From: an uncultured Erysipelotrichaceae bacterium | Lineage (GTDB): Bacteria; Bacillota_I; Bacilli_A; RFN20; CAG-826 | DNA: 51,506 nt | Direction of reading: 5' to 3' | NCBI GenBank assembly: GCA_900317295.1 | Contig: ONGB01000004.1 | Span: 15,303-66,808 of the forward strand | Shown: piece after piece, positions 1 to 51,506 of the stretch | Position numbering within the stretch: the stretch's first letter is position 1 | Layout of the letters: each line of letters starts with the position of its first letter | Made by a program: the position numbers and the translations under genes | Notes under the pieces: generated by a model | The model's input: the letters and a program-made list of their open reading frames with translations, nothing else | Databases searched by the model: none | Told to the model about the DNA's origin: nothing

Positions 1-450
1 CTTCATCATCTTCCCAAGGTTCATAAGCGCCAAGGAAGCGATGACGAGGCTTAATCCGGTCAATCCCGCATAAACGGTGAATAGGCCTAGATGCGGTTTG
101 AAACGATACGCGGGGACGTGGAAGAGGAAGCACATCGCGACGGCTTTTAATAAACCTAAGGCGGATAGAAGGATCCCTAAGACCAATAGGTGGGAGAAAT
201 CGGGATCGGAGCAGGCGAATAGAAGCGAAGAATCCAATAGCAGCACCGCGACCGCGAGGGCGTAAACCGGAACGCGGGTCCATGGGCTTGGGCGTTCCCC
301 GCCGAGCTCGAAGGGGAAATCCGATAAGGGGGAATAGGGACGGCCCTGCCCTTTTCTAGAGACGAGGTTCCCAAAGAAAAGCAAAAGCAACAAAGAAAGG
401 ATCGATAAGGCCAAGCCTAACGTCGTTTCGGCGATGAAGGGCCCTTTCAT
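1..450 (-). CDS. Multi-pass membrane protein (partial, runs off the window)
   Basis: ATG at 450 overlaps the rpe stop (ATGA). Open hydrophobic frame MKGPFIAETTLGLALSILSLLLLLFFG... continues to the window edge. Confidence 0.7.
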   Translation of the reverse strand, partial: MKGPFIAETTLGLALSILSLLLLLFFGNLVSRKGQGRPYSPLSDFPFELGGERPSPWTRVPVYALAVAVLLLDSSLLFACSDPDFSHLLVLGILLSALGLLKAVAMCFLFHVPAYRFKPHLGLFTVYAGLTGLSLVIASLALMNLGKMMK

Positions 451-1103
451 AGAGCGAGGAGCCCCCTGACCCGTTCTTCATAATCCTCATGGCCATATAG
501 ATAAGACCCGGCGACGAGGATCTCCGCGCCTGCGCTTACGGCGATCGGGGCGGTCTCCGCGTTGATGCCCCCATCGACTTCGAGGAGCAATCCGCGTGGG
601 TTTTGCGATAGTTTTTCGCGGTAAATCGATAATTTCTCCGAAGCGGAAGATAGGTATTTCTGCCCCCCTTTGCCCGGTTCCACCGACATGACGAGGATCA
701 TATCCGCGTCCTCGAAGAAGGGGAAAAGCGCCTCCGCGGGGGTATTGGGTTTTAAGGAAATCCCGGCTTTGAGGCCGAGGGAATGGATAAGGGAGATAAA
801 GCGATGCGCTTCCTCCTCGTCCTTGCAGGCTTCGATATGGAAGGTGATCGAATCGGCGCCGGCTCTGGCGAAGGAAAGGATATGCTCCTCCACCGCTTCC
901 ACCATCAGATGGACGTCGTTGACCATATGATGGATGCCGTGGATTCTTTCCACGAGGTCGGGCCCGAAGGTTTTGTTTGGCACGAAAAGGCCATCCATCA
1001 CATCCAAATGGAGGTAGGTGGCGCCGGCTTTCTCCATCTTGAGGACTTCCTCTTCGATATGGGAGAAATCGGCGGATAAGACGCTCGGGGCGACGATGGC
1101 CAT
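447..1103 (-). CDS. rpe: Ribulose-phosphate 3-epimerase
   Basis: APSVLSADF, HLDVMDG-FVPN, DVHLMV, MSVEPG-GGQ, EVDGGIN, VAGS motifs. Confidence 0.97.
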   Translation of the reverse strand: MAIVAPSVLSADFSHIEEEVLKMEKAGATYLHLDVMDGLFVPNKTFGPDLVERIHGIHHMVNDVHLMVEAVEEHILSFARAGADSITFHIEACKDEEEAHRFISLIHSLGLKAGISLKPNTPAEALFPFFEDADMILVMSVEPGKGGQKYLSSASEKLSIYREKLSQNPRGLLLEVDGGINAETAPIAVSAGAEILVAGSYLYGHEDYEERVRGLLAL

Positions 1104-1972
1104 TATTTGAACCCGAAGATCTTCGAAAGAAGACCCTTCCTTTCCTTGAAGTTATCGCGGTCCGCCATCGCCTGGGCCACCGCTTCGCCTAGCGCCGCCG
1201 CGGAGGGATAGCGCTCATCGGGCCGTTTGCGGCAGGCCTCGATGATGATGCGGTCCAAAGAAGGCGGGATGACGGGCATCGATTTGGAGGCCTCGGGGAA
1301 GCGTTTCTTCAGATGCTTCTCCGCCACTTCCTCCGGCGTTTTGCCATCGAATGGCACGTGGCCGACCAAAATCTCATAGAAGAGGACGCCCATCGCGTAA
1401 ATGTCATTGGAAATTGCCGCCGGCTCGCCGGTGAGCACTTCCGGGGCGCAGTAATAGATCGTTCCTTGGATCGAGTCCCCCGCGGGTTTACCGATCGGGG
1501 CGGAGATCCCGAAGTCGGAGATCTTGACGGTGCCATCGGGCATATAGAAGAGGTTATCCGGCTTCAAATCGCGATGGACGAGGCCATGCTTATGGATATA
1601 TTCGACCCCGGCGGTCAGCTGTAACATCACTTCGCAAGCCTCATAGGGGCTTAGGTATTGCGAGAAATTGAGCTTATCGCGCAGGGTTTGGCCTTTGATG
1701 TATTCGTTGGCCATGAACGGGCGGTCCTCGACCACCCCGAAGCCATAGACTTGGACAATGTTAGGATGATGGAGGCTCGCGGCCGCCTCGGTCTCGTTTT
1801 TGAAGCGTTCCAAATTGATCGGGTCCTTAAGCAGGTCTTCCTTCATGATCTTGAGGGAGACGATGCGCTTCAAAATGAGGTCGTTGGCCTCATAGACGTC
1901 GGCCATGCCGCCGGTCGCGATGCGGGAGACGATGCGGTAACGCCCATCGATCTTATCGCCGATCTTGATCAT
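1103..1972 (-). CDS. prkC: Hanks-type Ser/Thr kinase, PrkC/PknB-like, kinase domain only (no TM or PASTA)
   Basis: GGMADVY, HRDLKPDN, DFG, APE motifs; downstream of a PP2C gene; ATG at 1972 overlaps the upstream stop. Confidence 0.9.
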   Translation of the reverse strand: MIKIGDKIDGRYRIVSRIATGGMADVYEANDLILKRIVSLKIMKEDLLKDPINLERFKNETEAAASLHHPNIVQVYGFGVVEDRPFMANEYIKGQTLRDKLNFSQYLSPYEACEVMLQLTAGVEYIHKHGLVHRDLKPDNLFYMPDGTVKISDFGISAPIGKPAGDSIQGTIYYCAPEVLTGEPAAISNDIYAMGVLFYEILVGHVPFDGKTPEEVAEKHLKKRFPEASKSMPVIPPSLDRIIIEACRKRPDERYPSAAALGEAVAQAMADRDNFKERKGLLSKIFGFK

Positions 1973-2712
1973 AGGATGGCCTCCCAATAGGCGATGCCGA
2001 TGTTGTCGCTTCCGCCATTGCCATTGGCATCGATGATGAGGGATTTCACCTTCTGGTCGGCGCGCTGATCGGAGGCCAAAACCGCGCGGATCTCGGTCTC
2101 GGAGAGGTTGTTATATAGCCCGTCGGAGCATAGCAAAATCGATTCGCCATGGTAGGAACGGGAATAGAGGTCCATCGCCGCGGAGGGGAAGATGCCTAAG
2201 GCATTCATCAAGGCGTGGCGTTCCGGATGGGTATAGATTTCCTCTTTGTCGATCTGCCCGGTGCGATAGAGGTATTCGACGTAGGTCTGGTCGTTTGTTA
2301 GGTGGAGCATCCCGATCTCCGGGGAATAGATGTAGGCGCGGGAATCGCCGACATTGGCGACGTAGAGGCGGTCCCCGATCAATAAGGCGGCGACCAGGGT
2401 GGTGCCCATCCCGGCGTAATTCTTGTTCTTCTCCGCCTGCTCATAGATGAGCGAATTCGCCGCGCGGATCGCCCTCATCAGCCAGACTTTGGGCAGGAAC
2501 CACGGGGTTTTCTTGTTGCGGAAGGCCTCGGCGAGGGATTCGATCGCGGTCCTGGAGGCGTAGTCGCCTTTGTTTTGGCCGCCCATCCCGTCGCAGACGA
2601 TCAAAAGGACGTCGCCGTGCTCATTGGTCAAGACGGCGGCTTGGTCCTCGTTGGACACGCGGACCCGCCCGATGTCGGTCATATGGGCGTAATTTCCCTT
2701 GTAGCGTTTCAT
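1969..2712 (-). CDS. prpC: PP2C-family Ser/Thr phosphatase (PrpC/Stp1)
   Basis: TDIGRVR-NED, CDGMGG, GTT, NVGDSRAY, LLCSDGL, GGSDNI. Confidence 0.95.
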   Translation of the reverse strand: MKRYKGNYAHMTDIGRVRVSNEDQAAVLTNEHGDVLLIVCDGMGGQNKGDYASRTAIESLAEAFRNKKTPWFLPKVWLMRAIRAANSLIYEQAEKNKNYAGMGTTLVAALLIGDRLYVANVGDSRAYIYSPEIGMLHLTNDQTYVEYLYRTGQIDKEEIYTHPERHALMNALGIFPSAAMDLYSRSYHGESILLCSDGLYNNLSETEIRAVLASDQRADQKVKSLIIDANGNGGSDNIGIAYWEAIL

Positions 2713-3758
2713 TTCAGGTCCCTTTTCACGTATTTGGCGCGCAGTTGCCCGCAGGCGGCGTCGATGTCGCTGCCGAATTCCTTGCGGACGGTGGTGTTGA
2801 TCCCCCGCTTCATCAGGCGGTCGGCAAAGGCGCGGACCGCGGAGGAGGGAGAGCGCTTATAGGGCTTTTCCTTCACTTCGTTATAGGGGATGAGGTTGAC
2901 GTAGGCGTAGATGCCGTAATGGTGGATGAGGTCGGCGAGTTCATCCGCTTGGGAAAGGCTATCGTTTTTCCCGGCGAGCATGATGTATTCGAAGGTGACC
3001 CTCCTGCCGGCGGATTCTTCGTATTCCTTGATCGCGGGCATCAAGACATCCAGGGGATAAGCCCGGGCGATCGGCATGATCTCCTTGCGGATTTCGTCAT
3101 TCGGCGCGTGGAGGGAGACGGCCAGATTAATCTGGATCCCCTCCTTCCCGTATTGCTTGATGCGCTCGGGGAGGCCGCAGGTGGAGACGGTGATGTGCCT
3201 CGCCCCGATGGCGAGGCCGTTTTGATCGTTCGCGGATTTGATGAAATCGAGGACGTTATCGTAATTGTCGAAGGGTTCCCCGGTGCCCATCACGACGATG
3301 TGGGTGACGCGCTCCCCGCGTTCGGCGAGGACTTGGTTCATCACCATGACCTGCCCCATCATCTCCGCGTGGGTCAAAACGCGTTCACGCTTGATGAGGC
3401 CGGAGGCACAGAAGGCGCAGCCCATCGAGCAGCCGACTTCGGAGGAGACGCAGACGGCGTTGCCGTAGTTATAAGGCATCAAGACGGTCTCGACCTTCGC
3501 CCCGTCTTCCATTTCGAGGAGGAGTTTGATCGTGCCGTCTTGGGCGTCTTGCCGACGGAAAATCTTCGGGAGGGTGAGGCGGTAATCCCGCTTCAAGACC
3601 TCGCGAAAGGCCTTCGACACGTCGGTCATTTGGTCGAAGTCCAATACCCCTTTCTGATAAACCCAGGCATAGAGTTGCTTCCCGCGGAATTTGCTTTCGC
3701 CTAAAGCGAGGAATTCCTCAGTCAGCTTGGGCAGGGGGAGTCCGAGAAGATCCTTCAT
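2709..3758 (-). CDS. rlmN: 23S rRNA m2A2503 / tRNA methyltransferase RlmN (radical SAM)
   Basis: CVSSEVGCSMGCAFCASG, MGTGEP, SLHA, FEYIML, IDAACGQL. Confidence 0.96.
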   Translation of the reverse strand: MKDLLGLPLPKLTEEFLALGESKFRGKQLYAWVYQKGVLDFDQMTDVSKAFREVLKRDYRLTLPKIFRRQDAQDGTIKLLLEMEDGAKVETVLMPYNYGNAVCVSSEVGCSMGCAFCASGLIKRERVLTHAEMMGQVMVMNQVLAERGERVTHIVVMGTGEPFDNYDNVLDFIKSANDQNGLAIGARHITVSTCGLPERIKQYGKEGIQINLAVSLHAPNDEIRKEIMPIARAYPLDVLMPAIKEYEESAGRRVTFEYIMLAGKNDSLSQADELADLIHHYGIYAYVNLIPYNEVKEKPYKRSPSSAVRAFADRLMKRGINTTVRKEFGSDIDAACGQLRAKYVKRDLK

Positions 3759-3772
3759 GGTCCCCCTCCTCC

Positions 3773-5098
3773 TTACTCCGCGGCGGCGCTGCTAATGGGC
3801 GCCGAGGCGGGGGCTTCCGCCACTAACGGGGCGTTCGGGGCGATCGTGAGTTCCTTCTCCTTCTTCTCGAAGACGGCGAGGAAAGCGGCGTTGCCCGGTT
3901 CCTCGAAGGGGAAGTGCTGCTTTTCTTCAAGGAGTTTGAATTCGGGATGGGTCTGCAGGAATTTGGCGATGGTCATGTGGCCTTCTTTCTTGGAGATCGT
4001 GAAGACCAGATAAAGGAGCTTCCCGCCTTCTTCCACGAAGGGGGCGGCGTTCTCTAGCGAGGCGGCCTCGCCTTCGATGATCTTATCCATCTCGTCCTTA
4101 TCGAACTGCAGGAAGAAGTCCGGGGCGGAGGGGATGTCGTCGAAGGAGGTGGAGCGCGGGGCGACGAGGACGAGCTCGGCGGGGCGCGAGACGGCGGAGG
4201 TCAAGGTCTCCCCATTTGGGGCGGCGAAGAGATTGACGTTATGGAGGCCCTTCTTCTGGATGGCGCGGAGCACCGGGGCCTTCTTGGAGAGGTCGGGGAC
4301 GGCGATGTTCATGCCGATGGATTCGCCATATTTCTCGATGAGCTCGAGCTCGAGGAAGCAGGTATCGCTGCCGTTATAAAGGAGGATCTCCTTCGGAGGA
4401 TTGACGGCATATTCGTCGAGCACCTTCTTCGCGAAGGGTTTGATTTCAAAGAGCTTCTCGGCGCGGACGAGCTCGTTGCGGCGGAGGCTCGTCTTGCCAT
4501 GGTAATCGACCAAATCGGCGAAATCGCTCCGCGGGGAGAATTCCGGATTGGCGGTCACTTCGTCGAGGGAGACGCCGCCTTTGACGCGGAGAACGCTAGA
4601 GGCGGGGCGAGAGAATTTCTTCAGGGTGCGGTAGGTGTTGCCGAAACCGAAATGCTGGAAGATCTTCAGCACCCATTCCGGGGCGTTATAACGGAGGGAG
4701 AGATAGAGGTTGGAGCTGCGGGAGATCGATTCGGGGATATAGGAATCGGGGTTCCCGACTTTCTCGTATAACGGGGAAAGCAAAGCGAATTTCTCCTCGC
4801 CTAGCTTTTCCTTGATCGCTTCGTCCATGACGTCGCGTTCGTAGTGGCGGAAGAAATAATCGTTAGCGAGCCCAAGGGAAGCGATGCGCTTCTCCTCTTC
4901 GGTGAGGTCGATTTCCTTTAGGAGATAGGTGAAAAGGAGGTGATGGCGGAGTTCGCATCCGAGCAAACCGGAGACATTGGCCCGCATCGGGCGGAGCTCC
5001 GGGGTGCTTTGGAAGGTCAGGCGAAGGGCCTCGGAGAACGGCAGATGGTCATCGAGGACCTGATTGAGGATCTTGATGGAGAGATCGAGTTCTTGCAT
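3773..5098 (-). CDS. rsmB: RsmB/Sun-like protein (NusB-like plus MTase fold) with degenerate catalytic motifs
   Basis: Occupies the syntenic rsmB position and has a similar length. LSLRYNAPEWVL and GGKLLY...EG...FL..HPEFKL are recognisable, but DAPCSG is VAPRSTS and YSTCT is YLVFT. Confidence 0.75.
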   Translation of the reverse strand: MQELDLSIKILNQVLDDHLPFSEALRLTFQSTPELRPMRANVSGLLGCELRHHLLFTYLLKEIDLTEEEKRIASLGLANDYFFRHYERDVMDEAIKEKLGEEKFALLSPLYEKVGNPDSYIPESISRSSNLYLSLRYNAPEWVLKIFQHFGFGNTYRTLKKFSRPASSVLRVKGGVSLDEVTANPEFSPRSDFADLVDYHGKTSLRRNELVRAEKLFEIKPFAKKVLDEYAVNPPKEILLYNGSDTCFLELELIEKYGESIGMNIAVPDLSKKAPVLRAIQKKGLHNVNLFAAPNGETLTSAVSRPAELVLVAPRSTSFDDIPSAPDFFLQFDKDEMDKIIEGEAASLENAAPFVEEGGKLLYLVFTISKKEGHMTIAKFLQTHPEFKLLEEKQHFPFEEPGNAAFLAVFEKKEKELTIAPNAPLVAEAPASAPISSAAAE

Positions 5099-5115
5099 GG
5101 ATGTTCCTCCTACTT

Positions 5116-5622
5116 TCAGTGATTCCCTTTGTTCTTTTGGGCCTCTTCGAATTTCTCCTCGAAGCCCTCGAAGGCGTTGCCGAGGTAGACGTCGCCGCCT
5201 TCCTCTTCATGGTCTTCATGTTCGTGTTCGTGCTCTTCTTCCTCTTCGTCCTCGAGGGTGATGTCGTGGACTTGGGAAGCGGTGATGTAGCGTGGGTAAT
5301 CCGGGTGGATTTTCTGGTAATGGCTATGCTGCTCGAAGTAATCGAATTCGACTTCGATGTGGATCGCGAAAGGCGACAAAGTCGAAAGAAGGTAATCGGC
5401 GACCCCTTTCTCCAAGGCTTCGTAAGCGTGCGGGGCGCGGACGATGACGAGGACGTTCCAAGACGTCTGCTCGACCCCGTTATGGAGGAGGACGGTCTCC
5501 GTGGAGGCGAAATTGATGAGGTCCGGATCGGACTCATAGAGTTGGGCGAGGTTCTCAAGATGCTCGCGGGAGTATTGGCCGACGACGAAGTGGTCGAGGC
5601 CGATGATTTGGATGGTGATCAT
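5116..5622 (-). CDS. DUF1904/tautomerase-like hypothetical protein with Glu/His-rich tail
   Basis: N-terminal pattern resembles DUF1904 (by eye); tail EDEEEEEHEHEHEDHEEE; host-like codon usage; within the operon. Confidence 0.6.
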   Translation of the reverse strand: MITIQIIGLDHFVVGQYSREHLENLAQLYESDPDLINFASTETVLLHNGVEQTSWNVLVIVRAPHAYEALEKGVADYLLSTLSPFAIHIEVEFDYFEQHSHYQKIHPDYPRYITASQVHDITLEDEEEEEHEHEHEDHEEEGGDVYLGNAFEGFEEKFEEAQKNKGNH

Positions 5623-5697
5623 GTCGAAAAGTACCTTCTGGAATCGCTTAAGTATAGCACGCGCGCAAAATTGTGCGCGTCAAAGTTAAGGCAAACT

Positions 5698-7893
5698 TCA
5701 ATATTCGAGCGGATCGATGTCGATGGTGATCCCCACACCGCCTTTCCCGGCGTAGGCGTCGAGGAGCTCTTTTAAGACGGTCTTGACCGCCTTAGGATCC
5801 TTGAAGCGGACCAAGACGTTCCTCCGATGGCGGTCCCCCAGCATCGAGAAATAGGGCACCATCGGGCCGATCGCCTCGACATTAGGCAGCTTTTTGGAGA
5901 GGATCAGATCGCGGATCCCCAAAGCGGCCTCGACGCAGCGTTCTTCGTCTTTGGCGGAGAAAAGGAGGTTGGCTAAGTAAAAGAAAGGCGGGTATTTGTC
6001 GGTATGGCGTTCCTGCATCTCGCGGAAATAGAAGCGTTCGTAGTTCTGCTCCGCGCCCAAAGTGATCGCGTAATGGTAGGGATTGTAGGTTTGGATGAGC
6101 GCTTCCCCGGGCAAGACCCCCCTGCCGCTTCTCCCGACGGCCTGAGCGATGAGTTCAAAGGTCGATTCGGCGGCGCGGTAGCTTGGCAAAAGCAAGCCGA
6201 TGTCGGCCAAAACGACCCCGACTAAGGTCACCGCGGGGAAATCATGCCCCTTGGCGATCATCTGGGTGCCGATGAGGATATCGAATTCCCGGTCGCGGAA
6301 CTGACGGAGGATCTTCGCGACGTTGTTCTTCACTTTCCCGATGTCGCTATCCAAACGGCCAATTCGGGCTTCGGGGAGGTATTCTTGGAGGACTTTGACC
6401 GCCCTTTCGGTGCCGAAACCGATGCGCTGGATCTCCTCCGAGCCGCATTCGGGGCAGGCTTCGGGATAGAGCTCCACATAGCCACAATGATGGCATTTGA
6501 GCATCCCGTCTTCCTTATGGTAGGTCAGGTTGCTATGGCATGAAGGACAAGTGAAGGCGTGGCCGCAATGGGAACAGGTGACGAAAGAGGAATAGCCGCG
6601 GTGGTTTACTAGGAGCATCACCTGTTCTTTTTTCTTTAAACGGTCCTCGATCTTCTCGATGAGGATCTTGGAGAAGACGCGGTCGTTCTTCATCATGATC
6701 CGCCGGTCGCGGAGGTCGATGATCTGCGTCTTGGGAAGCGAGCGCTCGGCGACACGATGAGCGATTTTAGCTAACCCATACACGCCTTTTTCGGCGCGGG
6801 CCTTGGTTTCGAAGCTCGGGGTCGCGGAGCCTAAGACCACCTTCGCGCCGAAATGCTTGGCGCGCATGATGGCGACTTCCCTGGCGTGATAAAAGGGGAC
6901 GGAATCCTGCTTATAGGATTCGACATGCTCCTCGTCGAGGATGATGAGCCCGATGTTCTCCAAGGGGGCGAACACGGCGCTTCTGGCCCCGATGACGACG
7001 GAGGCCTTTCCTTGGGCGATTTTGCGGTATTCGTCATATTTCTCCGCCGGGGTCAGCTCGCTATGGAGGATCGCGACGTTCCCCTCGAAGCGGCGGGAGA
7101 AATACTCGACCATGATCGGGGTGAGGCTGATCTCAGGCACGAGCATGAGGATGTTCTTCCCCTGCTTGAGATAGGCTTCGGATAGATGGAGGTAAACTTC
7201 GGTTTTTCCCGAACCCGTCACGCCTTGAAGGAGGGTGACCTGCTTATCGGTGTCGAGGATATATTGGTAAGCCGCCCTTTGCTCCTCGTTGAGGGGATGG
7301 GGCTGTTCTTTTTCGAATTCGGGGATGATGAGGCGTTCTTTTTCCTTTAACACGATGCGGACGCGGCCGGCTTTGACGAGGTTATCCAAAACCGTGGGGG
7401 AACCCGCTTCTTTCCTTAGGATCGTCTTGTTCGCGGCGACGAGGCGCAGCATCTCGATCTGCTTGTCGGTGAGTCCTTCTTCGCTGGGATCGAGGAGCTC
7501 CACCCACTTCTCATAGGCGATTTTGGGGCCTTTTAAAGCGGAACGGTGCGGCCTTAAGGAAGAGGGCAGCATCGCCTGGAGGACGGAGATGCGCGGGGCG
7601 AGGTAATAGGAGGCGACTTCGTTGGCGAGGTTCAATAGTTCATCGTTAAGCAAAGGTTCCTCATCGACGATGTCGGTGACGTAAAGGAGCTCAAAGCCGA
7701 AATGCTTTTCTAGTTCTTCCTTGCTTAACGAAGTCTCTTCGACGTGGTTGACGAAGCCCATGATCTTGGTTTGATGGAAATCGATGAGCACGCGAAAGCC
7801 AAGCGCGATCTCCTTATCCCCGGCGTAGAGGTAGGTAAAGACGCGGTCAAGGGCAGAGGTGCCATGTTGGACCAGGACTTCCAGTATTTTCAT
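5698..7893 (-). CDS. priA: Primosomal protein N' (replication restart helicase)
   Basis: LQGVTGSGKTEVY, LVPEISLT, DEEH, SATPS, two CxxC zinc pairs, GTQMIAKGHDF, GRSGR. Confidence 0.97.
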   Translation of the reverse strand: MKILEVLVQHGTSALDRVFTYLYAGDKEIALGFRVLIDFHQTKIMGFVNHVEETSLSKEELEKHFGFELLYVTDIVDEEPLLNDELLNLANEVASYYLAPRISVLQAMLPSSLRPHRSALKGPKIAYEKWVELLDPSEEGLTDKQIEMLRLVAANKTILRKEAGSPTVLDNLVKAGRVRIVLKEKERLIIPEFEKEQPHPLNEEQRAAYQYILDTDKQVTLLQGVTGSGKTEVYLHLSEAYLKQGKNILMLVPEISLTPIMVEYFSRRFEGNVAILHSELTPAEKYDEYRKIAQGKASVVIGARSAVFAPLENIGLIILDEEHVESYKQDSVPFYHAREVAIMRAKHFGAKVVLGSATPSFETKARAEKGVYGLAKIAHRVAERSLPKTQIIDLRDRRIMMKNDRVFSKILIEKIEDRLKKKEQVMLLVNHRGYSSFVTCSHCGHAFTCPSCHSNLTYHKEDGMLKCHHCGYVELYPEACPECGSEEIQRIGFGTERAVKVLQEYLPEARIGRLDSDIGKVKNNVAKILRQFRDREFDILIGTQMIAKGHDFPAVTLVGVVLADIGLLLPSYRAAESTFELIAQAVGRSGRGVLPGEALIQTYNPYHYAITLGAEQNYERFYFREMQERHTDKYPPFFYLANLLFSAKDEERCVEAALGIRDLILSKKLPNVEAIGPMVPYFSMLGDRHRRNVLVRFKDPKAVKTVLKELLDAYAGKGGVGITIDIDPLEY

Positions 7894-7902
7894 CCAATAT
7901 CG

Positions 7903-8460
7903 TTAGTTTTCGCGGATGATCTTCGCGATTTCCGCGGCGGCGCGTTCGACGTCATCGTTGACGACGACGTGATCGTATCTGTCTTGCATGCCCATTTCGA
8001 TGCGGGCTTTGTTGAGGCGTTGCTGGACGATGTCTTCGGGTTCCGTCCTGCGGGAACGGATGCGGTTTTCTAAGGCCTCCAAAGAGGGAGGGATGAGGAA
8101 GATGGAAAGGGCGTCATGGCATTTGGAGAGGACGGAGAGGGTGCCATTGACCTCGATTTCGAGGAGGACGTTCTTGCCCTGCTCCCGCATCTGCTCGACT
8201 TTGTCTTTCGGGGTGCCGTAGCGGTTGCCGACGAATTCCGCCCATTCGAGGAGGTTGCCGTTATCGATGTTGCGTTGGAACTCCTCGGGGGTGACGAAAT
8301 AGTACTCGCGGCCATCCACTTCGCCGGGGCGCGGCTGGCGGGTGGTCATCGAGACGCTATAGAAAAGCTTCAGCGATTCGTCTTTCATCAAGACGGCGCG
8401 GACGGTGCCCTTGCCGACGCCGGAAGGGCCAGAGAGAATGATCAGCTTCCCCTTTTCCAT
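7903..8460 (-). CDS. gmk: Guanylate kinase
   Basis: SGPSGVGKGT, TTRQPRPGEVDGREYYF, EWAEFVGNRYGT; ATG at 8460 preferred over the longer ORF start. Confidence 0.96.
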   Translation of the reverse strand: MEKGKLIILSGPSGVGKGTVRAVLMKDESLKLFYSVSMTTRQPRPGEVDGREYYFVTPEEFQRNIDNGNLLEWAEFVGNRYGTPKDKVEQMREQGKNVLLEIEVNGTLSVLSKCHDALSIFLIPPSLEALENRIRSRRTEPEDIVQQRLNKARIEMGMQDRYDHVVVNDDVERAAAEIAKIIREN

Positions 8461-8665
8461 TTGCGATATTTTCTTCCCAAGCCGCGCGCATTGCAACCCG
8501 CGAGAGGAACTTTTTGAAATTCTTCGCCGCCAAAATCAATGGGGATTTCCGCCAGTTTTGATAAATCCAGGCGGGATTTACGCTAGTTTTCGCGCTGGTT
8601 TTTCTTTTTCGATTTCTTAGAAAGCACCTTCCCAACTTTTTCTTTCTTCTTAAAATATCCCCGAT

Positions 8666-9313
8666 ATGGAAGAGCGGATTCAGGAACGCGGCGAATGGGA
8701 ATTCTCACGGCTTGGGTTCCTTTTTTATGATCTGACCCACATCCTTTTGGCGGTGGTCCTGATCCCCTACTTCGCCGTGGCCTGGCATTCCTCTAGCGAC
8801 AAGATGATTCCCGGAGAAGGCGTGATCGCGGAAAGCCTCAGCCTCCTATGTTCCTTGATCCTCATCGCCTTCCTTCGCCTTTATAAAGGCGGCAACGAGG
8901 GGGAAAAAGAGCATCCGGCCTTCTCCTTCGCTTGGACGCTCGTGGGATTATCGCTATTCCTGCCCGCGCTCATCGATTTGATTTTCTTCTTCCTCCGCTA
9001 CCCCGACGAATACCCCTTCTCCTTCGCCCCGATCATGAAATACATCACCCTGGCCCTCTTGGGCATCGGATTGGCGCTCTCGCTAGTTTCGCTTGGGCTA
9101 GTGAAAAGCCAAAAGCCTTGGAAGACCCTGATCTTCCTCGCGATCGGCTTCTATGTGATCGCCCTACTGCCCTTCGTCGTCGGAAGCGTCGTCGTTTCCG
9201 CTGGGGAAGCCACCGCGATGCATTGGGCGGAGGTGTTGGATCTCATCGGCTTCTTCGCGGTGCTCTTCCCCGCCTTCTTCGCCTTCCGCGATTTCCTGAT
9301 GCGTAAGATTTAA
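8666..9313 (+). CDS. Multi-pass membrane protein of unknown function
   Basis: About six hydrophobic segments; TAAAAT upstream. Confidence 0.7.
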   Translation: MEERIQERGEWEFSRLGFLFYDLTHILLAVVLIPYFAVAWHSSSDKMIPGEGVIAESLSLLCSLILIAFLRLYKGGNEGEKEHPAFSFAWTLVGLSLFLPALIDLIFFFLRYPDEYPFSFAPIMKYITLALLGIGLALSLVSLGLVKSQKPWKTLIFLAIGFYVIALLPFVVGSVVVSAGEATAMHWAEVLDLIGFFAVLFPAFFAFRDFLMRKI

Positions 9314-9361
9314 CTATTGCCTCTTTTTTCTTTTATACTTATTCCGCAAGGAGGCTTTCCT

Positions 9362-10246
9362 ATGGAAAAGGCCCAAGTTTATTTCATCAAAGACATCACC
9401 CCGGAGAACCTCATCCGCATCTACGAAGCCCTCGGCATCGAACTGAAGGGCAAGGTCGCCGTGAAGATCTCCACCGGCGAGCTCGGCGGGCACAATTACC
9501 TCAAACCCGAACTGATCGGCGCCCTCGTGAAGAAGCTCAACGGCACGATCGTCGAGAACTGCACCGCCTATGGCGGATCCCGTCAGGACCCCAAGAAGCA
9601 TTGGGAGACCATCGAGGCCCACGGCTTCAAGAAAGTCGCCCCCGTCGACCTGCTCGACGAGTTCGGCGAATTCGATATCCCCGTCATCGGCGGCTTCCAT
9701 CTTGATCATGACACGATCGGCGAGCATACGAAGAACTATGATTCGATGCTGTTGCTCAACCACTTCAAGGGCCACATGATGGGCGGCTTTGGCGGAGCGC
9801 TTAAGAACATGTCGATCGGCGTCGCTTCCACCGCGGGGAAACTCAATATCCACGCCGCCGGGGCGGAGAACCAAGAGCAAGAACACGTCTGGTCGCACCT
9901 TCCCGCGCAGGATGATTTCCTCGAATCGATGGCGGATGCTTGCAAAGGCGTGATGGATTACTTCGGCAGACGCAACCTCGCCTATGTCTCCGTCGCCAAT
10001 AACCTCTCTGTCGACTGCGATTGCGACTCTAATCCCGCCGACCCGGAGATGGGCGACCTCGGGATCTTCGCTTCCCTTGACCCCGTCGCGCTTGACCAAG
10101 CCTGCTATGACGCGGTCAAAAACGCCAAAGACCCCGGCAAGAAAGCCCTTATCGAGCGCATGGATTCCCGCCACGGTATCCACACCGTCGAGGCGGCCGC
10201 GGAACTCGGCTTAGGGATCCGCGAATACGAACTGATCACCCTATAA
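9362..10246 (+). CDS. DUF362 family Fe-S protein
   Basis: VAVKISTGE, HFKGH-MGGFGGALKNMSIG, DCDC, ASLDPVALDQAC; AGGAGG Shine-Dalgarno before ATG 9362. Confidence 0.88.
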   Translation: MEKAQVYFIKDITPENLIRIYEALGIELKGKVAVKISTGELGGHNYLKPELIGALVKKLNGTIVENCTAYGGSRQDPKKHWETIEAHGFKKVAPVDLLDEFGEFDIPVIGGFHLDHDTIGEHTKNYDSMLLLNHFKGHMMGGFGGALKNMSIGVASTAGKLNIHAAGAENQEQEHVWSHLPAQDDFLESMADACKGVMDYFGRRNLAYVSVANNLSVDCDCDSNPADPEMGDLGIFASLDPVALDQACYDAVKNAKDPGKKALIERMDSRHGIHTVEAAAELGLGIREYELITL

Positions 10247-10253
10247 AGGCAAG

Positions 10254-10291
10254 AAAAAAGATGGATGTCCCCCGCGGATTCCATCTTTTTC
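10254..10291. terminator. Bidirectional intrinsic terminator
   Basis: AAAAAGATGGA...TCCATCTTTTT hairpin between convergent genes. Confidence 0.75.
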
Positions 10292-10292
10292 T

Positions 10293-11051
10293 TTATCTAG
10301 GCCCGCATTTTAAGAAAGCGGTGCCGGTCTTTTTCATCCCTTCGTGGACCTCTTCCCAATCTAGGGGAGTGAACACGCTATGGCAGAAGGGGACGATGAC
10401 GTAGTTCTCGCGACTTACCATCTCTTCCATCCGCTCCACCAGGGCGAGGATCTCTTTCTTCTTGGGATAGGGGCTAGGGTGATTGGCGACATAAGAAGCG
10501 AGCTCATCATATTGTTCTAGGATCTTATGGTCCTCTTCTTCAATTGCTTCCGCCCCGCGGTCATAGCCATGTTTCCTGGCGATTGGGCAAAGCAGGGTTT
10601 CCTTGATTTGGTAATGCTTCCCTAGGCGATTTAAGAAGGCGAAGGCTTGCTTGACGCGTTGGATCGAGCGTTCGTTTTCCTCTTTTGCCATATCCTCGGA
10701 GATCGCCATCGTCGCGGAGAGGATGCTTTCATTCCCCTCCTTCATCGCCCATAGGGCGGGGATTGGTTCGCAGCAGCCTTCTTCGCAGCAGCAGCACGTG
10801 CCTTCGCAGCATTCGTCCTCTTCTTCCTGCACCTTCTCCGTCATCATCGCGATGTGGAGTCCGCAGAGGCGATGGAGGTCGCTTTTGGGGGTGCCCTCCT
10901 CCTTCAGCCTCTTCTCGATTTGGAGGAACTCCTCCGGGGGGATGGGGCGGAAGTCGGCGTTGAAGTCTTTGGCGACCGAGGAAAAATACTCGCCGGCTTT
11001 GAGCCTCGCGATGTAATTCCTTAGTTTTTGAAGCAGGGCTTCTTGATCCAT
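10293..11051 (-). CDS. DUF438 plus hemerythrin-like domain protein with Cys-rich linker
   Basis: N-terminal ...IEKRLKEEG...RLCGLH (DUF438-like); HY..KE..L.P, EEDH, M..REN (hemerythrin-like). Confidence 0.7.
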   Translation of the reverse strand: MDQEALLQKLRNYIARLKAGEYFSSVAKDFNADFRPIPPEEFLQIEKRLKEEGTPKSDLHRLCGLHIAMMTEKVQEEEDECCEGTCCCCEEGCCEPIPALWAMKEGNESILSATMAISEDMAKEENERSIQRVKQAFAFLNRLGKHYQIKETLLCPIARKHGYDRGAEAIEEEDHKILEQYDELASYVANHPSPYPKKKEILALVERMEEMVSRENYVIVPFCHSVFTPLDWEEVHEGMKKTGTAFLKCGPR

Positions 11052-11138
11052 GCCCCTAGTTTATCCCCCTTCTTCGCCTAGGGGAAACGATATGCTTTCG
11101 CTTAACATTCCCTATGGAAATGACTAACATAAGCGTCT

Positions 11139-12659
11139 ATGCCAAGAAAGAAAGTCATCATCGTCGGCGCTGGGATTTCCGGACTCACCGCGGGCATCTA
11201 CTGCCTCGATCAGGGCTTCGACGTAGAAATATATGAAAAGAATCCCGTCCCCGGCGGCGAATGCGTCGGCTGGACGAGGAAGGGCACCTATATCGAAGGC
11301 TGCGCCCATTGGATCATCGGCACTTCCCCCAAAAGCGACCTCTACCCCCTGTGGAATCATATCGGCATCTTCGATGGGGACCCGAAGCTATTCCAAACCC
11401 GTTACATCTCCAAATTCGAGCTCAAAAACGGGGACACCCTGACCCTTTATTCCGATCTGCATAAACTCGAAGCCGAGTTCCTCCGCGTCGCCCCCGAGGA
11501 TAAGAAGGCGATCCGCCGCCTCATCAAGGGCATCCGCGCCTATATGCATACCCGCATCCCCGTCGATCGGCCAATCGACAAGATGAATCTCTTCCAGCTC
11601 ATCAAGTTTGGGGTGACGATGCTGCCGATGTTCATGGAATATAGCCGCGCGAGGAAGGAATCGATGGAGCATTTCGCCGCCCGTTTCCAAAACGAGAACA
11701 TCCGCGAGATCCTCACCCGTTTCCTCGAGCCGGAATATAACGTCCATTCCTGCTTCTACGTCTTTCAAGAGCTCGCCAAAGGCAATTCCTGCGTCATCGA
11801 AGGCGGCTCCTCGGCGATGATGGACCGCATTGCGAAGCGCTTCACTTCCCAAGGGGGCATCCTCCATCTGGCTTCGCCCGTCAAAGAGATCCTGATTGAG
11901 AACGACAAAGCCGTCGGCATCAAGACGGAAAAGGGCGAGGAAATCCGCTCGGATTACGTCATTACCGCCTGCGACATGCATTACGCGCTCCGTCACTTAC
12001 TAGGCGCCCAATATGTCGATAAGGAATGGGAGAAGCAATATGCGAATCGCGAGGCTTTCCCCGTCAATACCTCGGTGCTTCTTTCCTATCGCGCCAAAGG
12101 CGACTTCCACGATTTCCCCTACCAGATCGATTTCCCCACCGAGGAATTCTCCCTCTTCGGGAAGAAGACCAACCACTTCCCCTTGCGCAACTTCGCCTTC
12201 GATCCCTCTCTCCCCACCCCCGAGGGCACGACTTTATTCACCGCGCTGATCCCGGCGAATCAGGAGGTTTATGAGAGCCTGAAGCAAATGGACCGCAAGG
12301 AATACGTCGCGAAGAAGAAAGAACTCGGCGAATTCTTCATCCCCCTGATCGCGGAGAAACTCCATATCGCCCCGGAGGACGTCGAATTATTGGATGTGGC
12401 GACCCCGTTAACCTACGAAAGATATAACCACTGCTACAAAGGCTCTTACATGGCCTTCCTCTCCACCGCGAAGGGCTGGGGCCTAATGCGTCCAGGATTG
12501 GTGAAGGGATTAAAGAACTTCGTCATGGCCGGCCAATGGATCATGATCCCCGGCGGGCTCCCCGTCGCCCTAATGGCGGGGAAGCACGCCGCCATCCGCA
12601 TTTGCAACATGGAAAAGGTCAAATTCCAAAACAAAGAAGAAACCAAGCGGGAAAAATAA
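11139..12659 (+). CDS. Phytoene-desaturase-like FAD-dependent oxidoreductase
   Basis: IVGAGISGL, EKNPVPGG, W.RKG...EGCAHW, DVATPLTYERY, AGQW..PGGLP. Confidence 0.88.
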   Translation: MPRKKVIIVGAGISGLTAGIYCLDQGFDVEIYEKNPVPGGECVGWTRKGTYIEGCAHWIIGTSPKSDLYPLWNHIGIFDGDPKLFQTRYISKFELKNGDTLTLYSDLHKLEAEFLRVAPEDKKAIRRLIKGIRAYMHTRIPVDRPIDKMNLFQLIKFGVTMLPMFMEYSRARKESMEHFAARFQNENIREILTRFLEPEYNVHSCFYVFQELAKGNSCVIEGGSSAMMDRIAKRFTSQGGILHLASPVKEILIENDKAVGIKTEKGEEIRSDYVITACDMHYALRHLLGAQYVDKEWEKQYANREAFPVNTSVLLSYRAKGDFHDFPYQIDFPTEEFSLFGKKTNHFPLRNFAFDPSLPTPEGTTLFTALIPANQEVYESLKQMDRKEYVAKKKELGEFFIPLIAEKLHIAPEDVELLDVATPLTYERYNHCYKGSYMAFLSTAKGWGLMRPGLVKGLKNFVMAGQWIMIPGGLPVALMAGKHAAIRICNMEKVKFQNKEETKREK

Positions 12660-12696
12660 TCTTTCTTATTTTTCGCGCGCATTTAAGATAAATGGG

Positions 12697-13209
12697 ATGA
12701 AAGCTTCCCGCTCCCGCATCAATGACACCTACCAAGCCATGCGCGAACATGGCTATGAAATCATCCTCGATGAGCGGTTTTTGATTTTGAAAAGCTTCGT
12801 CCAGCACCGCACCAGCAATACCTACGATCATTGCCTTAACGTCACCCGCATCGCCTTGAACATGGCGAAAAAGTTCCGCATCAAGGTCGATATCCGTTCC
12901 CTTGTCCGCGGCTGCCTTCTCCACGATTATTATGGCTATGCCTGGCGCGATACCAAGCCTAGGTGGCATGGCCACCGCCACCCGCGCCTCGCCGCGGAAA
13001 ACGCCAAAAGGGATTTTGGCATCAACGCCTTAGAGGAAAACATGATCCTCGGTCATATGTGGCCAATCAATTTCTTCCGTTTCTTTAAAAGCAGGGAGGC
13101 CTTCATCCTCACCCTTGCGGATAAGATGGCGACCCTCGAGGAAGTGTTCGCCCCACGCGGCGAATATGAGGGCTATCGCCTCAAACTAAGAAGGGCCGAG
13201 CTCCTTTAA
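12697..13209 (+). CDS. HD-domain phosphohydrolase
   Basis: QH...TYDHC, LLHDYY, HGHRHP, HMWP, LADK. Confidence 0.88.
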   Translation: MKASRSRINDTYQAMREHGYEIILDERFLILKSFVQHRTSNTYDHCLNVTRIALNMAKKFRIKVDIRSLVRGCLLHDYYGYAWRDTKPRWHGHRHPRLAAENAKRDFGINALEENMILGHMWPINFFRFFKSREAFILTLADKMATLEEVFAPRGEYEGYRLKLRRAELL

Positions 13210-13239
13210 TCCGCCTGCGATTTCATAGGGTTTTCAAGA

Positions 13240-13265
13240 AAAAGGTTGGGGATTCCCAGCCTTTT
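13240..13265. terminator. Bidirectional intrinsic terminator
   Basis: AAAAGGTTGGG-GATT-CCCAGCCTTTT between convergent genes. Confidence 0.7.
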
Positions 13266-13283
13266 GTTTTGTGTTGGAGAAGC

Positions 13284-13907
13284 TTATTCGGCTTCCTTCT
13301 TCGCGGGCTTGTTCTCGCCGTGGAAGTAGACCAAGTAAGTGATGGCCATCAAGGGGATGAAGGCGAAATAGTTGCCGATCGCGGCGAAGTAGCTCATCCA
13401 AGGCGCTTCAATCTGGCCATAGGCGATCATCATTAAGACGCCGCAGGTCAGGGCGAGCGGGATCACCACAAGCGCGGCGATCTGGATGATGTTCTGAATC
13501 CCACGGAGCTTATCGGAGAAGAGGGAAATGATATAGAGGACGAAGATCGAAGCGACCGTCACTTGGAGGACCAAATAGAAGATGGCGAACGCGATGAAGA
13601 TCCCCTCGCCTCCGAACAAGGCAAAGGTCTCCGGGAAGCCGCGGAAATGGCCATAGGCGAAGCTGATCAGCATGATGACGAGCAAGACTTTGAGCACATC
13701 GAACTTCTTCGTGAGGTAGACGAGGGCGAACAAGACAATCAAGGCGACATCGATGATCAACTTGAGCACCCCGGTGGTGATTTCCGCGGCGTTGATGCGG
13801 CCGAAGTAGCCGATGATGGAGAAGATATCCCCAAGGAAATAGACCCCGAGCAGGATCGCCGAGATCAGGATGAAGTTTTTCTTAAGAAACGAAACAATGC
13901 TCTCCAT
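13284..13907 (-). CDS. Multi-pass membrane protein
   Basis: About six TM segments; AAGGA Shine-Dalgarno. Confidence 0.75.
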   Translation of the reverse strand: MESIVSFLKKNFILISAILLGVYFLGDIFSIIGYFGRINAAEITTGVLKLIIDVALIVLFALVYLTKKFDVLKVLLVIMLISFAYGHFRGFPETFALFGGEGIFIAFAIFYLVLQVTVASIFVLYIISLFSDKLRGIQNIIQIAALVVIPLALTCGVLMMIAYGQIEAPWMSYFAAIGNYFAFIPLMAITYLVYFHGENKPAKKEAE

Positions 13908-13939
13908 AATGGATTCCTTTTATATGAATATAAAGATGG

Positions 13940-13964
13940 AGGCCGCCCCGCGAGGAGGCGGCCT
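13940..13964 (-). terminator. Terminator-like hairpin after the lipoprotein gene
   Basis: AGGCCGCC...GGCGGCCT stem about 12 nt after the stop. Confidence 0.55.
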
Positions 13965-13975
13965 TTATGTTTGGA

Positions 13976-16222
13976 TTAGGCTTCCCAGACGAAGTCGATG
14001 CTATCGAGATAGACGGCTCCATCAAGGCTGATGAAACCGACATAGGCGTACTTCTCGGTGAAGGTGAAGGTCTTGGTCAATTCGCTGGCATCGAAGACGA
14101 TTTCGGTTAGCGGTTCCATCTCGCCGCTATACATATCCGTGATTTCAAACGCGGTATTGGAGGCGAAGATCTTGATGGCGCGTTTCTGGCTAGAACCACC
14201 CGTTGCGGTATTGAAGGAAACGGTGAGGGATTTGATGGTGCGGCCATCAACACCGGCCCCGACCATGCCCGACGCGCCATCTTTCATGCGGAATTGGATT
14301 GCGCCATCTTTATTGCAGGCGCAATGGGCAGAATAGTATGCGCCATCCGCGGCGAGATCGTACCCGGCGTAAGTTGTGGTGCCCTTGGTCAAACCAAGCG
14401 CTTGGCTATCGACGTGGTCGGTCACGGCGGAATCAACGATGAGAACATTAAGCTGAGCGGTGAGTTCGCCGACGTGGACCACCACTTTGCCTTGGACGCC
14501 GACTTCGGTTTCCGGGGCAACGGTGATGCGGCCTAGCTCATTGACGGAGACGCCGGTAGCGGCATTAGCCGGGATCCATTCATAGGTCGGGGTCGCGGAG
14601 AGCGAGGCGCCGATCGGGCTCGGGGTGATTTCGATGTCGAAGGTCTTGCCCGGGCTTAGGCGGACGGACTCAGCGTTAAGGGTGATGCCGGTGAGGACAT
14701 CGGCCACGACGTGGACGGTGATGGTGTCGGTGAGGCCTTCGCTGGTGGTCGCGGTCACGACGATATCGGTGCCGGGTTCGGCGTTTTCGGCGATCGTGAG
14801 GCGGCCTTCCGGGGTGATCGAGGCGGCGGCGGTGTTCTCCTCGATGGAGAAGGCATAGGTGCTATCGCATTCTTCCGGGGCCAAAGTCGCGGTTCGGTTA
14901 TAGATGGAGCCGGCGACGATGTTGAGCTCTGCTCCGTCATCGATTTCGATCGAGGTGGCCGCGACGAAGCGGGACGGTTCGTAATAAATCTGGAAGTCAT
15001 TGCCGTTGGCATAGCCAGGCCACACTTCCAAATAGGCGGTCTTGTTGTCCTTGACGTAAACGGTGAGGCCATGGGACTCAAGATAGGTGTCATCGGCCTT
15101 GAAGCCGTTGGCGAGCAGGATGTCGATGACCCCTTGGGTGCGGTCTTCGAAGTAATTGTCGGTGATGCCCAAGTACGGATAACTATCGTCGGGGTTATTC
15201 TCGACCACATAGCCTTCGCCCATCTGGAAGAAGGGAAGCACTTCGCCGAGATATTCGGTCATCAAGGCTTTTTCCGACTCGGTCCAATCGGTGTTGGTGG
15301 TCAAGGTATCGGTATAGATATCAGAGAAATCGCAGGCGGCGACCGTGGTATTTTCTTGATCGTCTAAAGAGACGTAGATGACCAATTGATGGTCCGCGTC
15401 AAAGCCTTGGTATCCGGCGAGGACGTCGACATATTCCCAGGTGTCCCAATCGATATCTTGGGTCCAGACTTCCTCCATCGCGAAGCCTTGGGCGGTAAGC
15501 GCGGCGGCGTAATCGGAAGCTTTATCGCCTTCGACGACGATGTTGAAGGACTTCGGGTTATAGTAACCATCCTCGTCCGTATAAGCCTCGGAAGTGGCAT
15601 AAAGATAGGTGTCCGCCTCGAGGTCGGTGATGGCTTTATCGGTGCCGAGGAAGGCGTCCAGCTGAGCCTGAGGGAAGGCATCGGTCTTCTCAAAGCCCTT
15701 ATAGGTGTAATCGACATACCAGCTGGTATCGACATCGCTGACGTCCAAATCGCCGGCTTCCCCGTCATAGCGGCTGAGGTCGAAATAGAAACCCTCGACG
15801 GAGTCAAAGAAAGTGATGACGAAGGTGGGGTCATCGGCGTTATCGGCGTAAAGGTAGCCATATTCTTCGACGGGGTACCAGGTGTCGTCATTGATGCTGA
15901 CCCAAGCGGTTTCGCCGATGAGCTCGAGATATTCCGTTTCGTGGTCTTCCGAGGCGATGCCTTCGATGAAATACATCTTACTGGAATAGGAATAGAAGAT
16001 GTCCCAATCCAATTCGTATTCGTCCAAAGAGGGGACGGTGAGCTCGCTTTCGCCGAGGAATTGGGCGATGGCCTCATCGATGGTGAGGGTCACCACCGGG
16101 GTGGAGGAAGAATCGGAAGAGGTACCTTCCGGGGTGGTTTTCCCGCCTTTTCCGCCGCCGCAGCCCGCTAACAAAGCGGCCGCGCAGGCGAGGGAGAGGA
16201 CTTTCCACATATGTTTTTTCAT
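13976..16222 (-). CDS. Large acidic surface lipoprotein with Ig-like (Big_2-type) domains
   Basis: Lipobox LLAGC, Ser/Thr linker, Asp/Tyr-rich N-half, two Ig-like segments (ATSIEID...ATLAP; LTGITLN...SPIGA). Confidence 0.8.
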   Translation of the reverse strand: MKKHMWKVLSLACAAALLAGCGGGKGGKTTPEGTSSDSSSTPVVTLTIDEAIAQFLGESELTVPSLDEYELDWDIFYSYSSKMYFIEGIASEDHETEYLELIGETAWVSINDDTWYPVEEYGYLYADNADDPTFVITFFDSVEGFYFDLSRYDGEAGDLDVSDVDTSWYVDYTYKGFEKTDAFPQAQLDAFLGTDKAITDLEADTYLYATSEAYTDEDGYYNPKSFNIVVEGDKASDYAAALTAQGFAMEEVWTQDIDWDTWEYVDVLAGYQGFDADHQLVIYVSLDDQENTTVAACDFSDIYTDTLTTNTDWTESEKALMTEYLGEVLPFFQMGEGYVVENNPDDSYPYLGITDNYFEDRTQGVIDILLANGFKADDTYLESHGLTVYVKDNKTAYLEVWPGYANGNDFQIYYEPSRFVAATSIEIDDGAELNIVAGSIYNRTATLAPEECDSTYAFSIEENTAAASITPEGRLTIAENAEPGTDIVVTATTSEGLTDTITVHVVADVLTGITLNAESVRLSPGKTFDIEITPSPIGASLSATPTYEWIPANAATGVSVNELGRITVAPETEVGVQGKVVVHVGELTAQLNVLIVDSAVTDHVDSQALGLTKGTTTYAGYDLAADGAYYSAHCACNKDGAIQFRMKDGASGMVGAGVDGRTIKSLTVSFNTATGGSSQKRAIKIFASNTAFEITDMYSGEMEPLTEIVFDASELTKTFTFTEKYAYVGFISLDGAVYLDSIDFVWEA

Positions 16223-16364
16223 AGATAAATCTCCTTTATCGCTTTTTCAATTTTATAAATTGACCGAGCAAAGGGGAAGAAAAAACATAAGCCCAATAGT
16301 CTTTTCCTTGATGCTAATCATCGTTGGCTTCACATCGTTGGTTTTTATTGGGCTCCAAAATATC

Positions 16365-17093
16365 TTATTTTTGCCAATCGGCCGGCTTTTTGATTGTCTC
16401 GAGTTTTTCCATTGTGTGATGAGTGTAAGAATACTTGGCCACTTCCATTCCTTCTAAGCTCTCGTATTTCCCGCTCGATTCGTTTTTGAATGAAACCGAG
16501 TCAGCGACAATGCCCAACAAATAATCGCTTTTCGACGAACTATACAAGCACGATAGCACTAGGGCATTCCTGAAAAATTTTCCATTTTTTGAAAGGAAAT
16601 CGATGTTCGTATGCAATCCCGTTTTCTTTAATAAGAAATAGAGCATCATCGCGGATGTTCGGGTATTTCCTTCTCTAAAGGGGTGAATATGCCAAAACTC
16701 GGAAACGAAATAACACACTTTCTTCAATTGTTCTTTCGGATCCAAGAGAGACCAATCGACTCCTTGGAATTCTATTTGAAGCTTCCTTAACGCTTCTTTC
16801 AAATACGACGCGAAAACATAATCGACGGATTTTCCATCTAGAAGAGGCTCTGCCTTAAAAATGTCAATCGTTCGTAATTGGCCCGCCCATTCATAAAGCC
16901 TTTCGAAAAGCCTCTTATGGATTTTCAGGGCGTCATATATCGTATCTATCTGAAAATCGCTGGTTCTAAGGTTTTCAACGGCCAATGAAGCGAAATCGCT
17001 TTCAGCCAGATCTAACTTTGAGCCATCGTGAATTCCCAATTTGTTGATCAACACGTTCGTCCCTTGATAAACATATGGGTCTTTCATGGTCAC
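16365..17093 (-). CDS. Fic-domain protein (FicT/VbhT-like)
   Basis: DPYVYQGTNVLINKLGI N-terminus, IHK.LF..LYEWAG..RT, Fic motif HPFREGNTRT. Confidence 0.92.
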   Translation of the reverse strand: MTMKDPYVYQGTNVLINKLGIHDGSKLDLAESDFASLAVENLRTSDFQIDTIYDALKIHKRLFERLYEWAGQLRTIDIFKAEPLLDGKSVDYVFASYLKEALRKLQIEFQGVDWSLLDPKEQLKKVCYFVSEFWHIHPFREGNTRTSAMMLYFLLKKTGLHTNIDFLSKNGKFFRNALVLSCLYSSSKSDYLLGIVADSVSFKNESSGKYESLEGMEVAKYSYTHHTMEKLETIKKPADWQK

Positions 17094-17407
17094 TTATATA
17101 ACCTTTCGATTGCAAATTGGGCGGTTTCGTAATCGATATATCCGCGATGATAGAGGCGGAAAATGTTTTTTGCTGCTTCGGAAGGAGGAACCCCGTCTAC
17201 GGTGACGATGTTGGTGGCAAAGGCTAAATCCTGATCTTCCTTGGGAGGAAGGGACAATTCGAAAGGCAACCCATTATGGTTCACTGAAGCAGTCAGAAAA
17301 AGCATAATCGCTTGGCTGGTCGTCAAACCAATGGATTCAAATACCGCATCGGCTTTTCTTTTAATTTCGGGGGTTACCCGGGTGTGCACGGTTTCCGTCT
17401 TAGGCAT
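17090..17407 (-). CDS. RelB/DinJ-type antitoxin with VbhA/FicA-like C-terminal extension
   Basis: RVTPEIKRKADAVFESIGLTTSQAI..FL...GLPFEL (RelB/DinJ); then ATNIVTVDGVPPS...Y..G.IDYE; GTGA overlap with the fic gene. Confidence 0.8.
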   Translation of the reverse strand: MPKTETVHTRVTPEIKRKADAVFESIGLTTSQAIMLFLTASVNHNGLPFELSLPPKEDQDLAFATNIVTVDGVPPSEAAKNIFRLYHRGYIDYETAQFAIERLYK

Positions 17408-17508
17408 AAGCGATCCTCCACAGGAATTGTATCACTTTTGCGACACATTCTAAAGACTCTATCTCAGTTGATTCCCTTTTTAGAAACAGGATGTTTAAGA
17501 AAAGAAAA

Positions 17509-17585
17509 TGGCGCGCCCTGAGGGACTCGAACCCGCAACCTACAGCTTCGAAGGCTGTTGCTCTATCCAGTTGCGCTAAGGGCGC
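17509..17585 (-). tRNA. tRNA-Arg (anticodon UCG)
   Basis: GCGCCCT/AGGGCGC acceptor stem, ACAGC-CTTCGAA-GCTGT anticodon arm, GGTTCGAGTCC T-arm, encoded CCA; 77 nt. Confidence 0.96.
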
Positions 17586-17633
17586 GCGCTTCGATATTAT
17601 ACGCATTGAGTATCATCCTTAGGGGCAACGAAT

Positions 17634-18047
17634 ATGGAAAAACTATTGCAAATCGCCTATGAATCCGCGAACCGGAACGAAGTCGAGGAAGTGAAGAAGG
17701 TCCTCTTGAAAGAGGGTTTCGCTTTCGTCGAGGCGAATCAGGAAGTCGATCCCTCCCATGTGGTCTTGGTCTTCTTGACGCCGAAAAGCACCGTCGATTC
17801 CCTGATGAAGGAAATCCCGTGGCTCGCGAATCAATATGAAGAATCTTCCTATCGTTACCTTCGGGCGATGCCCTTCATCCCCTACCATCCCAAAGACGAG
17901 GATATCGATGAGCTTTTCAACGCGGGGCTAGGGGAGGTTTATGAAACCGTCTTCTCTGGGGAATTCAAACCTTATGGATGGGATCTAGACGATCCTAATA
18001 CGATCAAAGAATTCCTCCGCGTCCTAGAAGAAGGATACGAAGAATAA
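17634..18047 (+). CDS. Hypothetical protein, possibly a degenerate TIR/flavodoxin-like fold
   Basis: Open frame with its own terminator; IAYES...VVLVFLTPKS...EIPW...PFIPY spacing is reminiscent of TIR. Confidence 0.55.
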   Translation: MEKLLQIAYESANRNEVEEVKKVLLKEGFAFVEANQEVDPSHVVLVFLTPKSTVDSLMKEIPWLANQYEESSYRYLRAMPFIPYHPKDEDIDELFNAGLGEVYETVFSGEFKPYGWDLDDPNTIKEFLRVLEEGYEE

Positions 18048-18064
18048 AAAAGAGGGCATTGCCC

Positions 18065-18286
18065 TCATCGATTCATGTCCCTTTCGTGGAGTGCTTTTTC
18101 ATAATCCACGGGGGGCAGGCATCCACGAAGGGAAAGAAAGCGATCAAAGGAATCTTCCCGTTTGTTTGGGTTGGTAAGCATCGTCAGGATTTTCCCGTTC
18201 CTTGTGACGAGGATGTCTTCGGAAAGGGAAAGTTTCAGATATTTGCTTAAGTTCTTTCGGAATTCGGTCGCCGTGATGATCCGCAT
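18065..18286 (-). CDS. Phd/YefM-family antitoxin (orphan)
   Basis: IITATEFRKNLSKYL...EDILVTRNGK signature. Confidence 0.88.
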   Translation of the reverse strand: MRIITATEFRKNLSKYLKLSLSEDILVTRNGKILTMLTNPNKREDSFDRFLSLRGCLPPVDYEKALHERDMNR

Positions 18287-18359
18287 AGTAATTGCCTTAA
18301 TACGCCCATCATAGTGCGCCCCCGCGTTTTTTCAATGCCAGGAAGGCATTTAGGCATAG

Positions 18360-18398
18360 AAAAAGGCGGGAATTCGTATACACGTCCCGCCTATTTTT
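18360..18398 (-). terminator. Intrinsic terminator after hypA
   Basis: AGGCGGGA...TCCCGCCT stem flanked by A and T tracts. Confidence 0.7.
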
Positions 18399-18742
18399 TA
18401 TTTTCCGTGGATTTCGGAGATCTCGAACTCGTAACCGGTGATGAAGTCGTAATCCTCGCTTCCGCATCCCGGGCATTTGCCGTGGTTATCGGAGATGATG
18501 AACTCCTTCTCGCAATCGTGGCATCTCCCCGTCGCTTTGACGAAGTCGATCTTCAGTTCGCAATTCTTCAAGGCCGGCTCATCCTCGATGGCGGCGGGCC
18601 AGCATTCATGGAAGAAACGCGGAACGATCGCGGTCGCTTCCCCGACGGAGAGGGTGACCGAGGAGATCTCGCTCAGCCCATTCTCCGCGATGAAGTCTTT
18701 CAGCGTGTCGACGAGTTGGACGGCATAGCCGAGCTCATGCAT
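18398..18742 (-). CDS. hypA: Nickel metallochaperone HypA/HybF
   Basis: MHE N-terminus, VGE, two CxxC (CHDC, CPGC), G.EF.I..I. Confidence 0.93.
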   Translation of the reverse strand: MHELGYAVQLVDTLKDFIAENGLSEISSVTLSVGEATAIVPRFFHECWPAAIEDEPALKNCELKIDFVKATGRCHDCEKEFIISDNHGKCPGCGSEDYDFITGYEFEISEIHGK

Positions 18743-18745
18743 GGC

Positions 18746-21478
18746 TTAGTTGTCCTTCTTGAACGCCCCGGCGGCGATCTTGATGCCGCGGGCCACCGCA
18801 TGGCCGGCCGCATGGGTCAGCATGCTGGAGAAGTCCTTGGCGTAGATCGCGGTCTTTTTGACCAAGTGGGCGGCGTCGAATTCGCATTTGATGACGCATT
18901 GTCCGCAGCCGACGCAGAGGTTGGGGTCCACCACCGCTTTGCCGCAGCTTAGGCAGCGGGCGCATTCCTTCTTGATCTGCTCTTCGGTCAGCAATCCGCG
19001 CGGATCATCAAAGCTATGGACATCGACCGGTCCGACCGCCGGGATCTGGCGCGGGGCCTTGTCGAAGCCTTCTAGCTCGACATTATCGAGATCGAACTGA
19101 TGGAAGTCGCGATCGTTGCGCCCGGCATCGAGCAATTGGCCCGGTTGGACGTAGCGATGGAGGGAGATGGCGGCTTGTTTGCCACTGGCGATGGCGTTGA
19201 TGCAGAATAGCGGGCCGAGGACGACGTCGCCGCCGGCGAAGATATCCGGCTCGTTGGTCTGGAAGGTCTTCGGATCGGCGAGGATCGTGCCGCGCTTGGT
19301 GAGCGCGACCGCGGTGTCTTTGAGCAAATCGCCATAATGGAAGGATTGGCCGATCGCCTTAAGGACGGCGGTGACCTTGACGGTCTCTAGCGTGTTCTCG
19401 TCGTATTCGGGGTGGAAGCGGCCGTCTTTGTCTTTGACGGAGACGCACTTCTTGAAGACGACTTCGCTGACGTTCTTCTCGCCGCGGATTTCCTTCGGGC
19501 CCCAGCCGTTATGGAGGATGATGCCCTCTTCTTCGGCTTCGGCGATCTCGTCGGCGGCCGCCGGCATCTCCTCGCGGGATTCGAGGCAGTAGAGATGGAC
19601 TTTGTCCGCGCCTTGGCGTAGGCAGGTCCTAGCGACGTCCATCGCGACGTTGCCGCCGCCGATGACGGCGACTTCGCCGCTGAGTTTGACGCCTTTGCCG
19701 AGGTTGACGTCGCGGAGGAAATCGATGCCGCCGTAGACGTTGCCGAGGTCTTCGCCCGTGATCCCGAGGTTACGGGAATCCTGGGCGCCGATTGCGATAT
19801 AGAAGGCATTGAAGCCTTGCTTACGGAGTTCAGGGATCGTGACGTCCTTGCCGACTTCGACGCCGGTTTTGAACTTCACGCCCATGTCTTTGATGACCTG
19901 GATCTCGGCTTCGACGACCTCTTTGCCGAGGCGGAAATTGGGGATGCCGAGGGTCATCATGCCGCCGAGTTTCTCTTCTTTCTCGAAGACGGTGATGTCA
20001 TAGCCATCTTGGGCGAGGTAATAAGCACAGCTTAAGCCCGCGGGGCCGGCGCCGATGATCGCGATCTTCTTATCGCTATAGTCATGGCGTTTCCAGGGGA
20101 GGAAGCGTCCTTCGGGTTTGAGCTCTTGCTCGGCGATGAATTTCTTGACGTCGTCGATGGCGACCGCTTGGTCGATCGAGGCGCGGGTGCAGTGCAATTC
20201 GCAGGGATGGTTGCAAACGCGTCCGCAGACGGCGGGGAAGGGGTTCTCGTGCTTGATGAGAGCGAGGGCTTCTTTATAGCGGCCTTCGCCGGCCATGCGG
20301 AGATACCCTTGGATGCCGATGTGGGCGGGGCACCAGGTCTTGCAGGGCGCGGTGCCGGTCTCGGGGACGACGTCCTTGCGGTGGAAGCGGTAATCCGGGT
20401 CATAGGCCGAGGCCTTGACGGTGTGGTTGGCGTTGCCTTTGGTGAAGGCGATCTTCGTCTTCTGCTTCTCTTCGAGCTTCACGCCCAAGCGGATGGCGTT
20501 GACCGGGCAATACTCGACGCATTTGCCGCAGGCGACGCAGTTCTCCGCCTTGACTTCGCAGCGGTAGTTACTCGCGACTGCGTCGTTGATATGGAATTCC
20601 TCGATCGGGCGGAGGCCGAAGCAGGCGCAGCCGCAGCAATCGCAGATCGCGGTGGTGTTGCCTTCGTTGATGCCTTCGATGTTCGGGATGCAGTGCATGA
20701 GGCCTTCTTTTTCGCAGTCATGCATGATCTGGTAAAGCTCTTCTTTGCTGATCTCGCGGTCCTTGCCGGTGCGGACGAAGAATTTCGCGGCTTTGCCTAG
20801 CTTGATGCAGCGTTCGGGGGCCATGTGGCCGCAGCCTTCGCCCATCTCGGTGCGGCAGGTGCGGCAGGAGCAGGCGCCGACGGAATAGTAGTCGTATTTG
20901 TCGATGTAATAGGAAAGGGTGTCCCTCTCATCGGGCTTCTCTCCCTTGGGGAGGGCTTCCTCGATGGGGATGACGCGCATTAGGCCATAGCCATTGGGGA
21001 TTAAGGTCGCCATCGACTGGAGGCGGTCATGGGTATATTGGTTGAAAGCGCGGCGGATCTCGGGATGCTTCTCGGCGTTAGGCGAGACGACCATGATCTC
21101 GAGGAGACCGGGGGCGAAGATCGGGAGATAGAATTCGCGCTCGATCCCCTGCTCATCCTTATAGTCGGTGCGGATGACGCCGAGATAACCGAGGTGATCG
21201 GTCACTTCGTTGACCTTCTCAATCGGCCAGCCAAGTTTTTTCGCCAGGTAATCGTTGGTGCGGATCTTGCGCAGGCCCATGGCCAAAAGCAAATCGCATT
21301 CCTCATCGGAGACGGAGCCGGCGAGGGCGTAATATTCGGGGGCGTTGGCATCGATTTTGTTCATGATGCCGGAGGGACCGCCGACCATCTTGGCGACTTT
21401 GACGATTTTCGCGCGCAGAGGCTTATCGCCGTCAGCGACGGGTTTGCCTTCCCAAAGGATCACTTGATCAAGTTCCAT
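18746..21478 (-). CDS. Multi-Fe-S FAD/NAD(P)-dependent oxidoreductase (GltD/NfnA-like core with extra ferredoxin and Cys-rich domains)
   Basis: CSCR, ICDCCGCAC, CVACGKCVEYCP, APCKTWCP, CGRVCNHPCE, IGAGPAGL, IGGGNVAMD, RCLSC, CVGCGQCVIKC. Confidence 0.88.
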   Translation of the reverse strand: MELDQVILWEGKPVADGDKPLRAKIVKVAKMVGGPSGIMNKIDANAPEYYALAGSVSDEECDLLLAMGLRKIRTNDYLAKKLGWPIEKVNEVTDHLGYLGVIRTDYKDEQGIEREFYLPIFAPGLLEIMVVSPNAEKHPEIRRAFNQYTHDRLQSMATLIPNGYGLMRVIPIEEALPKGEKPDERDTLSYYIDKYDYYSVGACSCRTCRTEMGEGCGHMAPERCIKLGKAAKFFVRTGKDREISKEELYQIMHDCEKEGLMHCIPNIEGINEGNTTAICDCCGCACFGLRPIEEFHINDAVASNYRCEVKAENCVACGKCVEYCPVNAIRLGVKLEEKQKTKIAFTKGNANHTVKASAYDPDYRFHRKDVVPETGTAPCKTWCPAHIGIQGYLRMAGEGRYKEALALIKHENPFPAVCGRVCNHPCELHCTRASIDQAVAIDDVKKFIAEQELKPEGRFLPWKRHDYSDKKIAIIGAGPAGLSCAYYLAQDGYDITVFEKEEKLGGMMTLGIPNFRLGKEVVEAEIQVIKDMGVKFKTGVEVGKDVTIPELRKQGFNAFYIAIGAQDSRNLGITGEDLGNVYGGIDFLRDVNLGKGVKLSGEVAVIGGGNVAMDVARTCLRQGADKVHLYCLESREEMPAAADEIAEAEEEGIILHNGWGPKEIRGEKNVSEVVFKKCVSVKDKDGRFHPEYDENTLETVKVTAVLKAIGQSFHYGDLLKDTAVALTKRGTILADPKTFQTNEPDIFAGGDVVLGPLFCINAIASGKQAAISLHRYVQPGQLLDAGRNDRDFHQFDLDNVELEGFDKAPRQIPAVGPVDVHSFDDPRGLLTEEQIKKECARCLSCGKAVVDPNLCVGCGQCVIKCEFDAAHLVKKTAIYAKDFSSMLTHAAGHAVARGIKIAAGAFKKDN

Positions 21479-21493
21479 ATCGAATGATTCTCC

Positions 21494-21769
21494 TTATTTC
21501 TTCATGCGGAGGACCAACTTGGTCCCGCTGGTCTCCAAGGTGAAATGCAGATCCTTCTTGCCGATCATGAACATGGCATTGGAGCGGTAAAGCTTGCCGT
21601 CTTTCCATTCGATCTGCACTTGGACGGCGTTTTCTCCCTTGGCGATTTCGAAGGTCTTTTCGCCTTCGTTGGCTTTCATCTCACCTAGCGTGCGAGCGTT
21701 GGTGATGACAAGGACGTCCACCGGGTCGCCTAAAGTCCCGGGGATCCGCGTTAAGGTAAGCTTTCTCAT
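21494..21769 (-). CDS. Small hypothetical beta-rich protein
   Basis: Co-oriented upstream of the oxidoreductase; CATAAT 6 nt before ATG. Confidence 0.65.
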   Translation of the reverse strand: MRKLTLTRIPGTLGDPVDVLVITNARTLGEMKANEGEKTFEIAKGENAVQVQIEWKDGKLYRSNAMFMIGKKDLHFTLETSGTKLVLRMKK

Positions 21770-21864
21770 GGTCCTATTATGCGCCTTGCGCCCGCCCGAA
21801 AGGAAGGGGGCAATTGCCCTAAGGGCAAAGAAAAGGCCCCGATCATCTAGCCCCTTCGAAATGG

Positions 21865-21895
21865 AAAGCGCGCCCGGAAATCATGGGCGCGCTTT
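21865..21895 (-). terminator. Terminator-like hairpin
   Basis: AAAGCGCGCCC...GGGCGCGCTTT. Confidence 0.65.
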
Positions 21896-21912
21896 GATGC
21901 ACTTAGCAAACG

Positions 21913-22326
21913 TTATTCGGGTTTATCTTCCGGCTTGGGGAGGCAGAATAGGCCGAGGATCCCGCCGACCGTGTTGACGATGACGCCAGAAAGGAAGCCG
22001 AAGACGATGTTGATGATGCAATTCGTCTTGGTTGGATCTTTCTTCGCTTTGAGGGCGAGGATGCCGTTGATGAGGGCAAAGACGGCGCAGATGAACATCA
22101 TGACCGCAAACATAATGAACATCCCCTGGATGACGGTAGCCACTTCTTCCGGCGTGCCCGCGATGTCGGAGGTGATGGTCCCGTTATTGAGGCCATCGAT
22201 GATCATTTGTTTGGCATCGGGTCCGGCGAAGATGGCGAAGATGATGCCCCCGATGATCTCGAAGGCCATCCAGACGAAGGAGAGAATGCCGCCGACGAGG
22301 AAGAGGATGTTTGATGCTTTTTTCAT
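21913..22326 (-). CDS. Small membrane protein (about three TM segments)
   Basis: Hydrophobic segments, GGGAGG Shine-Dalgarno, TATAAT upstream. Confidence 0.75.
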   Translation of the reverse strand: MKKASNILFLVGGILSFVWMAFEIIGGIIFAIFAGPDAKQMIIDGLNNGTITSDIAGTPEEVATVIQGMFIMFAVMMFICAVFALINGILALKAKKDPTKTNCIINIVFGFLSGVIVNTVGGILGLFCLPKPEDKPE

Positions 22327-22393
22327 AAATAAAAGCCTCCCTTATGATGACGATATTATAAGCGAATGGGCCTTCGGGCAAGACGGCATATAT

Positions 22394-22415
22394 AAAAAAC
22401 CGGGGTGCCCCGGTT
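22394..22415 (-). terminator. Intrinsic terminator after the TetR gene
   Basis: AACCGGGG-CA-CCCCGGTT followed by a T-tract on the minus strand. Confidence 0.65.
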
Positions 22416-22992
22416 ATTCGACCAAGATGCCTTCCAGGGCGAAGTCGGCGAGCCTAGAAATGGCTTGGGTATAGGTGAGACCGCTTTCGGAGAGCAATCC
22501 CTTGTCGTAGAGGGCTTCCATGTCCGCGCGGAGGAAGGCGATGACCAATTTGGGGTGGACGTCTTTCTTGACGACCCCCGCCTCAAGGCCTTCTACAAGC
22601 AATTTCCCAAGGTATTCCCAGGAATCCTCATAGGCGGAGAGGATCCTAGCGAAGATGTTCGGGGACTCCTCGGAGAGCTCATGGAGGCGCGAAAGATCGA
22701 TTTTGCTCTCCCACGAGGTCTCGATGGTCAAAATGGCGCGCAGTTTCTCGGCGATGGAAAGGCGCTCATCCTTATAGATCTCCTCCTGCCGGGCGCGGAT
22801 TTGATTGACCGCGTCTTCGAGGATATAGACATAGATATCGTCTTTGGAATTGAAATTCCGATAGATGGTCTTCTTGGAGATGTGGATGCGGGCGCAGACG
22901 TCATCGAGGGTGAGCTTCGGGCCATGGAGGTTGAATTCCTCGATGAAGCTATCAACGATGATCCCCCGCATGTCTTTCCGATAGATGGACAT
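22414..22992 (-). CDS. TetR/AcrR-family transcriptional regulator
   Basis: LTLDDVCARIHISKKTIYRNFNSKDDI HTH. Confidence 0.92.
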   Translation of the reverse strand: MSIYRKDMRGIIVDSFIEEFNLHGPKLTLDDVCARIHISKKTIYRNFNSKDDIYVYILEDAVNQIRARQEEIYKDERLSIAEKLRAILTIETSWESKIDLSRLHELSEESPNIFARILSAYEDSWEYLGKLLVEGLEAGVVKKDVHPKLVIAFLRADMEALYDKGLLSESGLTYTQAISRLADFALEGILVE

Positions 22993-23058
22993 CTGACGTC
23001 CTCCTTACTATGCGGTGCAATTATAGAAAATCGCTAGGCCTTTTCAAGGCGGTATTTT

Positions 23059-23694
23059 TTACTTTTCAGTTTCCCCCACTTTGTGGGAGGCATCTATGTT
23101 TTGGCTTTTCTTGGCGAACCAAGGTATCCGGGATAATAGCCGCACCAAAGCCGCGGAGAGGAAGCCGGTGCCTAAGGCTAGCAATGCCATCCAGGGGAGA
23201 TAGAGGAAGATCGCGGGGTTCCCGATATAGAGGTAGCCGACCCATAGCTGCGCGACGCAGTGGCATACCGCGCCTAGGATCGAGGCGAAATAGACGGTGA
23301 GTTTCCGTTTGGAAAGGAAGAGGACGAGCCACATCACGAGGAAGGAGGCCGATGCCCCGGCGAGGCTCATGAACCCGCCCATCGAGAGGAAGGTGCCGCG
23401 CAGCAGGCTCACCAACAACACGCGGATGATATCGACGACGAGGGCTTCCTTGAAGCCGACATAGGCCATTAATAGAAGGATGATGACGTTAGGCAGCCCC
23501 AATTTCATCCCCGGGAGGAAGAGATCGGGGAGGAAGGATTCATAGATCCCAAGGGCGATCGCCATCGCCCCATACATGCCCAACGTGGCGATTTTCCTAA
23601 TCGAGGGGGAGCCTTCTTCTTTTTTGGTCGAGAAATAAAGCAAAAAGATCGAAAGGAAGACCAAAGGCATGCTTATCATCGCGCGGAGATTCAT
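23059..23694 (-). CDS. Gx transporter family protein (heptaprenyl diphosphate synthase component I-like)
   Basis: E..LP...PGMKLGLPN, R..LVSLL.G, SLAGA, SILGAVCH..AQL; typical apbE/NusG-II context. Confidence 0.88.
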   Translation of the reverse strand: MNLRAMISMPLVFLSIFLLYFSTKKEEGSPSIRKIATLGMYGAMAIALGIYESFLPDLFLPGMKLGLPNVIILLLMAYVGFKEALVVDIIRVLLVSLLRGTFLSMGGFMSLAGASASFLVMWLVLFLSKRKLTVYFASILGAVCHCVAQLWVGYLYIGNPAIFLYLPWMALLALGTGFLSAALVRLLSRIPWFAKKSQNIDASHKVGETEK

Positions 23695-24095
23695 CCGACC
23701 ACCACGCTTTCTGAGGAGATTCCCGTTAAGACGATCGACACCCCGTTATAGGCGCAGATGATCGGCTGGGCGGTGGAGGAGACATAGGCTTGATGGACGC
23801 AATATTGCGAGGGGCAGCCCGACTCTTTGACCCTGATCGCGTTTTTCTTCACGGTCAAAACCATCGGGGTCTTCTCCCCTTCGATCGGGATATCGCGTTC
23901 GGCGGTCTCTTGGGATAAATCCAAAACCAAAAGGGTTTCGTTCCCGCGGTAGACGCTGGCCATCAAGGCGGAAACCTTCCTGGGGGCATTGATGAAAATC
24001 AAAGAAAGGATGACGCCGAGGAGTATGACCGACGATAGGATGATCTCGGGTAGATGCTGGCGGATTCCCCTACTCTTCGAAGCCTGGGCCGACAT
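23691..24095 (-). CDS. NusG domain II-containing membrane-anchored protein
   Basis: N-terminal TM segment; IRVKESGCPSQYCVHQ...PIICAYN. Confidence 0.88.
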   Translation of the reverse strand: MSAQASKSRGIRQHLPEIILSSVILLGVILSLIFINAPRKVSALMASVYRGNETLLVLDLSQETAERDIPIEGEKTPMVLTVKKNAIRVKESGCPSQYCVHQAYVSSTAQPIICAYNGVSIVLTGISSESVVVG

Positions 24096-25038
24096 AGGTC
24101 GCCTCCCCGTTTTGGACCAATACCATCCCGAATCCCTTTTCCGTCACGACGGCGCGGATATCTTCTTCTTCCATCGACATGAGCGCGGTCGAATAGACGT
24201 CTAACTCCGTCGGATTATCCCCGGCGAGGATGATCATGTCATAACGCGCCTCGGCGTTTCCAGTGAGGGGATTGACGATATGAGAATAGGTGTTGTTATC
24301 GATGATGGCGCTTTGCTCATGGATCGCCGAAGCCGAAAGGGCGGAGAACGAGGTGCGGAAGCTTTCCCCTTCTAGATGCTCGGGGAAGATTTGGTAATGC
24401 TTGGAGGAGGCGGTGAGGCCGAGAAGAAGGGCGCTATTACCGCCATTGATGAGGTAATGGGTCAGCTTTTCTTCCTTAAGGTATTCTTGGATGATGGACT
24501 GGCAATACCCTTTGCCGAAAGCCCCTAAATCGAGTTTGCCTTCCCCTACCCGAGTGATGGTCAAATTCGCCTCATCGAATACAAGGGAGGTCATAAGCGC
24601 CTCATCGCGGAGGCGGAGGACTTCGCTTTCCTCGGGGAGGGTTTTGCTTTCGATCGCTGCTTTCCATAGGGCGGATAGTTCCCCTAAGAAGGGGGAGAAA
24701 TAGCCGCTTGTCTCTTCTTGATAGGCCACGGCGAGGCGCAGCGCTTCAAAGAGGGTATCCCTGACCTTCACGGGCTCATGGGTGGCGTTAATCTGGGAGA
24801 TGTCGTTATTGGGATGGCCCCCATCGACATCCAGGAGGGCATGGACATCCGCGATGATCTTTTCGATGGCGTAGAGATCGGATTTATGGCCTTCGTTTAG
24901 GCGAAGCGTCCATACCGTATGGAAGGCATAGGGGGAGCTTTCGTATAAGGGAAGGGAAGAGGCGCAAGAAAATAGCAGGCCTGAGAAGGCGAGGATTCCC
25001 CAAATGCGGGGCGATGAATGCTCTTTATTTCTACGCAT
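24070..25038 (-). CDS. apbE: FAD:protein FMN transferase (ApbE/FmnB), lipoprotein
   Basis: Lipobox LLFSC, TSGYF.P..G.L..LW, DLGAFGKGY, INGG, YSHIVNPLTG, DVYSTAL; next to rnf. Confidence 0.9.
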   Translation of the reverse strand: MRRNKEHSSPRIWGILAFSGLLFSCASSLPLYESSPYAFHTVWTLRLNEGHKSDLYAIEKIIADVHALLDVDGGHPNNDISQINATHEPVKVRDTLFEALRLAVAYQEETSGYFSPFLGELSALWKAAIESKTLPEESEVLRLRDEALMTSLVFDEANLTITRVGEGKLDLGAFGKGYCQSIIQEYLKEEKLTHYLINGGNSALLLGLTASSKHYQIFPEHLEGESFRTSFSALSASAIHEQSAIIDNNTYSHIVNPLTGNAEARYDMIILAGDNPTELDVYSTALMSMEEEDIRAVVTEKGFGMVLVQNGEATYVGPGFEE

Positions 25039-25093
25039 GATTGTTTGGTTGGTTGATGGGTTCAAAATACCATCGGCGTTATTCAATTAGAAG

Positions 25094-25140
25094 AGAATGT
25101 TGTCAATTTTGGAATCAGACTCCGTTTTTGCCAACATTCT
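25094..25140. promoter_or_regulatory. 13-bp inverted repeat upstream of apbE containing TTGACA on the minus strand
   Basis: AGAATGTTGTCAA ... TTGCCAACATTCT (12/13 match). Confidence 0.5.
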
Positions 25141-25935
25141 TTATTGCAATAGGGTATCATTTTCTTTTTGCAATCTCTTCTTTTCCCGGTAGTAACGATC
25201 GATGGAAATATGCAGAAGCTCTGCGGCTTCTTTCGGTCGCATTTTGCCCTGTTCGACCTCATGGACGCATTCGCGGAATTTGAGTTCGTTCAGCGGTTTC
25301 TTTTTCCTTCCTTTATACGCGTGCCGGGCTTTTGCTTGTTCGATGCCTTCTTGCTGCTTTTCTTTCGCGGCGAAGCGCGAACGGGAATATAGGCTTAGGA
25401 GCGCGTGGAAAACGATGTCCCTGGAGCTATCGTCGATCACCATGCCGTCCATCAAAAGGTCATCGCCCAAGGATAAATGCTCGAGTATGGCGCGGGTGAG
25501 TGCGCTGTTATTCTGGTAAGGATTGGCTTCTTCGATGGCATATAGGATCTTTTCGTGCTTTTCCATCACGAATAGAGGATCACCGAAATACTGCTCATCC
25601 GTCTTGATCAGGTAAAGGATCGGATCCATGAAGGACATCCCCACGGCGCGTAGCATTTCCTCATAGCCCTCCCGGCGCTTGGATGGCACGCGTTCGGAGA
25701 TGAAAACCGGTTCCTTGTTCTCCCTGACGTATTCCTTTTTCTTCAAATCCAAGTTTAAGCCCGGGATTCCTTGAAATAGGGAGGAATCCAAAAGGGATAT
25801 CACGGAATAATTCGGGCGGAAGACATAACGGAAGGACCCGTCTTCCCATAACGTATAAGAAAGATCGCAAACCGCATAGGTCAGCTGATATTCATCCCTG
25901 ATGGCGATGGTGCCTTCGGAAACATAGCTCTTCAT
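25141..25935 (-). CDS. HipA_N/HipS-like domain fused to a resolvase-type arm and HTH (putative antitoxin/autoregulator)
   Basis: PVFISERVPSKRRE...ML..VGM...DPILYLIKT; C-terminal KQQEGIEQAKARHAYKGRKK...EAAELLHISIDRYYR; ATGA overlap with the kinase. Confidence 0.7.
   Translation of the reverse strand: MKSYVSEGTIAIRDEYQLTYAVCDLSYTLWEDGSFRYVFRPNYSVISLLDSSLFQGIPGLNLDLKKKEYVRENKEPVFISERVPSKRREGYEEMLRAVGMSFMDPILYLIKTDEQYFGDPLFVMEKHEKILYAIEEANPYQNNSALTRAILEHLSLGDDLLMDGMVIDDSSRDIVFHALLSLYSRSRFAAKEKQQEGIEQAKARHAYKGRKKKPLNELKFRECVHEVEQGKMRPKEAAELLHISIDRYYREKKRLQKENDTLLQ
25143..25174. repeat. 32-bp direct repeat, copy 1 (inside the last codons of the partner gene)
   Basis: ATTGCAATAGGGTATCATTTTCTTTTTGCAAT. 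Confidence 0.85.
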
Positions 25936-26798
25936 TTCTTTGCCTCCTGCAATTTCAGATAGGAAACGCGAAGAATCTTTTCATAACGATGGGCGATCAT
26001 CGTTTTATAAAACGCCCTGTGTGTCTCGCTCAGGATGTCGATATCGTCGATCAAGGCATCGACGCGGGAAAGGTCGATGCGCGGGAAGACTTTCGCTAGA
26101 GCCTTGCTCACTTCTTCGAATCGGAGGGAGGAAATGACTTCGTAATAAGAGCTTTTCTTGCCGTATAGTTGGATCTGCGAGGTGGGGAAGCCGTAGACGC
26201 GGAGATTGATTTCCTCTTCGTCTTGGAGGATGCGCCGCATCTCTTCTTCGTCGGTTAACGAAGGGAAAAGACAGGATCCATTATCGAAAACCGGGGCCAT
26301 GCGATAATGGCCATCCTTTTTAAGGAATCCCCAGTTCGCCCCGTGACGATCGAAATTCCCGAGCAACGCGTCGACGATGTAGATCTCAAAGAAGGAGGAG
26401 ACCGTCTCCTCGACGTTCGTCAATTTCTTATTGGAAAGCAATAACGCCATGATGTCCTCGTAGGAGTATTGGTACTGCTCTTTGTCGGTCTCGATCGTCG
26501 ATTCCCCGACATCGTTGAAAGGAACGAATTGGGAACCATCGACGACGAAATCCTTGCAGGCCACCACTTCTTGTCCGTCATAGGTCCCAAGGAAAGTATC
26601 TTGGCAATCGAAGCCGAGCATTTGATAGATATGGCTTCCCAGGTATTCCGAAATCGTATTGAAACGCACGCCGAAAGGTGTGTTCTTTTGGAACTTCAGC
26701 ATGAAGGGATCGCCATGGATCAGCACGCCGATTTTCCGTTCGGATCCGCCATAGTGCCGATGGCTCAGGGGGAATTGATTGAAATCAAAATACTGCAT
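25932..26798 (-). CDS. HipA-like (HipA_C/CtkA-type) kinase
   Basis: YGGSERK, MLKF, ISEYLGSHI, GNFDRHGANWG, APVFDNGSCL. Confidence 0.88.
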   Translation of the reverse strand: MQYFDFNQFPLSHRHYGGSERKIGVLIHGDPFMLKFQKNTPFGVRFNTISEYLGSHIYQMLGFDCQDTFLGTYDGQEVVACKDFVVDGSQFVPFNDVGESTIETDKEQYQYSYEDIMALLLSNKKLTNVEETVSSFFEIYIVDALLGNFDRHGANWGFLKKDGHYRMAPVFDNGSCLFPSLTDEEEMRRILQDEEEINLRVYGFPTSQIQLYGKKSSYYEVISSLRFEEVSKALAKVFPRIDLSRVDALIDDIDILSETHRAFYKTMIAHRYEKILRVSYLKLQEAKK

Positions 26799-26836
26799 GA
26801 AGCTTCTCCGGCTTCATTGTATTGAAAACCCCATCA

Positions 26837-26868
26837 ATTGCAATAGGGTATCATTTGAATTTTGCAAT
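26837..26868. repeat. 32-bp direct repeat, copy 2, overlapping the predicted -35 of the kinase operon
   Basis: ATTGCAATAGGGTATCATTTGAATTTTGCAAT (29/32 identical to copy 1); minus strand TTGCAA-N16-TACAAT. Confidence 0.85.
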
Positions 26869-26884
26869 AAAGGGAAGAAAACTG

Positions 26885-27190
26885 TTATTTCTCTTCGCCA
26901 GGATGTTCAGAGAGATAGGCGAGGATCGGGTCGAAGTTCTTGTCTTTCTTGCCCGGTTTGCATTTGGCGACGTTCTTTTCTTCGCCTTTGACGAGCTTCT
27001 CGGCCATCTCGTGGCAGCCGGCATAGCCGCAGGAGCCGCAGTTATAGTTGGGGAGCAATTTCTCCACTTCCTTGATGCGCGGGTCTTCTTTGACTTCGAA
27101 CACCTTTGAGGCGATGGCCAAAGCTAGGCCCAAAACCAAGCCCAATCCGGCGAGGATCCCTAAAGCGATCAATAAGGTCCAAGGATTCAT
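26885..27190 (-). CDS. rnfB: RnfB, short form (TM plus FeS domain only)
   Basis: LAIASKVFEVKEDPR...LPNYNCGSCGYAGC...A....CKPG; ends at 101 aa. Confidence 0.85.
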   Translation of the reverse strand: MNPWTLLIALGILAGLGLVLGLALAIASKVFEVKEDPRIKEVEKLLPNYNCGSCGYAGCHEMAEKLVKGEEKNVAKCKPGKKDKNFDPILAYLSEHPGEEK

Positions 27191-27393
27191 TGTTGCTCTC
27201 CTTCCTTATGATAACGCGCGTATAAAGGACAACCCTTCTCCCCACATGGCCCGCATTTGCTCATGTCGGGGTGGAGTTCCTCGCAGCCTTCCGGCGCCTT
27301 CATGCGGCGGAATAATAAATAGCCCCCGATCGAGACGACGAGCAAAGTCGCGATGATGGCGATGGCGATGATCAGATACATTTCCTTCGTCAT
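27187..27393 (-). CDS. Small single-TM Cys-rich protein inside the rnf operon
   Basis: TM segment then APEGC...CGPCGEKGCP; ATGA overlap with rnfB. Confidence 0.75.
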   Translation of the reverse strand: MTKEMYLIIAIAIIATLLVVSIGGYLLFRRMKAPEGCEELHPDMSKCGPCGEKGCPLYARYHKEGEQQ

Positions 27394-27397
27394 GGCA

Positions 27398-28000
27398 TTA
27401 CCCCGCGAGGCCCGATAGCCCCATGAACGCCATCGCCATGATCCCGGCGACGATCAAAGCCAAGGGGATGCCCTTGAAGGCTTTGGGCGTGGAGGAGGAT
27501 TCGAGGCGTTCCCTGATGCAGGCAAAGATGAAGATGGTGGCGAGGAACCCTAAGGAGGTGCCTAGGGCGTTAGACATCGATAAACCGAAGTCTTGGGCGA
27601 GTAGCCCCATCGAGTTCTCGCTGACGACGCCTAAGACGGCGCAGTTGGTGGTGATTAAGGGGAGGTAGATGCCCAAAGAACGATAGAGGGATGGGCTATA
27701 TTTCTTGATAAATAGACCAACCACCATGACCAGCGAAGCGATGACGAGGATGAAGGTGACGGTATCTAGGAAGGGCACTTCCGCGGGGACGAGGACGAAG
27801 TTATAGATCGGCCAGCAGATCGCCGAGGCAAGCAGGATGACGAAGGTGACGGCCAAGCCCATGTAGAAGGCGGATTTGGTCTTGTTGCCGACGCCGATGA
27901 AACTGCAGATGCCATAGAAGCGCACCAAGACGACGTTATTGATTAAGGCGTAATTAAGGATGCCCAATAAGAAGGCGACGAGCCAATTAACGAATTGCAT
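27398..28000 (-). CDS. rnfA: Electron transport complex subunit RnfA
   Basis: NNVVLVRFYGICSFIG, FILVIASLV, LGIYLPLITTNCAVLG, IRERL. Confidence 0.95.
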   Translation of the reverse strand: MQFVNWLVAFLLGILNYALINNVVLVRFYGICSFIGVGNKTKSAFYMGLAVTFVILLASAICWPIYNFVLVPAEVPFLDTVTFILVIASLVMVVGLFIKKYSPSLYRSLGIYLPLITTNCAVLGVVSENSMGLLAQDFGLSMSNALGTSLGFLATIFIFACIRERLESSSTPKAFKGIPLALIVAGIMAMAFMGLSGLAG

Positions 28001-28764
28001 CAGGACTGCCCTCCTTCTTTCGCCTTCGCTTTCGCGAGGCGCTCATCGACCTTGGCCTTGGTCTCCTTGCCGTTTTTGATCGCGGCGATCACGGCCAAGA
28101 CGATACCTAGCACCAAGAATGCCCCGGCGGGGTTGGTGAATAAGCTCATCGAATAGTCATAGGAGAAGATCGGCTGGAAGGTGACTTCGTCGTAGCCGAG
28201 GATCGGCCCTTTGAGGAGATAGAGGTTGATGGGGTTGCCGTTATTGAGGTCGGCGAGGAAGGTGAAGGTCCTGCCGAAGGTGATCATCCCAGATCCCAAG
28301 ACTTCACGGATCAGCGCGATCAAGCAGATGGCGATCGTGTAGCCTAAACCATTGCCAAGGCCATCTAGTAACGAATCCACCACCCCATTACGCGAGGCGA
28401 AGGATTCGCTTCGTCCTAGGACGATGCAGTTGACGACGAGAAGGGATAAGAACACGCCTAAGGTGTTATAGAGCTCGGGGAGGAAGGCGTTGGTGAGCAT
28501 CTTCACCAAGGTGACGAAGGTGGCGATGATGACGATGTAGCACGGGGTCCTCGCCTCTTCGGGGATCAGTTTCCTAAGCGCGGAGACTAGGACGTTGGAG
28601 CAGGTTAAGACGATCGTGAACAAAATCCCCATCCCGATCGCGGATTCCAAAGACTTCGTGACCGCGAGGGCCGGGCATAGCCCAAGCAGCGACACGAACA
28701 AGGGGTTTTCTTTCCAGATGCCGTTAAGGAAGGATTCGGCATGGACGGAGCGTTGCTTTGCCAT
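28000..28764 (-). CDS. rnfE: Electron transport complex subunit RnfE
   Basis: ENPLFVSLLGLCPALAVT, IVIIATFVT, LVVNCIVLGR.E.FA, IREVLGSG; ATG 28764 after GGAGG. Confidence 0.95.
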   Translation of the reverse strand: MAKQRSVHAESFLNGIWKENPLFVSLLGLCPALAVTKSLESAIGMGILFTIVLTCSNVLVSALRKLIPEEARTPCYIVIIATFVTLVKMLTNAFLPELYNTLGVFLSLLVVNCIVLGRSESFASRNGVVDSLLDGLGNGLGYTIAICLIALIREVLGSGMITFGRTFTFLADLNNGNPINLYLLKGPILGYDEVTFQPIFSYDYSMSLFTNPAGAFLVLGIVLAVIAAIKNGKETKAKVDERLAKAKAKEGGQS

Positions 28765-28766
28765 CG

Positions 28767-29288
28767 CTACTTGCCCTCCTTGTAATGGGTTCTGGCCTCT
28801 TCGACCATCCCTTGGATCAACGCTGCGCCGAAAGTGGCCCCGCATTTGGTCGCGTCCAAAGCCCCTTCTTTATCGGAGACATGCTGATAGACGCCGATAT
28901 AGTTATCTTCTAGGGTCTGGCCATAGCTTTCGGTATTCTCGGAGACGATCATGTTCCCGAGGCTATAGTCATCATAGATGCCGATAGAAAGGGATACGGT
29001 CCCATAGCTATTGGAACCGGATAAGGAATAGACCCTGCCCTGCTTCGTCCCATCAGTCGCGGGCCAATACTTAAGGATCGAGCCCTTATTCACCGTGACG
29101 GGCTCGCCGAAGGTCGCCCCTTCGCCGAAGACGCGGGATAAGGCGTTTTGCTCGACTTTGGCGGCGTTGGCGGAGATCGTCGGGGCGGTGAGCAGATTGA
29201 CCCCGGCGATCAATAAAGCGCTGCTGCCGGCGATCGCGGCGAGGATCCCCCCGACGAGGAAGGCGCGTTTGAGGTTCAGTTTTTCCAT
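28767..29288 (-). CDS. rnfG: Electron transport complex subunit RnfG (FMN-binding)
   Basis: N-terminal TM, VNLLTAPTI, SYG, ESYG, DATKCGAT; position in the operon. Confidence 0.82.
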   Translation of the reverse strand: MEKLNLKRAFLVGGILAAIAGSSALLIAGVNLLTAPTISANAAKVEQNALSRVFGEGATFGEPVTVNKGSILKYWPATDGTKQGRVYSLSGSNSYGTVSLSIGIYDDYSLGNMIVSENTESYGQTLEDNYIGVYQHVSDKEGALDATKCGATFGAALIQGMVEEARTHYKEGK

Positions 29289-29291
29289 AAC

Positions 29292-30446
29292 TTAGGCCAC
29301 CTTCCCTCCAAAGCCCATGCCTAGGCCGACGAGCAGCAATGCCGTCGAGCCGATGATCCCAAGGGCGAGGATCTTCTTCCACGTATAACGTTGGCTCGCC
29401 CAGCGCGGACGATCGATGACCGGGGCGAGCATGTTGGAGATAAGGATCGCGTATACCATGCCTTCGGGAAGCGCGCCGAATAGGCGGATGAAGACGGTGA
29501 TGCAGGCGGCGATCATCCCATACATCACTCGTCCTGGCGAAGTGATCGGCATCGTCACGGGGTCGCTTAGCATGTAGACCGCGCCGAAGAGAAGGCCGCC
29601 AGAGAGCAATTCAAAGCCCATGAACTGGAAGAAGTTCACGTCGATGCGGGTGCTGACGATTAATCCGGCGAGGGACATCAAGACCAAGAAGGTGCCGAAG
29701 AAGGAAGCCTCGACCCGCCAATCTAAGGCGCGGCGGACTAGTAGATAGACGAGGCCTAATAGGATCATGAAGGAGAAGGCTTCGCCTATTACCCCGGGCA
29801 TGCGGCCAAGGAACATATCGAGGATCGAAGTATTTCCGATCTCCGCGTATTTGCCGACGAAGTCGCTCATCCCGGCCACATGGATGGAATCTAAGCCAGT
29901 GAGCAAAGTGCCCCCGGTATAGACGCCTTCGGGGAAATACCAGGAAGAGACATAGCTGAACTTGGAGCCGAAGCACACTTTGGCGAACACCATGCCCACC
30001 GCGGCGGGGTTGAAGATGTTCTGCCCCGTTCCACCGAAGACGAGCTTGCCTAAGATGATGCCGACGAGTGCCCCGGTGATAAGCGCGATATAGATGATCG
30101 GCAGCGGATCGCTAGAAGGGGGCATGATCAAAGCGAAGATCGCCCCGGAGACGATCGGGGCCATCAAATTGGCGGGGATCGAATAGGCTTTCACCCCGTG
30201 GAGGAAATGCTCTTTGAAGGTGTGTTTATTCCCATCATAGGGGATGCGGTTACGAAGCAATACGCAGACGAATTCCGCCGCGGCCATCACGAAGACGGAG
30301 ATAAAGATATTCCTGACCGCGTTCCAGCCATAGACGACGATCGCCATCGCCTCGACGGGGAAAAGCGCGATGCAGACGTCTAATAGCATCCTGAAGAGGG
30401 AATCTTTCCTTCTGATGTGGGGGGATTTCTCGGTGAGGAAGTTCAT
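29292..30446 (-). CDS. rnfD: Electron transport complex subunit RnfD
   Basis: SPHIR, MLDVCIAL, KLVFGGTGQNIFNPA, GRMPGVIGE, SGGLLFGAVYMLSDPVT, PEG..YAIL..N. Confidence 0.95.
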   Translation of the reverse strand: MNFLTEKSPHIRRKDSLFRMLLDVCIALFPVEAMAIVVYGWNAVRNIFISVFVMAAAEFVCVLLRNRIPYDGNKHTFKEHFLHGVKAYSIPANLMAPIVSGAIFALIMPPSSDPLPIIYIALITGALVGIILGKLVFGGTGQNIFNPAAVGMVFAKVCFGSKFSYVSSWYFPEGVYTGGTLLTGLDSIHVAGMSDFVGKYAEIGNTSILDMFLGRMPGVIGEAFSFMILLGLVYLLVRRALDWRVEASFFGTFLVLMSLAGLIVSTRIDVNFFQFMGFELLSGGLLFGAVYMLSDPVTMPITSPGRVMYGMIAACITVFIRLFGALPEGMVYAILISNMLAPVIDRPRWASQRYTWKKILALGIIGSTALLLVGLGMGFGGKVA

Positions 30447-31756
30447 GGCAATTTCGCGACGATCTTCGCCCTCCTGACGTAATCGGTCACCCTGATCTTG
30501 CTGGTGCAGACATAGGTGCATAGGCCGCATTCGACGCAGCTAAGGGGATGCAAGGATTTGATGAGCTCTTTATCGACGGGCATCGATTTCATCGCGTCCA
30601 TGATGAGTTTGGGTTGCAGGTGCGCCGGGCAGGAAAGCACGCAGGAGCCGCACCGGATGCAGGGCTCCTCCTTCTGCTCCTCGGCGTTAAGCACGATGAC
30701 GGAGGTCACCGTCTTGGTGACGATGCAGTCGTCGCTAGGCAAGGACGCGCCCATCATCGGGCCGCCTAAGATGAAGACCTTGGGCTTATCGGGGTCGACG
30801 TATCCACCGCAATAACGCTCGATTAAGGGCTTAATGGGGGTGCCGACGCGCACTTTGAAGTTGGTGGGGTATTTGATGCCATCGCCGGTGACGGTGATTA
30901 AACGCTCATTGACGGGGTGATTATATTTCGCGGCCTGATAGATGCCCGCGACGGTGGTGACGTTGAAATTGGCGATGCCGTATTCCCCGGGCAAATGTCC
31001 GGTGGGGACCTCGATCCCGGTCGCGGATTTGATCATCGCGATCTCCCATCCCTGGGGATAGAAATTGCCCACGGGGCAGACGGAGATGCCCATGTCGGGG
31101 TAGCGACGGAGCACTTCTTCGTAAAGGAGGATCAGGTCCTTATGCTTGGATTTAATGCAGATGCGCGCGTCTTTGCATTCGTAGACCTGTTCTAGGAGAA
31201 GGATGCCACGAATGATATCCTCGGGGTCTTCCATCATTAAGCGATGGTCCGCGGTGATATAGGGCTCGCATTCGATGCCGTTGATGAGGATGGTGTTGAT
31301 CTTATTCTCGCCTTTGAGCTTGACCGCGGTGGGGAAAGAGGATCCGCCTAAGCCGACGGAGGACCACTGCTGCAAGATATCACAAAGGTCTTTCCTGGTG
31401 AGCTTAGCGACTTCTTCGTCGGTGCGGGGCTTTATCGAAGGATCCCATTCGTCTTTGCCGTCATTATGGATCTTGATGAAACTGACCTGCTTGCCGGAGC
31501 GATGGTAATGCTTCTCGTAGCCTTCGAAGGTGCCAGAGCAGGTCGCGTGGATCGGCTGATCGAAGAAGGCGCCGTGGCGCACCCCGATGACCTGGCCTTG
31601 GTAGACATGGTCCCCTTCGGAGATCGAAACGTCCGCTTTGCCGCATCTGGCGTTATCGGTGGCGATAAATAGATACTCCGGCACCGGGGCTTTGACGGTA
31701 GGCAAATACCTAAGCAAACCACGGGTGTCGGCGATGGTGACGGCTTTGGAGATCAT
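30443..31756 (-). CDS. rnfC: Electron transport complex subunit RnfC
   Basis: PIHA..SG, VGLGGSSFPT, INGIECEPYITAD, YPQGWE, GGPMMG, CIRCGSC...CP, CVECGLCTYVC. Confidence 0.95.
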   Translation of the reverse strand: MISKAVTIADTRGLLRYLPTVKAPVPEYLFIATDNARCGKADVSISEGDHVYQGQVIGVRHGAFFDQPIHATCSGTFEGYEKHYHRSGKQVSFIKIHNDGKDEWDPSIKPRTDEEVAKLTRKDLCDILQQWSSVGLGGSSFPTAVKLKGENKINTILINGIECEPYITADHRLMMEDPEDIIRGILLLEQVYECKDARICIKSKHKDLILLYEEVLRRYPDMGISVCPVGNFYPQGWEIAMIKSATGIEVPTGHLPGEYGIANFNVTTVAGIYQAAKYNHPVNERLITVTGDGIKYPTNFKVRVGTPIKPLIERYCGGYVDPDKPKVFILGGPMMGASLPSDDCIVTKTVTSVIVLNAEEQKEEPCIRCGSCVLSCPAHLQPKLIMDAMKSMPVDKELIKSLHPLSCVECGLCTYVCTSKIRVTDYVRRAKIVAKLP

Positions 31757-31909
31757 AGACTAGGGCTATTCTAATCAGTTTGCTTTCTTAAAGAAAGGGC
31801 AAGAATGCAAAGCAAACGGGGCTTACGCGCTTATGGATTGGCGCGTCAATATATCGCGCCGAAAGGCTTGGGCTGAACCATCGATGACCGAGATGCGCTT
31901 TTCCACGCC

Positions 31910-32536
31910 CTACTTTCCTTCGTCCATCGCGGCGATGATTTCGTTGACCCAAGAATCGTCATCGCCTTCCAACCACTCGAGGAACTGCAATAGATTGGTG
32001 CTGGGAACTTTCGTCTTATCCGTGGAAACGCTCTGGAGGTTTTCCTTCATAACGGCATAGGTTCGGGTGTTGATTCGACGCATCATCTCGGCAATTTGCT
32101 CTTCGGTGGCATCGTAGTTCTTGATGCCCGTCAAAGCTTCCACCGCTTCTTGGTTCTTTTTCTTGGATACATGAGTCAAGGCCACTTTCCCAAAATTGGA
32201 TAACACTACCTGCAATGTCACGGGGTTGACGAAGATAATGATTCGCTCGGCGATGCGCTTGCCTCCGAAAAGACCATCATCCAGTTTGTCATACAGGGAA
32301 AGGAAGGGGCCGGAGCCTTTATCCGCGTCGCAGAATATCAGGATCAGGTCATAGAGATTCTTTCCATACATGTCCTGGAATTTCGGGAAGAGAGAACCGT
32401 TGCCCTTCGCGTTGACGATCGGGCCCAGCTCATAAAGAGATTGATTGATGCAGGGAAAAGAGAGGATTTTCTCCAAGAAAGGCTTTTCTTCAAACCCTTC
32501 GCATAGGATGGCGATGCGCTTCCTCCTACCCCTCAT
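31910..32536 (-). CDS. RloB-like TOPRIM-fold protein
   Basis: ILCEGFEE and IFCDADK TOPRIM-like motifs; overlaps the upstream ATPase. Confidence 0.7.
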   Translation of the reverse strand: MRGRRKRIAILCEGFEEKPFLEKILSFPCINQSLYELGPIVNAKGNGSLFPKFQDMYGKNLYDLILIFCDADKGSGPFLSLYDKLDDGLFGGKRIAERIIIFVNPVTLQVVLSNFGKVALTHVSKKKNQEAVEALTGIKNYDATEEQIAEMMRRINTRTYAVMKENLQSVSTDKTKVPSTNLLQFLEWLEGDDDSWVNEIIAAMDEGK

Positions 32537-33776
32537 TCACGGCCTCCTCCAGCAATTCGAAGAGCTCGGGTCGCGGAACGGCCCCAAACTGCCCATGCAG
32601 ATAATAGTCCACGATGTCTTCGTCCCCTCGGAACCCATTCTCGTCGCGGGAAGAAATGTCGGAAAGGTGGATGACGATGGATTGATGGGTCGAGGGATCG
32701 ACGGTCGTCAGGAACACTTGGTCCTTCCGGAAGAGCCGTTTCAGATCCATCAGCAAAAGATCTTGGGTGGAGAAGATAAGCTGCGCCTTTTTATTCAGAA
32801 CGTTATTGAACAGGGCGATGATCGCGCGGGTAAGGATATGATGGAGGGAGCTATCGATTTCATCCACCAACAGGATTTTCCCGAATTTGATGGCCTCATA
32901 GAGATAGCCGGATAAAGCGATGAGCTTCTGCGTCCCGACCGAATCGAAAAGGACGCTTGGGACGCGGAATTTACCATGCACGCTATAGAATTTCAGCGTC
33001 TCGGGGACAACCCCCTGGGGGAGCATGCCGGAAAGGTCCACATCGCTGACGACGTCCTCGGAGAGGCCGAAATCGGTGATATGCAGGTCGCAATTTCTGA
33101 TGAACTCAGAGATGAACCTTTGGGCGCGGGGGTCTTGTTGCATCAGCTGAAGGGTTTTATTAAGGTCTAGCGGCTGATCAAAACGCAACAAAAGAATGGA
33201 GTTGGCGAATTCCTGATAATGCTTCTTCGCCTTTCCTAATGGGCTTTCTTCATCGAATTTCAGCGTGGAGATAATCGGGTAGTCCGAGGAGAATAGCGAA
33301 AATAGCGAAGACCCCTTTCCCACATCTAGCCCCGGAATGTCCACGCCATCTTTTCGGCGGCAAATCAGCGGGGTATAGGTCTTAACGTGGGAGTTGGACG
33401 GGGCGATGGAAATCGTCGCGAGTTCTTCTTCGAGGTAGGCGTTCTTCTTGCAGTCATAGGCCACCTTATAACGGTAATTGCATCCATCGATGACGTACTC
33501 AACATCATATTCGATGACGTCGTCATCCATAAAAGAATTGGTCAGGTTCTCATGCGGCTGATTGAGCATGAGATTCTTCAAGTTGGCCAACGCGAGAATC
33601 AAACATGTCTTCCCCGTGTTGTTGGGGCCATAGATCCCGATGGTCTTAAGAATGGGGCGCCCGCCCATCATAACGGCATTGCAGGAAAGCCGTTTGATCA
33701 GGCCGTTGGCCGTCAAAGGGACATCGACTCTGTCAGCGAAGGTTTTATAGTTCTTGAAAGAAAAGTGGGTGATCAT
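32526..33776 (-). CDS. RloA-like ABC/AAA_21 ATPase
   Basis: FSFKNYKTF, IYGPNNTGKT, DSVGTQKL, LLVDEIDSSLH, QLIFSTQD, YLHGQFGAVP. Confidence 0.88.
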   Translation of the reverse strand: MITHFSFKNYKTFADRVDVPLTANGLIKRLSCNAVMMGGRPILKTIGIYGPNNTGKTCLILALANLKNLMLNQPHENLTNSFMDDDVIEYDVEYVIDGCNYRYKVAYDCKKNAYLEEELATISIAPSNSHVKTYTPLICRRKDGVDIPGLDVGKGSSLFSLFSSDYPIISTLKFDEESPLGKAKKHYQEFANSILLLRFDQPLDLNKTLQLMQQDPRAQRFISEFIRNCDLHITDFGLSEDVVSDVDLSGMLPQGVVPETLKFYSVHGKFRVPSVLFDSVGTQKLIALSGYLYEAIKFGKILLVDEIDSSLHHILTRAIIALFNNVLNKKAQLIFSTQDLLLMDLKRLFRKDQVFLTTVDPSTHQSIVIHLSDISSRDENGFRGDEDIVDYYLHGQFGAVPRPELFELLEEAVNEG

Positions 33777-33893
33777 AAGGTTTCCTCCCCCTATATCCTA
33801 ACCAGTTGTTTATTATTGTGCAATATTCTTGCACGCTAATAAATAGTCGTGGAATCCCTGCCGCCTCCTTAGGATGAGGGGATGGCCTCTTAC

Positions 33894-34337
33894 CTATTTC
33901 TCTTGCTTAGTGGGGCTAGATAGACCGCGTCCATCCTCTAGGCCAGGCACGCCGTATCGCATCGCCAGCTTGAGCAACAAATCGACCGATTCGCTTTGGA
34001 TGGCGCCGGTCTCGAACCGGGTGATGGTTTTGTCGCCTAGATGCAATAAACGGGCCATTTCCACCGCGGTCAGATGATGCTCCCGGCGATAGTCTTTCAA
34101 TTGCTTGGCGCTCACCAGCCCCTTGGCTTCTTTGTATGCCTCGAAGGCGGCGCGTTGGTCGGCGATCGAATACTCAGGCACATCGATCTCTTCCCCGCAG
34201 TGGGCGCAGGTTACGATGTGTTGAGGGACCGTCACTTGAATGTCCCCCACTTCCACGGTTTCCACGTTCTCCTTCACGTTATATTCGCAATAGGTGGCGC
34301 AGAAGGGGCAGATGTCCATTGGTTTTTCGTTTTTCAT
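33894..34337 (-). CDS. mqsA: MqsA-like antitoxin (Zn-finger plus Xre HTH)
   Basis: CPFC...CAHCGEE; YR....LT..EMARLL.LG.KTITRFE.G.IQ. Confidence 0.88.
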   Translation of the reverse strand: MKNEKPMDICPFCATYCEYNVKENVETVEVGDIQVTVPQHIVTCAHCGEEIDVPEYSIADQRAAFEAYKEAKGLVSAKQLKDYRREHHLTAVEMARLLHLGDKTITRFETGAIQSESVDLLLKLAMRYGVPGLEDGRGLSSPTKQEK

Positions 34338-34350
34338 AGCGGGTTACTCC

Positions 34351-34431
34351 TTATGCATCTTCGTGGAACGAGATGACGAAGACGATGATCGTCTCTCGAT
34401 TTTTCGTTATAAAATCTCCGTTCAAATAGTA
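34351..34431 (-). pseudogene. C-terminal stub of an MqsR-like toxin
   Basis: Reads ...ETIIVFVISFHEDA* directly before the mqsA Shine-Dalgarno (TAAGGAG); in-frame TGA upstream, no full ORF. Confidence 0.6.
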
Positions 34432-34453
34432 TCAATTAATACTTATATGTCAA
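34426..34453 (-). promoter_or_regulatory. sigma70/sigA promoter for the mqs locus
   Basis: TTGACA-N16-TACTAT with extended TG. Confidence 0.7.
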
Positions 34454-34491
34454 TCGTTTGGCCATCGAGAAATAAAAAAGGGGGCTTATGG

Positions 34492-34983
34492 TTAACGCGC
34501 CAATAAATCCGCGAGATAGCCCTCTCCCTTCCGGTGGCGGGCGATGCGCTTATATTCCATGATTGCCCAAACCATGTCGTTCTTATCAAAATACTCCTCC
34601 ACGCGGATTTGCGGGCGGGCTTCCTTTAAAAACGTTTTCGGGCGGATGCGCGATTTGGTTTTCGCATAAGCTTCGTAAAGGCCCTCCCGAAGCAGGATGA
34701 GCACCTCGATTTCGGGACGGGTGCAGAGTTTTATCTCTTGGATGTCGCGTAGCTCCATGCCGCGGACATCGAGTTTATCCTTCAAGGTGTCGCCGATGCG
34801 GTAAACGACGATCTTTTCGTCGAAGGGAAGCCTTAATAGCCTTTGGCGATATTTCCTTAGCGCCTGCGGGCAATGGAGGGGATGGCCGGTGAAGAGACGA
34901 TCGGAAAAATGGATCTGCCCGTTTCTTAGGAGCGATTCCATCAAATACACTTCCGTGTTCCCTTCGCAGGCCAATACGATCAC
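34492..34983 (-). CDS. RloB/TOPRIM-like partner of an ABC ATPase
   Basis: LACEGNTE, YRIGD, TRPEIE.L.L..EG.Y, KPK-like RPKTF; GTGA overlap with the ATPase. Confidence 0.65.
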   Translation of the reverse strand: MIVLACEGNTEVYLMESLLRNGQIHFSDRLFTGHPLHCPQALRKYRQRLLRLPFDEKIVVYRIGDTLKDKLDVRGMELRDIQEIKLCTRPEIEVLILLREGLYEAYAKTKSRIRPKTFLKEARPQIRVEEYFDKNDMVWAIMEYKRIARHRKGEGYLADLLAR

Positions 34984-36113
34984 CGGGCGATCGCCTCCCT
35001 AAGGGCTTCGGAGCGTTCGAAGTTGGCGAGGGTATCGAAGGCGTTTTGGTTGAATTGGTTGCTCTTCAATAGATCGGTGCGGATCCCATAATCGTTTAGG
35101 TTCTTCAGCGTGATGAGATTGCCCTCCCGATGCAACACGTTGACGTTATCGCACCGCTCGCCATGATCGAGCAATTCCGCATAGTGGGTGGTATAGATGA
35201 TCGTCGCGTGGGCCTTATTCACCTCGGGGTCGGCGTATAGGCCCATCAGGTCTTCCACCAGGTTGCGGTTGAAGTGGCGTTCGATCTCATCGACGAGCAC
35301 TTGCCCCCCTAAGCGGAAGGCCACCATCGACATCCCGAAAAGCAATATCCCCCGCAATGTCCCTTGGGAGAGGATGCGGGCCAAGGCGGAATAATCCATC
35401 ACCACGGGGCAGGAGCCCGCCCTTTGGAAGGCGTAGCCGATCATCTTCCCCCGCTCATAGGCGGGGCGGATCGAAGCGATGCTGTCGTCGAATAGATGGA
35501 GCAAGGCATCCAAGGCTTCTAAGCCATAGAGGTCTTCGATTTGGCCCATGAGGCTAGGCAACAAGCGCGGGGCCTCTTTGAAGTCCGCGTAGAAAAGCCG
35601 CGGTTCATCGGCGAACATCTTCGCGAGGTTCGAGGTATCCCCGCCGATATTGGGCAGGAAGCTGGAAACGCGGGCAAAGCCCAGATTGGAGAGGTCTTTC
35701 TTGTAATGCTTTTTCCAAGTGGTCTTCTCCAAAGACTCTTCTAGGATCAGGGGATATTGCCTTTCGGGGTTCCCCCGGAAGGAAAAAGTCCCCCGATATT
35801 GGTAGACGAGGCCTTTTTCATAGAAAAGGACCGATAGGGAGAAGGCTTCTTCCGGGATTTCATCCACGCGGATGGGCAACCTCCCCAAGAAGAGGAAGGA
35901 AAGCGTTAGGCCGAAAAGGTCCATCACGGTGCTCTTCCCGGAGGAATTCTTTCCTAAGAAGATGGTTTCGATCGGATAAGGGAGCCCGGGCGCCAATTCT
36001 ATTAATTCGGGGTTAGGGCCTCCGCTTACCCGCGTTTTCGTCAGGAGATTCACGGAGAATCCTTTTTCTAGCATCCGATAGCCCTTCGGCACGGAGATCT
36101 GCAATAACTTCAT
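34980..36113 (-). CDS. RloA-like ABC/AAA_21 ATPase (second copy)
   Basis: GKNSSGKS, LSQGTLRG, VLVDEIERHFN, TTHY; GGAGG before ATG 36113. Confidence 0.85.
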   Translation of the reverse strand: MKLLQISVPKGYRMLEKGFSVNLLTKTRVSGGPNPELIELAPGLPYPIETIFLGKNSSGKSTVMDLFGLTLSFLFLGRLPIRVDEIPEEAFSLSVLFYEKGLVYQYRGTFSFRGNPERQYPLILEESLEKTTWKKHYKKDLSNLGFARVSSFLPNIGGDTSNLAKMFADEPRLFYADFKEAPRLLPSLMGQIEDLYGLEALDALLHLFDDSIASIRPAYERGKMIGYAFQRAGSCPVVMDYSALARILSQGTLRGILLFGMSMVAFRLGGQVLVDEIERHFNRNLVEDLMGLYADPEVNKAHATIIYTTHYAELLDHGERCDNVNVLHREGNLITLKNLNDYGIRTDLLKSNQFNQNAFDTLANFERSEALREAIAR

Positions 36114-36472
36114 GGTTTTCCCTCCGCCAAAAGTATATCGGAGCATCGGTGAATAACAATAAAAATTATGTTTATATCCGTTTTTGGTGTTTATATTCGT
36201 AATATTCATGGCTTGGGTTGTTTTTTGTTCCCCTACCTTTCTATACACGGGAGACGGCCTACTCTGGCGAAAGAAAAATGAGGGATGGCAAAAAGAACTG
36301 AACCCATCGAAGAAAAAAGTTTTGTTTTTTTTATGCGAATTCTTAAGCGGCCTTATGGTTTCGCGTCATAAAGGCGAAGAGATCATTCCTAGCCCAGTAC
36401 CATCCACGGCGCCCTCCTTCCTTGCTTTGCTACGTTCATTTATAATGGGGGCGACGATAAGGAGCCCCCTAT

Positions 36473-37222
36473 ATGGTTATGAACAAAGCCTGCCTATTCT
36501 CGCTTATGTGCGCGCCTTTGCTTTTGGCATGCGCGCCCGTAAAAGAGGTGAACGCCATCGGCGATCCCCTTAACCCCACGATCGGGGATCTGCAGAACGC
36601 GATCAACGAGGCGGGGATGAATTTCACCAAGGTCACGACCATCGATTCCTATGATGGGGAATCCAGGTTCCCGTTCGAAGAAAAGAACCCCGCCACCCAG
36701 CTATATACCGAAGATGGGCTATATCAGGTGGAACGCAATTCGGGTTATTACAATGGTCCTAACGCCATCTGGCATTGCAGCAAAGGCGAAGGGGACACCT
36801 GGAACTACGCGTTATCCGAATCCACCTATCAGCATTACTATGACCGTTACACCACTTTCGCCTGCTTCAGCGGAACCTTCTGCTCGACCTATCTTTCCGC
36901 CACCGCGAAAGAAGGGTCAAATGGCTTATCCTATGTCAATGACCCGAGCAAGGACATCAGCCAAGCCCAGTTGATCCAATTGGTGTATATGCTGGCTCCC
37001 TTGGTCACGATCGATGAGGGCCAAACCATCTCTAACTATTCATTAGTATTCACGATGGATGCCGACCTCCATATGTCTTCGATCTCCATCGAATGCACGA
37101 TCAGCCAACTAGAAGGCGTGGAGAAATCCGGCTTGCTTAGATCGGAAGCCGTGTTCTCTGATATTGGGACCACCACCCTACCCTACGTCATCGCAGAGGA
37201 TGGCTCCGTCAGCAACGCCTAA
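36473..37222 (+). CDS. Lipoprotein of unknown function
   Basis: Lipobox LLLAC; TATAAT and AAGGAG upstream. Confidence 0.78.
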   Translation: MVMNKACLFSLMCAPLLLACAPVKEVNAIGDPLNPTIGDLQNAINEAGMNFTKVTTIDSYDGESRFPFEEKNPATQLYTEDGLYQVERNSGYYNGPNAIWHCSKGEGDTWNYALSESTYQHYYDRYTTFACFSGTFCSTYLSATAKEGSNGLSYVNDPSKDISQAQLIQLVYMLAPLVTIDEGQTISNYSLVFTMDADLHMSSISIECTISQLEGVEKSGLLRSEAVFSDIGTTTLPYVIAEDGSVSNA

Positions 37223-37244
37223 GGTCCTATCCATATAAGCAATA

Positions 37245-37271
37245 GCCCGATGCGCGGATTCGCATCGGGCT
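37245..37271. terminator. Bidirectional intrinsic terminator
   Basis: GCCCGATGCG...CGCATCGGGC between convergent genes. Confidence 0.75.
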
Positions 37272-37291
37272 TATGTTTTTATGCATCCCAC

Positions 37292-37804
37292 CTAGTGGTA
37301 GCCGAATAAGGAAATCGACATTTCAATTAAGGAGGATAAGGCGAAGAAGCCAAAGGGAAGGATAAGCAATATGGGATAGATCAATGCTTCGATATCCGTC
37401 CAGGCATGGGAGTAATAGACGGGGATGGCGAACACCGAAAGCGCTCCCATGTTCGCCGCGGCCAAGAAGACCTGCCAATACATCTTGGGGTTCACCCCTT
37501 TTATGCGCCACCCGCGGATATTGAGGATGAAGCCCAGGATCAGCAATGCCCCCATGACATAGAAACATAGGGGTAAGGCGATCCCTAGCCATCCCCCGCC
37601 GATCTTAAGCAAAAAGAAAGCGCCCCAGTTCATGGAACCTTCTATGGGCGATACCATGTAGCTACGAATAGATAAAGCGATTAGGTTAGCCGTGGATAAT
37701 AGAATAGCAACGACATTAAAAGTGATGATGGCGATGCTTTTATGGATGTTCTGCCGCGATACCAAAGCGGCCTTAAGGGCATCGCCTACTTCTTTTAATC
37801 CCAT
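37292..37804 (-). CDS. Four-TM membrane protein
   Basis: Four hydrophobic segments; AGGAG Shine-Dalgarno. Confidence 0.72.
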   Translation of the reverse strand: MGLKEVGDALKAALVSRQNIHKSIAIITFNVVAILLSTANLIALSIRSYMVSPIEGSMNWGAFFLLKIGGGWLGIALPLCFYVMGALLILGFILNIRGWRIKGVNPKMYWQVFLAAANMGALSVFAIPVYYSHAWTDIEALIYPILLILPFGFFALSSLIEMSISLFGYH

Positions 37805-38094
37805 GATGATCTCCTAAATACATAAGCATTATATAGCAAAAGGAGTTATAGGCAGGATAAAAGTGAGGAAATGGGCGTGATATGAAGATGGTTGGTAAGG
37901 ATTCTATGGGGAAAAGAGGCTCTCTAAACTCTAAGGTGGTTGGCTTTTCGGGCTGGCCACCTTGTTCTTTATAGCTTTGCTTGGTTTCGATTTAAGGAAA
38001 AGGCCTCCTTTGCTATCTTTTCCTGGACGTTGGGTCCACATTGCGATAAGAGCGACAGAAACTATCGCCCAGAGGCTGTTTATGTTGGCAAGCA

Positions 38095-38152
38095 AAGAAA
38101 AAGGGCAGCAATCATGTCTGCCCAAGCCCCGAGAAACCGGGGGATAATTGCA
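38095..38152 (-). ncRNA. Candidate small RNA downstream of the Abi gene (possible RNA antitoxin)
   Basis: Extended -10 TGTTACTAT (38158-38166), CCCCG/CGGGG hairpin, then GGGCAG/CTGCCC plus T-tract terminator. Confidence 0.45.
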
Positions 38153-38212
38153 CTCATATAGTAACACACTATTAATGAGGCGGGGGAATTATTTCTTTCT
38201 TTTCAGAGGAAA

Positions 38213-39190
38213 TCAAGGTTTTTTGATTACAGGAGGTACATTCAAAACGCCAAGATACTCCATGGCCTTACGAGTCAGACCCATCTTTTTGAAAACCTTT
38301 TTGCAAATATCCATCGGCAGTTTTTCCAGCAACTCGCCAATGGCAGAATCAATCGAGGCCATAACCGACTTAAAACGGCTAGAAGGCAGAAGAACCTTTA
38401 AACAAAGAAGGACCGTTGCAAACTTCTGATTGATATCGGGGGCGATATAAAGAGCCCCCTGCGATTCCAAGAAAGCCTTCGAAAGGCGGTCGCGGGGAGC
38501 GAAGCAATACACTCTGCCATTGTGCGCGCAGCAATTGCGGAAAATAGAAAGGATCTTCAGGGTCGTTTGGTAATCGCCCTGAGAAACTTTCGCTCTCGCG
38601 GCTATTGCGTTTTTTATGGGGCGCGCTAGGCACATGTAAAAGCGACTCGTTTGTCCAAACGTCATGTTCAATGCAGTGACCCACAGGGGGATATATCCGT
38701 AGGATTCTAGCGCGTGGCAAAACGGTTCCTCGCAATGCTTGATTGCATTATTAATTAGCCCGCTCAGTTCTTTGACCAATTGTTCGGCGCCGCTGGCTTT
38801 TTTGTCATATGAGGCTCTATCTAAATAGTCGTCAGCGGAGTGCATTCTTCGCCCGGAGGAATCCTTCGCATTGCCAAATTCATAAATTATGTGCGATTTC
38901 AGCTTATCCTCGGCATAAAGAACGGCCGGGAAGAGCGCATCCCGGAGGGCAAGATTGAAGTCATACAAAGCGACAAGATCATCGAAATGCGCACCGGGTC
39001 TGTATCGAGTTTTTTGGCTATTGGGGTCAAGAAAGATATCGCGGTAGCCATTCACAAAAGCGTAGTAAGAATGATTGGACAAAACCAATTCGGCCTTAGA
39101 ATACGAATCGATAATCAGCCCATCGCTTTGTAGCTTTTTGATCTGGGCTCTAATCGTGAGAAACGGCTTCGGTTTCTTAGGCATATTCAT
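38213..39190 (-). CDS. Abi_2 (AbiD/AbiF) family HEPN protein
   Basis: KPFLTI..QI..L...GL.I, YY..VNGY..IF, LY.FN..LR, E..LK, IPLWV....TFG, RNCCAHNGR. Confidence 0.9.
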   Translation of the reverse strand: MNMPKKPKPFLTIRAQIKKLQSDGLIIDSYSKAELVLSNHSYYAFVNGYRDIFLDPNSQKTRYRPGAHFDDLVALYDFNLALRDALFPAVLYAEDKLKSHIIYEFGNAKDSSGRRMHSADDYLDRASYDKKASGAEQLVKELSGLINNAIKHCEEPFCHALESYGYIPLWVTALNMTFGQTSRFYMCLARPIKNAIAARAKVSQGDYQTTLKILSIFRNCCAHNGRVYCFAPRDRLSKAFLESQGALYIAPDINQKFATVLLCLKVLLPSSRFKSVMASIDSAIGELLEKLPMDICKKVFKKMGLTRKAMEYLGVLNVPPVIKKP

Positions 39191-39447
39191 TATTATACGC
39201 CAAAAGATTCGTAAGAAGATTGCGGCTACAGGGGAAACGTATCCAAATACTGCCGTTTCAAATCCGAGACTCTCGCGAAAAGGCTTCGAGACGATGCCTA
39301 TCCGGGTCCTTTAAACCGCGCTTCTCGAATCGTCTGAAAACTAAAGATTTGGCCCCTATTCAGTTTCAGTGCCTTTCTTAATGTGACATTAATTCTATTC
39401 TTTTCGCAGAAAATAGAGAGCTTCTAACAAACAAAAAGGTTTAATCA

Positions 39448-40965
39448 CTAATAATTCTTCAAGACCCAGTTTACAAACCCCAGCAAATCCTCGGAGGGAG
39501 AAAATTTATTATCCTCCATTATTTTCTCGACATCGACTTTTGTATCTTTATATCCAAGTTTTTTCATGGCATATTCGAGAGATTTTTGGAGGCGATCCAA
39601 AAGCAGGTAATATTCAAAATTCTCACTGTATCCCTCAATTTCATTATTCTCCCCGATTTTATAAATGATCTTGAATAAATGAACGATGAAATACATTATG
39701 GAATATGCCAGTTTCATCAATTTCCTCTTGCCTTCATCGCCCGTCCGAAAATTGTTGGCTAGACGCTCGTCAAACTGTTTGACCGTTTCGTCCAACGAAG
39801 CCTCCTCCTTTCTTTTACCTCTACGGATGGAGACGGACCCATATTTTGGCGTATCAACACCAATCTCGAACCTTCTGTTGAAAAAATCCAAAATGGCAAC
39901 AATGAGTAGGGAAACGTTGGTTCCTGATCTTAAACCCTCACGAATCGCGTTTTTCTTTGCTTCGATGGTAAAAATGTCTCCTAAGTTACGTTTATAAAAC
40001 GCCCCTTCTCGGATTATTTCTTCGTCGGTTACTTCATCGTTGGCGGGGGAAATAAAACGGTCGCGGAAAAGAGACTTTGGGTCGGCAAAAATCTTCTTCT
40101 CTTCGCACTTATCCCACAGCTCTTTAATAAACGGATAATATTGCCTCAGTGTCTGAGACTTGGCGACCTTCGAATTGAAGATCTTCATAGACTTTACAAA
40201 AACCAAATCTTTATCTTCGATTTTTGCGAAGGCTTTTTCTTCAAGGGAGACGACCTTATCTGAGAGAGAAGTTACCTCGTTCAATACGGAAATCGCGGTT
40301 TCTAGCGGAGGGATCTTTTCGTCTTTCGATTCTTCCGTTTGTCCATTCGGCAGGTAAACATAGACCCTTTTCGTGCCAGAAACGCTAGCTTTGGAAATGC
40401 GCTTATCAATGATTTCGTAATATGGAACGCCACCGCTTATTATGGACGGGTAGTTTTCTTCCCTTTTGAAAATTATATATACGAAGATCGTTCCCTTTTC
40501 GGCGGCGTAAGTAATGGCCTTGTATTTCAAATAGTCAGTTGCTAAATCCAAATAGACGAAATTATTTTCCATTTTGTACTCAACAAAGACATGAGAAACC
40601 GGATCGCTATTTAGAAAATTCTTAATCTTAAAGTAACCGTCTACAAAGCATCTTTTCCATGGCTTTTCCTGTTTAGCTGCCTCAACCTCAGAGATGCGCG
40701 ATTGGAAGCTGGTTTCATCGAATCCGTTATTGAACTTAATCGAAAACTCATTGGCAAAAAGGGGAATCTGATAATTCAGCGATTCCAAATAATCTCGGAT
40801 TTTATGATTGGCAAAAAAGGCGACCGTTCTTTCGTTTGCGATATATGAGCAATTCTTTGTGAGATAATCAAAATCCGTCTTTTCGGCTTCAAAAGAGACT
40901 GCAAAGTTTTTAATTTCGCGATCCAAAGACTCAATGGCTGGATCGATATCTGCTTTAGTGAACAT
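39448..40965 (-). CDS. Hypothetical protein with N-terminal PD-(D/E)XK-like nuclease motif
   Basis: VDGYF...VFVEYK...DYLKY; AT-rich, 505 aa. Confidence 0.55.
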   Translation of the reverse strand: MFTKADIDPAIESLDREIKNFAVSFEAEKTDFDYLTKNCSYIANERTVAFFANHKIRDYLESLNYQIPLFANEFSIKFNNGFDETSFQSRISEVEAAKQEKPWKRCFVDGYFKIKNFLNSDPVSHVFVEYKMENNFVYLDLATDYLKYKAITYAAEKGTIFVYIIFKREENYPSIISGGVPYYEIIDKRISKASVSGTKRVYVYLPNGQTEESKDEKIPPLETAISVLNEVTSLSDKVVSLEEKAFAKIEDKDLVFVKSMKIFNSKVAKSQTLRQYYPFIKELWDKCEEKKIFADPKSLFRDRFISPANDEVTDEEIIREGAFYKRNLGDIFTIEAKKNAIREGLRSGTNVSLLIVAILDFFNRRFEIGVDTPKYGSVSIRRGKRKEEASLDETVKQFDERLANNFRTGDEGKRKLMKLAYSIMYFIVHLFKIIYKIGENNEIEGYSENFEYYLLLDRLQKSLEYAMKKLGYKDTKVDVEKIMEDNKFSPSEDLLGFVNWVLKNY

Positions 40966-41350
40966 TCATTTCTCCTCTGAAATAGTTTTGATCCCCTCAT
41001 CGCCCCTGTGGCTTGAGAAACATGTCTGCAAGGCCCTCCCTACACGAATGCCCGTGCCGATGAAGATGAATGAGTCCTCCCATCTTAGCGCATTTCTGGT
41101 CCGCGTCATTTTTTCCGCGAATTCTCCATCGAGTGTCGAAAAAGACAGCCCGAGCTGAGCTGCCAATCGAGAGATTCCCAGTAATGGGGCGGGCTTCGTA
41201 CTCTCGACGTCGAGGCGGCCCGTGTTGTGAGAGGCGTAGGATTCGCCTAGGCTCAATTTCTCGTTCCCGGTGGTGAAGTATTTGTCGTAATTGAGGTCGC
41301 GATTATCCGCTTTAACGCAGCAGCCTGATGTCTTTTCGTCATATAGGTGG
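40966..41350 (-). pseudogene. Decayed ORF between the ATPase and the nuclease-like gene
   Basis: Long stop-free frame ending in TGA immediately before the next ATG, but no good start or RBS. Confidence 0.3.
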
Positions 41351-41391
41351 CTTTATGCCATTTCAAAAAAATAGCTGCATCGTACACGAAA

Positions 41392-43593
41392 TCACGAAAT
41401 GGAATCGATCCATCTAGCGATTTCAATCAGTTTCTCGGCGCCCACATCAATCAATGGTTCATACATAAAACTGTTCGCATGAACATAAGAAGGGGCAACA
41501 ATGTTGGCTTCAAGCATCTTTCCGTATTCGTCATCAGTAATGAGCCCGTTTTCATGCGCTGTATTAATTAGATTACGAGTTTTGCCATAGATCTCGTCCC
41601 TCAGCAAGGAGGAATTAGAATTGGCGATTCTTGTCACCAGGACTTGTTCCATAAATACCCGAATAAAAACTCCCAAACATATCTTTTTCTCCAGTTCAGT
41701 TTCGTTAGTTGGATCAGGCGAATTGACAATCTCTTTCGCGACGTTTCGCAACACATCCAAGTAAGATTCATCGCCCTTGAGAATCTCCGGAAGTTGAACG
41801 TTCGAATACAGGGATTGGAAAGAACCTATTTTTAATTCGGGTGAGATTTTTGAGTCAAAATGAAGGTATGCATCAATCTTTTTTACATCTTTGCTTTTCG
41901 AACCATACTGCAATTGAAGCACATTTCTCGCAAAAGGTATTAAGGCGAGATATTTGGCCGGGGTGGGATTTTTCTTCCAATTATTGAAATCGACCACTTG
42001 GAGATAATAAGGCCTTTCCTTGGTCGAGGATAAGGCGCATTCACCTGTCGATTGTTGTTTATACAAAAAGAATTGTTCGCAATTTCGTCTTCCCCAAGCA
42101 ATGATCAGCGAACGATAGAAATCAAAGTTATGGGTGAAAACAATTAACTGAAGATTGGGGTCGGACGCGATTTCTGCCAGATAATCAATGAACCCGTATT
42201 TATTCTTATAGTCAAAGGAATCAACAGCATCATCCAAAATGATTGTCAAAGGTTTTTGCTCTAAGCGAGCGGATTCAACTTCGAGAATAAAGTTGATTAA
42301 GTAAAAAGTACGAATCTCTCCCGTGCTAAGACGTTTGTCGGCGGGATTAGTTATTTCTTCGTCCGTTCCTGGAACGATTTTAACGAATGTAGGTAGCGAA
42401 GCGCCGATCTCAGCATCAAATCGATTAGTAAGTTTCAATTCAAACTTATCAAATTTAAAACGATAGGAAAACTTGTTCCAAATCTTTGTGTATATTTGGT
42501 CGTCAACTACAGCGGAATTTCGAATTAAGTCGATTCTCTTCTGGGCCGCCTTGATTTCGGCAACAGCTACCGCACACTGTGCGGCCGAAGAGCCAAGCAG
42601 CGTTACCAAAATGGCATTCATCATACCCACATAGTCAACTAATCTAGGCAGCAATTCGGGGATTCTTTCCAGGATTGAAACGGTCCGTTGCGCCTTTTTG
42701 TTCTTGTTCAGTACCCCTTTAACCTTCGCAAAAGCGGCCTGTCCTTGCTGCGAGCCATAGACATCATTCACAGCTTCATCGATCACAGTTTTTACCGCGA
42801 TGGCATCATAATCCACTCCAGCCATTCTAAAAACGCGTTGTTTGTCTGCGTCGAAATAATGGAGCTCGATCGCCTTTGAATACAGCTCCTGAAGTTGTTC
42901 CAAGGAGAACTCCGAATCGAAAATACTCTTCGTGTTTGGAATGGGTTTCTTACTTAACACTAGGAAATCCGCCGCGCCGGACTGGACATCAGGATTTGCC
43001 ACGGCGGCCCCAACTTGGTCTTCTCCCAAATCAAGGAAATCATCAATTGTGATTTTTGAAACCATAGTCTTGGCGGAAAAATCCGCTTTTTCTGCCAAAT
43101 ATGTAAATAATTGGGGACTTTCTGCAGAACACCCGGCGATTTTTGCCAATGCTTTTTTGGCTCGAGCAACTTTATTTTTCGGAAACAAAGAAAGGACCAA
43201 ACCCTCGATGGTTTTGACACCGGCCTGAATCTTGTTCAAATCGTCCTGAACCTTTTTCTGAATAGTCGGGGAAATGGCCAGCACGCTCAATGCGTCGCCA
43301 TCGGGCAATTCATAAGCGTTCGTCCCGGAGTATTTCAGAACCTTGAAATCGGGGAAAGAATTTGGAGTGGCCCTGGTCGTCTCATCTACTTCGATTTCAT
43401 AATCTATAGGGGATAAACTGCCGTAGACATCCCCAATTTCATTATTCTTATTCGAAATATTAAATAGAGCGTCGGAGATCGAAGTTTTGGCCGTTCCATT
43501 TGGAGCATAAATCACGTTCAATCTGTCCAAGGCTTCCCCGCCCTTTAACCTTCTGATGCCGTATATGTTCTCAAATTTATGGATTTTGATCAT
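41392..43593 (-). CDS. AAA_13/RloC-like ABC ATPase with coiled coil and C-terminal effector-like domain
   Basis: IYAPNGTAKTS, LSTGE, IILDDAVDSFDYKNK, FTHNFDFYR, C-terminal HANSFMYEPLID. Confidence 0.8.
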   Translation of the reverse strand: MIKIHKFENIYGIRRLKGGEALDRLNVIYAPNGTAKTSISDALFNISNKNNEIGDVYGSLSPIDYEIEVDETTRATPNSFPDFKVLKYSGTNAYELPDGDALSVLAISPTIQKKVQDDLNKIQAGVKTIEGLVLSLFPKNKVARAKKALAKIAGCSAESPQLFTYLAEKADFSAKTMVSKITIDDFLDLGEDQVGAAVANPDVQSGAADFLVLSKKPIPNTKSIFDSEFSLEQLQELYSKAIELHYFDADKQRVFRMAGVDYDAIAVKTVIDEAVNDVYGSQQGQAAFAKVKGVLNKNKKAQRTVSILERIPELLPRLVDYVGMMNAILVTLLGSSAAQCAVAVAEIKAAQKRIDLIRNSAVVDDQIYTKIWNKFSYRFKFDKFELKLTNRFDAEIGASLPTFVKIVPGTDEEITNPADKRLSTGEIRTFYLINFILEVESARLEQKPLTIILDDAVDSFDYKNKYGFIDYLAEIASDPNLQLIVFTHNFDFYRSLIIAWGRRNCEQFFLYKQQSTGECALSSTKERPYYLQVVDFNNWKKNPTPAKYLALIPFARNVLQLQYGSKSKDVKKIDAYLHFDSKISPELKIGSFQSLYSNVQLPEILKGDESYLDVLRNVAKEIVNSPDPTNETELEKKICLGVFIRVFMEQVLVTRIANSNSSLLRDEIYGKTRNLINTAHENGLITDDEYGKMLEANIVAPSYVHANSFMYEPLIDVGAEKLIEIARWIDSIS

Positions 43594-43829
43594 TGTGCAC
43601 TCCCCAATTGTTCCGCGCCCAAATCGTCAGATAGCCTCTCTGCTCAAAGGCGCCCACGAACACTAGATGATTTCCATTTGTTATACTACAAGCGAACCAA
43701 CACCCCAAAGAATCTTTTCCATTTCGAAAGAAGGTGTTTGTTAGCTGTCAGATGATGTGAGACGCCTTCCGAGCTTCGGGCACCTGATCTCGCCTGTAGT
43801 TAACAACAGCTCCCTCAACTTTGCAAACT

Positions 43830-44100
43830 CGACTTGGTCCGACGATCTTTCCCCGGCACCATCTTGGACGTCGAGCTGTAACTCCTCATCCTTCCCACCC
43901 GCCCCCTTTTGTTCTCCGAGACCCCCCGCGAACCAATTGAAAAGTTTTAGCAAGCGGTATACCGAAGATCTTTTGACGCGGTAATAGGAAAGGACCTTCC
44001 GTACCTCCCAATGGGATTCGCGGATCCTTTTGCAGCTATGCAGCCTCGTTTGGTAAAGATGGGGCGTGTAATTCCTTGCCCCGGGTTGTGGTAGACTATC
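43830..44100 (-). mobile_element. Degenerate IS481-like transposase fragment
   Basis: YTPHLYQTRLHSC...YYRVKRSSVYRL HTH-like segment, frameshifted downstream. Confidence 0.45.
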
Positions 44101-44259
44101 CACGGCATCTTCCTCCTTTGCTTTCCTGGACAGAAAACATTGCAAGGCCGGATGCCTTTTTTCTTTATGGATTTTGCCTCACATCATTTGGAATGGAACA
44201 AAAAGTGAGGAAATAGGCCTGATATGAGGGTGGTTGGCAAGGATTCACAAGCGTGTTTC

Positions 44260-44444
44260 CCGTTTACGGGAATGCGAGCCCAAACCCTGATCCTGTTCGT
44301 GAAGGTTCCGTGTTTGCACCCGCCGGGGACGTTGATATGCTCACCCGCTTTATGTTTTCTAACGCATTCCAATTTAAATTCTTTCGTAAATCTCATAGAA
44401 AAGAGACCCTCCAGTTGGAAGTCCAACTTTTGGGTCTCATCTCA
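44260..44444 (-). mobile_element. IS3/IS150-family remnant (left IR plus OrfA HTH fragment)
   Basis: TGAGATGAGACCCAAAAGTTGGAC IR-like end (44421-44444), followed by MRFTKEFKLECVRK...IRVWAR. Confidence 0.7.
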
Positions 44445-44502
44445 GATCCGCAAATAAAAAGCCCATCTTGCTGCAACGACGTTGTCACCTAACAACCATC
44501 TT

Positions 44503-44817
44503 TCAATCCAATAAATCTGGACTGATATCGCGAGTACCAAAAGGGAGGCTAAAATACCCTGCATACCCAGGATAACCGGGATAACCGGGATAACCGGGAT
44601 AACCAGGGTAGCCAGGGTAAGGAAACTGTTCGTGGATGCGTCTTTCTAAAAGCCTATTATTGTTGAAAATTGTCCCCAAATAGCGACCCGCGGTATTAAC
44701 CGCCGTTTCATCGTCCCACGGAAACCAACCAATCCACTTGCCTTTGGTGTTATAAAGATTTTTCCCAATTTTAAAAGCAATCCACCTACCAGAAGAGTTA
44801 AAGAGATAATGCACCAT
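44503..44817 (-). CDS. Small '4-fold beta-flower'-like protein with a (PGY)6 tail
   Basis: Repeats of [LF].N..G.WI[AG][FW] / NTAGRYLGTI, then PGY x6. Confidence 0.7.
   Translation of the reverse strand: MVHYLFNSSGRWIAFKIGKNLYNTKGKWIGWFPWDDETAVNTAGRYLGTIFNNNRLLERRIHEQFPYPGYPGYPGYPGYPGYPGYAGYFSLPFGTRDISPDLLD
44563..44616. repeat. 9-bp coding tandem repeat x6 (ATAACCGGG consensus)
   Basis: Three perfect and three synonymous-variant units encoding Pro-Gly-Tyr. Confidence 0.9.
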
Positions 44818-44819
44818 AA

Positions 44820-45617
44820 TTATTTGAGTGTTTTTCTGCTAATCCATTCATTTCCATTTGGACGTATAACCAATACCTCGATAGGGCCACCCACAGTTTT
44901 TTCCGTAGAAAGAAATCTCTGTGCATCAATTGTGGTTTGTATTCCGAACCGCGCAAAGTCAATCGCATCTTGGAGGGAAAACAAACCCCAAGAAATTGTT
45001 GCTTCCGAAAAAACAGTGGAACCCTTTTTAGGAATAATGAAGGCATCGGGAATCGTTATTATCGACGAACTTTTCGTATCGAAGAATTCCAGGTTTTCGG
45101 CCTCAAAAGTTTTTTTGGGGAGAATGCTTTCTTTTATTAATCTAGATAATATCTCGGTCACCCCATCCCAAATTGCTCCAGATTGATTTGGTGAAGAAAT
45201 CTCCGTGCACATTTTTAGTTCGCCGGTTTCCAAAACAATTTTAAATAGTCTTTCCGTTGAAGGAATCCCTTGGGGGTCTCTGTCGTAACCCGCTATGTGG
45301 AAAAACAATAAGCCTTTATATCCTGGTATAGAGAAAAATTCGATCAAAGAATTGGCAAAATCGCGCACTGTATGATTGGTTGAATAATCGTAAGAAGCGA
45401 TAAAACGCTCGACATAGCCGGCAATAGGTTGTCCATTAATGGATGCGACTCCACAACTTGAAATTCCGAATCCGTTTGGGGCGGCAAAAAGTTTGCGGGC
45501 GTTGTCCGAAAAAGGGAAACTTCTTTCCCTTGAGCGAGTGCTTATCGTTTGCGTTGTTCGGCTCTCACCTGCCAAAACAATGCCTTCATTGCAGAAAACC
45601 GAGATAATAAGCGACAC
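44820..45617 (-). CDS. Proteasome-beta-like Ntn hydrolase
   Basis: (M)SLII....EGIVLAGESRTT, KLF, G.ASING, IAGYD, DAIDFA, TVGGPIEVLVI; GGAGG plus GTG start. Confidence 0.8.
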   Translation of the reverse strand: MSLIISVFCNEGIVLAGESRTTQTISTRSRERSFPFSDNARKLFAAPNGFGISSCGVASINGQPIAGYVERFIASYDYSTNHTVRDFANSLIEFFSIPGYKGLLFFHIAGYDRDPQGIPSTERLFKIVLETGELKMCTEISSPNQSGAIWDGVTEILSRLIKESILPKKTFEAENLEFFDTKSSSIITIPDAFIIPKKGSTVFSEATISWGLFSLQDAIDFARFGIQTTIDAQRFLSTEKTVGGPIEVLVIRPNGNEWISRKTLK

Positions 45618-45759
45618 GATCCACCTCCTTGGCGATTGTTCATGATAATCGTATTACAACCAAAGCAAATGAAGGTAATAGAAAAATATTGTTGCTGTGT
45701 TACTTGACAGAGAGATCGCAACAACCCGGCCGAGTGTAAGGCCTTTTTCACCTTTTCCC

Positions 45760-45890
45760 TCCATCGGCTATCATTTCCTCCCCGCCGACGTCCTGAGGAA
45801 GCTCAGGGCGCTCCAGAAGCTGCTCGGCGCCGATTACGCCGGCGCGTTCGAGTGCAACCTGAGCGACAACGGATGCGAGTTCGCCAAGTT
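45760..45890 (+). mobile_element. IS30-like transposase fragment
   Basis: GC-rich patch encoding ...LQKLLGADYAGAFECNLSDNGCEFAKF (SDNG.EF integrase-core motif). Confidence 0.6.
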
Positions 45891-46019
45891 TAACAAGAGG
45901 GGCAAAGATTGCAAAATATTCCCATCGCCAGACAAAAACACTGTAAAGTTAGATTCCTTTTGTTTTGCGGGTTTTATCTCGACCATTTAAAGAAACCCTT
46001 AACCGCGATATTGGATTCG

Positions 46020-47123
46020 CTAAAGGCGTTTTGCCCTGAAGATTTGATGGTACATTTCGAGCAATTCTTCAAGCGTAATGGAGATACCAGCAGCCCCTAG
46101 TTTCGGTTTTCTCTTGCGGAAGAGTTTTTCGATCAGGATATCGGCGTCCTTCCCATAATGGATTTCATTATGACAACTGCTGCATAGAGAAATAATGTTT
46201 TCCGGGACATCAAGCGAGTTCTCAAAACGTCCTTGGAAACAAAGCGGGATAAGGTGATGAACTTCCGTATAGGGCTTGCCGTTGCTTCTTTTTATGAAAC
46301 ATTTATGGTTTGGATTGTTCTCGCACATATGGCGGGCATTTTTAAGCGCGTAGGCCGCCATTCGAGGATTTCTAGTCAAAAATAGGATGCCATTGGGGGC
46401 CCTTTGGGGTTTGGCCTTGGGCTGTGGGCGGGTTACGTATTCGTCAACGGGATCGTCGACGTCTTCCAATTCGCGGTTCAACCGATCGTCTTCGAAATCG
46501 TTTGTTTCGAATAGAGTCGCCAGTTTGCCACCACCATAGGTGCGATATAAATAATCCGTGAATTCGTGATTGGTTAGTTGAGGAAAAAACTTGTCCTTAT
46601 AATCCAGCAAACGTTTCTGGCACATTTCGAATTTATCATCCACAACGAGACCCAAACACTGTTCAAAATATCGGAGATCACTCTCGATAAATGAAGGGAG
46701 CATGATCTTTGGGTTATAAAGGTAAATGACCTTCCGTTTGAACACGGGGGATAAAATGGGGGACTCTAGATCTTCGAAAACGGCAAGATTCAGAGCTTCT
46801 CTAATAATCCTAGCCAGCTCTTTTTTTATCAAAGAAAAGGCTGTGTCCGGGTTCCTTTCGAAATGTTGTTTGGTTGCCCTCAATCTTACGATTTTGTCTT
46901 TCCCTTGCGTGCCATACCAGAGGCCATATTTGGCAGAAGTCGAGCCGCGGATTTCACCCAAATCCTTCAAACCGTATTCGACTAAGTAGCAGAAAGATTT
47001 GTTGTTTTTCCCGTAGCCGATTACATATTCCCTCGGATCGGACATGTTCTCCAAATAATCGGGGACGAAATGAGTAACCAAATAATTCCAATCTTTTTTT
47101 GTTTTCTTGGTGAGTTTATTCAC
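46020..47123 (-). CDS. HNH endonuclease (McrA-like C-terminal domain) with N-terminal putative DNA-recognition domain
   Basis: CENNPNH..F...GKPYTEVHHLIPL...NIISLCSSCHNEIHYG. Confidence 0.88.
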   Translation of the reverse strand: MNKLTKKTKKDWNYLVTHFVPDYLENMSDPREYVIGYGKNNKSFCYLVEYGLKDLGEIRGSTSAKYGLWYGTQGKDKIVRLRATKQHFERNPDTAFSLIKKELARIIREALNLAVFEDLESPILSPVFKRKVIYLYNPKIMLPSFIESDLRYFEQCLGLVVDDKFEMCQKRLLDYKDKFFPQLTNHEFTDYLYRTYGGGKLATLFETNDFEDDRLNRELEDVDDPVDEYVTRPQPKAKPQRAPNGILFLTRNPRMAAYALKNARHMCENNPNHKCFIKRSNGKPYTEVHHLIPLCFQGRFENSLDVPENIISLCSSCHNEIHYGKDADILIEKLFRKRKPKLGAAGISITLEELLEMYHQIFRAKRL

Positions 47124-47142
47124 GATTCAGCGTTCCCTTAAT

Positions 47143-47931
47143 TTAGAAGTCAATGTCAATAATTTGTCCATCTTGTATATATGTCCCGTGTTTAATGTGA
47201 CATTTTTTGTGGCTAGCTTGGCAAAACTCGATCACCTTTCTTGCCGTTTCGTTATAAAAATTTTGATATCCTTTATACTCTCCAACTTTTTTGTTGTAAT
47301 GCAGCCTTCCGAAAACAATTTTATCCACAAAAGCAACGCGATGGAGTATGTCTTCGATGGGAGTATCGCCAATGTTTGGCGTCGGGAACGGCTCGATGCT
47401 CACCCACGTTTGGCATCCGGTGTTGTGCAGTTTTTCTAGAGCTTCGATTCTTTGATTGTAAGTAGAGGAAAACGGCTCATAAACTTTCCTAAACTGTTCG
47501 GAAAGCGACACCAAAGTAATGCCGAATTGGTTTCCTTTAAATGTCTGAGATAATTCGTAAGGCAAAGTCCCTTTGGTTAAAACGACAACAGGAATATGGT
47601 AGTGATTAATCCTATGTATCATTTTTATCGACATATCTTGAACTTCCGGGTATTCATCCATAAACGGATCGGTAGTAAAACAAAGGTGTATGGATTCTAT
47701 TTTTCCTGCCAGTTTTGGCAGTTCTTTGTCCAAGAGATCCAAGGCGTTAGCCACAAGGCGCGGTTTAATCCATTCGGAATACGTTTTCACGTTTCCAAAC
47801 CTCTTGGCCATATTGAAGGCATAGCACGGGAAATTACACCCATGGGCACACCCCAACACATGGTTCGCAGTGTAATCTCCATATTCGACAGCGGTTTTGT
47901 AGAGAAGTGTTTTCCTGATTATGGTGTCCAT
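47143..47931 (-). CDS. Radical SAM protein (SplB/DUF5131-like)
   Basis: NHVLGCAHGCNFPCYA, FTTDPF, LTKG, GITL, EP....RIEAL, TWVSIEP; start could alternatively be 47940. Confidence 0.85.
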   Translation of the reverse strand: MDTIIRKTLLYKTAVEYGDYTANHVLGCAHGCNFPCYAFNMAKRFGNVKTYSEWIKPRLVANALDLLDKELPKLAGKIESIHLCFTTDPFMDEYPEVQDMSIKMIHRINHYHIPVVVLTKGTLPYELSQTFKGNQFGITLVSLSEQFRKVYEPFSSTYNQRIEALEKLHNTGCQTWVSIEPFPTPNIGDTPIEDILHRVAFVDKIVFGRLHYNKKVGEYKGYQNFYNETARKVIEFCQASHKKCHIKHGTYIQDGQIIDIDF

Positions 47932-47959
47932 GGATTGCATCCTCACAAGCAGAAGGAAT

Positions 47960-48799
47960 CTATTGTTTCGAACGGAGTATATGCCCGGCAATTCTGTTCG
48001 CAAGGTCAATCGCTTTTTTCTCGGGGTTCGCCGTCATAAAGAATAAAACAAATAAAATGCTTCCCTTCTCATTTTTTAGGATTTTTGGATTTGGCGCGAC
48101 AAATGGGAAAAGGGCAGAAAGTCTGTTCTTAGTATATTCTATCAAAGCCTCCGAATTAACCTTTGCATATTCGCTTTCGTAAGACCCGGGCAACAAGGAA
48201 AGCTGAACCGCCTTCTTCTTCTTATACAACGATTCTTTCCAATTGGTGCAGCCAAAGCACTTATCAATTCTTTGTTCCCAGAGTTTCGTCTGCTCAATAT
48301 CTTTGGTAAGCATGCGATTGACCGCAGAAAACGGAAACAGAAACCACACATCGCTATGTCTCGTTTCGGCGATTAATTGCAATGTTTTCCACTCTGTTTC
48401 TGTAGCAAAAGGGTCCAAAAAGAAAACGGCACGAGATTTCTCCCACTTAGTTGAACGGATGAATGTGGAAAGTGCCTTATTAGCATCTTCATTTATGATG
48501 TAAATCTTCTTGTCTGGATGGGCAGAAGCCATTTGACTCAATCTGCTTGCTTTTTCTTTATTCTTTTCTATAAAAATGTACCGATCAAATGGATGGGTTA
48601 CGTTAAGAGCCATTTGAGCTGAGCCTTCGATAATATTGCCGTTTCGTAACCGGACGACGCCCTCTCCAGCAAAACCGTCCACATAGATTCTTTCAAAAGA
48701 AAATTTTTTGAGTGCTGTGGCATATGCATCCAGATAGCTAAAGATGATATCAAGCTTTTTTATAGTCCAATCGCCACCAAATGTTCCGTCAGGTTCCAT
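47960..48799 (-). CDS. tcmP: Three-Cys-motif partner protein TcmP (SAM-dependent methyltransferase-like)
   Basis: GGDWT..KL....YL.AY, IYVDGFAGEG, GSA..AL, YIFIEK, DAN, FLDPF, W.TL..IA, DVW.LFP. Confidence 0.88.
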   Translation of the reverse strand: MEPDGTFGGDWTIKKLDIIFSYLDAYATALKKFSFERIYVDGFAGEGVVRLRNGNIIEGSAQMALNVTHPFDRYIFIEKNKEKASRLSQMASAHPDKKIYIINEDANKALSTFIRSTKWEKSRAVFFLDPFATETEWKTLQLIAETRHSDVWFLFPFSAVNRMLTKDIEQTKLWEQRIDKCFGCTNWKESLYKKKKAVQLSLLPGSYESEYAKVNSEALIEYTKNRLSALFPFVAPNPKILKNEKGSILFVLFFMTANPEKKAIDLANRIAGHILRSKQ

Positions 48800-48879
48800 T
48801 AGCAAATCCTTCTTTAGCGAATTGATTATATCGTTAAAACCTTATCGACGTGAGCCCCTTAGGACAGTCAAAACAATAC

Positions 48880-49165
48880 TTGTTCATGGATAGGGAAATT
48901 TTATGGTCATTTCCCCTTGCCGGAACCGAATAGGGGGATATGGTCCCGAAGAAAATCTTGGCATCGAACCAAAGGTTCATCCTCTTCACGTATTCATGGT
49001 CCAGCCCGGCTTTTTCTCCGAGATCGTGTTCCCGGCTCATCTTGAGCTGGGCGTATCCCCCTAGGCCGGGCCTGGCATCATAGGCCGAAGGCGTATAGGA
49101 TTCCCGGGCGAGGGTGAGTTCCTCTTCGTTATGCGCGGAACCCGGCCTAAGGTCGAGAGAATGTA
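48880..49165 (-). pseudogene. C-terminal fragment of a bacterial sugar transferase (priming glycosyltransferase)
   Basis: RPG......L...R......RPGLGGYAQL......EKAGLDHEYV....WFDAKIFFGTI; GC-richer than its flanks; N-terminus absent. Confidence 0.7.
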
Positions 49166-49218
49166 AGTGACAGAAATAACCACGGTGTGATGGCGATGCC
49201 CGCACCATAGCTATAGTT

Positions 49219-50502
49219 TTATTTCATAAGCGATTTTGCATACTTCCGGAACTCAGCTTTGTATGCGGCGTGCGAAGGATACCACAGGGGAATAACCCCC
49301 ATTCGTAATAGAAAGAGAGTTTTATACAGGATAACTTCATCCGATAGACCTTCTGTAGAGCCATAGAAATAGTGAAACTGCGAAGGATGATCTTCGAAAT
49401 GGTTGCTGATGACTTTTTGTTCCTCGTAATCAGTTAAACTGTTGCCCACGAAACAACATGTGTCATTCAAGTGATCATAAAGCTGTTTGTAGCCATACGA
49501 AGACGGAGACTTGTAGTTTGCGAAGTATTCGTCCGTGGTCAAGACCAAGGAGCGGTAATGATATGCGAAAACGGGATTAGGAAACTTAGGAATAAACCCG
49601 TGCGAATGAATAACTTGGAAGGATGAGTAGTGATTTGGTGGCTGAATCGGCATTGTCTTGAAAAAAGTCACGACATCCGCTTGATAGCATTTCTTCAAAG
49701 CACGCTCAAGCCAATCGTCGTAATTGAAAGTCAAAACCTTTTGCCCGTTTTTCGCCCGTCGAAGGGATTGCGCATACAAGACAGCAGCAACAGCGGTTAA
49801 TGTAGTGTCGTCCGAGGGGGATGGTTCTATCGCAGAATTGATGACATCTTCAATTATCTTTTGGTATTCTGTGACGGAAATGTCCTTGGTGATTTGGAAA
49901 AAACCGTAGTTGCTATTGAATGTATTTTGGCTGATTTCTTCGCACGCTCCCTTTTTCCCGAGGATACAATCGGTGGCTCCCTTGAATTCTTTTTCTAAAT
50001 CTTTCCAAAGAGGAAAGCCGTATCCGGAGTTAATCCCTGAGCCTACGACAAATCTATAGTCGTAGTTCTTCAGCCTTCTTAATTCCAAGAGGGCTTCGAT
50101 CTTCCCGTATTCAAAGTCGTAAAGAAAGTTGTCTCGGGAGGCGTCGATAAGTAGATCGACTATATCGGGGTTCAAAGAATCAGGATATTTGACTAAAGGT
50201 AGAAATTCTAAATCAGTTGGGGTTAAAAACCGACAGAAGCGTTTATCTTTATTTCTGAACAACACATACGAAGTTAACTCTCCATCGAAAATCTTTAGCC
50301 TCAAGCTATAGGATTGTTTAATCGCTTTATCATTTTGGTCTTCGGGCCGGAATTCTTCAAAAAACGACTCCCTCGACAACCTGCTCACTTTTTCCCCTTT
50401 CAAAAAACAATTGAGGCCGACAAGCAAAAGAAAGAAACGTCGGATTTCTGGTCCTTTCAGAGCCATCGCTCGATCAAATTGCTGATAGTTCATTTGTGCC
50501 AT
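49219..50502 (-). CDS. SIR2-like (SIR2_2) domain protein with unknown N-terminal domain
   Basis: FVVGSGIN..YGFPLW..L, LTFNYDDWLE, HSHG, VLTTDEY, FVGNSLTD. Confidence 0.85.
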   Translation of the reverse strand: MAQMNYQQFDRAMALKGPEIRRFFLLLVGLNCFLKGEKVSRLSRESFFEEFRPEDQNDKAIKQSYSLRLKIFDGELTSYVLFRNKDKRFCRFLTPTDLEFLPLVKYPDSLNPDIVDLLIDASRDNFLYDFEYGKIEALLELRRLKNYDYRFVVGSGINSGYGFPLWKDLEKEFKGATDCILGKKGACEEISQNTFNSNYGFFQITKDISVTEYQKIIEDVINSAIEPSPSDDTTLTAVAAVLYAQSLRRAKNGQKVLTFNYDDWLERALKKCYQADVVTFFKTMPIQPPNHYSSFQVIHSHGFIPKFPNPVFAYHYRSLVLTTDEYFANYKSPSSYGYKQLYDHLNDTCCFVGNSLTDYEEQKVISNHFEDHPSQFHYFYGSTEGLSDEVILYKTLFLLRMGVIPLWYPSHAAYKAEFRKYAKSLMK

Positions 50503-50992
50503 CCCTTTGGACTTCCGTTATCTTAGCACGCCGATTATTTTTTGGCGCTTGGGAACATAGCAAGAGCCTGAGGGAAATCCAGTGTCCGTGCGTCTGGGAT
50601 CTTTCAATTGAAAACTCACTCATTGGAACGATATTCAAATGCATAGGAGGTTCAATTTCTTCCAAGATTTGCTTTTATAATCTTTTCCGAACAAAGCCAC
50701 AAAACTTTACACACAAATATGATGCCTAGAAGGGGCGTGAAACATGGCAAAACAGGAGCGGCACCAACATACCCGGACGCGGTTGCGAAAAAACAATTAT
50801 TAGTGCTGCCTAACCGGGCCGCCGAAGAGCTCCAGTTTCTTAAGCAGAGACTTCATATTCTCGAAGTCTCCTGGGTTCTTTGATTTTTGAAGTTCCGGCC
50901 CCTCTACTTTTGACTAACTCGTCTATGGGCGTCCTTCAAAAGACGCGTGATTTCAAATCTCGGCGGCCAGGATCGATTGTCATTTCCGCAAA

Positions 50993-51506
50993 TTAAGAAG
51001 TGGCGCTTTTTTCAAAGCTCTCACGGAGTTTAGATACGGCAGAATCGATTAGATGGATCACGTATTCGGGAACTGTATCCTGCGAAACTTCATCAATGGT
51101 GAAAACATACTGATGTTCAATGTGGGCAGTATCGTCTACAACGGCTTTGAAAACCGCCTTTCCGTGGAAAACGTCATCTTTTTTCCCTTGTTTTTCCAAG
51201 AAGATTGCGATCATCCTAAAGACCGCCAATTTATCAAAACGGTTTGAACAACGATCATATGCCTCAAGCAAGAGCTTTATCGAATTGAAGGAGGCCAAAA
51301 GCGCATCGTAATTATCGGGCAACGAGGTGAAATGGTTCTTAAGCTGGCTCTCAGCGTTTTTCAAATCTTCATCAGTGAACGGAATTTCATGGCCACTATC
51401 ATCTTCGTGGGCGGGGGAGGGGCGGAAATGGATTAAGGAAGATAGGTAATCGTATACATTAGGGCCGCCCCAAGAAGAGAGCTCCGCATGGCGCCTCATG
51501 TGAAGA
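50993..51506 (-). CDS. C-terminal part of a probable AAA_13/RloC-like ATPase (partial)
   Basis: YDYLSSLIHFR...LAVFR...AHIEHQYVFTID....VPEYVI resembles C-termini of island ABC ATPases; frame runs off the window. Confidence 0.5.
   Translation of the reverse strand, partial: LHMRRHAELSSWGGPNVYDYLSSLIHFRPSPAHEDDSGHEIPFTDEDLKNAESQLKNHFTSLPDNYDALLASFNSIKLLLEAYDRCSNRFDKLAVFRMIAIFLEKQGKKDDVFHGKAVFKAVVDDTAHIEHQYVFTIDEVSQDTVPEYVIHLIDSAVSKLRESFEKSATS

Follow-up and report, generated by a model that had tools for sequence, protein, structure and literature searches.

The 32-nt repeat that stands at both ends of a two-gene module in the window (the whole stretch of 51,506 nucleotides analysed here) is most likely, on comparative grounds, the binding site of a dimer of the protein encoded by the second gene, the partner. 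With a probability of about 0.7, we read the module as a toxin–antitoxin (TA)-type system of the hipMP kind, in which the upstream copy of the repeat (O1) serves autorepression and the second copy (O2) is an auxiliary operator for the same protein. This operator reading of the repeat is supported, and its reading as the att sites of a cassette is not supported.

Both genes lie on the minus strand. The first (26798..25932) encodes a short HipA-family Ser/Thr kinase of 288 aa, CtkA/HipM-like by its Pfam HipA_C and PDB CtkA matches, and overlaps the partner gene (25935..25141) by 4 nt (ATGA). Upstream on the same strand is the gene for an RnfB-like FeS protein (26885..27190; Pfam FeS, PF04060, 4.7e-12), the last of an rnf cluster whose Rnf-Nqr and RnfD families, also identified with Pfam, lie further upstream; downstream, again on the minus strand, is the gene for an ApbE flavin transferase (24070..25038; PF02424, 9.7e-36). 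The predicted operator copy O1 (26837..26868, minus strand) is 32 nt long and lies 70 to 38 nt 5' of the kinase ATG. The predicted second copy O2 (25143..25174, minus strand) has the direct orientation, overlaps the last 10 codons of the partner gene and touches its stop codon. The copies are identical at 29 of 32 bases, the 3 mismatches being contiguous, and both end in the inverted 7-nt sequences ATTGCAA/TTGCAAT. The repeat pattern (up to 3 mismatches) matches the window at these 2 places and matched none of 100 dinucleotide shuffles; the 20-nt core, at the same tolerance, occurs twice in the whole 1,598,940-base genome. On this genome a position weight matrix (PWM) of homologous sites gives O1 40.0 bits and O2 40.8, and the next best site 15.3.

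A consensus scan places the predicted promoter of the module at 26816..26843 on the minus strand, with its -35 hexamer TTGCAA (26843-26838) formed by the right half of O1, a 16-nt spacer and the -10 hexamer TACAAT (26821-26816); the scan reports 2 sites in the region, and shuffled sequences give a mean of 2.5. Among 54 related upstream sites, 48 have a -10-like hexamer 16-18 nt after the right half-site, against 9% of random windows. The first-pass annotation had quoted the repeat with its inverted ends, set one copy over the predicted -35 and the other in the partner's last codons, and described the pair as bracketing a two-gene module between rnfB and apbE. Each of these points holds, the third as a peculiarity of this locus. 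O2 does encode the final residues LQKENDTLLQ* of the partner, but in most relatives the site begins TTG CAA AAA TAA (LQK*) at the partner stop; in the window a GAA stands in place of the TAA, so that translation continues across the site. Judged against the relatives' sequences, the coding of the last codons by O2 is a local accident.

The HipA-like character proposed for the kinase is borne out by Pfam (HipA_C, 4.3e-15, residues 17-178). The closest solved kinase is Helicobacter pylori CtkA (JHP0940, PDB 3akj; E 1.5e-50, 175 bits), to which residues 14-283 of the 288 align, nearly the full length, and with which the catalytic motifs are shared; HipT is reached by sequence only at an E of about 0.1-0.2. 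There is no HipA N-subdomain, and the Gly-rich loop YGGSERK occupies residues 16-22. The catalytic-loop residues D150, R151, H152 and N155, together with D172, N173 and G174, are invariant in 26 kinase sequences. Identity to the nearest relatives is about 70% for the kinase (many MAGs) and about 50% for the partner. By these identities the kinase is better conserved than the partner, unlike the usual fast-evolving toxin.

The partner, of 264 aa, joins a HipS-like N-terminal part to a C-terminal serine-recombinase remnant, as the first-pass annotation had described it. Residues 1-117 (25585..25935, minus strand) gave an AF2 model with a pLDDT of 91.6, and when this was compared by VIA-align with 48,161 chains the top four were all HipS or the N-terminus of HipA: HipS 7vkb_B (Z 8.7, rmsd 2.6, 92 aligned), HipS 7ab3_B (Z 8.3), and the HipA N-termini 5k98_A (Z 7.7) and 4pu3_A (Z 6.8), the next chain scoring 4.5. 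The HipS likeness is thus one of fold, and it is a VIA-align result only; Foldseek with the N-domain model alone returned no HipS-related match.

For residues 118-264 (25141..25584, minus strand) a profile search of the PDB and Foldseek agree. The profile aligned partner residues 118-253 to residues 56-197 of the Sin resolvase (2r0q_C, E 1.9e-5), and Foldseek with the whole partner gave chains of the Sin, gamma-delta and Tn3 resolvases as its top five rows (probability 0.97-0.99, E 2.6e-3 and weaker). The model of this part consists of a small beta/alpha piece, a long helix (172-203), an arm (YKGRKKK) and a three-helix HTH (217-263), in keeping with the serine-resolvase arm and HTH attributed to it earlier. 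The absence of a recognisable catalytic recombinase domain, also remarked on earlier, was found again: no Pfam Resolvase match appeared at E<=1, nothing of Sin before residue 56 is aligned, and its DRLGR stretch is unmatched. Because the catalytic serine domain is absent, recombination by the partner alone is not expected. Alignment A1 shows no variation at I243, S244 and R250, and residues 244-250 (SIDRYYR; 25186..25206, minus strand) are the presumed recognition helix, from their covariation with the half-sites described below.

A complex of the kinase with partner residues 1-117 was predicted with a score of 0.34, against 0.00 for the best of 3 controls, the runs agreeing in at least 79% of contacts and giving a partner pLDDT of at least 81. 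In the calibration of the method, 58 of 80 solved complexes and 2 of 110 mismatched pairs reached the mark; those of them scoring 0.60 or under comprise 7 of the 80 solved complexes and both mismatches. Since structures of HipS with HipT already exist, passing may reflect no more than likeness. The prediction hints, weakly, that residues 1-117 may neutralise the kinase. The genomic association of the two genes is strict on one side: among 251 genomes of the order, the partner lies directly downstream of 24 of 24 intact kinases (at least 45% identity). On the other side, five genomes have an intact partner and no kinase match, one has a kinase gene with 3 stops beside an intact partner, and orphan partners were also classified by tblastn in 8 of 80 related loci. 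We infer that the kinase would be toxic and that the adjacent partner would neutralise it.

Several HipA-kinase module types have been predicted from genomes, and hipMP is one of them. It is described as a short kinase (279-321 aa) followed by a gamma-delta-resolvase-like putative antitoxin (Gerdes et al., 2021, mBio, PMC8262856), and Gerdes, Baerentsen & Brodersen postulated that this antitoxin, HipP, binds DNA and is autoregulatory (PMC8262856). The parts of that account drawn on here agree with our module in a kinase of this size (288 aa) that is without HipA N-subdomain-1 and has its Gly-rich loop near the N-terminus, and in a resolvase-like gene directly downstream, which here overlaps the kinase stop by 4 nt. 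They differ in that HipP is described there as resolvase-like only, those parts of the paper making no mention of a HipS-like N-domain, an operator sequence or a second site (PMC8262856). By architecture, the module fits the predicted hipMP organisation described there. A literature search found no experimental work on hipMP.

HipBST of E. coli O127 and Legionella pneumophila likewise has a kinase that is without the HipA N-subdomain, a HipS fold on a polypeptide apart from the kinase, corresponding to the absent N-subdomain, as the likely neutraliser, and an HTH function for autoregulation. It differs in that our module combines the HipS fold with the DNA-binding part in a single protein and has the kinase gene first, and in that the DNA-binding part is recombinase-derived rather than a HipB/Xre HTH. 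With the Sin, gamma-delta and Tn3 resolvases the partner shares the long E-type helix, the basic arm (YKGR) and the C-terminal HTH; unlike them it is without the catalytic serine domain, and its sites flank or precede the kinase operon instead of forming a three-subsite res. A res subsite is about 30 nt long, a resolvase dimer touches its inverted ends with its two HTH domains, and Tn3-type resolvases also repress transcription from res.

The recognition of the repeat by the partner was approached through 80 related loci and, for the second copy, through 60 intact modules. A homologous site lies 58 to 90 nt 5' of the kinase start in most of these loci. A PWM built from 39 upstream sites and scanned on two strands gave 88 matches of at least 12 bits in the 176 kb that lie no more than 400 nt from the modules, and 3 in the remaining 426 kb of the loci. 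The half-sites fall into classes that follow the presumed recognition helix, with the reservation that the loci are related and the counts overstate the number of independent events: TTGCAA half-sites go with a SID[KR][YF]YR helix in 27 of 29 loci, TTGAC[AGT] with SxST (SxSTF) in 21 of 21, and TTGATAG with SEATF in 3 of 3 spirochaete loci, while two loci have TTGCGAA half-sites and an SKDKYYR helix. Three loci keep the Bacilli-type inner sequence, yet both ends are TTGACAC and the helix is SKST. The two ends of the site change together and stay inverted in each case (ATTGCAA/TTGCAAT, GTGTCAA/TTGACAC, GCGTCAA/TTGACGC and CTATCAA/TTGATAG). Half-site and HTH helix may constitute a readable code, in which SIDKYYR is paired with TTGCAA, SxSTF with TTGAC and SEATF with TTGATAG. 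The inner part of the operator is conserved but asymmetric, AAATAAAA on the left and ATACCCTA on the right, which a simple picture of a symmetric dimer does not explain.

The first-pass annotation had offered, as one of two readings, an antitoxin acting through res-like sites. The binding part of that proposal gains from these comparisons, in so far as alignments can tell: the site accompanies the module, covariation links its half-sites to the helix, and O1 holds the -35. The annotation had also asked whether homologous modules keep paired repeats covarying with the HTH; the covariation is there, and the paired copy is unclear in more than half of the intact modules.

A second copy was called clear when at least 24 of 32 bases were identical to the locus's own O1, shuffled O1 sequences reaching at most 22. 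Second sites were sought by a self-match scan and the two-strand PWM, as local alignment in the direct orientation only misses inverted and adjacent copies. On this basis 26 of the 60 intact modules have a clear second copy and 34 do not, so O2 is dispensable for the family. Where present, it lies at the partner stop in 24 loci, as a direct copy in 18 and an inverted one in 6 (at Lachnospiraceae-type loci), and adjoins O1 in 2. Over the variable inner bases, O1 and O2 of the same locus are 0.86 identical; non-cognate pairing within one half-site class gives 0.69, and in the TTGCAA class none of 5000 permutations reached the value observed. Gene conversion, rather than selection, could account for this concerted change. 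In many gut bacteria the partner site is found once on the promoter and once at the far end of the module.

Three other roles for O2 were considered and dropped. Of the 26 direct copies 7 are followed by a -10-like hexamer, and of the 7 inverted ones none is, which does not suit a duplicated promoter or, for the inverted copies, an antisense promoter directed into the partner gene. Nor does a substitute terminator suit the counts of terminator-like hairpins, found in 3 of 26 loci that have O2 and in 4 of 33 that lack it.

In the mechanism that we propose, the partner gene is translationally coupled to the kinase gene through the ATGA overlap, and the HipS-like N-terminus of the partner would hold the kinase inactive. 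The C-terminus is what remains of a serine recombinase after loss of the catalytic domain, namely its DNA-binding two thirds, and a partner dimer would seat one HTH domain on each of the inverted 7-nt ends, much as resolvases do on a res subsite. Since O1 contains the -35 of the module, binding there is proposed to shut off the operon. O2 would be an auxiliary operator at the end of the partner gene; two dimers could bind O1 and O2 cooperatively through the recombinase-type long helix, looping the 1.7-kb operon and tightening repression. Such cooperative binding, with DNA looping between O1 and O2, is, we infer, the most likely role of O2. There are precedents for the parts of such a scheme. 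HipB of hipBA binds multiple operators, and in lac (O1-O2) and gal (OE-OI) a distant auxiliary site aids repression by looping. The module resembles hipBA, lac and gal in having more than one putative palindromic operator, one of them on the promoter. It differs from lac and gal in that the auxiliary site is 1.7 kb away at the stop of the last gene, and the predicted loop would enclose the entire operon.

O2 might instead bind the partner and act only locally, as a roadblock or insulator or in control of the next gene, here apbE. The setting gives this some appeal, in that an operon-like rnf-apbE cluster is interrupted by a module of the same orientation, a putative apbE promoter (TTGGCA-N17-CAAAAT, 25134-25106) starts 9 nt beyond O2, and some direct copies have the -10-like hexamer noted above (7 of 26). 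However, the promoter scan found 2 sites in a region where shuffles give a mean of 2.5, 19 of the 26 direct and all 7 inverted copies have no -10, only about half of the direct-type loci have their nearest downstream gene on the same strand, and the terminator-like hairpins are equally rare with and without O2. We regard a purely local role as unlikely.

A further alternative is a module that is not a TA system at all, in which the kinase would have a signalling or host-directed function like CtkA and the partner would be a transcription factor modulated by it. CtkA, the closest studied kinase, is described as pro-inflammatory and secreted, and the source, as far as it was drawn on, has it encoded on the tfs3 conjugative element and acting on host cells, not as a TA toxin (PMC5536186); the conservation of our kinase, at about 70% identity across many MAGs, is unusual for a toxin. 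Such a role is nevertheless quite improbable, as the partner has a HipS-like domain, and HipS is, according to the portions of the HipBST reports used here, the toxin-neutralising element of HipBST (PMC10627512, PMC9325769). The intact kinase is always accompanied by the partner (24/24), and partners occur alone or beside decayed kinases; the distribution is patchy, the contexts are varied, and Fic or AbiEii genes are found among the neighbours.

We give only a slim chance to a functionless O2, that is, a by-product of copying (for example a fragment exceeding unit length, derived from a tandem array or a circle, or a duplicated promoter region) kept similar to O1 by gene conversion. More than half of the intact modules manage without it, the similarity extends about 20 nt past the site in three loci, and the inner bases change in concert with those of O1. 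But in three distant clades the second copy has both half-sites in agreement with the HTH class of its own locus, and two orphan-partner loci keep it. It also has a constant place, the partner stop codon, in two orientations, where a neutral leftover should decay or shift.

The wider genomic context bears on the remaining alternative. Judged from the flanking genes, the module is an insertion in the rnf-apbE cluster of a small-genome ruminant-gut Bacilli bacterium: in six same-genus genomes rnfB is joined directly to apbE. The first-pass annotation's second reading, a minimal cassette moved in trans through attL/attR-like sites, would lead one to expect a single repeat in such empty alleles. 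None of the six holds a copy or half-copy of it, ApbE starting right at the rnfB stop. The module is patchily distributed and has a different context in nearly every genome, some of its neighbours being Fic or AbiEii genes. No recombinase or transposase family is among the 25 most frequent Pfam families (each with 2 to 4 members) of the 133 nearest neighbours, and no homologue of the partner was found in plasmid and phage collections at E<=1e-5. In contigs from four public runs of four studies the module is in place between rnfB and apbE, a single contig in one run covering it across all 2801 bases, and no contig joining rnfB to apbE was seen, though contigs drop rare variants. One contig of another of these runs has a joint from 25185 to 26838, with 28 letters on its shorter side and a likeness threshold of 90, to which a warning of the tool applies, and a loose contig end at 26868 continues into unlike AT-rich sequence; this joint probably derives from a module of another organism with the same site.

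That O1 and O2 are attL/attR-like sites, from which a serine recombinase acting in trans excises the 1.7-kb cassette as a circle or integrates it, is therefore very improbable: direct repeats bracketing the whole module in the window, a partner of serine-recombinase descent, a site similar in size and symmetry to a res subsite, a module inserted relative to six same-genus genomes in a family of varying contexts, and copies that evolve in concert would all suit it, but the empty alleles are siteless, an inverted second copy (Lachnospiraceae-type) would give inversion and not excision, the second copy adjoins O1 in two loci and is not clear in 34 of the 60 intact modules, both copies are complete sites with no hybrids, and neither a recombinase or transposase among the 25 most frequent neighbour families nor a partner homologue in the plasmid and phage collections was found.

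Returning to the auxiliary-operator reading, we tentatively consider, as a rather unlikely extension of it, a dead resolvase that still synapses. Dimers at O1 and O2 would join by way of the recombinase helix in a resolvase-like tetramer, which would close the operon into a topological loop of 1.7 kb, and the family would include CtkA. A recombination synapse would then have been reused as a transcriptional lock, which engagement of the kinase by the HipS-like domain could open or tighten. If this were true, the CtkA 'effector' would be recast as the toxin of a mobile-element TA module. The family is linked to CtkA by kinase similarity.

For hipMP, the analysis yields a predicted operator with a proposed recognition code, a domain map of the partner (HipS fold plus recombinase remnant) and an unusual two-site operon layout. 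For annotation, the repeat would be entered as a regulatory site, not as the end of a mobile element, and the two-site layout raises the question of DNA bridging by a recombinase that is catalytically dead.

The best-supported reading of the two-gene module, from sequence and structural modelling, is that the partner protein would both neutralise the HipA-family kinase and repress the operon. Read on the minus strand, the upstream repeat copy O1 (26837-26868) lies 70 to 38 nt 5' of the ATG of the 288-aa kinase gene (26798..25932, minus strand), which overlaps through ATGA the gene for the 264-aa partner (25935..25141, minus strand), and the second copy O2 (25143-25174) covers the last ten partner codons. 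The first-pass annotation had placed the two 32-nt copies correctly; sequence comparison finds three mismatches, all adjacent. The repeat pattern was matched in 0/100 dinucleotide shuffles of the window, its 20-nt core has just two occurrences in the whole genome (1.6 Mb, 91 contigs), and a weight matrix from homologous sites gives the two copies 40.0 and 40.8 bits, the next genome site scoring 15.3 bits.

The module is flanked by the last genes of the rnf cluster on one side and by apbE on the other. Genes for RnfD, two Rnf-Nqr subunits and an RnfB-like FeS protein lie upstream, all co-stranded with the module. The RnfB-like gene (26885-27393 region) encodes only 101 aa, with an FeS domain; 5' of it stands a 68-aa Cys-rich ORF (27187-27393) that hits no Pfam family. 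Since same-genus relatives have both, a short or split RnfB may be a feature of the genus. The O2-apbE interval holds a 13-nt inverted repeat (25094-25140; AGAATGTTGTCAA / TTGCCAACATTCT, 92% complementary, arms 21 nt apart), overlapped by a promoter-like TTGGCA-N17-CAAAAT (25134-25106, minus strand), in a spacer of ~100 nt that is absent from empty rnfB-apbE alleles.

Binding of the 32-nt site by the partner is favoured by the way in which the two vary together. The database holds 389 partner relatives at E<=0.001. Scanning species-representative genomes yielded 80 loci; with L067 dropped because its partner runs off the contig, the set numbers 80 including the window, from Bacilli/‘Mollicutes’ gut MAGs, from Lachnospiraceae and from spirochaetes. 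Sixty have an intact kinase and both flanks visible, nine a truncated or decayed kinase, eight no kinase, and three are cut by a contig end. Nearly all carry a 32-nt site 58-90 nt 5' of the kinase start. Its consensus for the Bacilli group is xTTGCAAAAATAAAATGATACCCTATTGCAAx, for the Lachnospiraceae group GTGTCAAAAATAAAA…CTATTGACAC and for spirochaetes CTATCAAAATA…GTCTATTGATAG. A matrix from 39 upstream sites finds, at >=12 bits, 88 matches no more than 400 nt from modules (176 kb) versus 3 in the other 426 kb. The sequence of the site ends differs between groups, and the inverted-repeat relation of both ends is always kept. TTGCAA half-sites go with the HTH helix SID[KR][YF]YR (27/29 loci), TTGAC[AGT] with SxST[FYL]xR (21/21), TTGATAG with SEATF (all three loci) and TTGCGAA with SKDKYYR (both loci), counts that are not independent, since the loci are related. 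In three loci (L048, L050, L052) TTGACAC ends occur together with SKST around an inner sequence that is still of Bacilli type. The covariation of sites and HTH for which the annotation had proposed looking is thus present, protein and DNA changing together in at least four specificity classes. Other direct repeats, unrelated to the 32-nt site, flank two Lachnospiraceae/Treponema-type modules: an 86-nt GC-rich one in L082 (about 2936-3022 and about 4845-4931) and a 37-nt one with a terminator-like hairpin in L062 (about 2115-2152 and about 3930-3967).

O1 contains the predicted -35 of the operon. The promoter scan of the window gives TTGCAA-N16-TACAAT (26843-26816), and in 48/54 upstream sites a -10-like hexamer, in many a perfect TATAAT, stands 16-18 nt (mostly 17) past the TTGNNN of the right half-site; such a hexamer appears in 9% of random windows from the same loci. 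A protein bound at O1 would therefore block RNA polymerase.

The annotation's view of the partner proved right: a HipS fold is joined to what is left of a recombinase after loss of the catalytic domain. The protein matches no Pfam family, giving only a sub-threshold HTH_23, but when 21 homologues are combined into a profile it matches Sin resolvase (2r0q_C, E 1.9e-5), partner residues 118-253 pairing with Sin 56-197. The matched stretch takes in the end of the catalytic domain, the long helix, the YKGR arm and the HTH, and leaves out the N-terminus with the catalytic serine as well as the arginines of DRLGR. The best Foldseek rows for the AlphaFold model (pLDDT 88.7) are Sin, gamma-delta and Tn3 resolvases, with probabilities of 0.97-0.99 yet E-values of 2.6e-3 and weaker. 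Residues 1-117, modelled alone (pLDDT 91.6), had no Foldseek match; in VIA-align, over 48,161 chains, Legionella HipS (Z 8.7) and E. coli HipS (Z 8.3) rank first, followed by the N-termini of two HipA structures (7.7 and 6.8), with the next chain at 4.5. Complex prediction for the kinase with these residues scored 0.34 (best of three controls 0.00), a level at which, by the tool's calibration, most passes are wrong when the pairing was not already likely. This hints at an interaction, and because HipS-HipT complexes have already been solved the pass may reflect likeness only.

The kinase matches Pfam HipA_C (4.3e-15) and, among solved structures, Helicobacter pylori CtkA (3akj) over residues 14-283, nearly its full length (E 1.5e-50), whereas HipT chains reach only about 0.1-0.2. 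The enzyme looks active from its sequence, since the Gly-rich loop (G18, E20, K22), the catalytic loop (D150-R151-H152-x-x-N155) and D172-N173-G174 are invariant among 26 aligned family members. The database holds 3014 relatives at E<=0.001. One related locus (L032:6922-7581) encodes, 2 kb 3' of its module, another HipA-like kinase of distant sequence (33% identity over residues 1-197). About 30 more short HipA-like kinases in the order, at 28-42% identity, presumably represent other Hip families with other partners; a partner of the present type was detected only for G221:C10.

The annotation had also proposed testing whether homologous modules keep the paired repeat, and some do. The search with each locus's own O1 covered both strands, from 330 nt 5' of the kinase to 120 nt beyond the stop codon of the partner; a second copy with at least 24/32 identities (shuffled O1 maximum 22) was present in 26/60 intact modules, the rest being without a clear copy, and about seven more were borderline. 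The copy is direct at the partner stop codon in 18 (the window, other Bacilli-type loci and three spirochaete loci), inverted there in six (Lachnospiraceae type) and inverted just upstream of O1 in two; this search of the 60 modules found none inside genes. Most commonly the site starts TTG CAA AAA TAA, its left half-site encoding LQK-stop, and where the copy is inverted the TAG of …GTCAATAG serves as stop codon. At O2 of the window TAA has become GAA, so that the partner frame runs through the site to a TAA just past it, adding ENDTLLQ. O2 does, as had been claimed, cover codons, but this is incidental to the site lying flush with the gene end. Metagenome contigs from ruminant-gut runs X6, X8 and X11 carry A>G at 25156 in O2 (giving GTGTC, the form that the site of a relative in the genus has), and in X6 the partner stop is TAG, not TAA (25141 T>C). 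In most loci O2 does not duplicate the promoter, since a -10-like hexamer follows it in 7/26 direct and 0/7 inverted cases, nor does it stand in for a terminator (terminator-like hairpins in 3/26 modules with O2 versus 4/33 without).

On the best-supported reading, the HipS domain would neutralise the kinase, and a partner dimer on O1, over the -35, would repress the operon. O2 would be an auxiliary operator, cooperating with O1 through dimer-dimer contacts probably inherited from the recombinase; such cooperation would be possible with the sites in either orientation and at both spacings, in keeping with the three arrangements observed. That O2 acts as a local roadblock, or controls a neighbour gene, is rather unlikely.

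The two genes also show the asymmetry expected of toxin and antitoxin, an indirect indication from gene content. Across 251 genomes of the order, the partner lies directly 3' of every intact kinase of at least 45% identity (24/24, the window included, one cut by a contig end), while five genomes (G053, G235, G163, G174, G085) have an intact partner and no kinase match, and in G152 a kinase with three stops adjoins an intact partner. The related loci show the same asymmetry. Intact partners without a kinase occur in L007, L016, L018, L021, L022, L027, L031 and L041, both sites in L021 and L027 now lying directly around the partner gene, and kinase remnants adjoin intact partners in L025, L036, L038, L046, L052 and L078, as in G152. 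The kinase is thus never found alone and the partner tolerates its loss; a signalling pair of non-toxin-antitoxin character is an improbable reading.

Variable inner bases are shared by O1 and O2 more often in cognate pairs (0.86) than in same-class non-cognate pairs (0.69), and 0/5000 permutations reached the observed value in the TTGCAA class. This fits either a common protein constraint or gene conversion; that O2 is a functionless leftover seems quite improbable.

Empty rnfB-apbE alleles with a single repeat, as predicted for a cassette between attL/attR-like sites, were not borne out. Some match to the region's DNA was found in 19 of 24 same-genus genomes, and in the six rnfB loci examined (G007, G006, G017, G005, G002, G021) apbE starts at the rnfB stop or no more than a few bases from it, with no kinase, partner or TTGCAA-N17-20-TTGCAA. 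Other genomes of the genus have modules elsewhere (in G004 on contig 5, with rnfB on contig 1). The 276 flanking ORFs of related loci form 210 clusters, and no neighbour is conserved; the 133 nearest neighbours match 165 Pfam families, the commonest (HTH_3) hit by four members, and the 25 most frequent include housekeeping functions and a few Fic and AbiEii genes and no recombinase or transposase. From these comparisons the module is therefore a self-contained, horizontally moving two-gene unit that carried both sites along into a target that had none. The site-less target and the inverted and adjacent second copies argue against att sites, which are very improbable. Contigs from four public ruminant-gut runs have the module in place and no reliable excision joint, though contigs may miss rare forms.

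Gerdes, Baerentsen and Brodersen (mBio 2021, PMC8262856) defined ten Hip kinase organisations, among them hipMP, in which the gene for a short kinase, HipM, is followed by that for a putative antitoxin, HipP, described as ‘similar to gamma-delta resolvases’ and proposed to bind DNA and autoregulate. The module here shares that layout and adds a member to the predicted family. Full-text searches of the literature library found no experimental follow-up of hipMP, that paper being the sole relevant match; its available portion does not mention a HipS-like domain in HipP, an operator or CtkA. In the part of PMC5536186 available, the ctkA position in H. pylori tfs3 elements is taken in other strains by a Fic-family gene, which fits a CtkA-type kinase as addiction- or defence-type cargo. 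With all functions predicted from sequence and models, the hipMP-type module gains an operator with a recognition code, a second site flanking the operon, a HipS fold in the partner and a close tie to CtkA.

Follow-up and report, generated by a model that had tools for sequence, protein, structure and literature searches.

Three closely packed genes in the genome of an uncultured Erysipelotrichaceae bacterium raise the question of whether they constitute a single restriction-modification-like system. A sequence-only reading of this locus had proposed that a TcmP protein and a radical SAM enzyme install an unusual DNA base modification, and that an HNH protein encoded by the third gene discriminates modified from unmodified DNA. 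We analyzed the locus within a window of 51,506 nucleotides (that is, the whole stretch of DNA under study). The features discussed in this report are as follows.

46020..47123, minus strand: type IV-like restriction endonuclease of 367 aa, predicted to stand alone (PD-T4-1 and McrA-type HNH)
47143..47940, minus strand: radical-SAM-type "three-Cys" partner, 265 aa, divergent DUF5131 homologue with Cx3Cx3C (PF04055, hhalign)
47960..48799, minus strand: TcmP, class-I SAM methyltransferase-fold "three-Cys-motif partner" protein, 279 aa (TIGR04474, PDC-M41A)
48834..49208, minus strand: remnant of a bacterial sugar transferase gene (C-terminal part), lying as a scar upstream of TcmP (PF02397 Bac_transf, E 1.4e-9)
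49219..50502, minus strand: SIR2_2-domain protein, 427 aa, island context, outside the pair (PF13289, E 3.1e-10)
45618..46019, no strand: spacer of 402 nt, 3' of HNH, without a recognizable gene
41392..43593, minus strand: ABC/AAA_13 ATPase, PADLOC candidate PDC-S46, island context (PDC-S46, E 3.4e-97)

Gene arrangement and genomic setting

The genes for TcmP, the radical-SAM-type protein (hereafter rSAM) and the HNH protein are co-oriented ORFs on the minus strand. They are packed closely, with 19 nt in each of the two intergenic gaps (TcmP/rSAM and rSAM/HNH) as read from the sequence. Their GC content is 42.1%, versus 51.2% across the window and 54.5% in bases 1-31800, in agreement with the earlier description of three tightly spaced, co-oriented, low-GC genes. 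The TcmP and rSAM genes start with ATG, and the HNH gene with GTG; for TcmP, a TTG is present at 48805, and for rSAM, a second ATG is present at 47931. Across the region, promoter-like and terminator-like sites are as frequent as expected by chance, and the rSAM/HNH gap contains no such site. Given the equal gaps, the similar GC content and the lack of such sites above chance, the three genes may be co-transcribed as one transcript.

The surrounding defense island has a GC content of 45.8%, versus 54.5% for the housekeeping side, and contains Abi_2, two AAA_21 ATPases, an MqsA-like HTH protein, PDC-S46 and SIR2_2. The match to PDC-S46 covers residues 6-725 of the 733-aa ATPase, which also carries an AAA_13 match (E 6.7e-14). 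The SIR2_2 protein matched no PADLOC model.

The locus had been described as bounded by two scars, one of which is borne out by our analysis. Upstream of TcmP, the ORF at 48834-49208 aligns with Bac_transf solely over profile positions 116-175 of 179, its C-terminal third (E 1.4e-9), as expected of a sugar-transferase scar. The IS30 scar that had been placed at about 45.7-46.0 kb is unsupported: for the 97-aa ORF at 45697-45990, Pfam gave no match even at E 1 and tblastn against plasmids gave none either, and of the eight rve (PF00665) matches in the whole genome, none is on the window's contig. Near the claimed scar, the only feature legible by eye is a short DNGxEF-like motif. The spacer contains a 90-nt stretch that shares 76% identity with a different contig of the genome. 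The 265-aa protein at 44820-45617 was considered as a counterpart of the proteasome-like gene that adjoins an HNH homologue (locus L082), and this was ruled out (BLASTP E 0.91); the protein has no PDB match.

The host genome is 1.6 Mb, and its DNA is present in bovine and sheep gut metagenome runs. In a sheep-gut variant, known from low-depth DNA contigs that are mostly 95-99% identical, both gene junctions are kept. This variant is of the same lineage and provides no independent evidence.

TcmP and its three-Cys partner

The identification of the gene at 47960-48799 as TcmP holds: the protein passes NCBIfam TIGR04474 with 186.5 bits (cut-off 53) over model positions 1-255 of 263. It also matches PADLOC PDC-M41A (E 2.4e-79), and it matched no Pfam family. 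Its AF2 model has a pLDDT of 92.8, and the top Foldseek matches of that model are DUF519 (2oo3), RlmJ and Trm1, with TM scores of about 0.47-0.50. Conserved motifs are DxFAGxG and (F/L)DP(F/Y). By sequence profile, matches to solved methyltransferases are marginal (E 0.021 and 0.31). The model thus presents TcmP as a putative RlmJ/RsmD-type SAM-binding methyltransferase-fold protein, at a TM score of only about 0.5.

The second gene had been called a radical SAM gene, and its product indeed passes Pfam PF04055 (33.7 bits, cut-off 29.5), over residues 49-224 of a 288-aa ORF. Against Pfam DUF5131 (PF07505, "Gp37/Gp68") it scores 22.2 bits, below the gathering cut-off of 28.9. An hhalign comparison with a profile of DUF5131 partners, however, gives a probability of 97.85 and an E value of 6.5e-13 over 202 columns, with the three Cys residues aligned. 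Judged by these profiles, rSAM is a divergent homologue of DUF5131 outside the curated family. A match to PADLOC PDC-M41B covers residues 38-146 (E 1.3e-5), and PDB searches with the single sequence and with a profile gave no meaningful match.

The canonical cluster motif of radical SAM proteins is CX3CX2C. The rSAM motif, GCAHGCNFPCYA, departs from this spacing and reads Cx3Cx3C. The pattern GCxHGCxxPCYA is unchanged in all 20 of 20 rSAM subfamily sequences.

A resemblance of rSAM to spore photoproduct lyase (SPL) had also been suggested. This is accurate at the superfamily level, and RadicalSAM.org places DUF5131 and SPL in a common megacluster (5). It does not extend to the SplB-type NCBIfam families, against which rSAM scores 48.9 bits for PA0069 (cut-off 360) and 37.7 bits for Rv2578c (cut-off 430).

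At E 1e-10 or better, the window-type rSAM is represented by 1396 cluster representatives. Members of this subfamily occur mostly in Bacillota-type MAGs and on viral contigs.

Conservation of the pair

We assembled TcmP loci by using an alignment as the query of genome contigs, and analyzed the 80 best of 575 confirmed loci; a single-sequence query of genome contigs had yielded 384 pattern matches, of which none was confirmed. Of these 80 best loci, 75 encode a three-Cys partner at most 300 nt away, comprising 53 DUF5131 proteins, 19 window-type rSAMs and 3 other rSAMs. Two of the remaining five have DUF5131 at a distance of 1.4-1.7 kb, and three have no partner. In 19 of the 80, an rSAM homologue with 51-60% identity is encoded immediately 3' of TcmP. 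Pfam DUF5131 was detected in 40 of 42 sampled TcmP partners.

Viral contigs present the same picture. The pair is found on such contigs in 69 loci with the window-type rSAM, and a TcmP-like gene lies at most 150 nt upstream, on the same strand, in 60 of 67 loci with an rSAM call. Natural TcmP::rSAM fusions are common, with an N-terminal TcmP domain in 54 of 67 longer proteins that contain an rSAM domain. These three counts bear out the claim that TcmP pairs with a three-Cys radical-SAM-like protein, and the claim that the pair is often on mobile or viral DNA among defense genes likewise agrees with our data. Near-universal adjacency and frequent fusion suggest that TcmP and rSAM act as one unit, and the commonness of fusions argues that this unit would be one enzyme.

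The pair is carried by Synechococcus phages. Gordonia phages have a TcmP-like gene (24.6% identity over 66% of the query) and a convergent DUF5131 ORF; in one of them, BaxterFox, this gene is located between the immunity repressor and the integrase, adjoining the repressor. One homologue forms a fusion with a primase/D5-helicase-like protein. More generally, bacteria and phages carry the pair widely, and it has also been recorded in archaea. A 645-aa protein of the viral loci ("cluster 2") was considered as a third component and ruled out: it is mostly 1.5-3.5 kb away on the opposite strand, and it also occurs in a phage that lacks the pair. Our search of the literature found no functional study of the TcmP/three-Cys pair, only mentions in gene lists.

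The HNH protein

The HNH protein consists of an N-terminal domain (residues ~1-205) and a McrA-type HNH domain (residues ~243-343). The latter passes PF01844 (26.8 bits, cut-off 21.4) and, in accord with its earlier assignment to the McrA type, is closest to EcoKMcrA (6ghc; E 2.9e-15, VIA Z 9.5), with ScoMcrA at a VIA Z of 8.3. PADLOC mREase_IV matches residues 226-335 (E 1.4e-15). The catalytic His/Asn/His and the Cys residues of McrA-like nuclease domains are present, and 31 homologues show no variation at H289, H290, N309, C314, C317, H318 and H322.

The N-terminal domain matches PADLOC PD-T4-1 (E 7.9e-30) over residues 22-200, corresponding to model positions 43-218 of 383. Comparison with Atlas models gave TM scores of 0.75-0.86 to the N-termini of HNH, NOV_C and McrB-like AAA_5 proteins. 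The NOV_C proteins with this type of N-terminal domain are ~380 aa in length, and some of the McrB-like AAA_5 clusters carry EVE. Foldseek returned no match for the fold of this domain, and the best VIA match, to 8-oxoguanine glycosylase (Z 4.1), is too weak to name the fold. This combination of domains is the build of a type IV (modification-dependent) nuclease.

In homologous loci, full-length HNH proteins adjoin genes for MetRS and a tRNA U5-methyltransferase (L086, L087) or DUF2971 genes (L084, L086). When 40 relatives of the host were searched (its own genome excluded), HNH gave only partial matches, in five of them, and TcmP exceeded its cut-off in one. Neither TcmP nor HNH is core to the genus.

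Linkage between the nuclease and the pair

Conserved linkage had been named beforehand as a check of the three-gene proposal, and we found none between HNH and the pair. An HMM of the HNH family had no match in the 80 TcmP loci (best of 575), and HMMs of TcmP and rSAM had none in 73 HNH-family loci. Among 69 viral rSAM loci, a search for the HNH motif produced two weak matches, neither of them adjacent. The conserved linkage of modification genes with a nuclease that marks restriction-modification systems is therefore absent (0/80 and 0/73), and the claim that the three genes form one system is not supported.

What does occupy the position 3' of the pair is variable. Type III Mod is found there in 7 of 19 genome loci with window-type pairs, ~9-16 nt downstream, and in 11 of 67 viral loci; DUF262 (GmrSD/SspE-like, judged from one representative) is found in four of the latter. 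Other neighbors of window-type pairs, in one case each, are Shedu (L002), a GHKL ATPase at 48 nt on the downstream side and, two genes away on the upstream side, a type I HsdR. The slot is also filled by serine recombinases, by small ORFs and by many singletons of unrelated kinds. In the remaining loci, mostly of the DUF5131 type, we inspected 109 flanking ORFs after 15 flanks already recognized as type III Mod or TcmP paralogues had been taken out; ResIII was found in only three and N6_N4_Mtase in two, and many of the ORFs are housekeeping genes. On raw counts, restriction genes occupy the downstream slot more often than they might a random one, which is also compatible with a modular partnership. 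The flanks of DUF5131-type pairs are mostly housekeeping genes, so a defense role for the pair is not secure.

Interpretation of the locus

We conclude, with a probability of roughly 0.68, that the locus consists of two separate modules that adjoin each other in a low-GC defense island acquired by horizontal transfer. The first module would be a variant of the widespread TcmP/three-Cys pair. Its 265-aa rSAM would hold a 4Fe-4S cluster on Cx3Cx3C, and TcmP and rSAM, adjacent almost everywhere and often fused, would together use SAM to mark a nucleic-acid base or a nucleotide. Such a pair would be an accessory cassette, probably directed against phages, that moves with prophages and islands. The second module would be a single-gene nuclease of type IV build that acts independently. 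That it lies 19 nt behind the pair would then reflect a variable cargo slot and no partnership, even if the genes are co-transcribed.

Several features of the locus would also fit one restriction-modification-like operon, in which a mark placed on host DNA by TcmP and rSAM determines the cutting of DNA by the HNH protein. These include the 19-nt gaps, co-orientation and common low GC content, the lack of above-chance promoters or terminators between the genes, the resemblance of the TcmP fold to a nucleic-acid methyltransferase, the presence of rSAM and SPL in megacluster 5 of RadicalSAM.org and the recurrence of restriction-type genes 3' of related pairs. However, the linkage counts (0/80, 0/73 and no adjacent match in 69 viral loci) argue against it, the HNH family stands alone among housekeeping genes, and pairs followed by type III Mod already own a self-marking methyltransferase. 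The build of the HNH protein also speaks against the role proposed for it: its HNH domain most resembles those of the modification-dependent EcoKMcrA and ScoMcrA, and its N-terminal domain recurs, by Atlas models, on McrB-like ATPases and NOV_C proteins. By analogy, such enzymes would cut modified foreign DNA and would not be held back by a mark on the host, and the closest solved relatives of the nuclease (EcoKMcrA, ScoMcrA and TagI) would attack a marked host genome. We consider the single operon very unlikely, and the three-gene restriction model loses support through the missing linkage.

An explanation that keeps some cooperation between the modules is that the pair acts as a portable accessory to any nuclease that happens to fill the slot, by marking invading DNA or by backing up inhibited restriction, with HNH as a lineage-specific partner. 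The neighbors of window-type pairs (type III Mod in 7 of 19, and Shedu, type I HsdR and GHKL ATPase once each), the viral loci (type III Mod in 11 of 67 and DUF262 in 4) and the definition of the PDC candidates inside RM, BREX and DISARM systems, as given in the preprint cited below, are in its favor. The same slot, however, holds serine recombinases, small ORFs and singletons, the 109 flanking ORFs include only three ResIII and two N6_N4_Mtase among many housekeeping genes, and the slot counts are raw numbers. We think this explanation improbable. The same holds for its extension, in which the pair is a portable marking module and the three genes here are a working "mark-and-cut" or guarded-restriction unit; if true, this would be a restriction unit built on radical-SAM chemistry that is new to restriction systems.

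The pair could instead be an enzyme of nucleic-acid repair or damage response that uses SPL-like radical chemistry, or could self-modify phage or prophage DNA and so shield it from host restriction. The shared megacluster 5 and the weak SplB-type NCBIfam matches are consistent with this idea, as are the commonness of the pair on viral contigs (69 loci), its presence in Synechococcus phages, the TcmP-like gene with a convergent DUF5131 ORF in Gordonia phages and the fusion to a primase/D5-helicase-like protein. Against it, no Cheo-type LexA box is found upstream of TcmP; in the window, GAACN4GTTC with at most one mismatch, a consensus that may not be that of this taxon, occurs 19 times versus 21.65 expected. 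Moreover, the pair here resides in a chromosomal island full of defense-type genes, and the TcmP-like gene of BaxterFox adjoins an immunity repressor. We regard both versions of this explanation as unlikely.

The locus adds a second partner subfamily with altered Cys spacing that is homologous to DUF5131. It also draws attention to the gene behind the pair as a variable slot that is often of restriction type.

Comparison with known systems

The structures closest to the TcmP model are RlmJ/DUF519 and RsmD-type N-methyltransferases. The "LDP" of TcmP aligns with the DPPY-type motif IV region of these enzymes, although its DP(F/Y)G is one residue shorter than DPPY. A radical-SAM-type protein stands alongside TcmP as a rule, unlike RlmJ, which is not known to be paired with such a protein. 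Relative to the SPL/SplB-like proteins of COG1533, the weak NCBIfam matches of rSAM lie around the cluster-binding half; the Cys spacing is not the same, and the scores are far under the cut-offs.

The TcmP/rSAM pair is already catalogued as a predicted candidate in the form of PDC-M41 and PDC-M30, the TcmP/DUF5131 ("Gp37/Gp68") pairs of PADLOC. These candidates have the same two-gene layout as the pair in the window, with the partner directly 3', and both are sporadic and mobile in distribution. The two differ in that the DUF5131 consensus is Cx6Cx2C, whereas the window partner has Cx3Cx3C and passes PF04055. According to the source preprint (bioRxiv 10.1101/2024.01.29.577857, Payne et al.), PDC systems are untested predictions, defined by their embedding in RM, BREX or DISARM systems; its main text does not name M41 or M30.

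The HNH protein shares with EcoKMcrA and ScoMcrA (PDB 6ghc and 5zmm) a two-domain build in which a reader precedes HNH, but its N-terminal domain is unrelated to that of McrA. PD-T4-1 (PDLC04021) is likewise a single gene, with a model of 383 positions versus 367 aa, and the N-terminal 180 residues are alike. It was reportedly found by Vassallo et al. in 2022 as a single-gene anti-T4 defense. The nuclease half of PD-T4-1 is unmatched, and the C-terminal half of the HNH protein is instead HNH; Atlas neighbors of PD-T4-1 size have NOV_C in place of HNH. PD-T4-1 is grouped with PD-(D/E)XK-nuclease systems in a recent preprint (bioRxiv 10.1101/2025.07.10.664194). Together with the NOV_C neighbors, this grouping indicates that the nuclease domain has been swapped, and that the HNH protein is a domain-swapped relative of the validated PD-T4-1 defense, with HNH in place of PD-(D/E)XK.

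Gene layout and defence-type island

The TcmP gene, its radical-SAM partner and an HNH nuclease gene are separated by 19 nt at both junctions, and the genes around them form a defence-type island. The features are as follows.

46020-48805, reverse strand: three-ORF block, from ORF calls
47960-48799, reverse strand: TcmP; ATG at 48799 preferred as start (GAAGGA 7 nt upstream; same start in homologues)
47143-47940, reverse strand: radical-SAM gene; alternative ATG at 47931
46020-47123, reverse strand: HNH gene; GTG start; homologues of 360-369 aa span 96-99%
41392-43593, reverse strand: ABC/AAA_13 ATPase, 733 aa; end-to-end match to PADLOC PDC-S46 (E 3.4e-97)
44503-45617, reverse strand: 265-aa protein, then, after a 3-nt gap, a 104-aa protein that has a Bflower domain and PGY repeats
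49219-50502, reverse strand: SIR2_2-domain protein, 427 aa, flanked by a sugar-transferase fragment and a 168-aa ORF

The island also encodes two AAA_21 ATPases, an MqsA-like HTH protein and an Abi_2 protein. Its 733-aa ATPase is a single-gene candidate for defence, and the 265-aa and Bflower proteins are possibly a further two-gene unit. The 265-aa protein has no Pfam, PADLOC or PDB match, and the SIR2_2 protein matches no PADLOC model. GC content is 42.1% in the three genes, 45.8% in 31900-51506 and 54.5% in 1-31800. In 45500-49400, sites resembling promoters or terminators are no commoner than in shuffled sequence, and none was found at the junction of the radical-SAM and HNH genes. A search ahead of TcmP for a Cheo-type LexA box was negative.

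The sequence-only reading had placed the three genes between two scars. Upstream of TcmP, the remaining C-terminal piece of a Bac_transf gene bears out the sugar-transferase scar; the IS30 scar downstream was not confirmed. Short broken ORFs occupy 43600-44450, where GC is higher (about 48-50%). One of them, starting MRFTKEFKLECVRKHKAGEHI, resembles a transposase OrfA remnant by eye, and Pfam gave it no support at E 1 or better.

The host genome comprises 91 contigs (1.6 Mb), and the metagenome runs that contain window DNA are labelled bovine gut and sheep gut. In a sheep-gut variant, of the same lineage as the window, the two junctions are intact, on contigs that cover 47053-47397 and 47433-48497.

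Conservation of the TcmP/radical-SAM pair

When one genome per species was scanned with an alignment, 575 of the first 600 pattern matches were confirmed as TcmP relatives, and partners were counted at the best 80 of these 575 loci. DUF5131 lies within 300 nt of TcmP in 53 of the 80 (downstream and on the same strand in 39, convergent in 8, upstream in 6) and at 1.4-1.7 kb in two more. A homologue of the window's radical-SAM protein, 51-60% identical, is directly downstream in 19, and another radical-SAM gene is the partner in three. The three partnerless loci are all on contigs of about 2.4-6.1 kb, with TcmP close to the contig end in one. In a protein search, 54 of 67 longer proteins with the radical-SAM domain have TcmP as their N-terminal domain, gene-fusion evidence of the classical kind that the two proteins work together. 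Several sources name such fusions TcmP.

The radical-SAM profile found 69 loci on viral contigs. Among the 67 with a called radical-SAM gene, 60 have a TcmP-like gene within 150 nt upstream on the same strand, mostly a paralogue of ~376 aa resembling PDC-M30A. Tandem TcmP paralogues, one long (~375 aa, PDC-M30A-like) and one short (~289 aa), precede the radical-SAM gene in eight genome loci (L011, L014, L017, L019, L021, L022, L026 and L029). Across 40 relatives of the window's genome, TcmP exceeds the cut-off in one, and HNH gives partial matches only, in five. At locus L161 (G030:C7), from a relative in the order to which the window's genome belongs, a 404-aa TcmP-like gene is followed directly by a window-type radical-SAM gene (E 2.6e-133), with no HNH gene adjoining.

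In our literature searches, TcmP and DUF5131 turned up only in gene lists, and no study of their function was found. In one such list, Sinorhizobium meliloti TcmP (SMa2243) adjoins hna. On pSymA of that organism, a second, weakly TcmP-like ORF (E 1.2e-5) and DUF5131 on the opposite strand come after TcmP. The PDC systems of PADLOC are described as 145 candidates (bioRxiv 10.1101/2024.01.29.577857); the main text of that preprint does not mention M41 or M30 by name. Synechococcus phages carry TcmP with a convergent DUF5131. In Gordonia phage BaxterFox, a TcmP-like gene (24.6% identity, 66% of the query matched) adjoins the immunity repressor. A full-length DUF5131 ORF in the same phage (NC_031226.1; L165:4960-5973; E 8.6e-115 with a local HMM) is convergent to this TcmP-like gene 42, on the opposite strand, and overlaps the annotated small genes 39-41. 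The record seems either to omit the DUF5131 gene or to have its annotation on the wrong strand.

Proteins of the pair

TcmP scores 186.5 bits against TIGR04474 (cut-off 53) and matches PADLOC PDC-M41A (E 2.4e-79); a Pfam scan assigned no family. An AlphaFold2 model was built from an alignment of 37 sequences (pLDDT 92.8), and its top Foldseek matches (DUF519 (2oo3), RlmJ and Trm1) reach a TM of about 0.47-0.50. A class-I methyltransferase fold is thus clear, with no close relative among solved structures. Marginal matches in a PDB profile search (RsmD-like methylase, E 0.021; DUF519, E 0.31) align the conserved (F/L)DP(F/Y) of TcmP to a DPPY-type motif. The DxFAGxG motif, N107, D129 and P130 are invariant in all 37 sequences.

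The partner passes PF04055 (33.7 versus 29.5 bits) and misses the DUF5131 cut-off (22.2 versus 28.9 bits). Its motif GCxHGCxxPCYA (Cx3Cx3C) is unchanged across 20 sequences of the subfamily. Against a profile of other TcmP partners (42 rows, 40 of them DUF5131), its profile aligns with a probability of 97.85 (E 6.5e-13, 202 columns) and the three cysteines coincide; by this comparison it is therefore a relative, though a divergent one, of the three-Cys protein that TcmP usually has beside it. The proposed likeness to spore photoproduct lyase holds only through shared megacluster 5, in which the RadicalSAM.org paper places DUF5131 (5-2) adjoining that lyase (5-3). Scores against SplB-like NCBIfam models are far under their cut-offs.

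For the window-type radical-SAM family, cluster representatives number 3530 at E of at most 1e-3, 1396 at 1e-10 and 220 at 1e-30. In one 1135-aa protein (P0180; 5 member sequences, 4 contigs), a window-type radical-SAM domain forms one chain with a protein of primase-polymerase/D5-helicase-like type (NrS-1 pol HBD, DUF5906, D5_N and Pox_D5 domains), which ties the enzyme to a replication protein of mobile elements.

Genes downstream of the pair

The window's subfamily accounts for 19 genome loci, and seven of them have the order TcmP paralogue, TcmP, radical-SAM gene and type III Mod, the genes being 9-43 nt apart; a Res helicase is also visible in three of these seven. Elsewhere the pair is followed by Shedu SduA (L002, 117 nt) or a GHKL ATPase (L003, 48 nt); in L050 the second gene upstream encodes a type I HsdR. 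Of the viral loci, 11 have type III Mod as the downstream gene, four a 673-aa SspE-like DUF262 protein (one representative judged), four a 645-aa protein of no assigned kind and three a serine-recombinase cluster member (one representative checked); the remainder are small clusters and singletons. Among 109 ORFs flanking the best 80 TcmP loci, counted after setting aside 7 Mod, 8 TcmP-paralogue and 8 convergent DUF5131 flanks and ORFs under 120 aa, each family occurs at most three times (ResIII 3, N6_N4_Mtase 2), and housekeeping genes are numerous. For the window's subfamily alone, our impression is that restriction genes may be enriched around the pair.

The sequence-only reading described the locus largely correctly, and the pair is real; that reading's joining of the three genes into a restriction-modification-like system is unsupported. 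An HMM of the HNH family, built from 31 sequences, matched none of the best 80 TcmP loci. Metagenomes scanned with the same alignment gave 73 HNH-family loci, about ten of them full-length, and the TcmP and radical-SAM HMMs matched none. The 69 viral loci contain two weak HNH-motif matches (E 1.6e-5 and 1.5e-4), neither adjoining the pair. Full-length HNH homologues lie behind MetRS and a tRNA U5-methyltransferase (L086, L087) and near DUF2971 genes (L084, L086).

HNH protein and interpretation

The C-terminal part of the HNH protein matches EcoKMcrA (E 2.9e-15; Z 9.5, rmsd 2.6 over 95 residues) and ScoMcrA (Z 8.3). Over residues 22-200 the protein matches the PADLOC model of PD-T4-1 (E 7.9e-30), a system counted among PD-(D/E)XK nuclease systems in a preprint (bioRxiv 10.1101/2025.07.10.664194). 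In Atlas predicted structures, residues 1-205 recur (TM 0.75-0.86) as N-termini of three kinds of protein: long HNH proteins, NOV_C (DUF3883) proteins of ~380 aa, and McrB-like AAA_5 ATPases, some clusters of which have EVE as well. Solved structures gave no clear fold match to this domain. Because of the PD-T4-1, Atlas and McrA matches, the protein looks like a composite of a PD-T4-1-type N-terminal domain and a McrA-type cutter.

We consider it probable (roughly two chances in three) that the locus is a variant TcmP/three-Cys cassette in a defence island, and that the variable cargo slot behind it is filled by an unrelated nuclease, single-gene and type IV-like. The chemistry of the cassette, its target and any defence role are putative, and the pair is of interest as an unsolved, widespread enzyme couple. 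The HNH protein itself would have the domain make-up typical of type IV restriction enzymes that consist of a single gene product.
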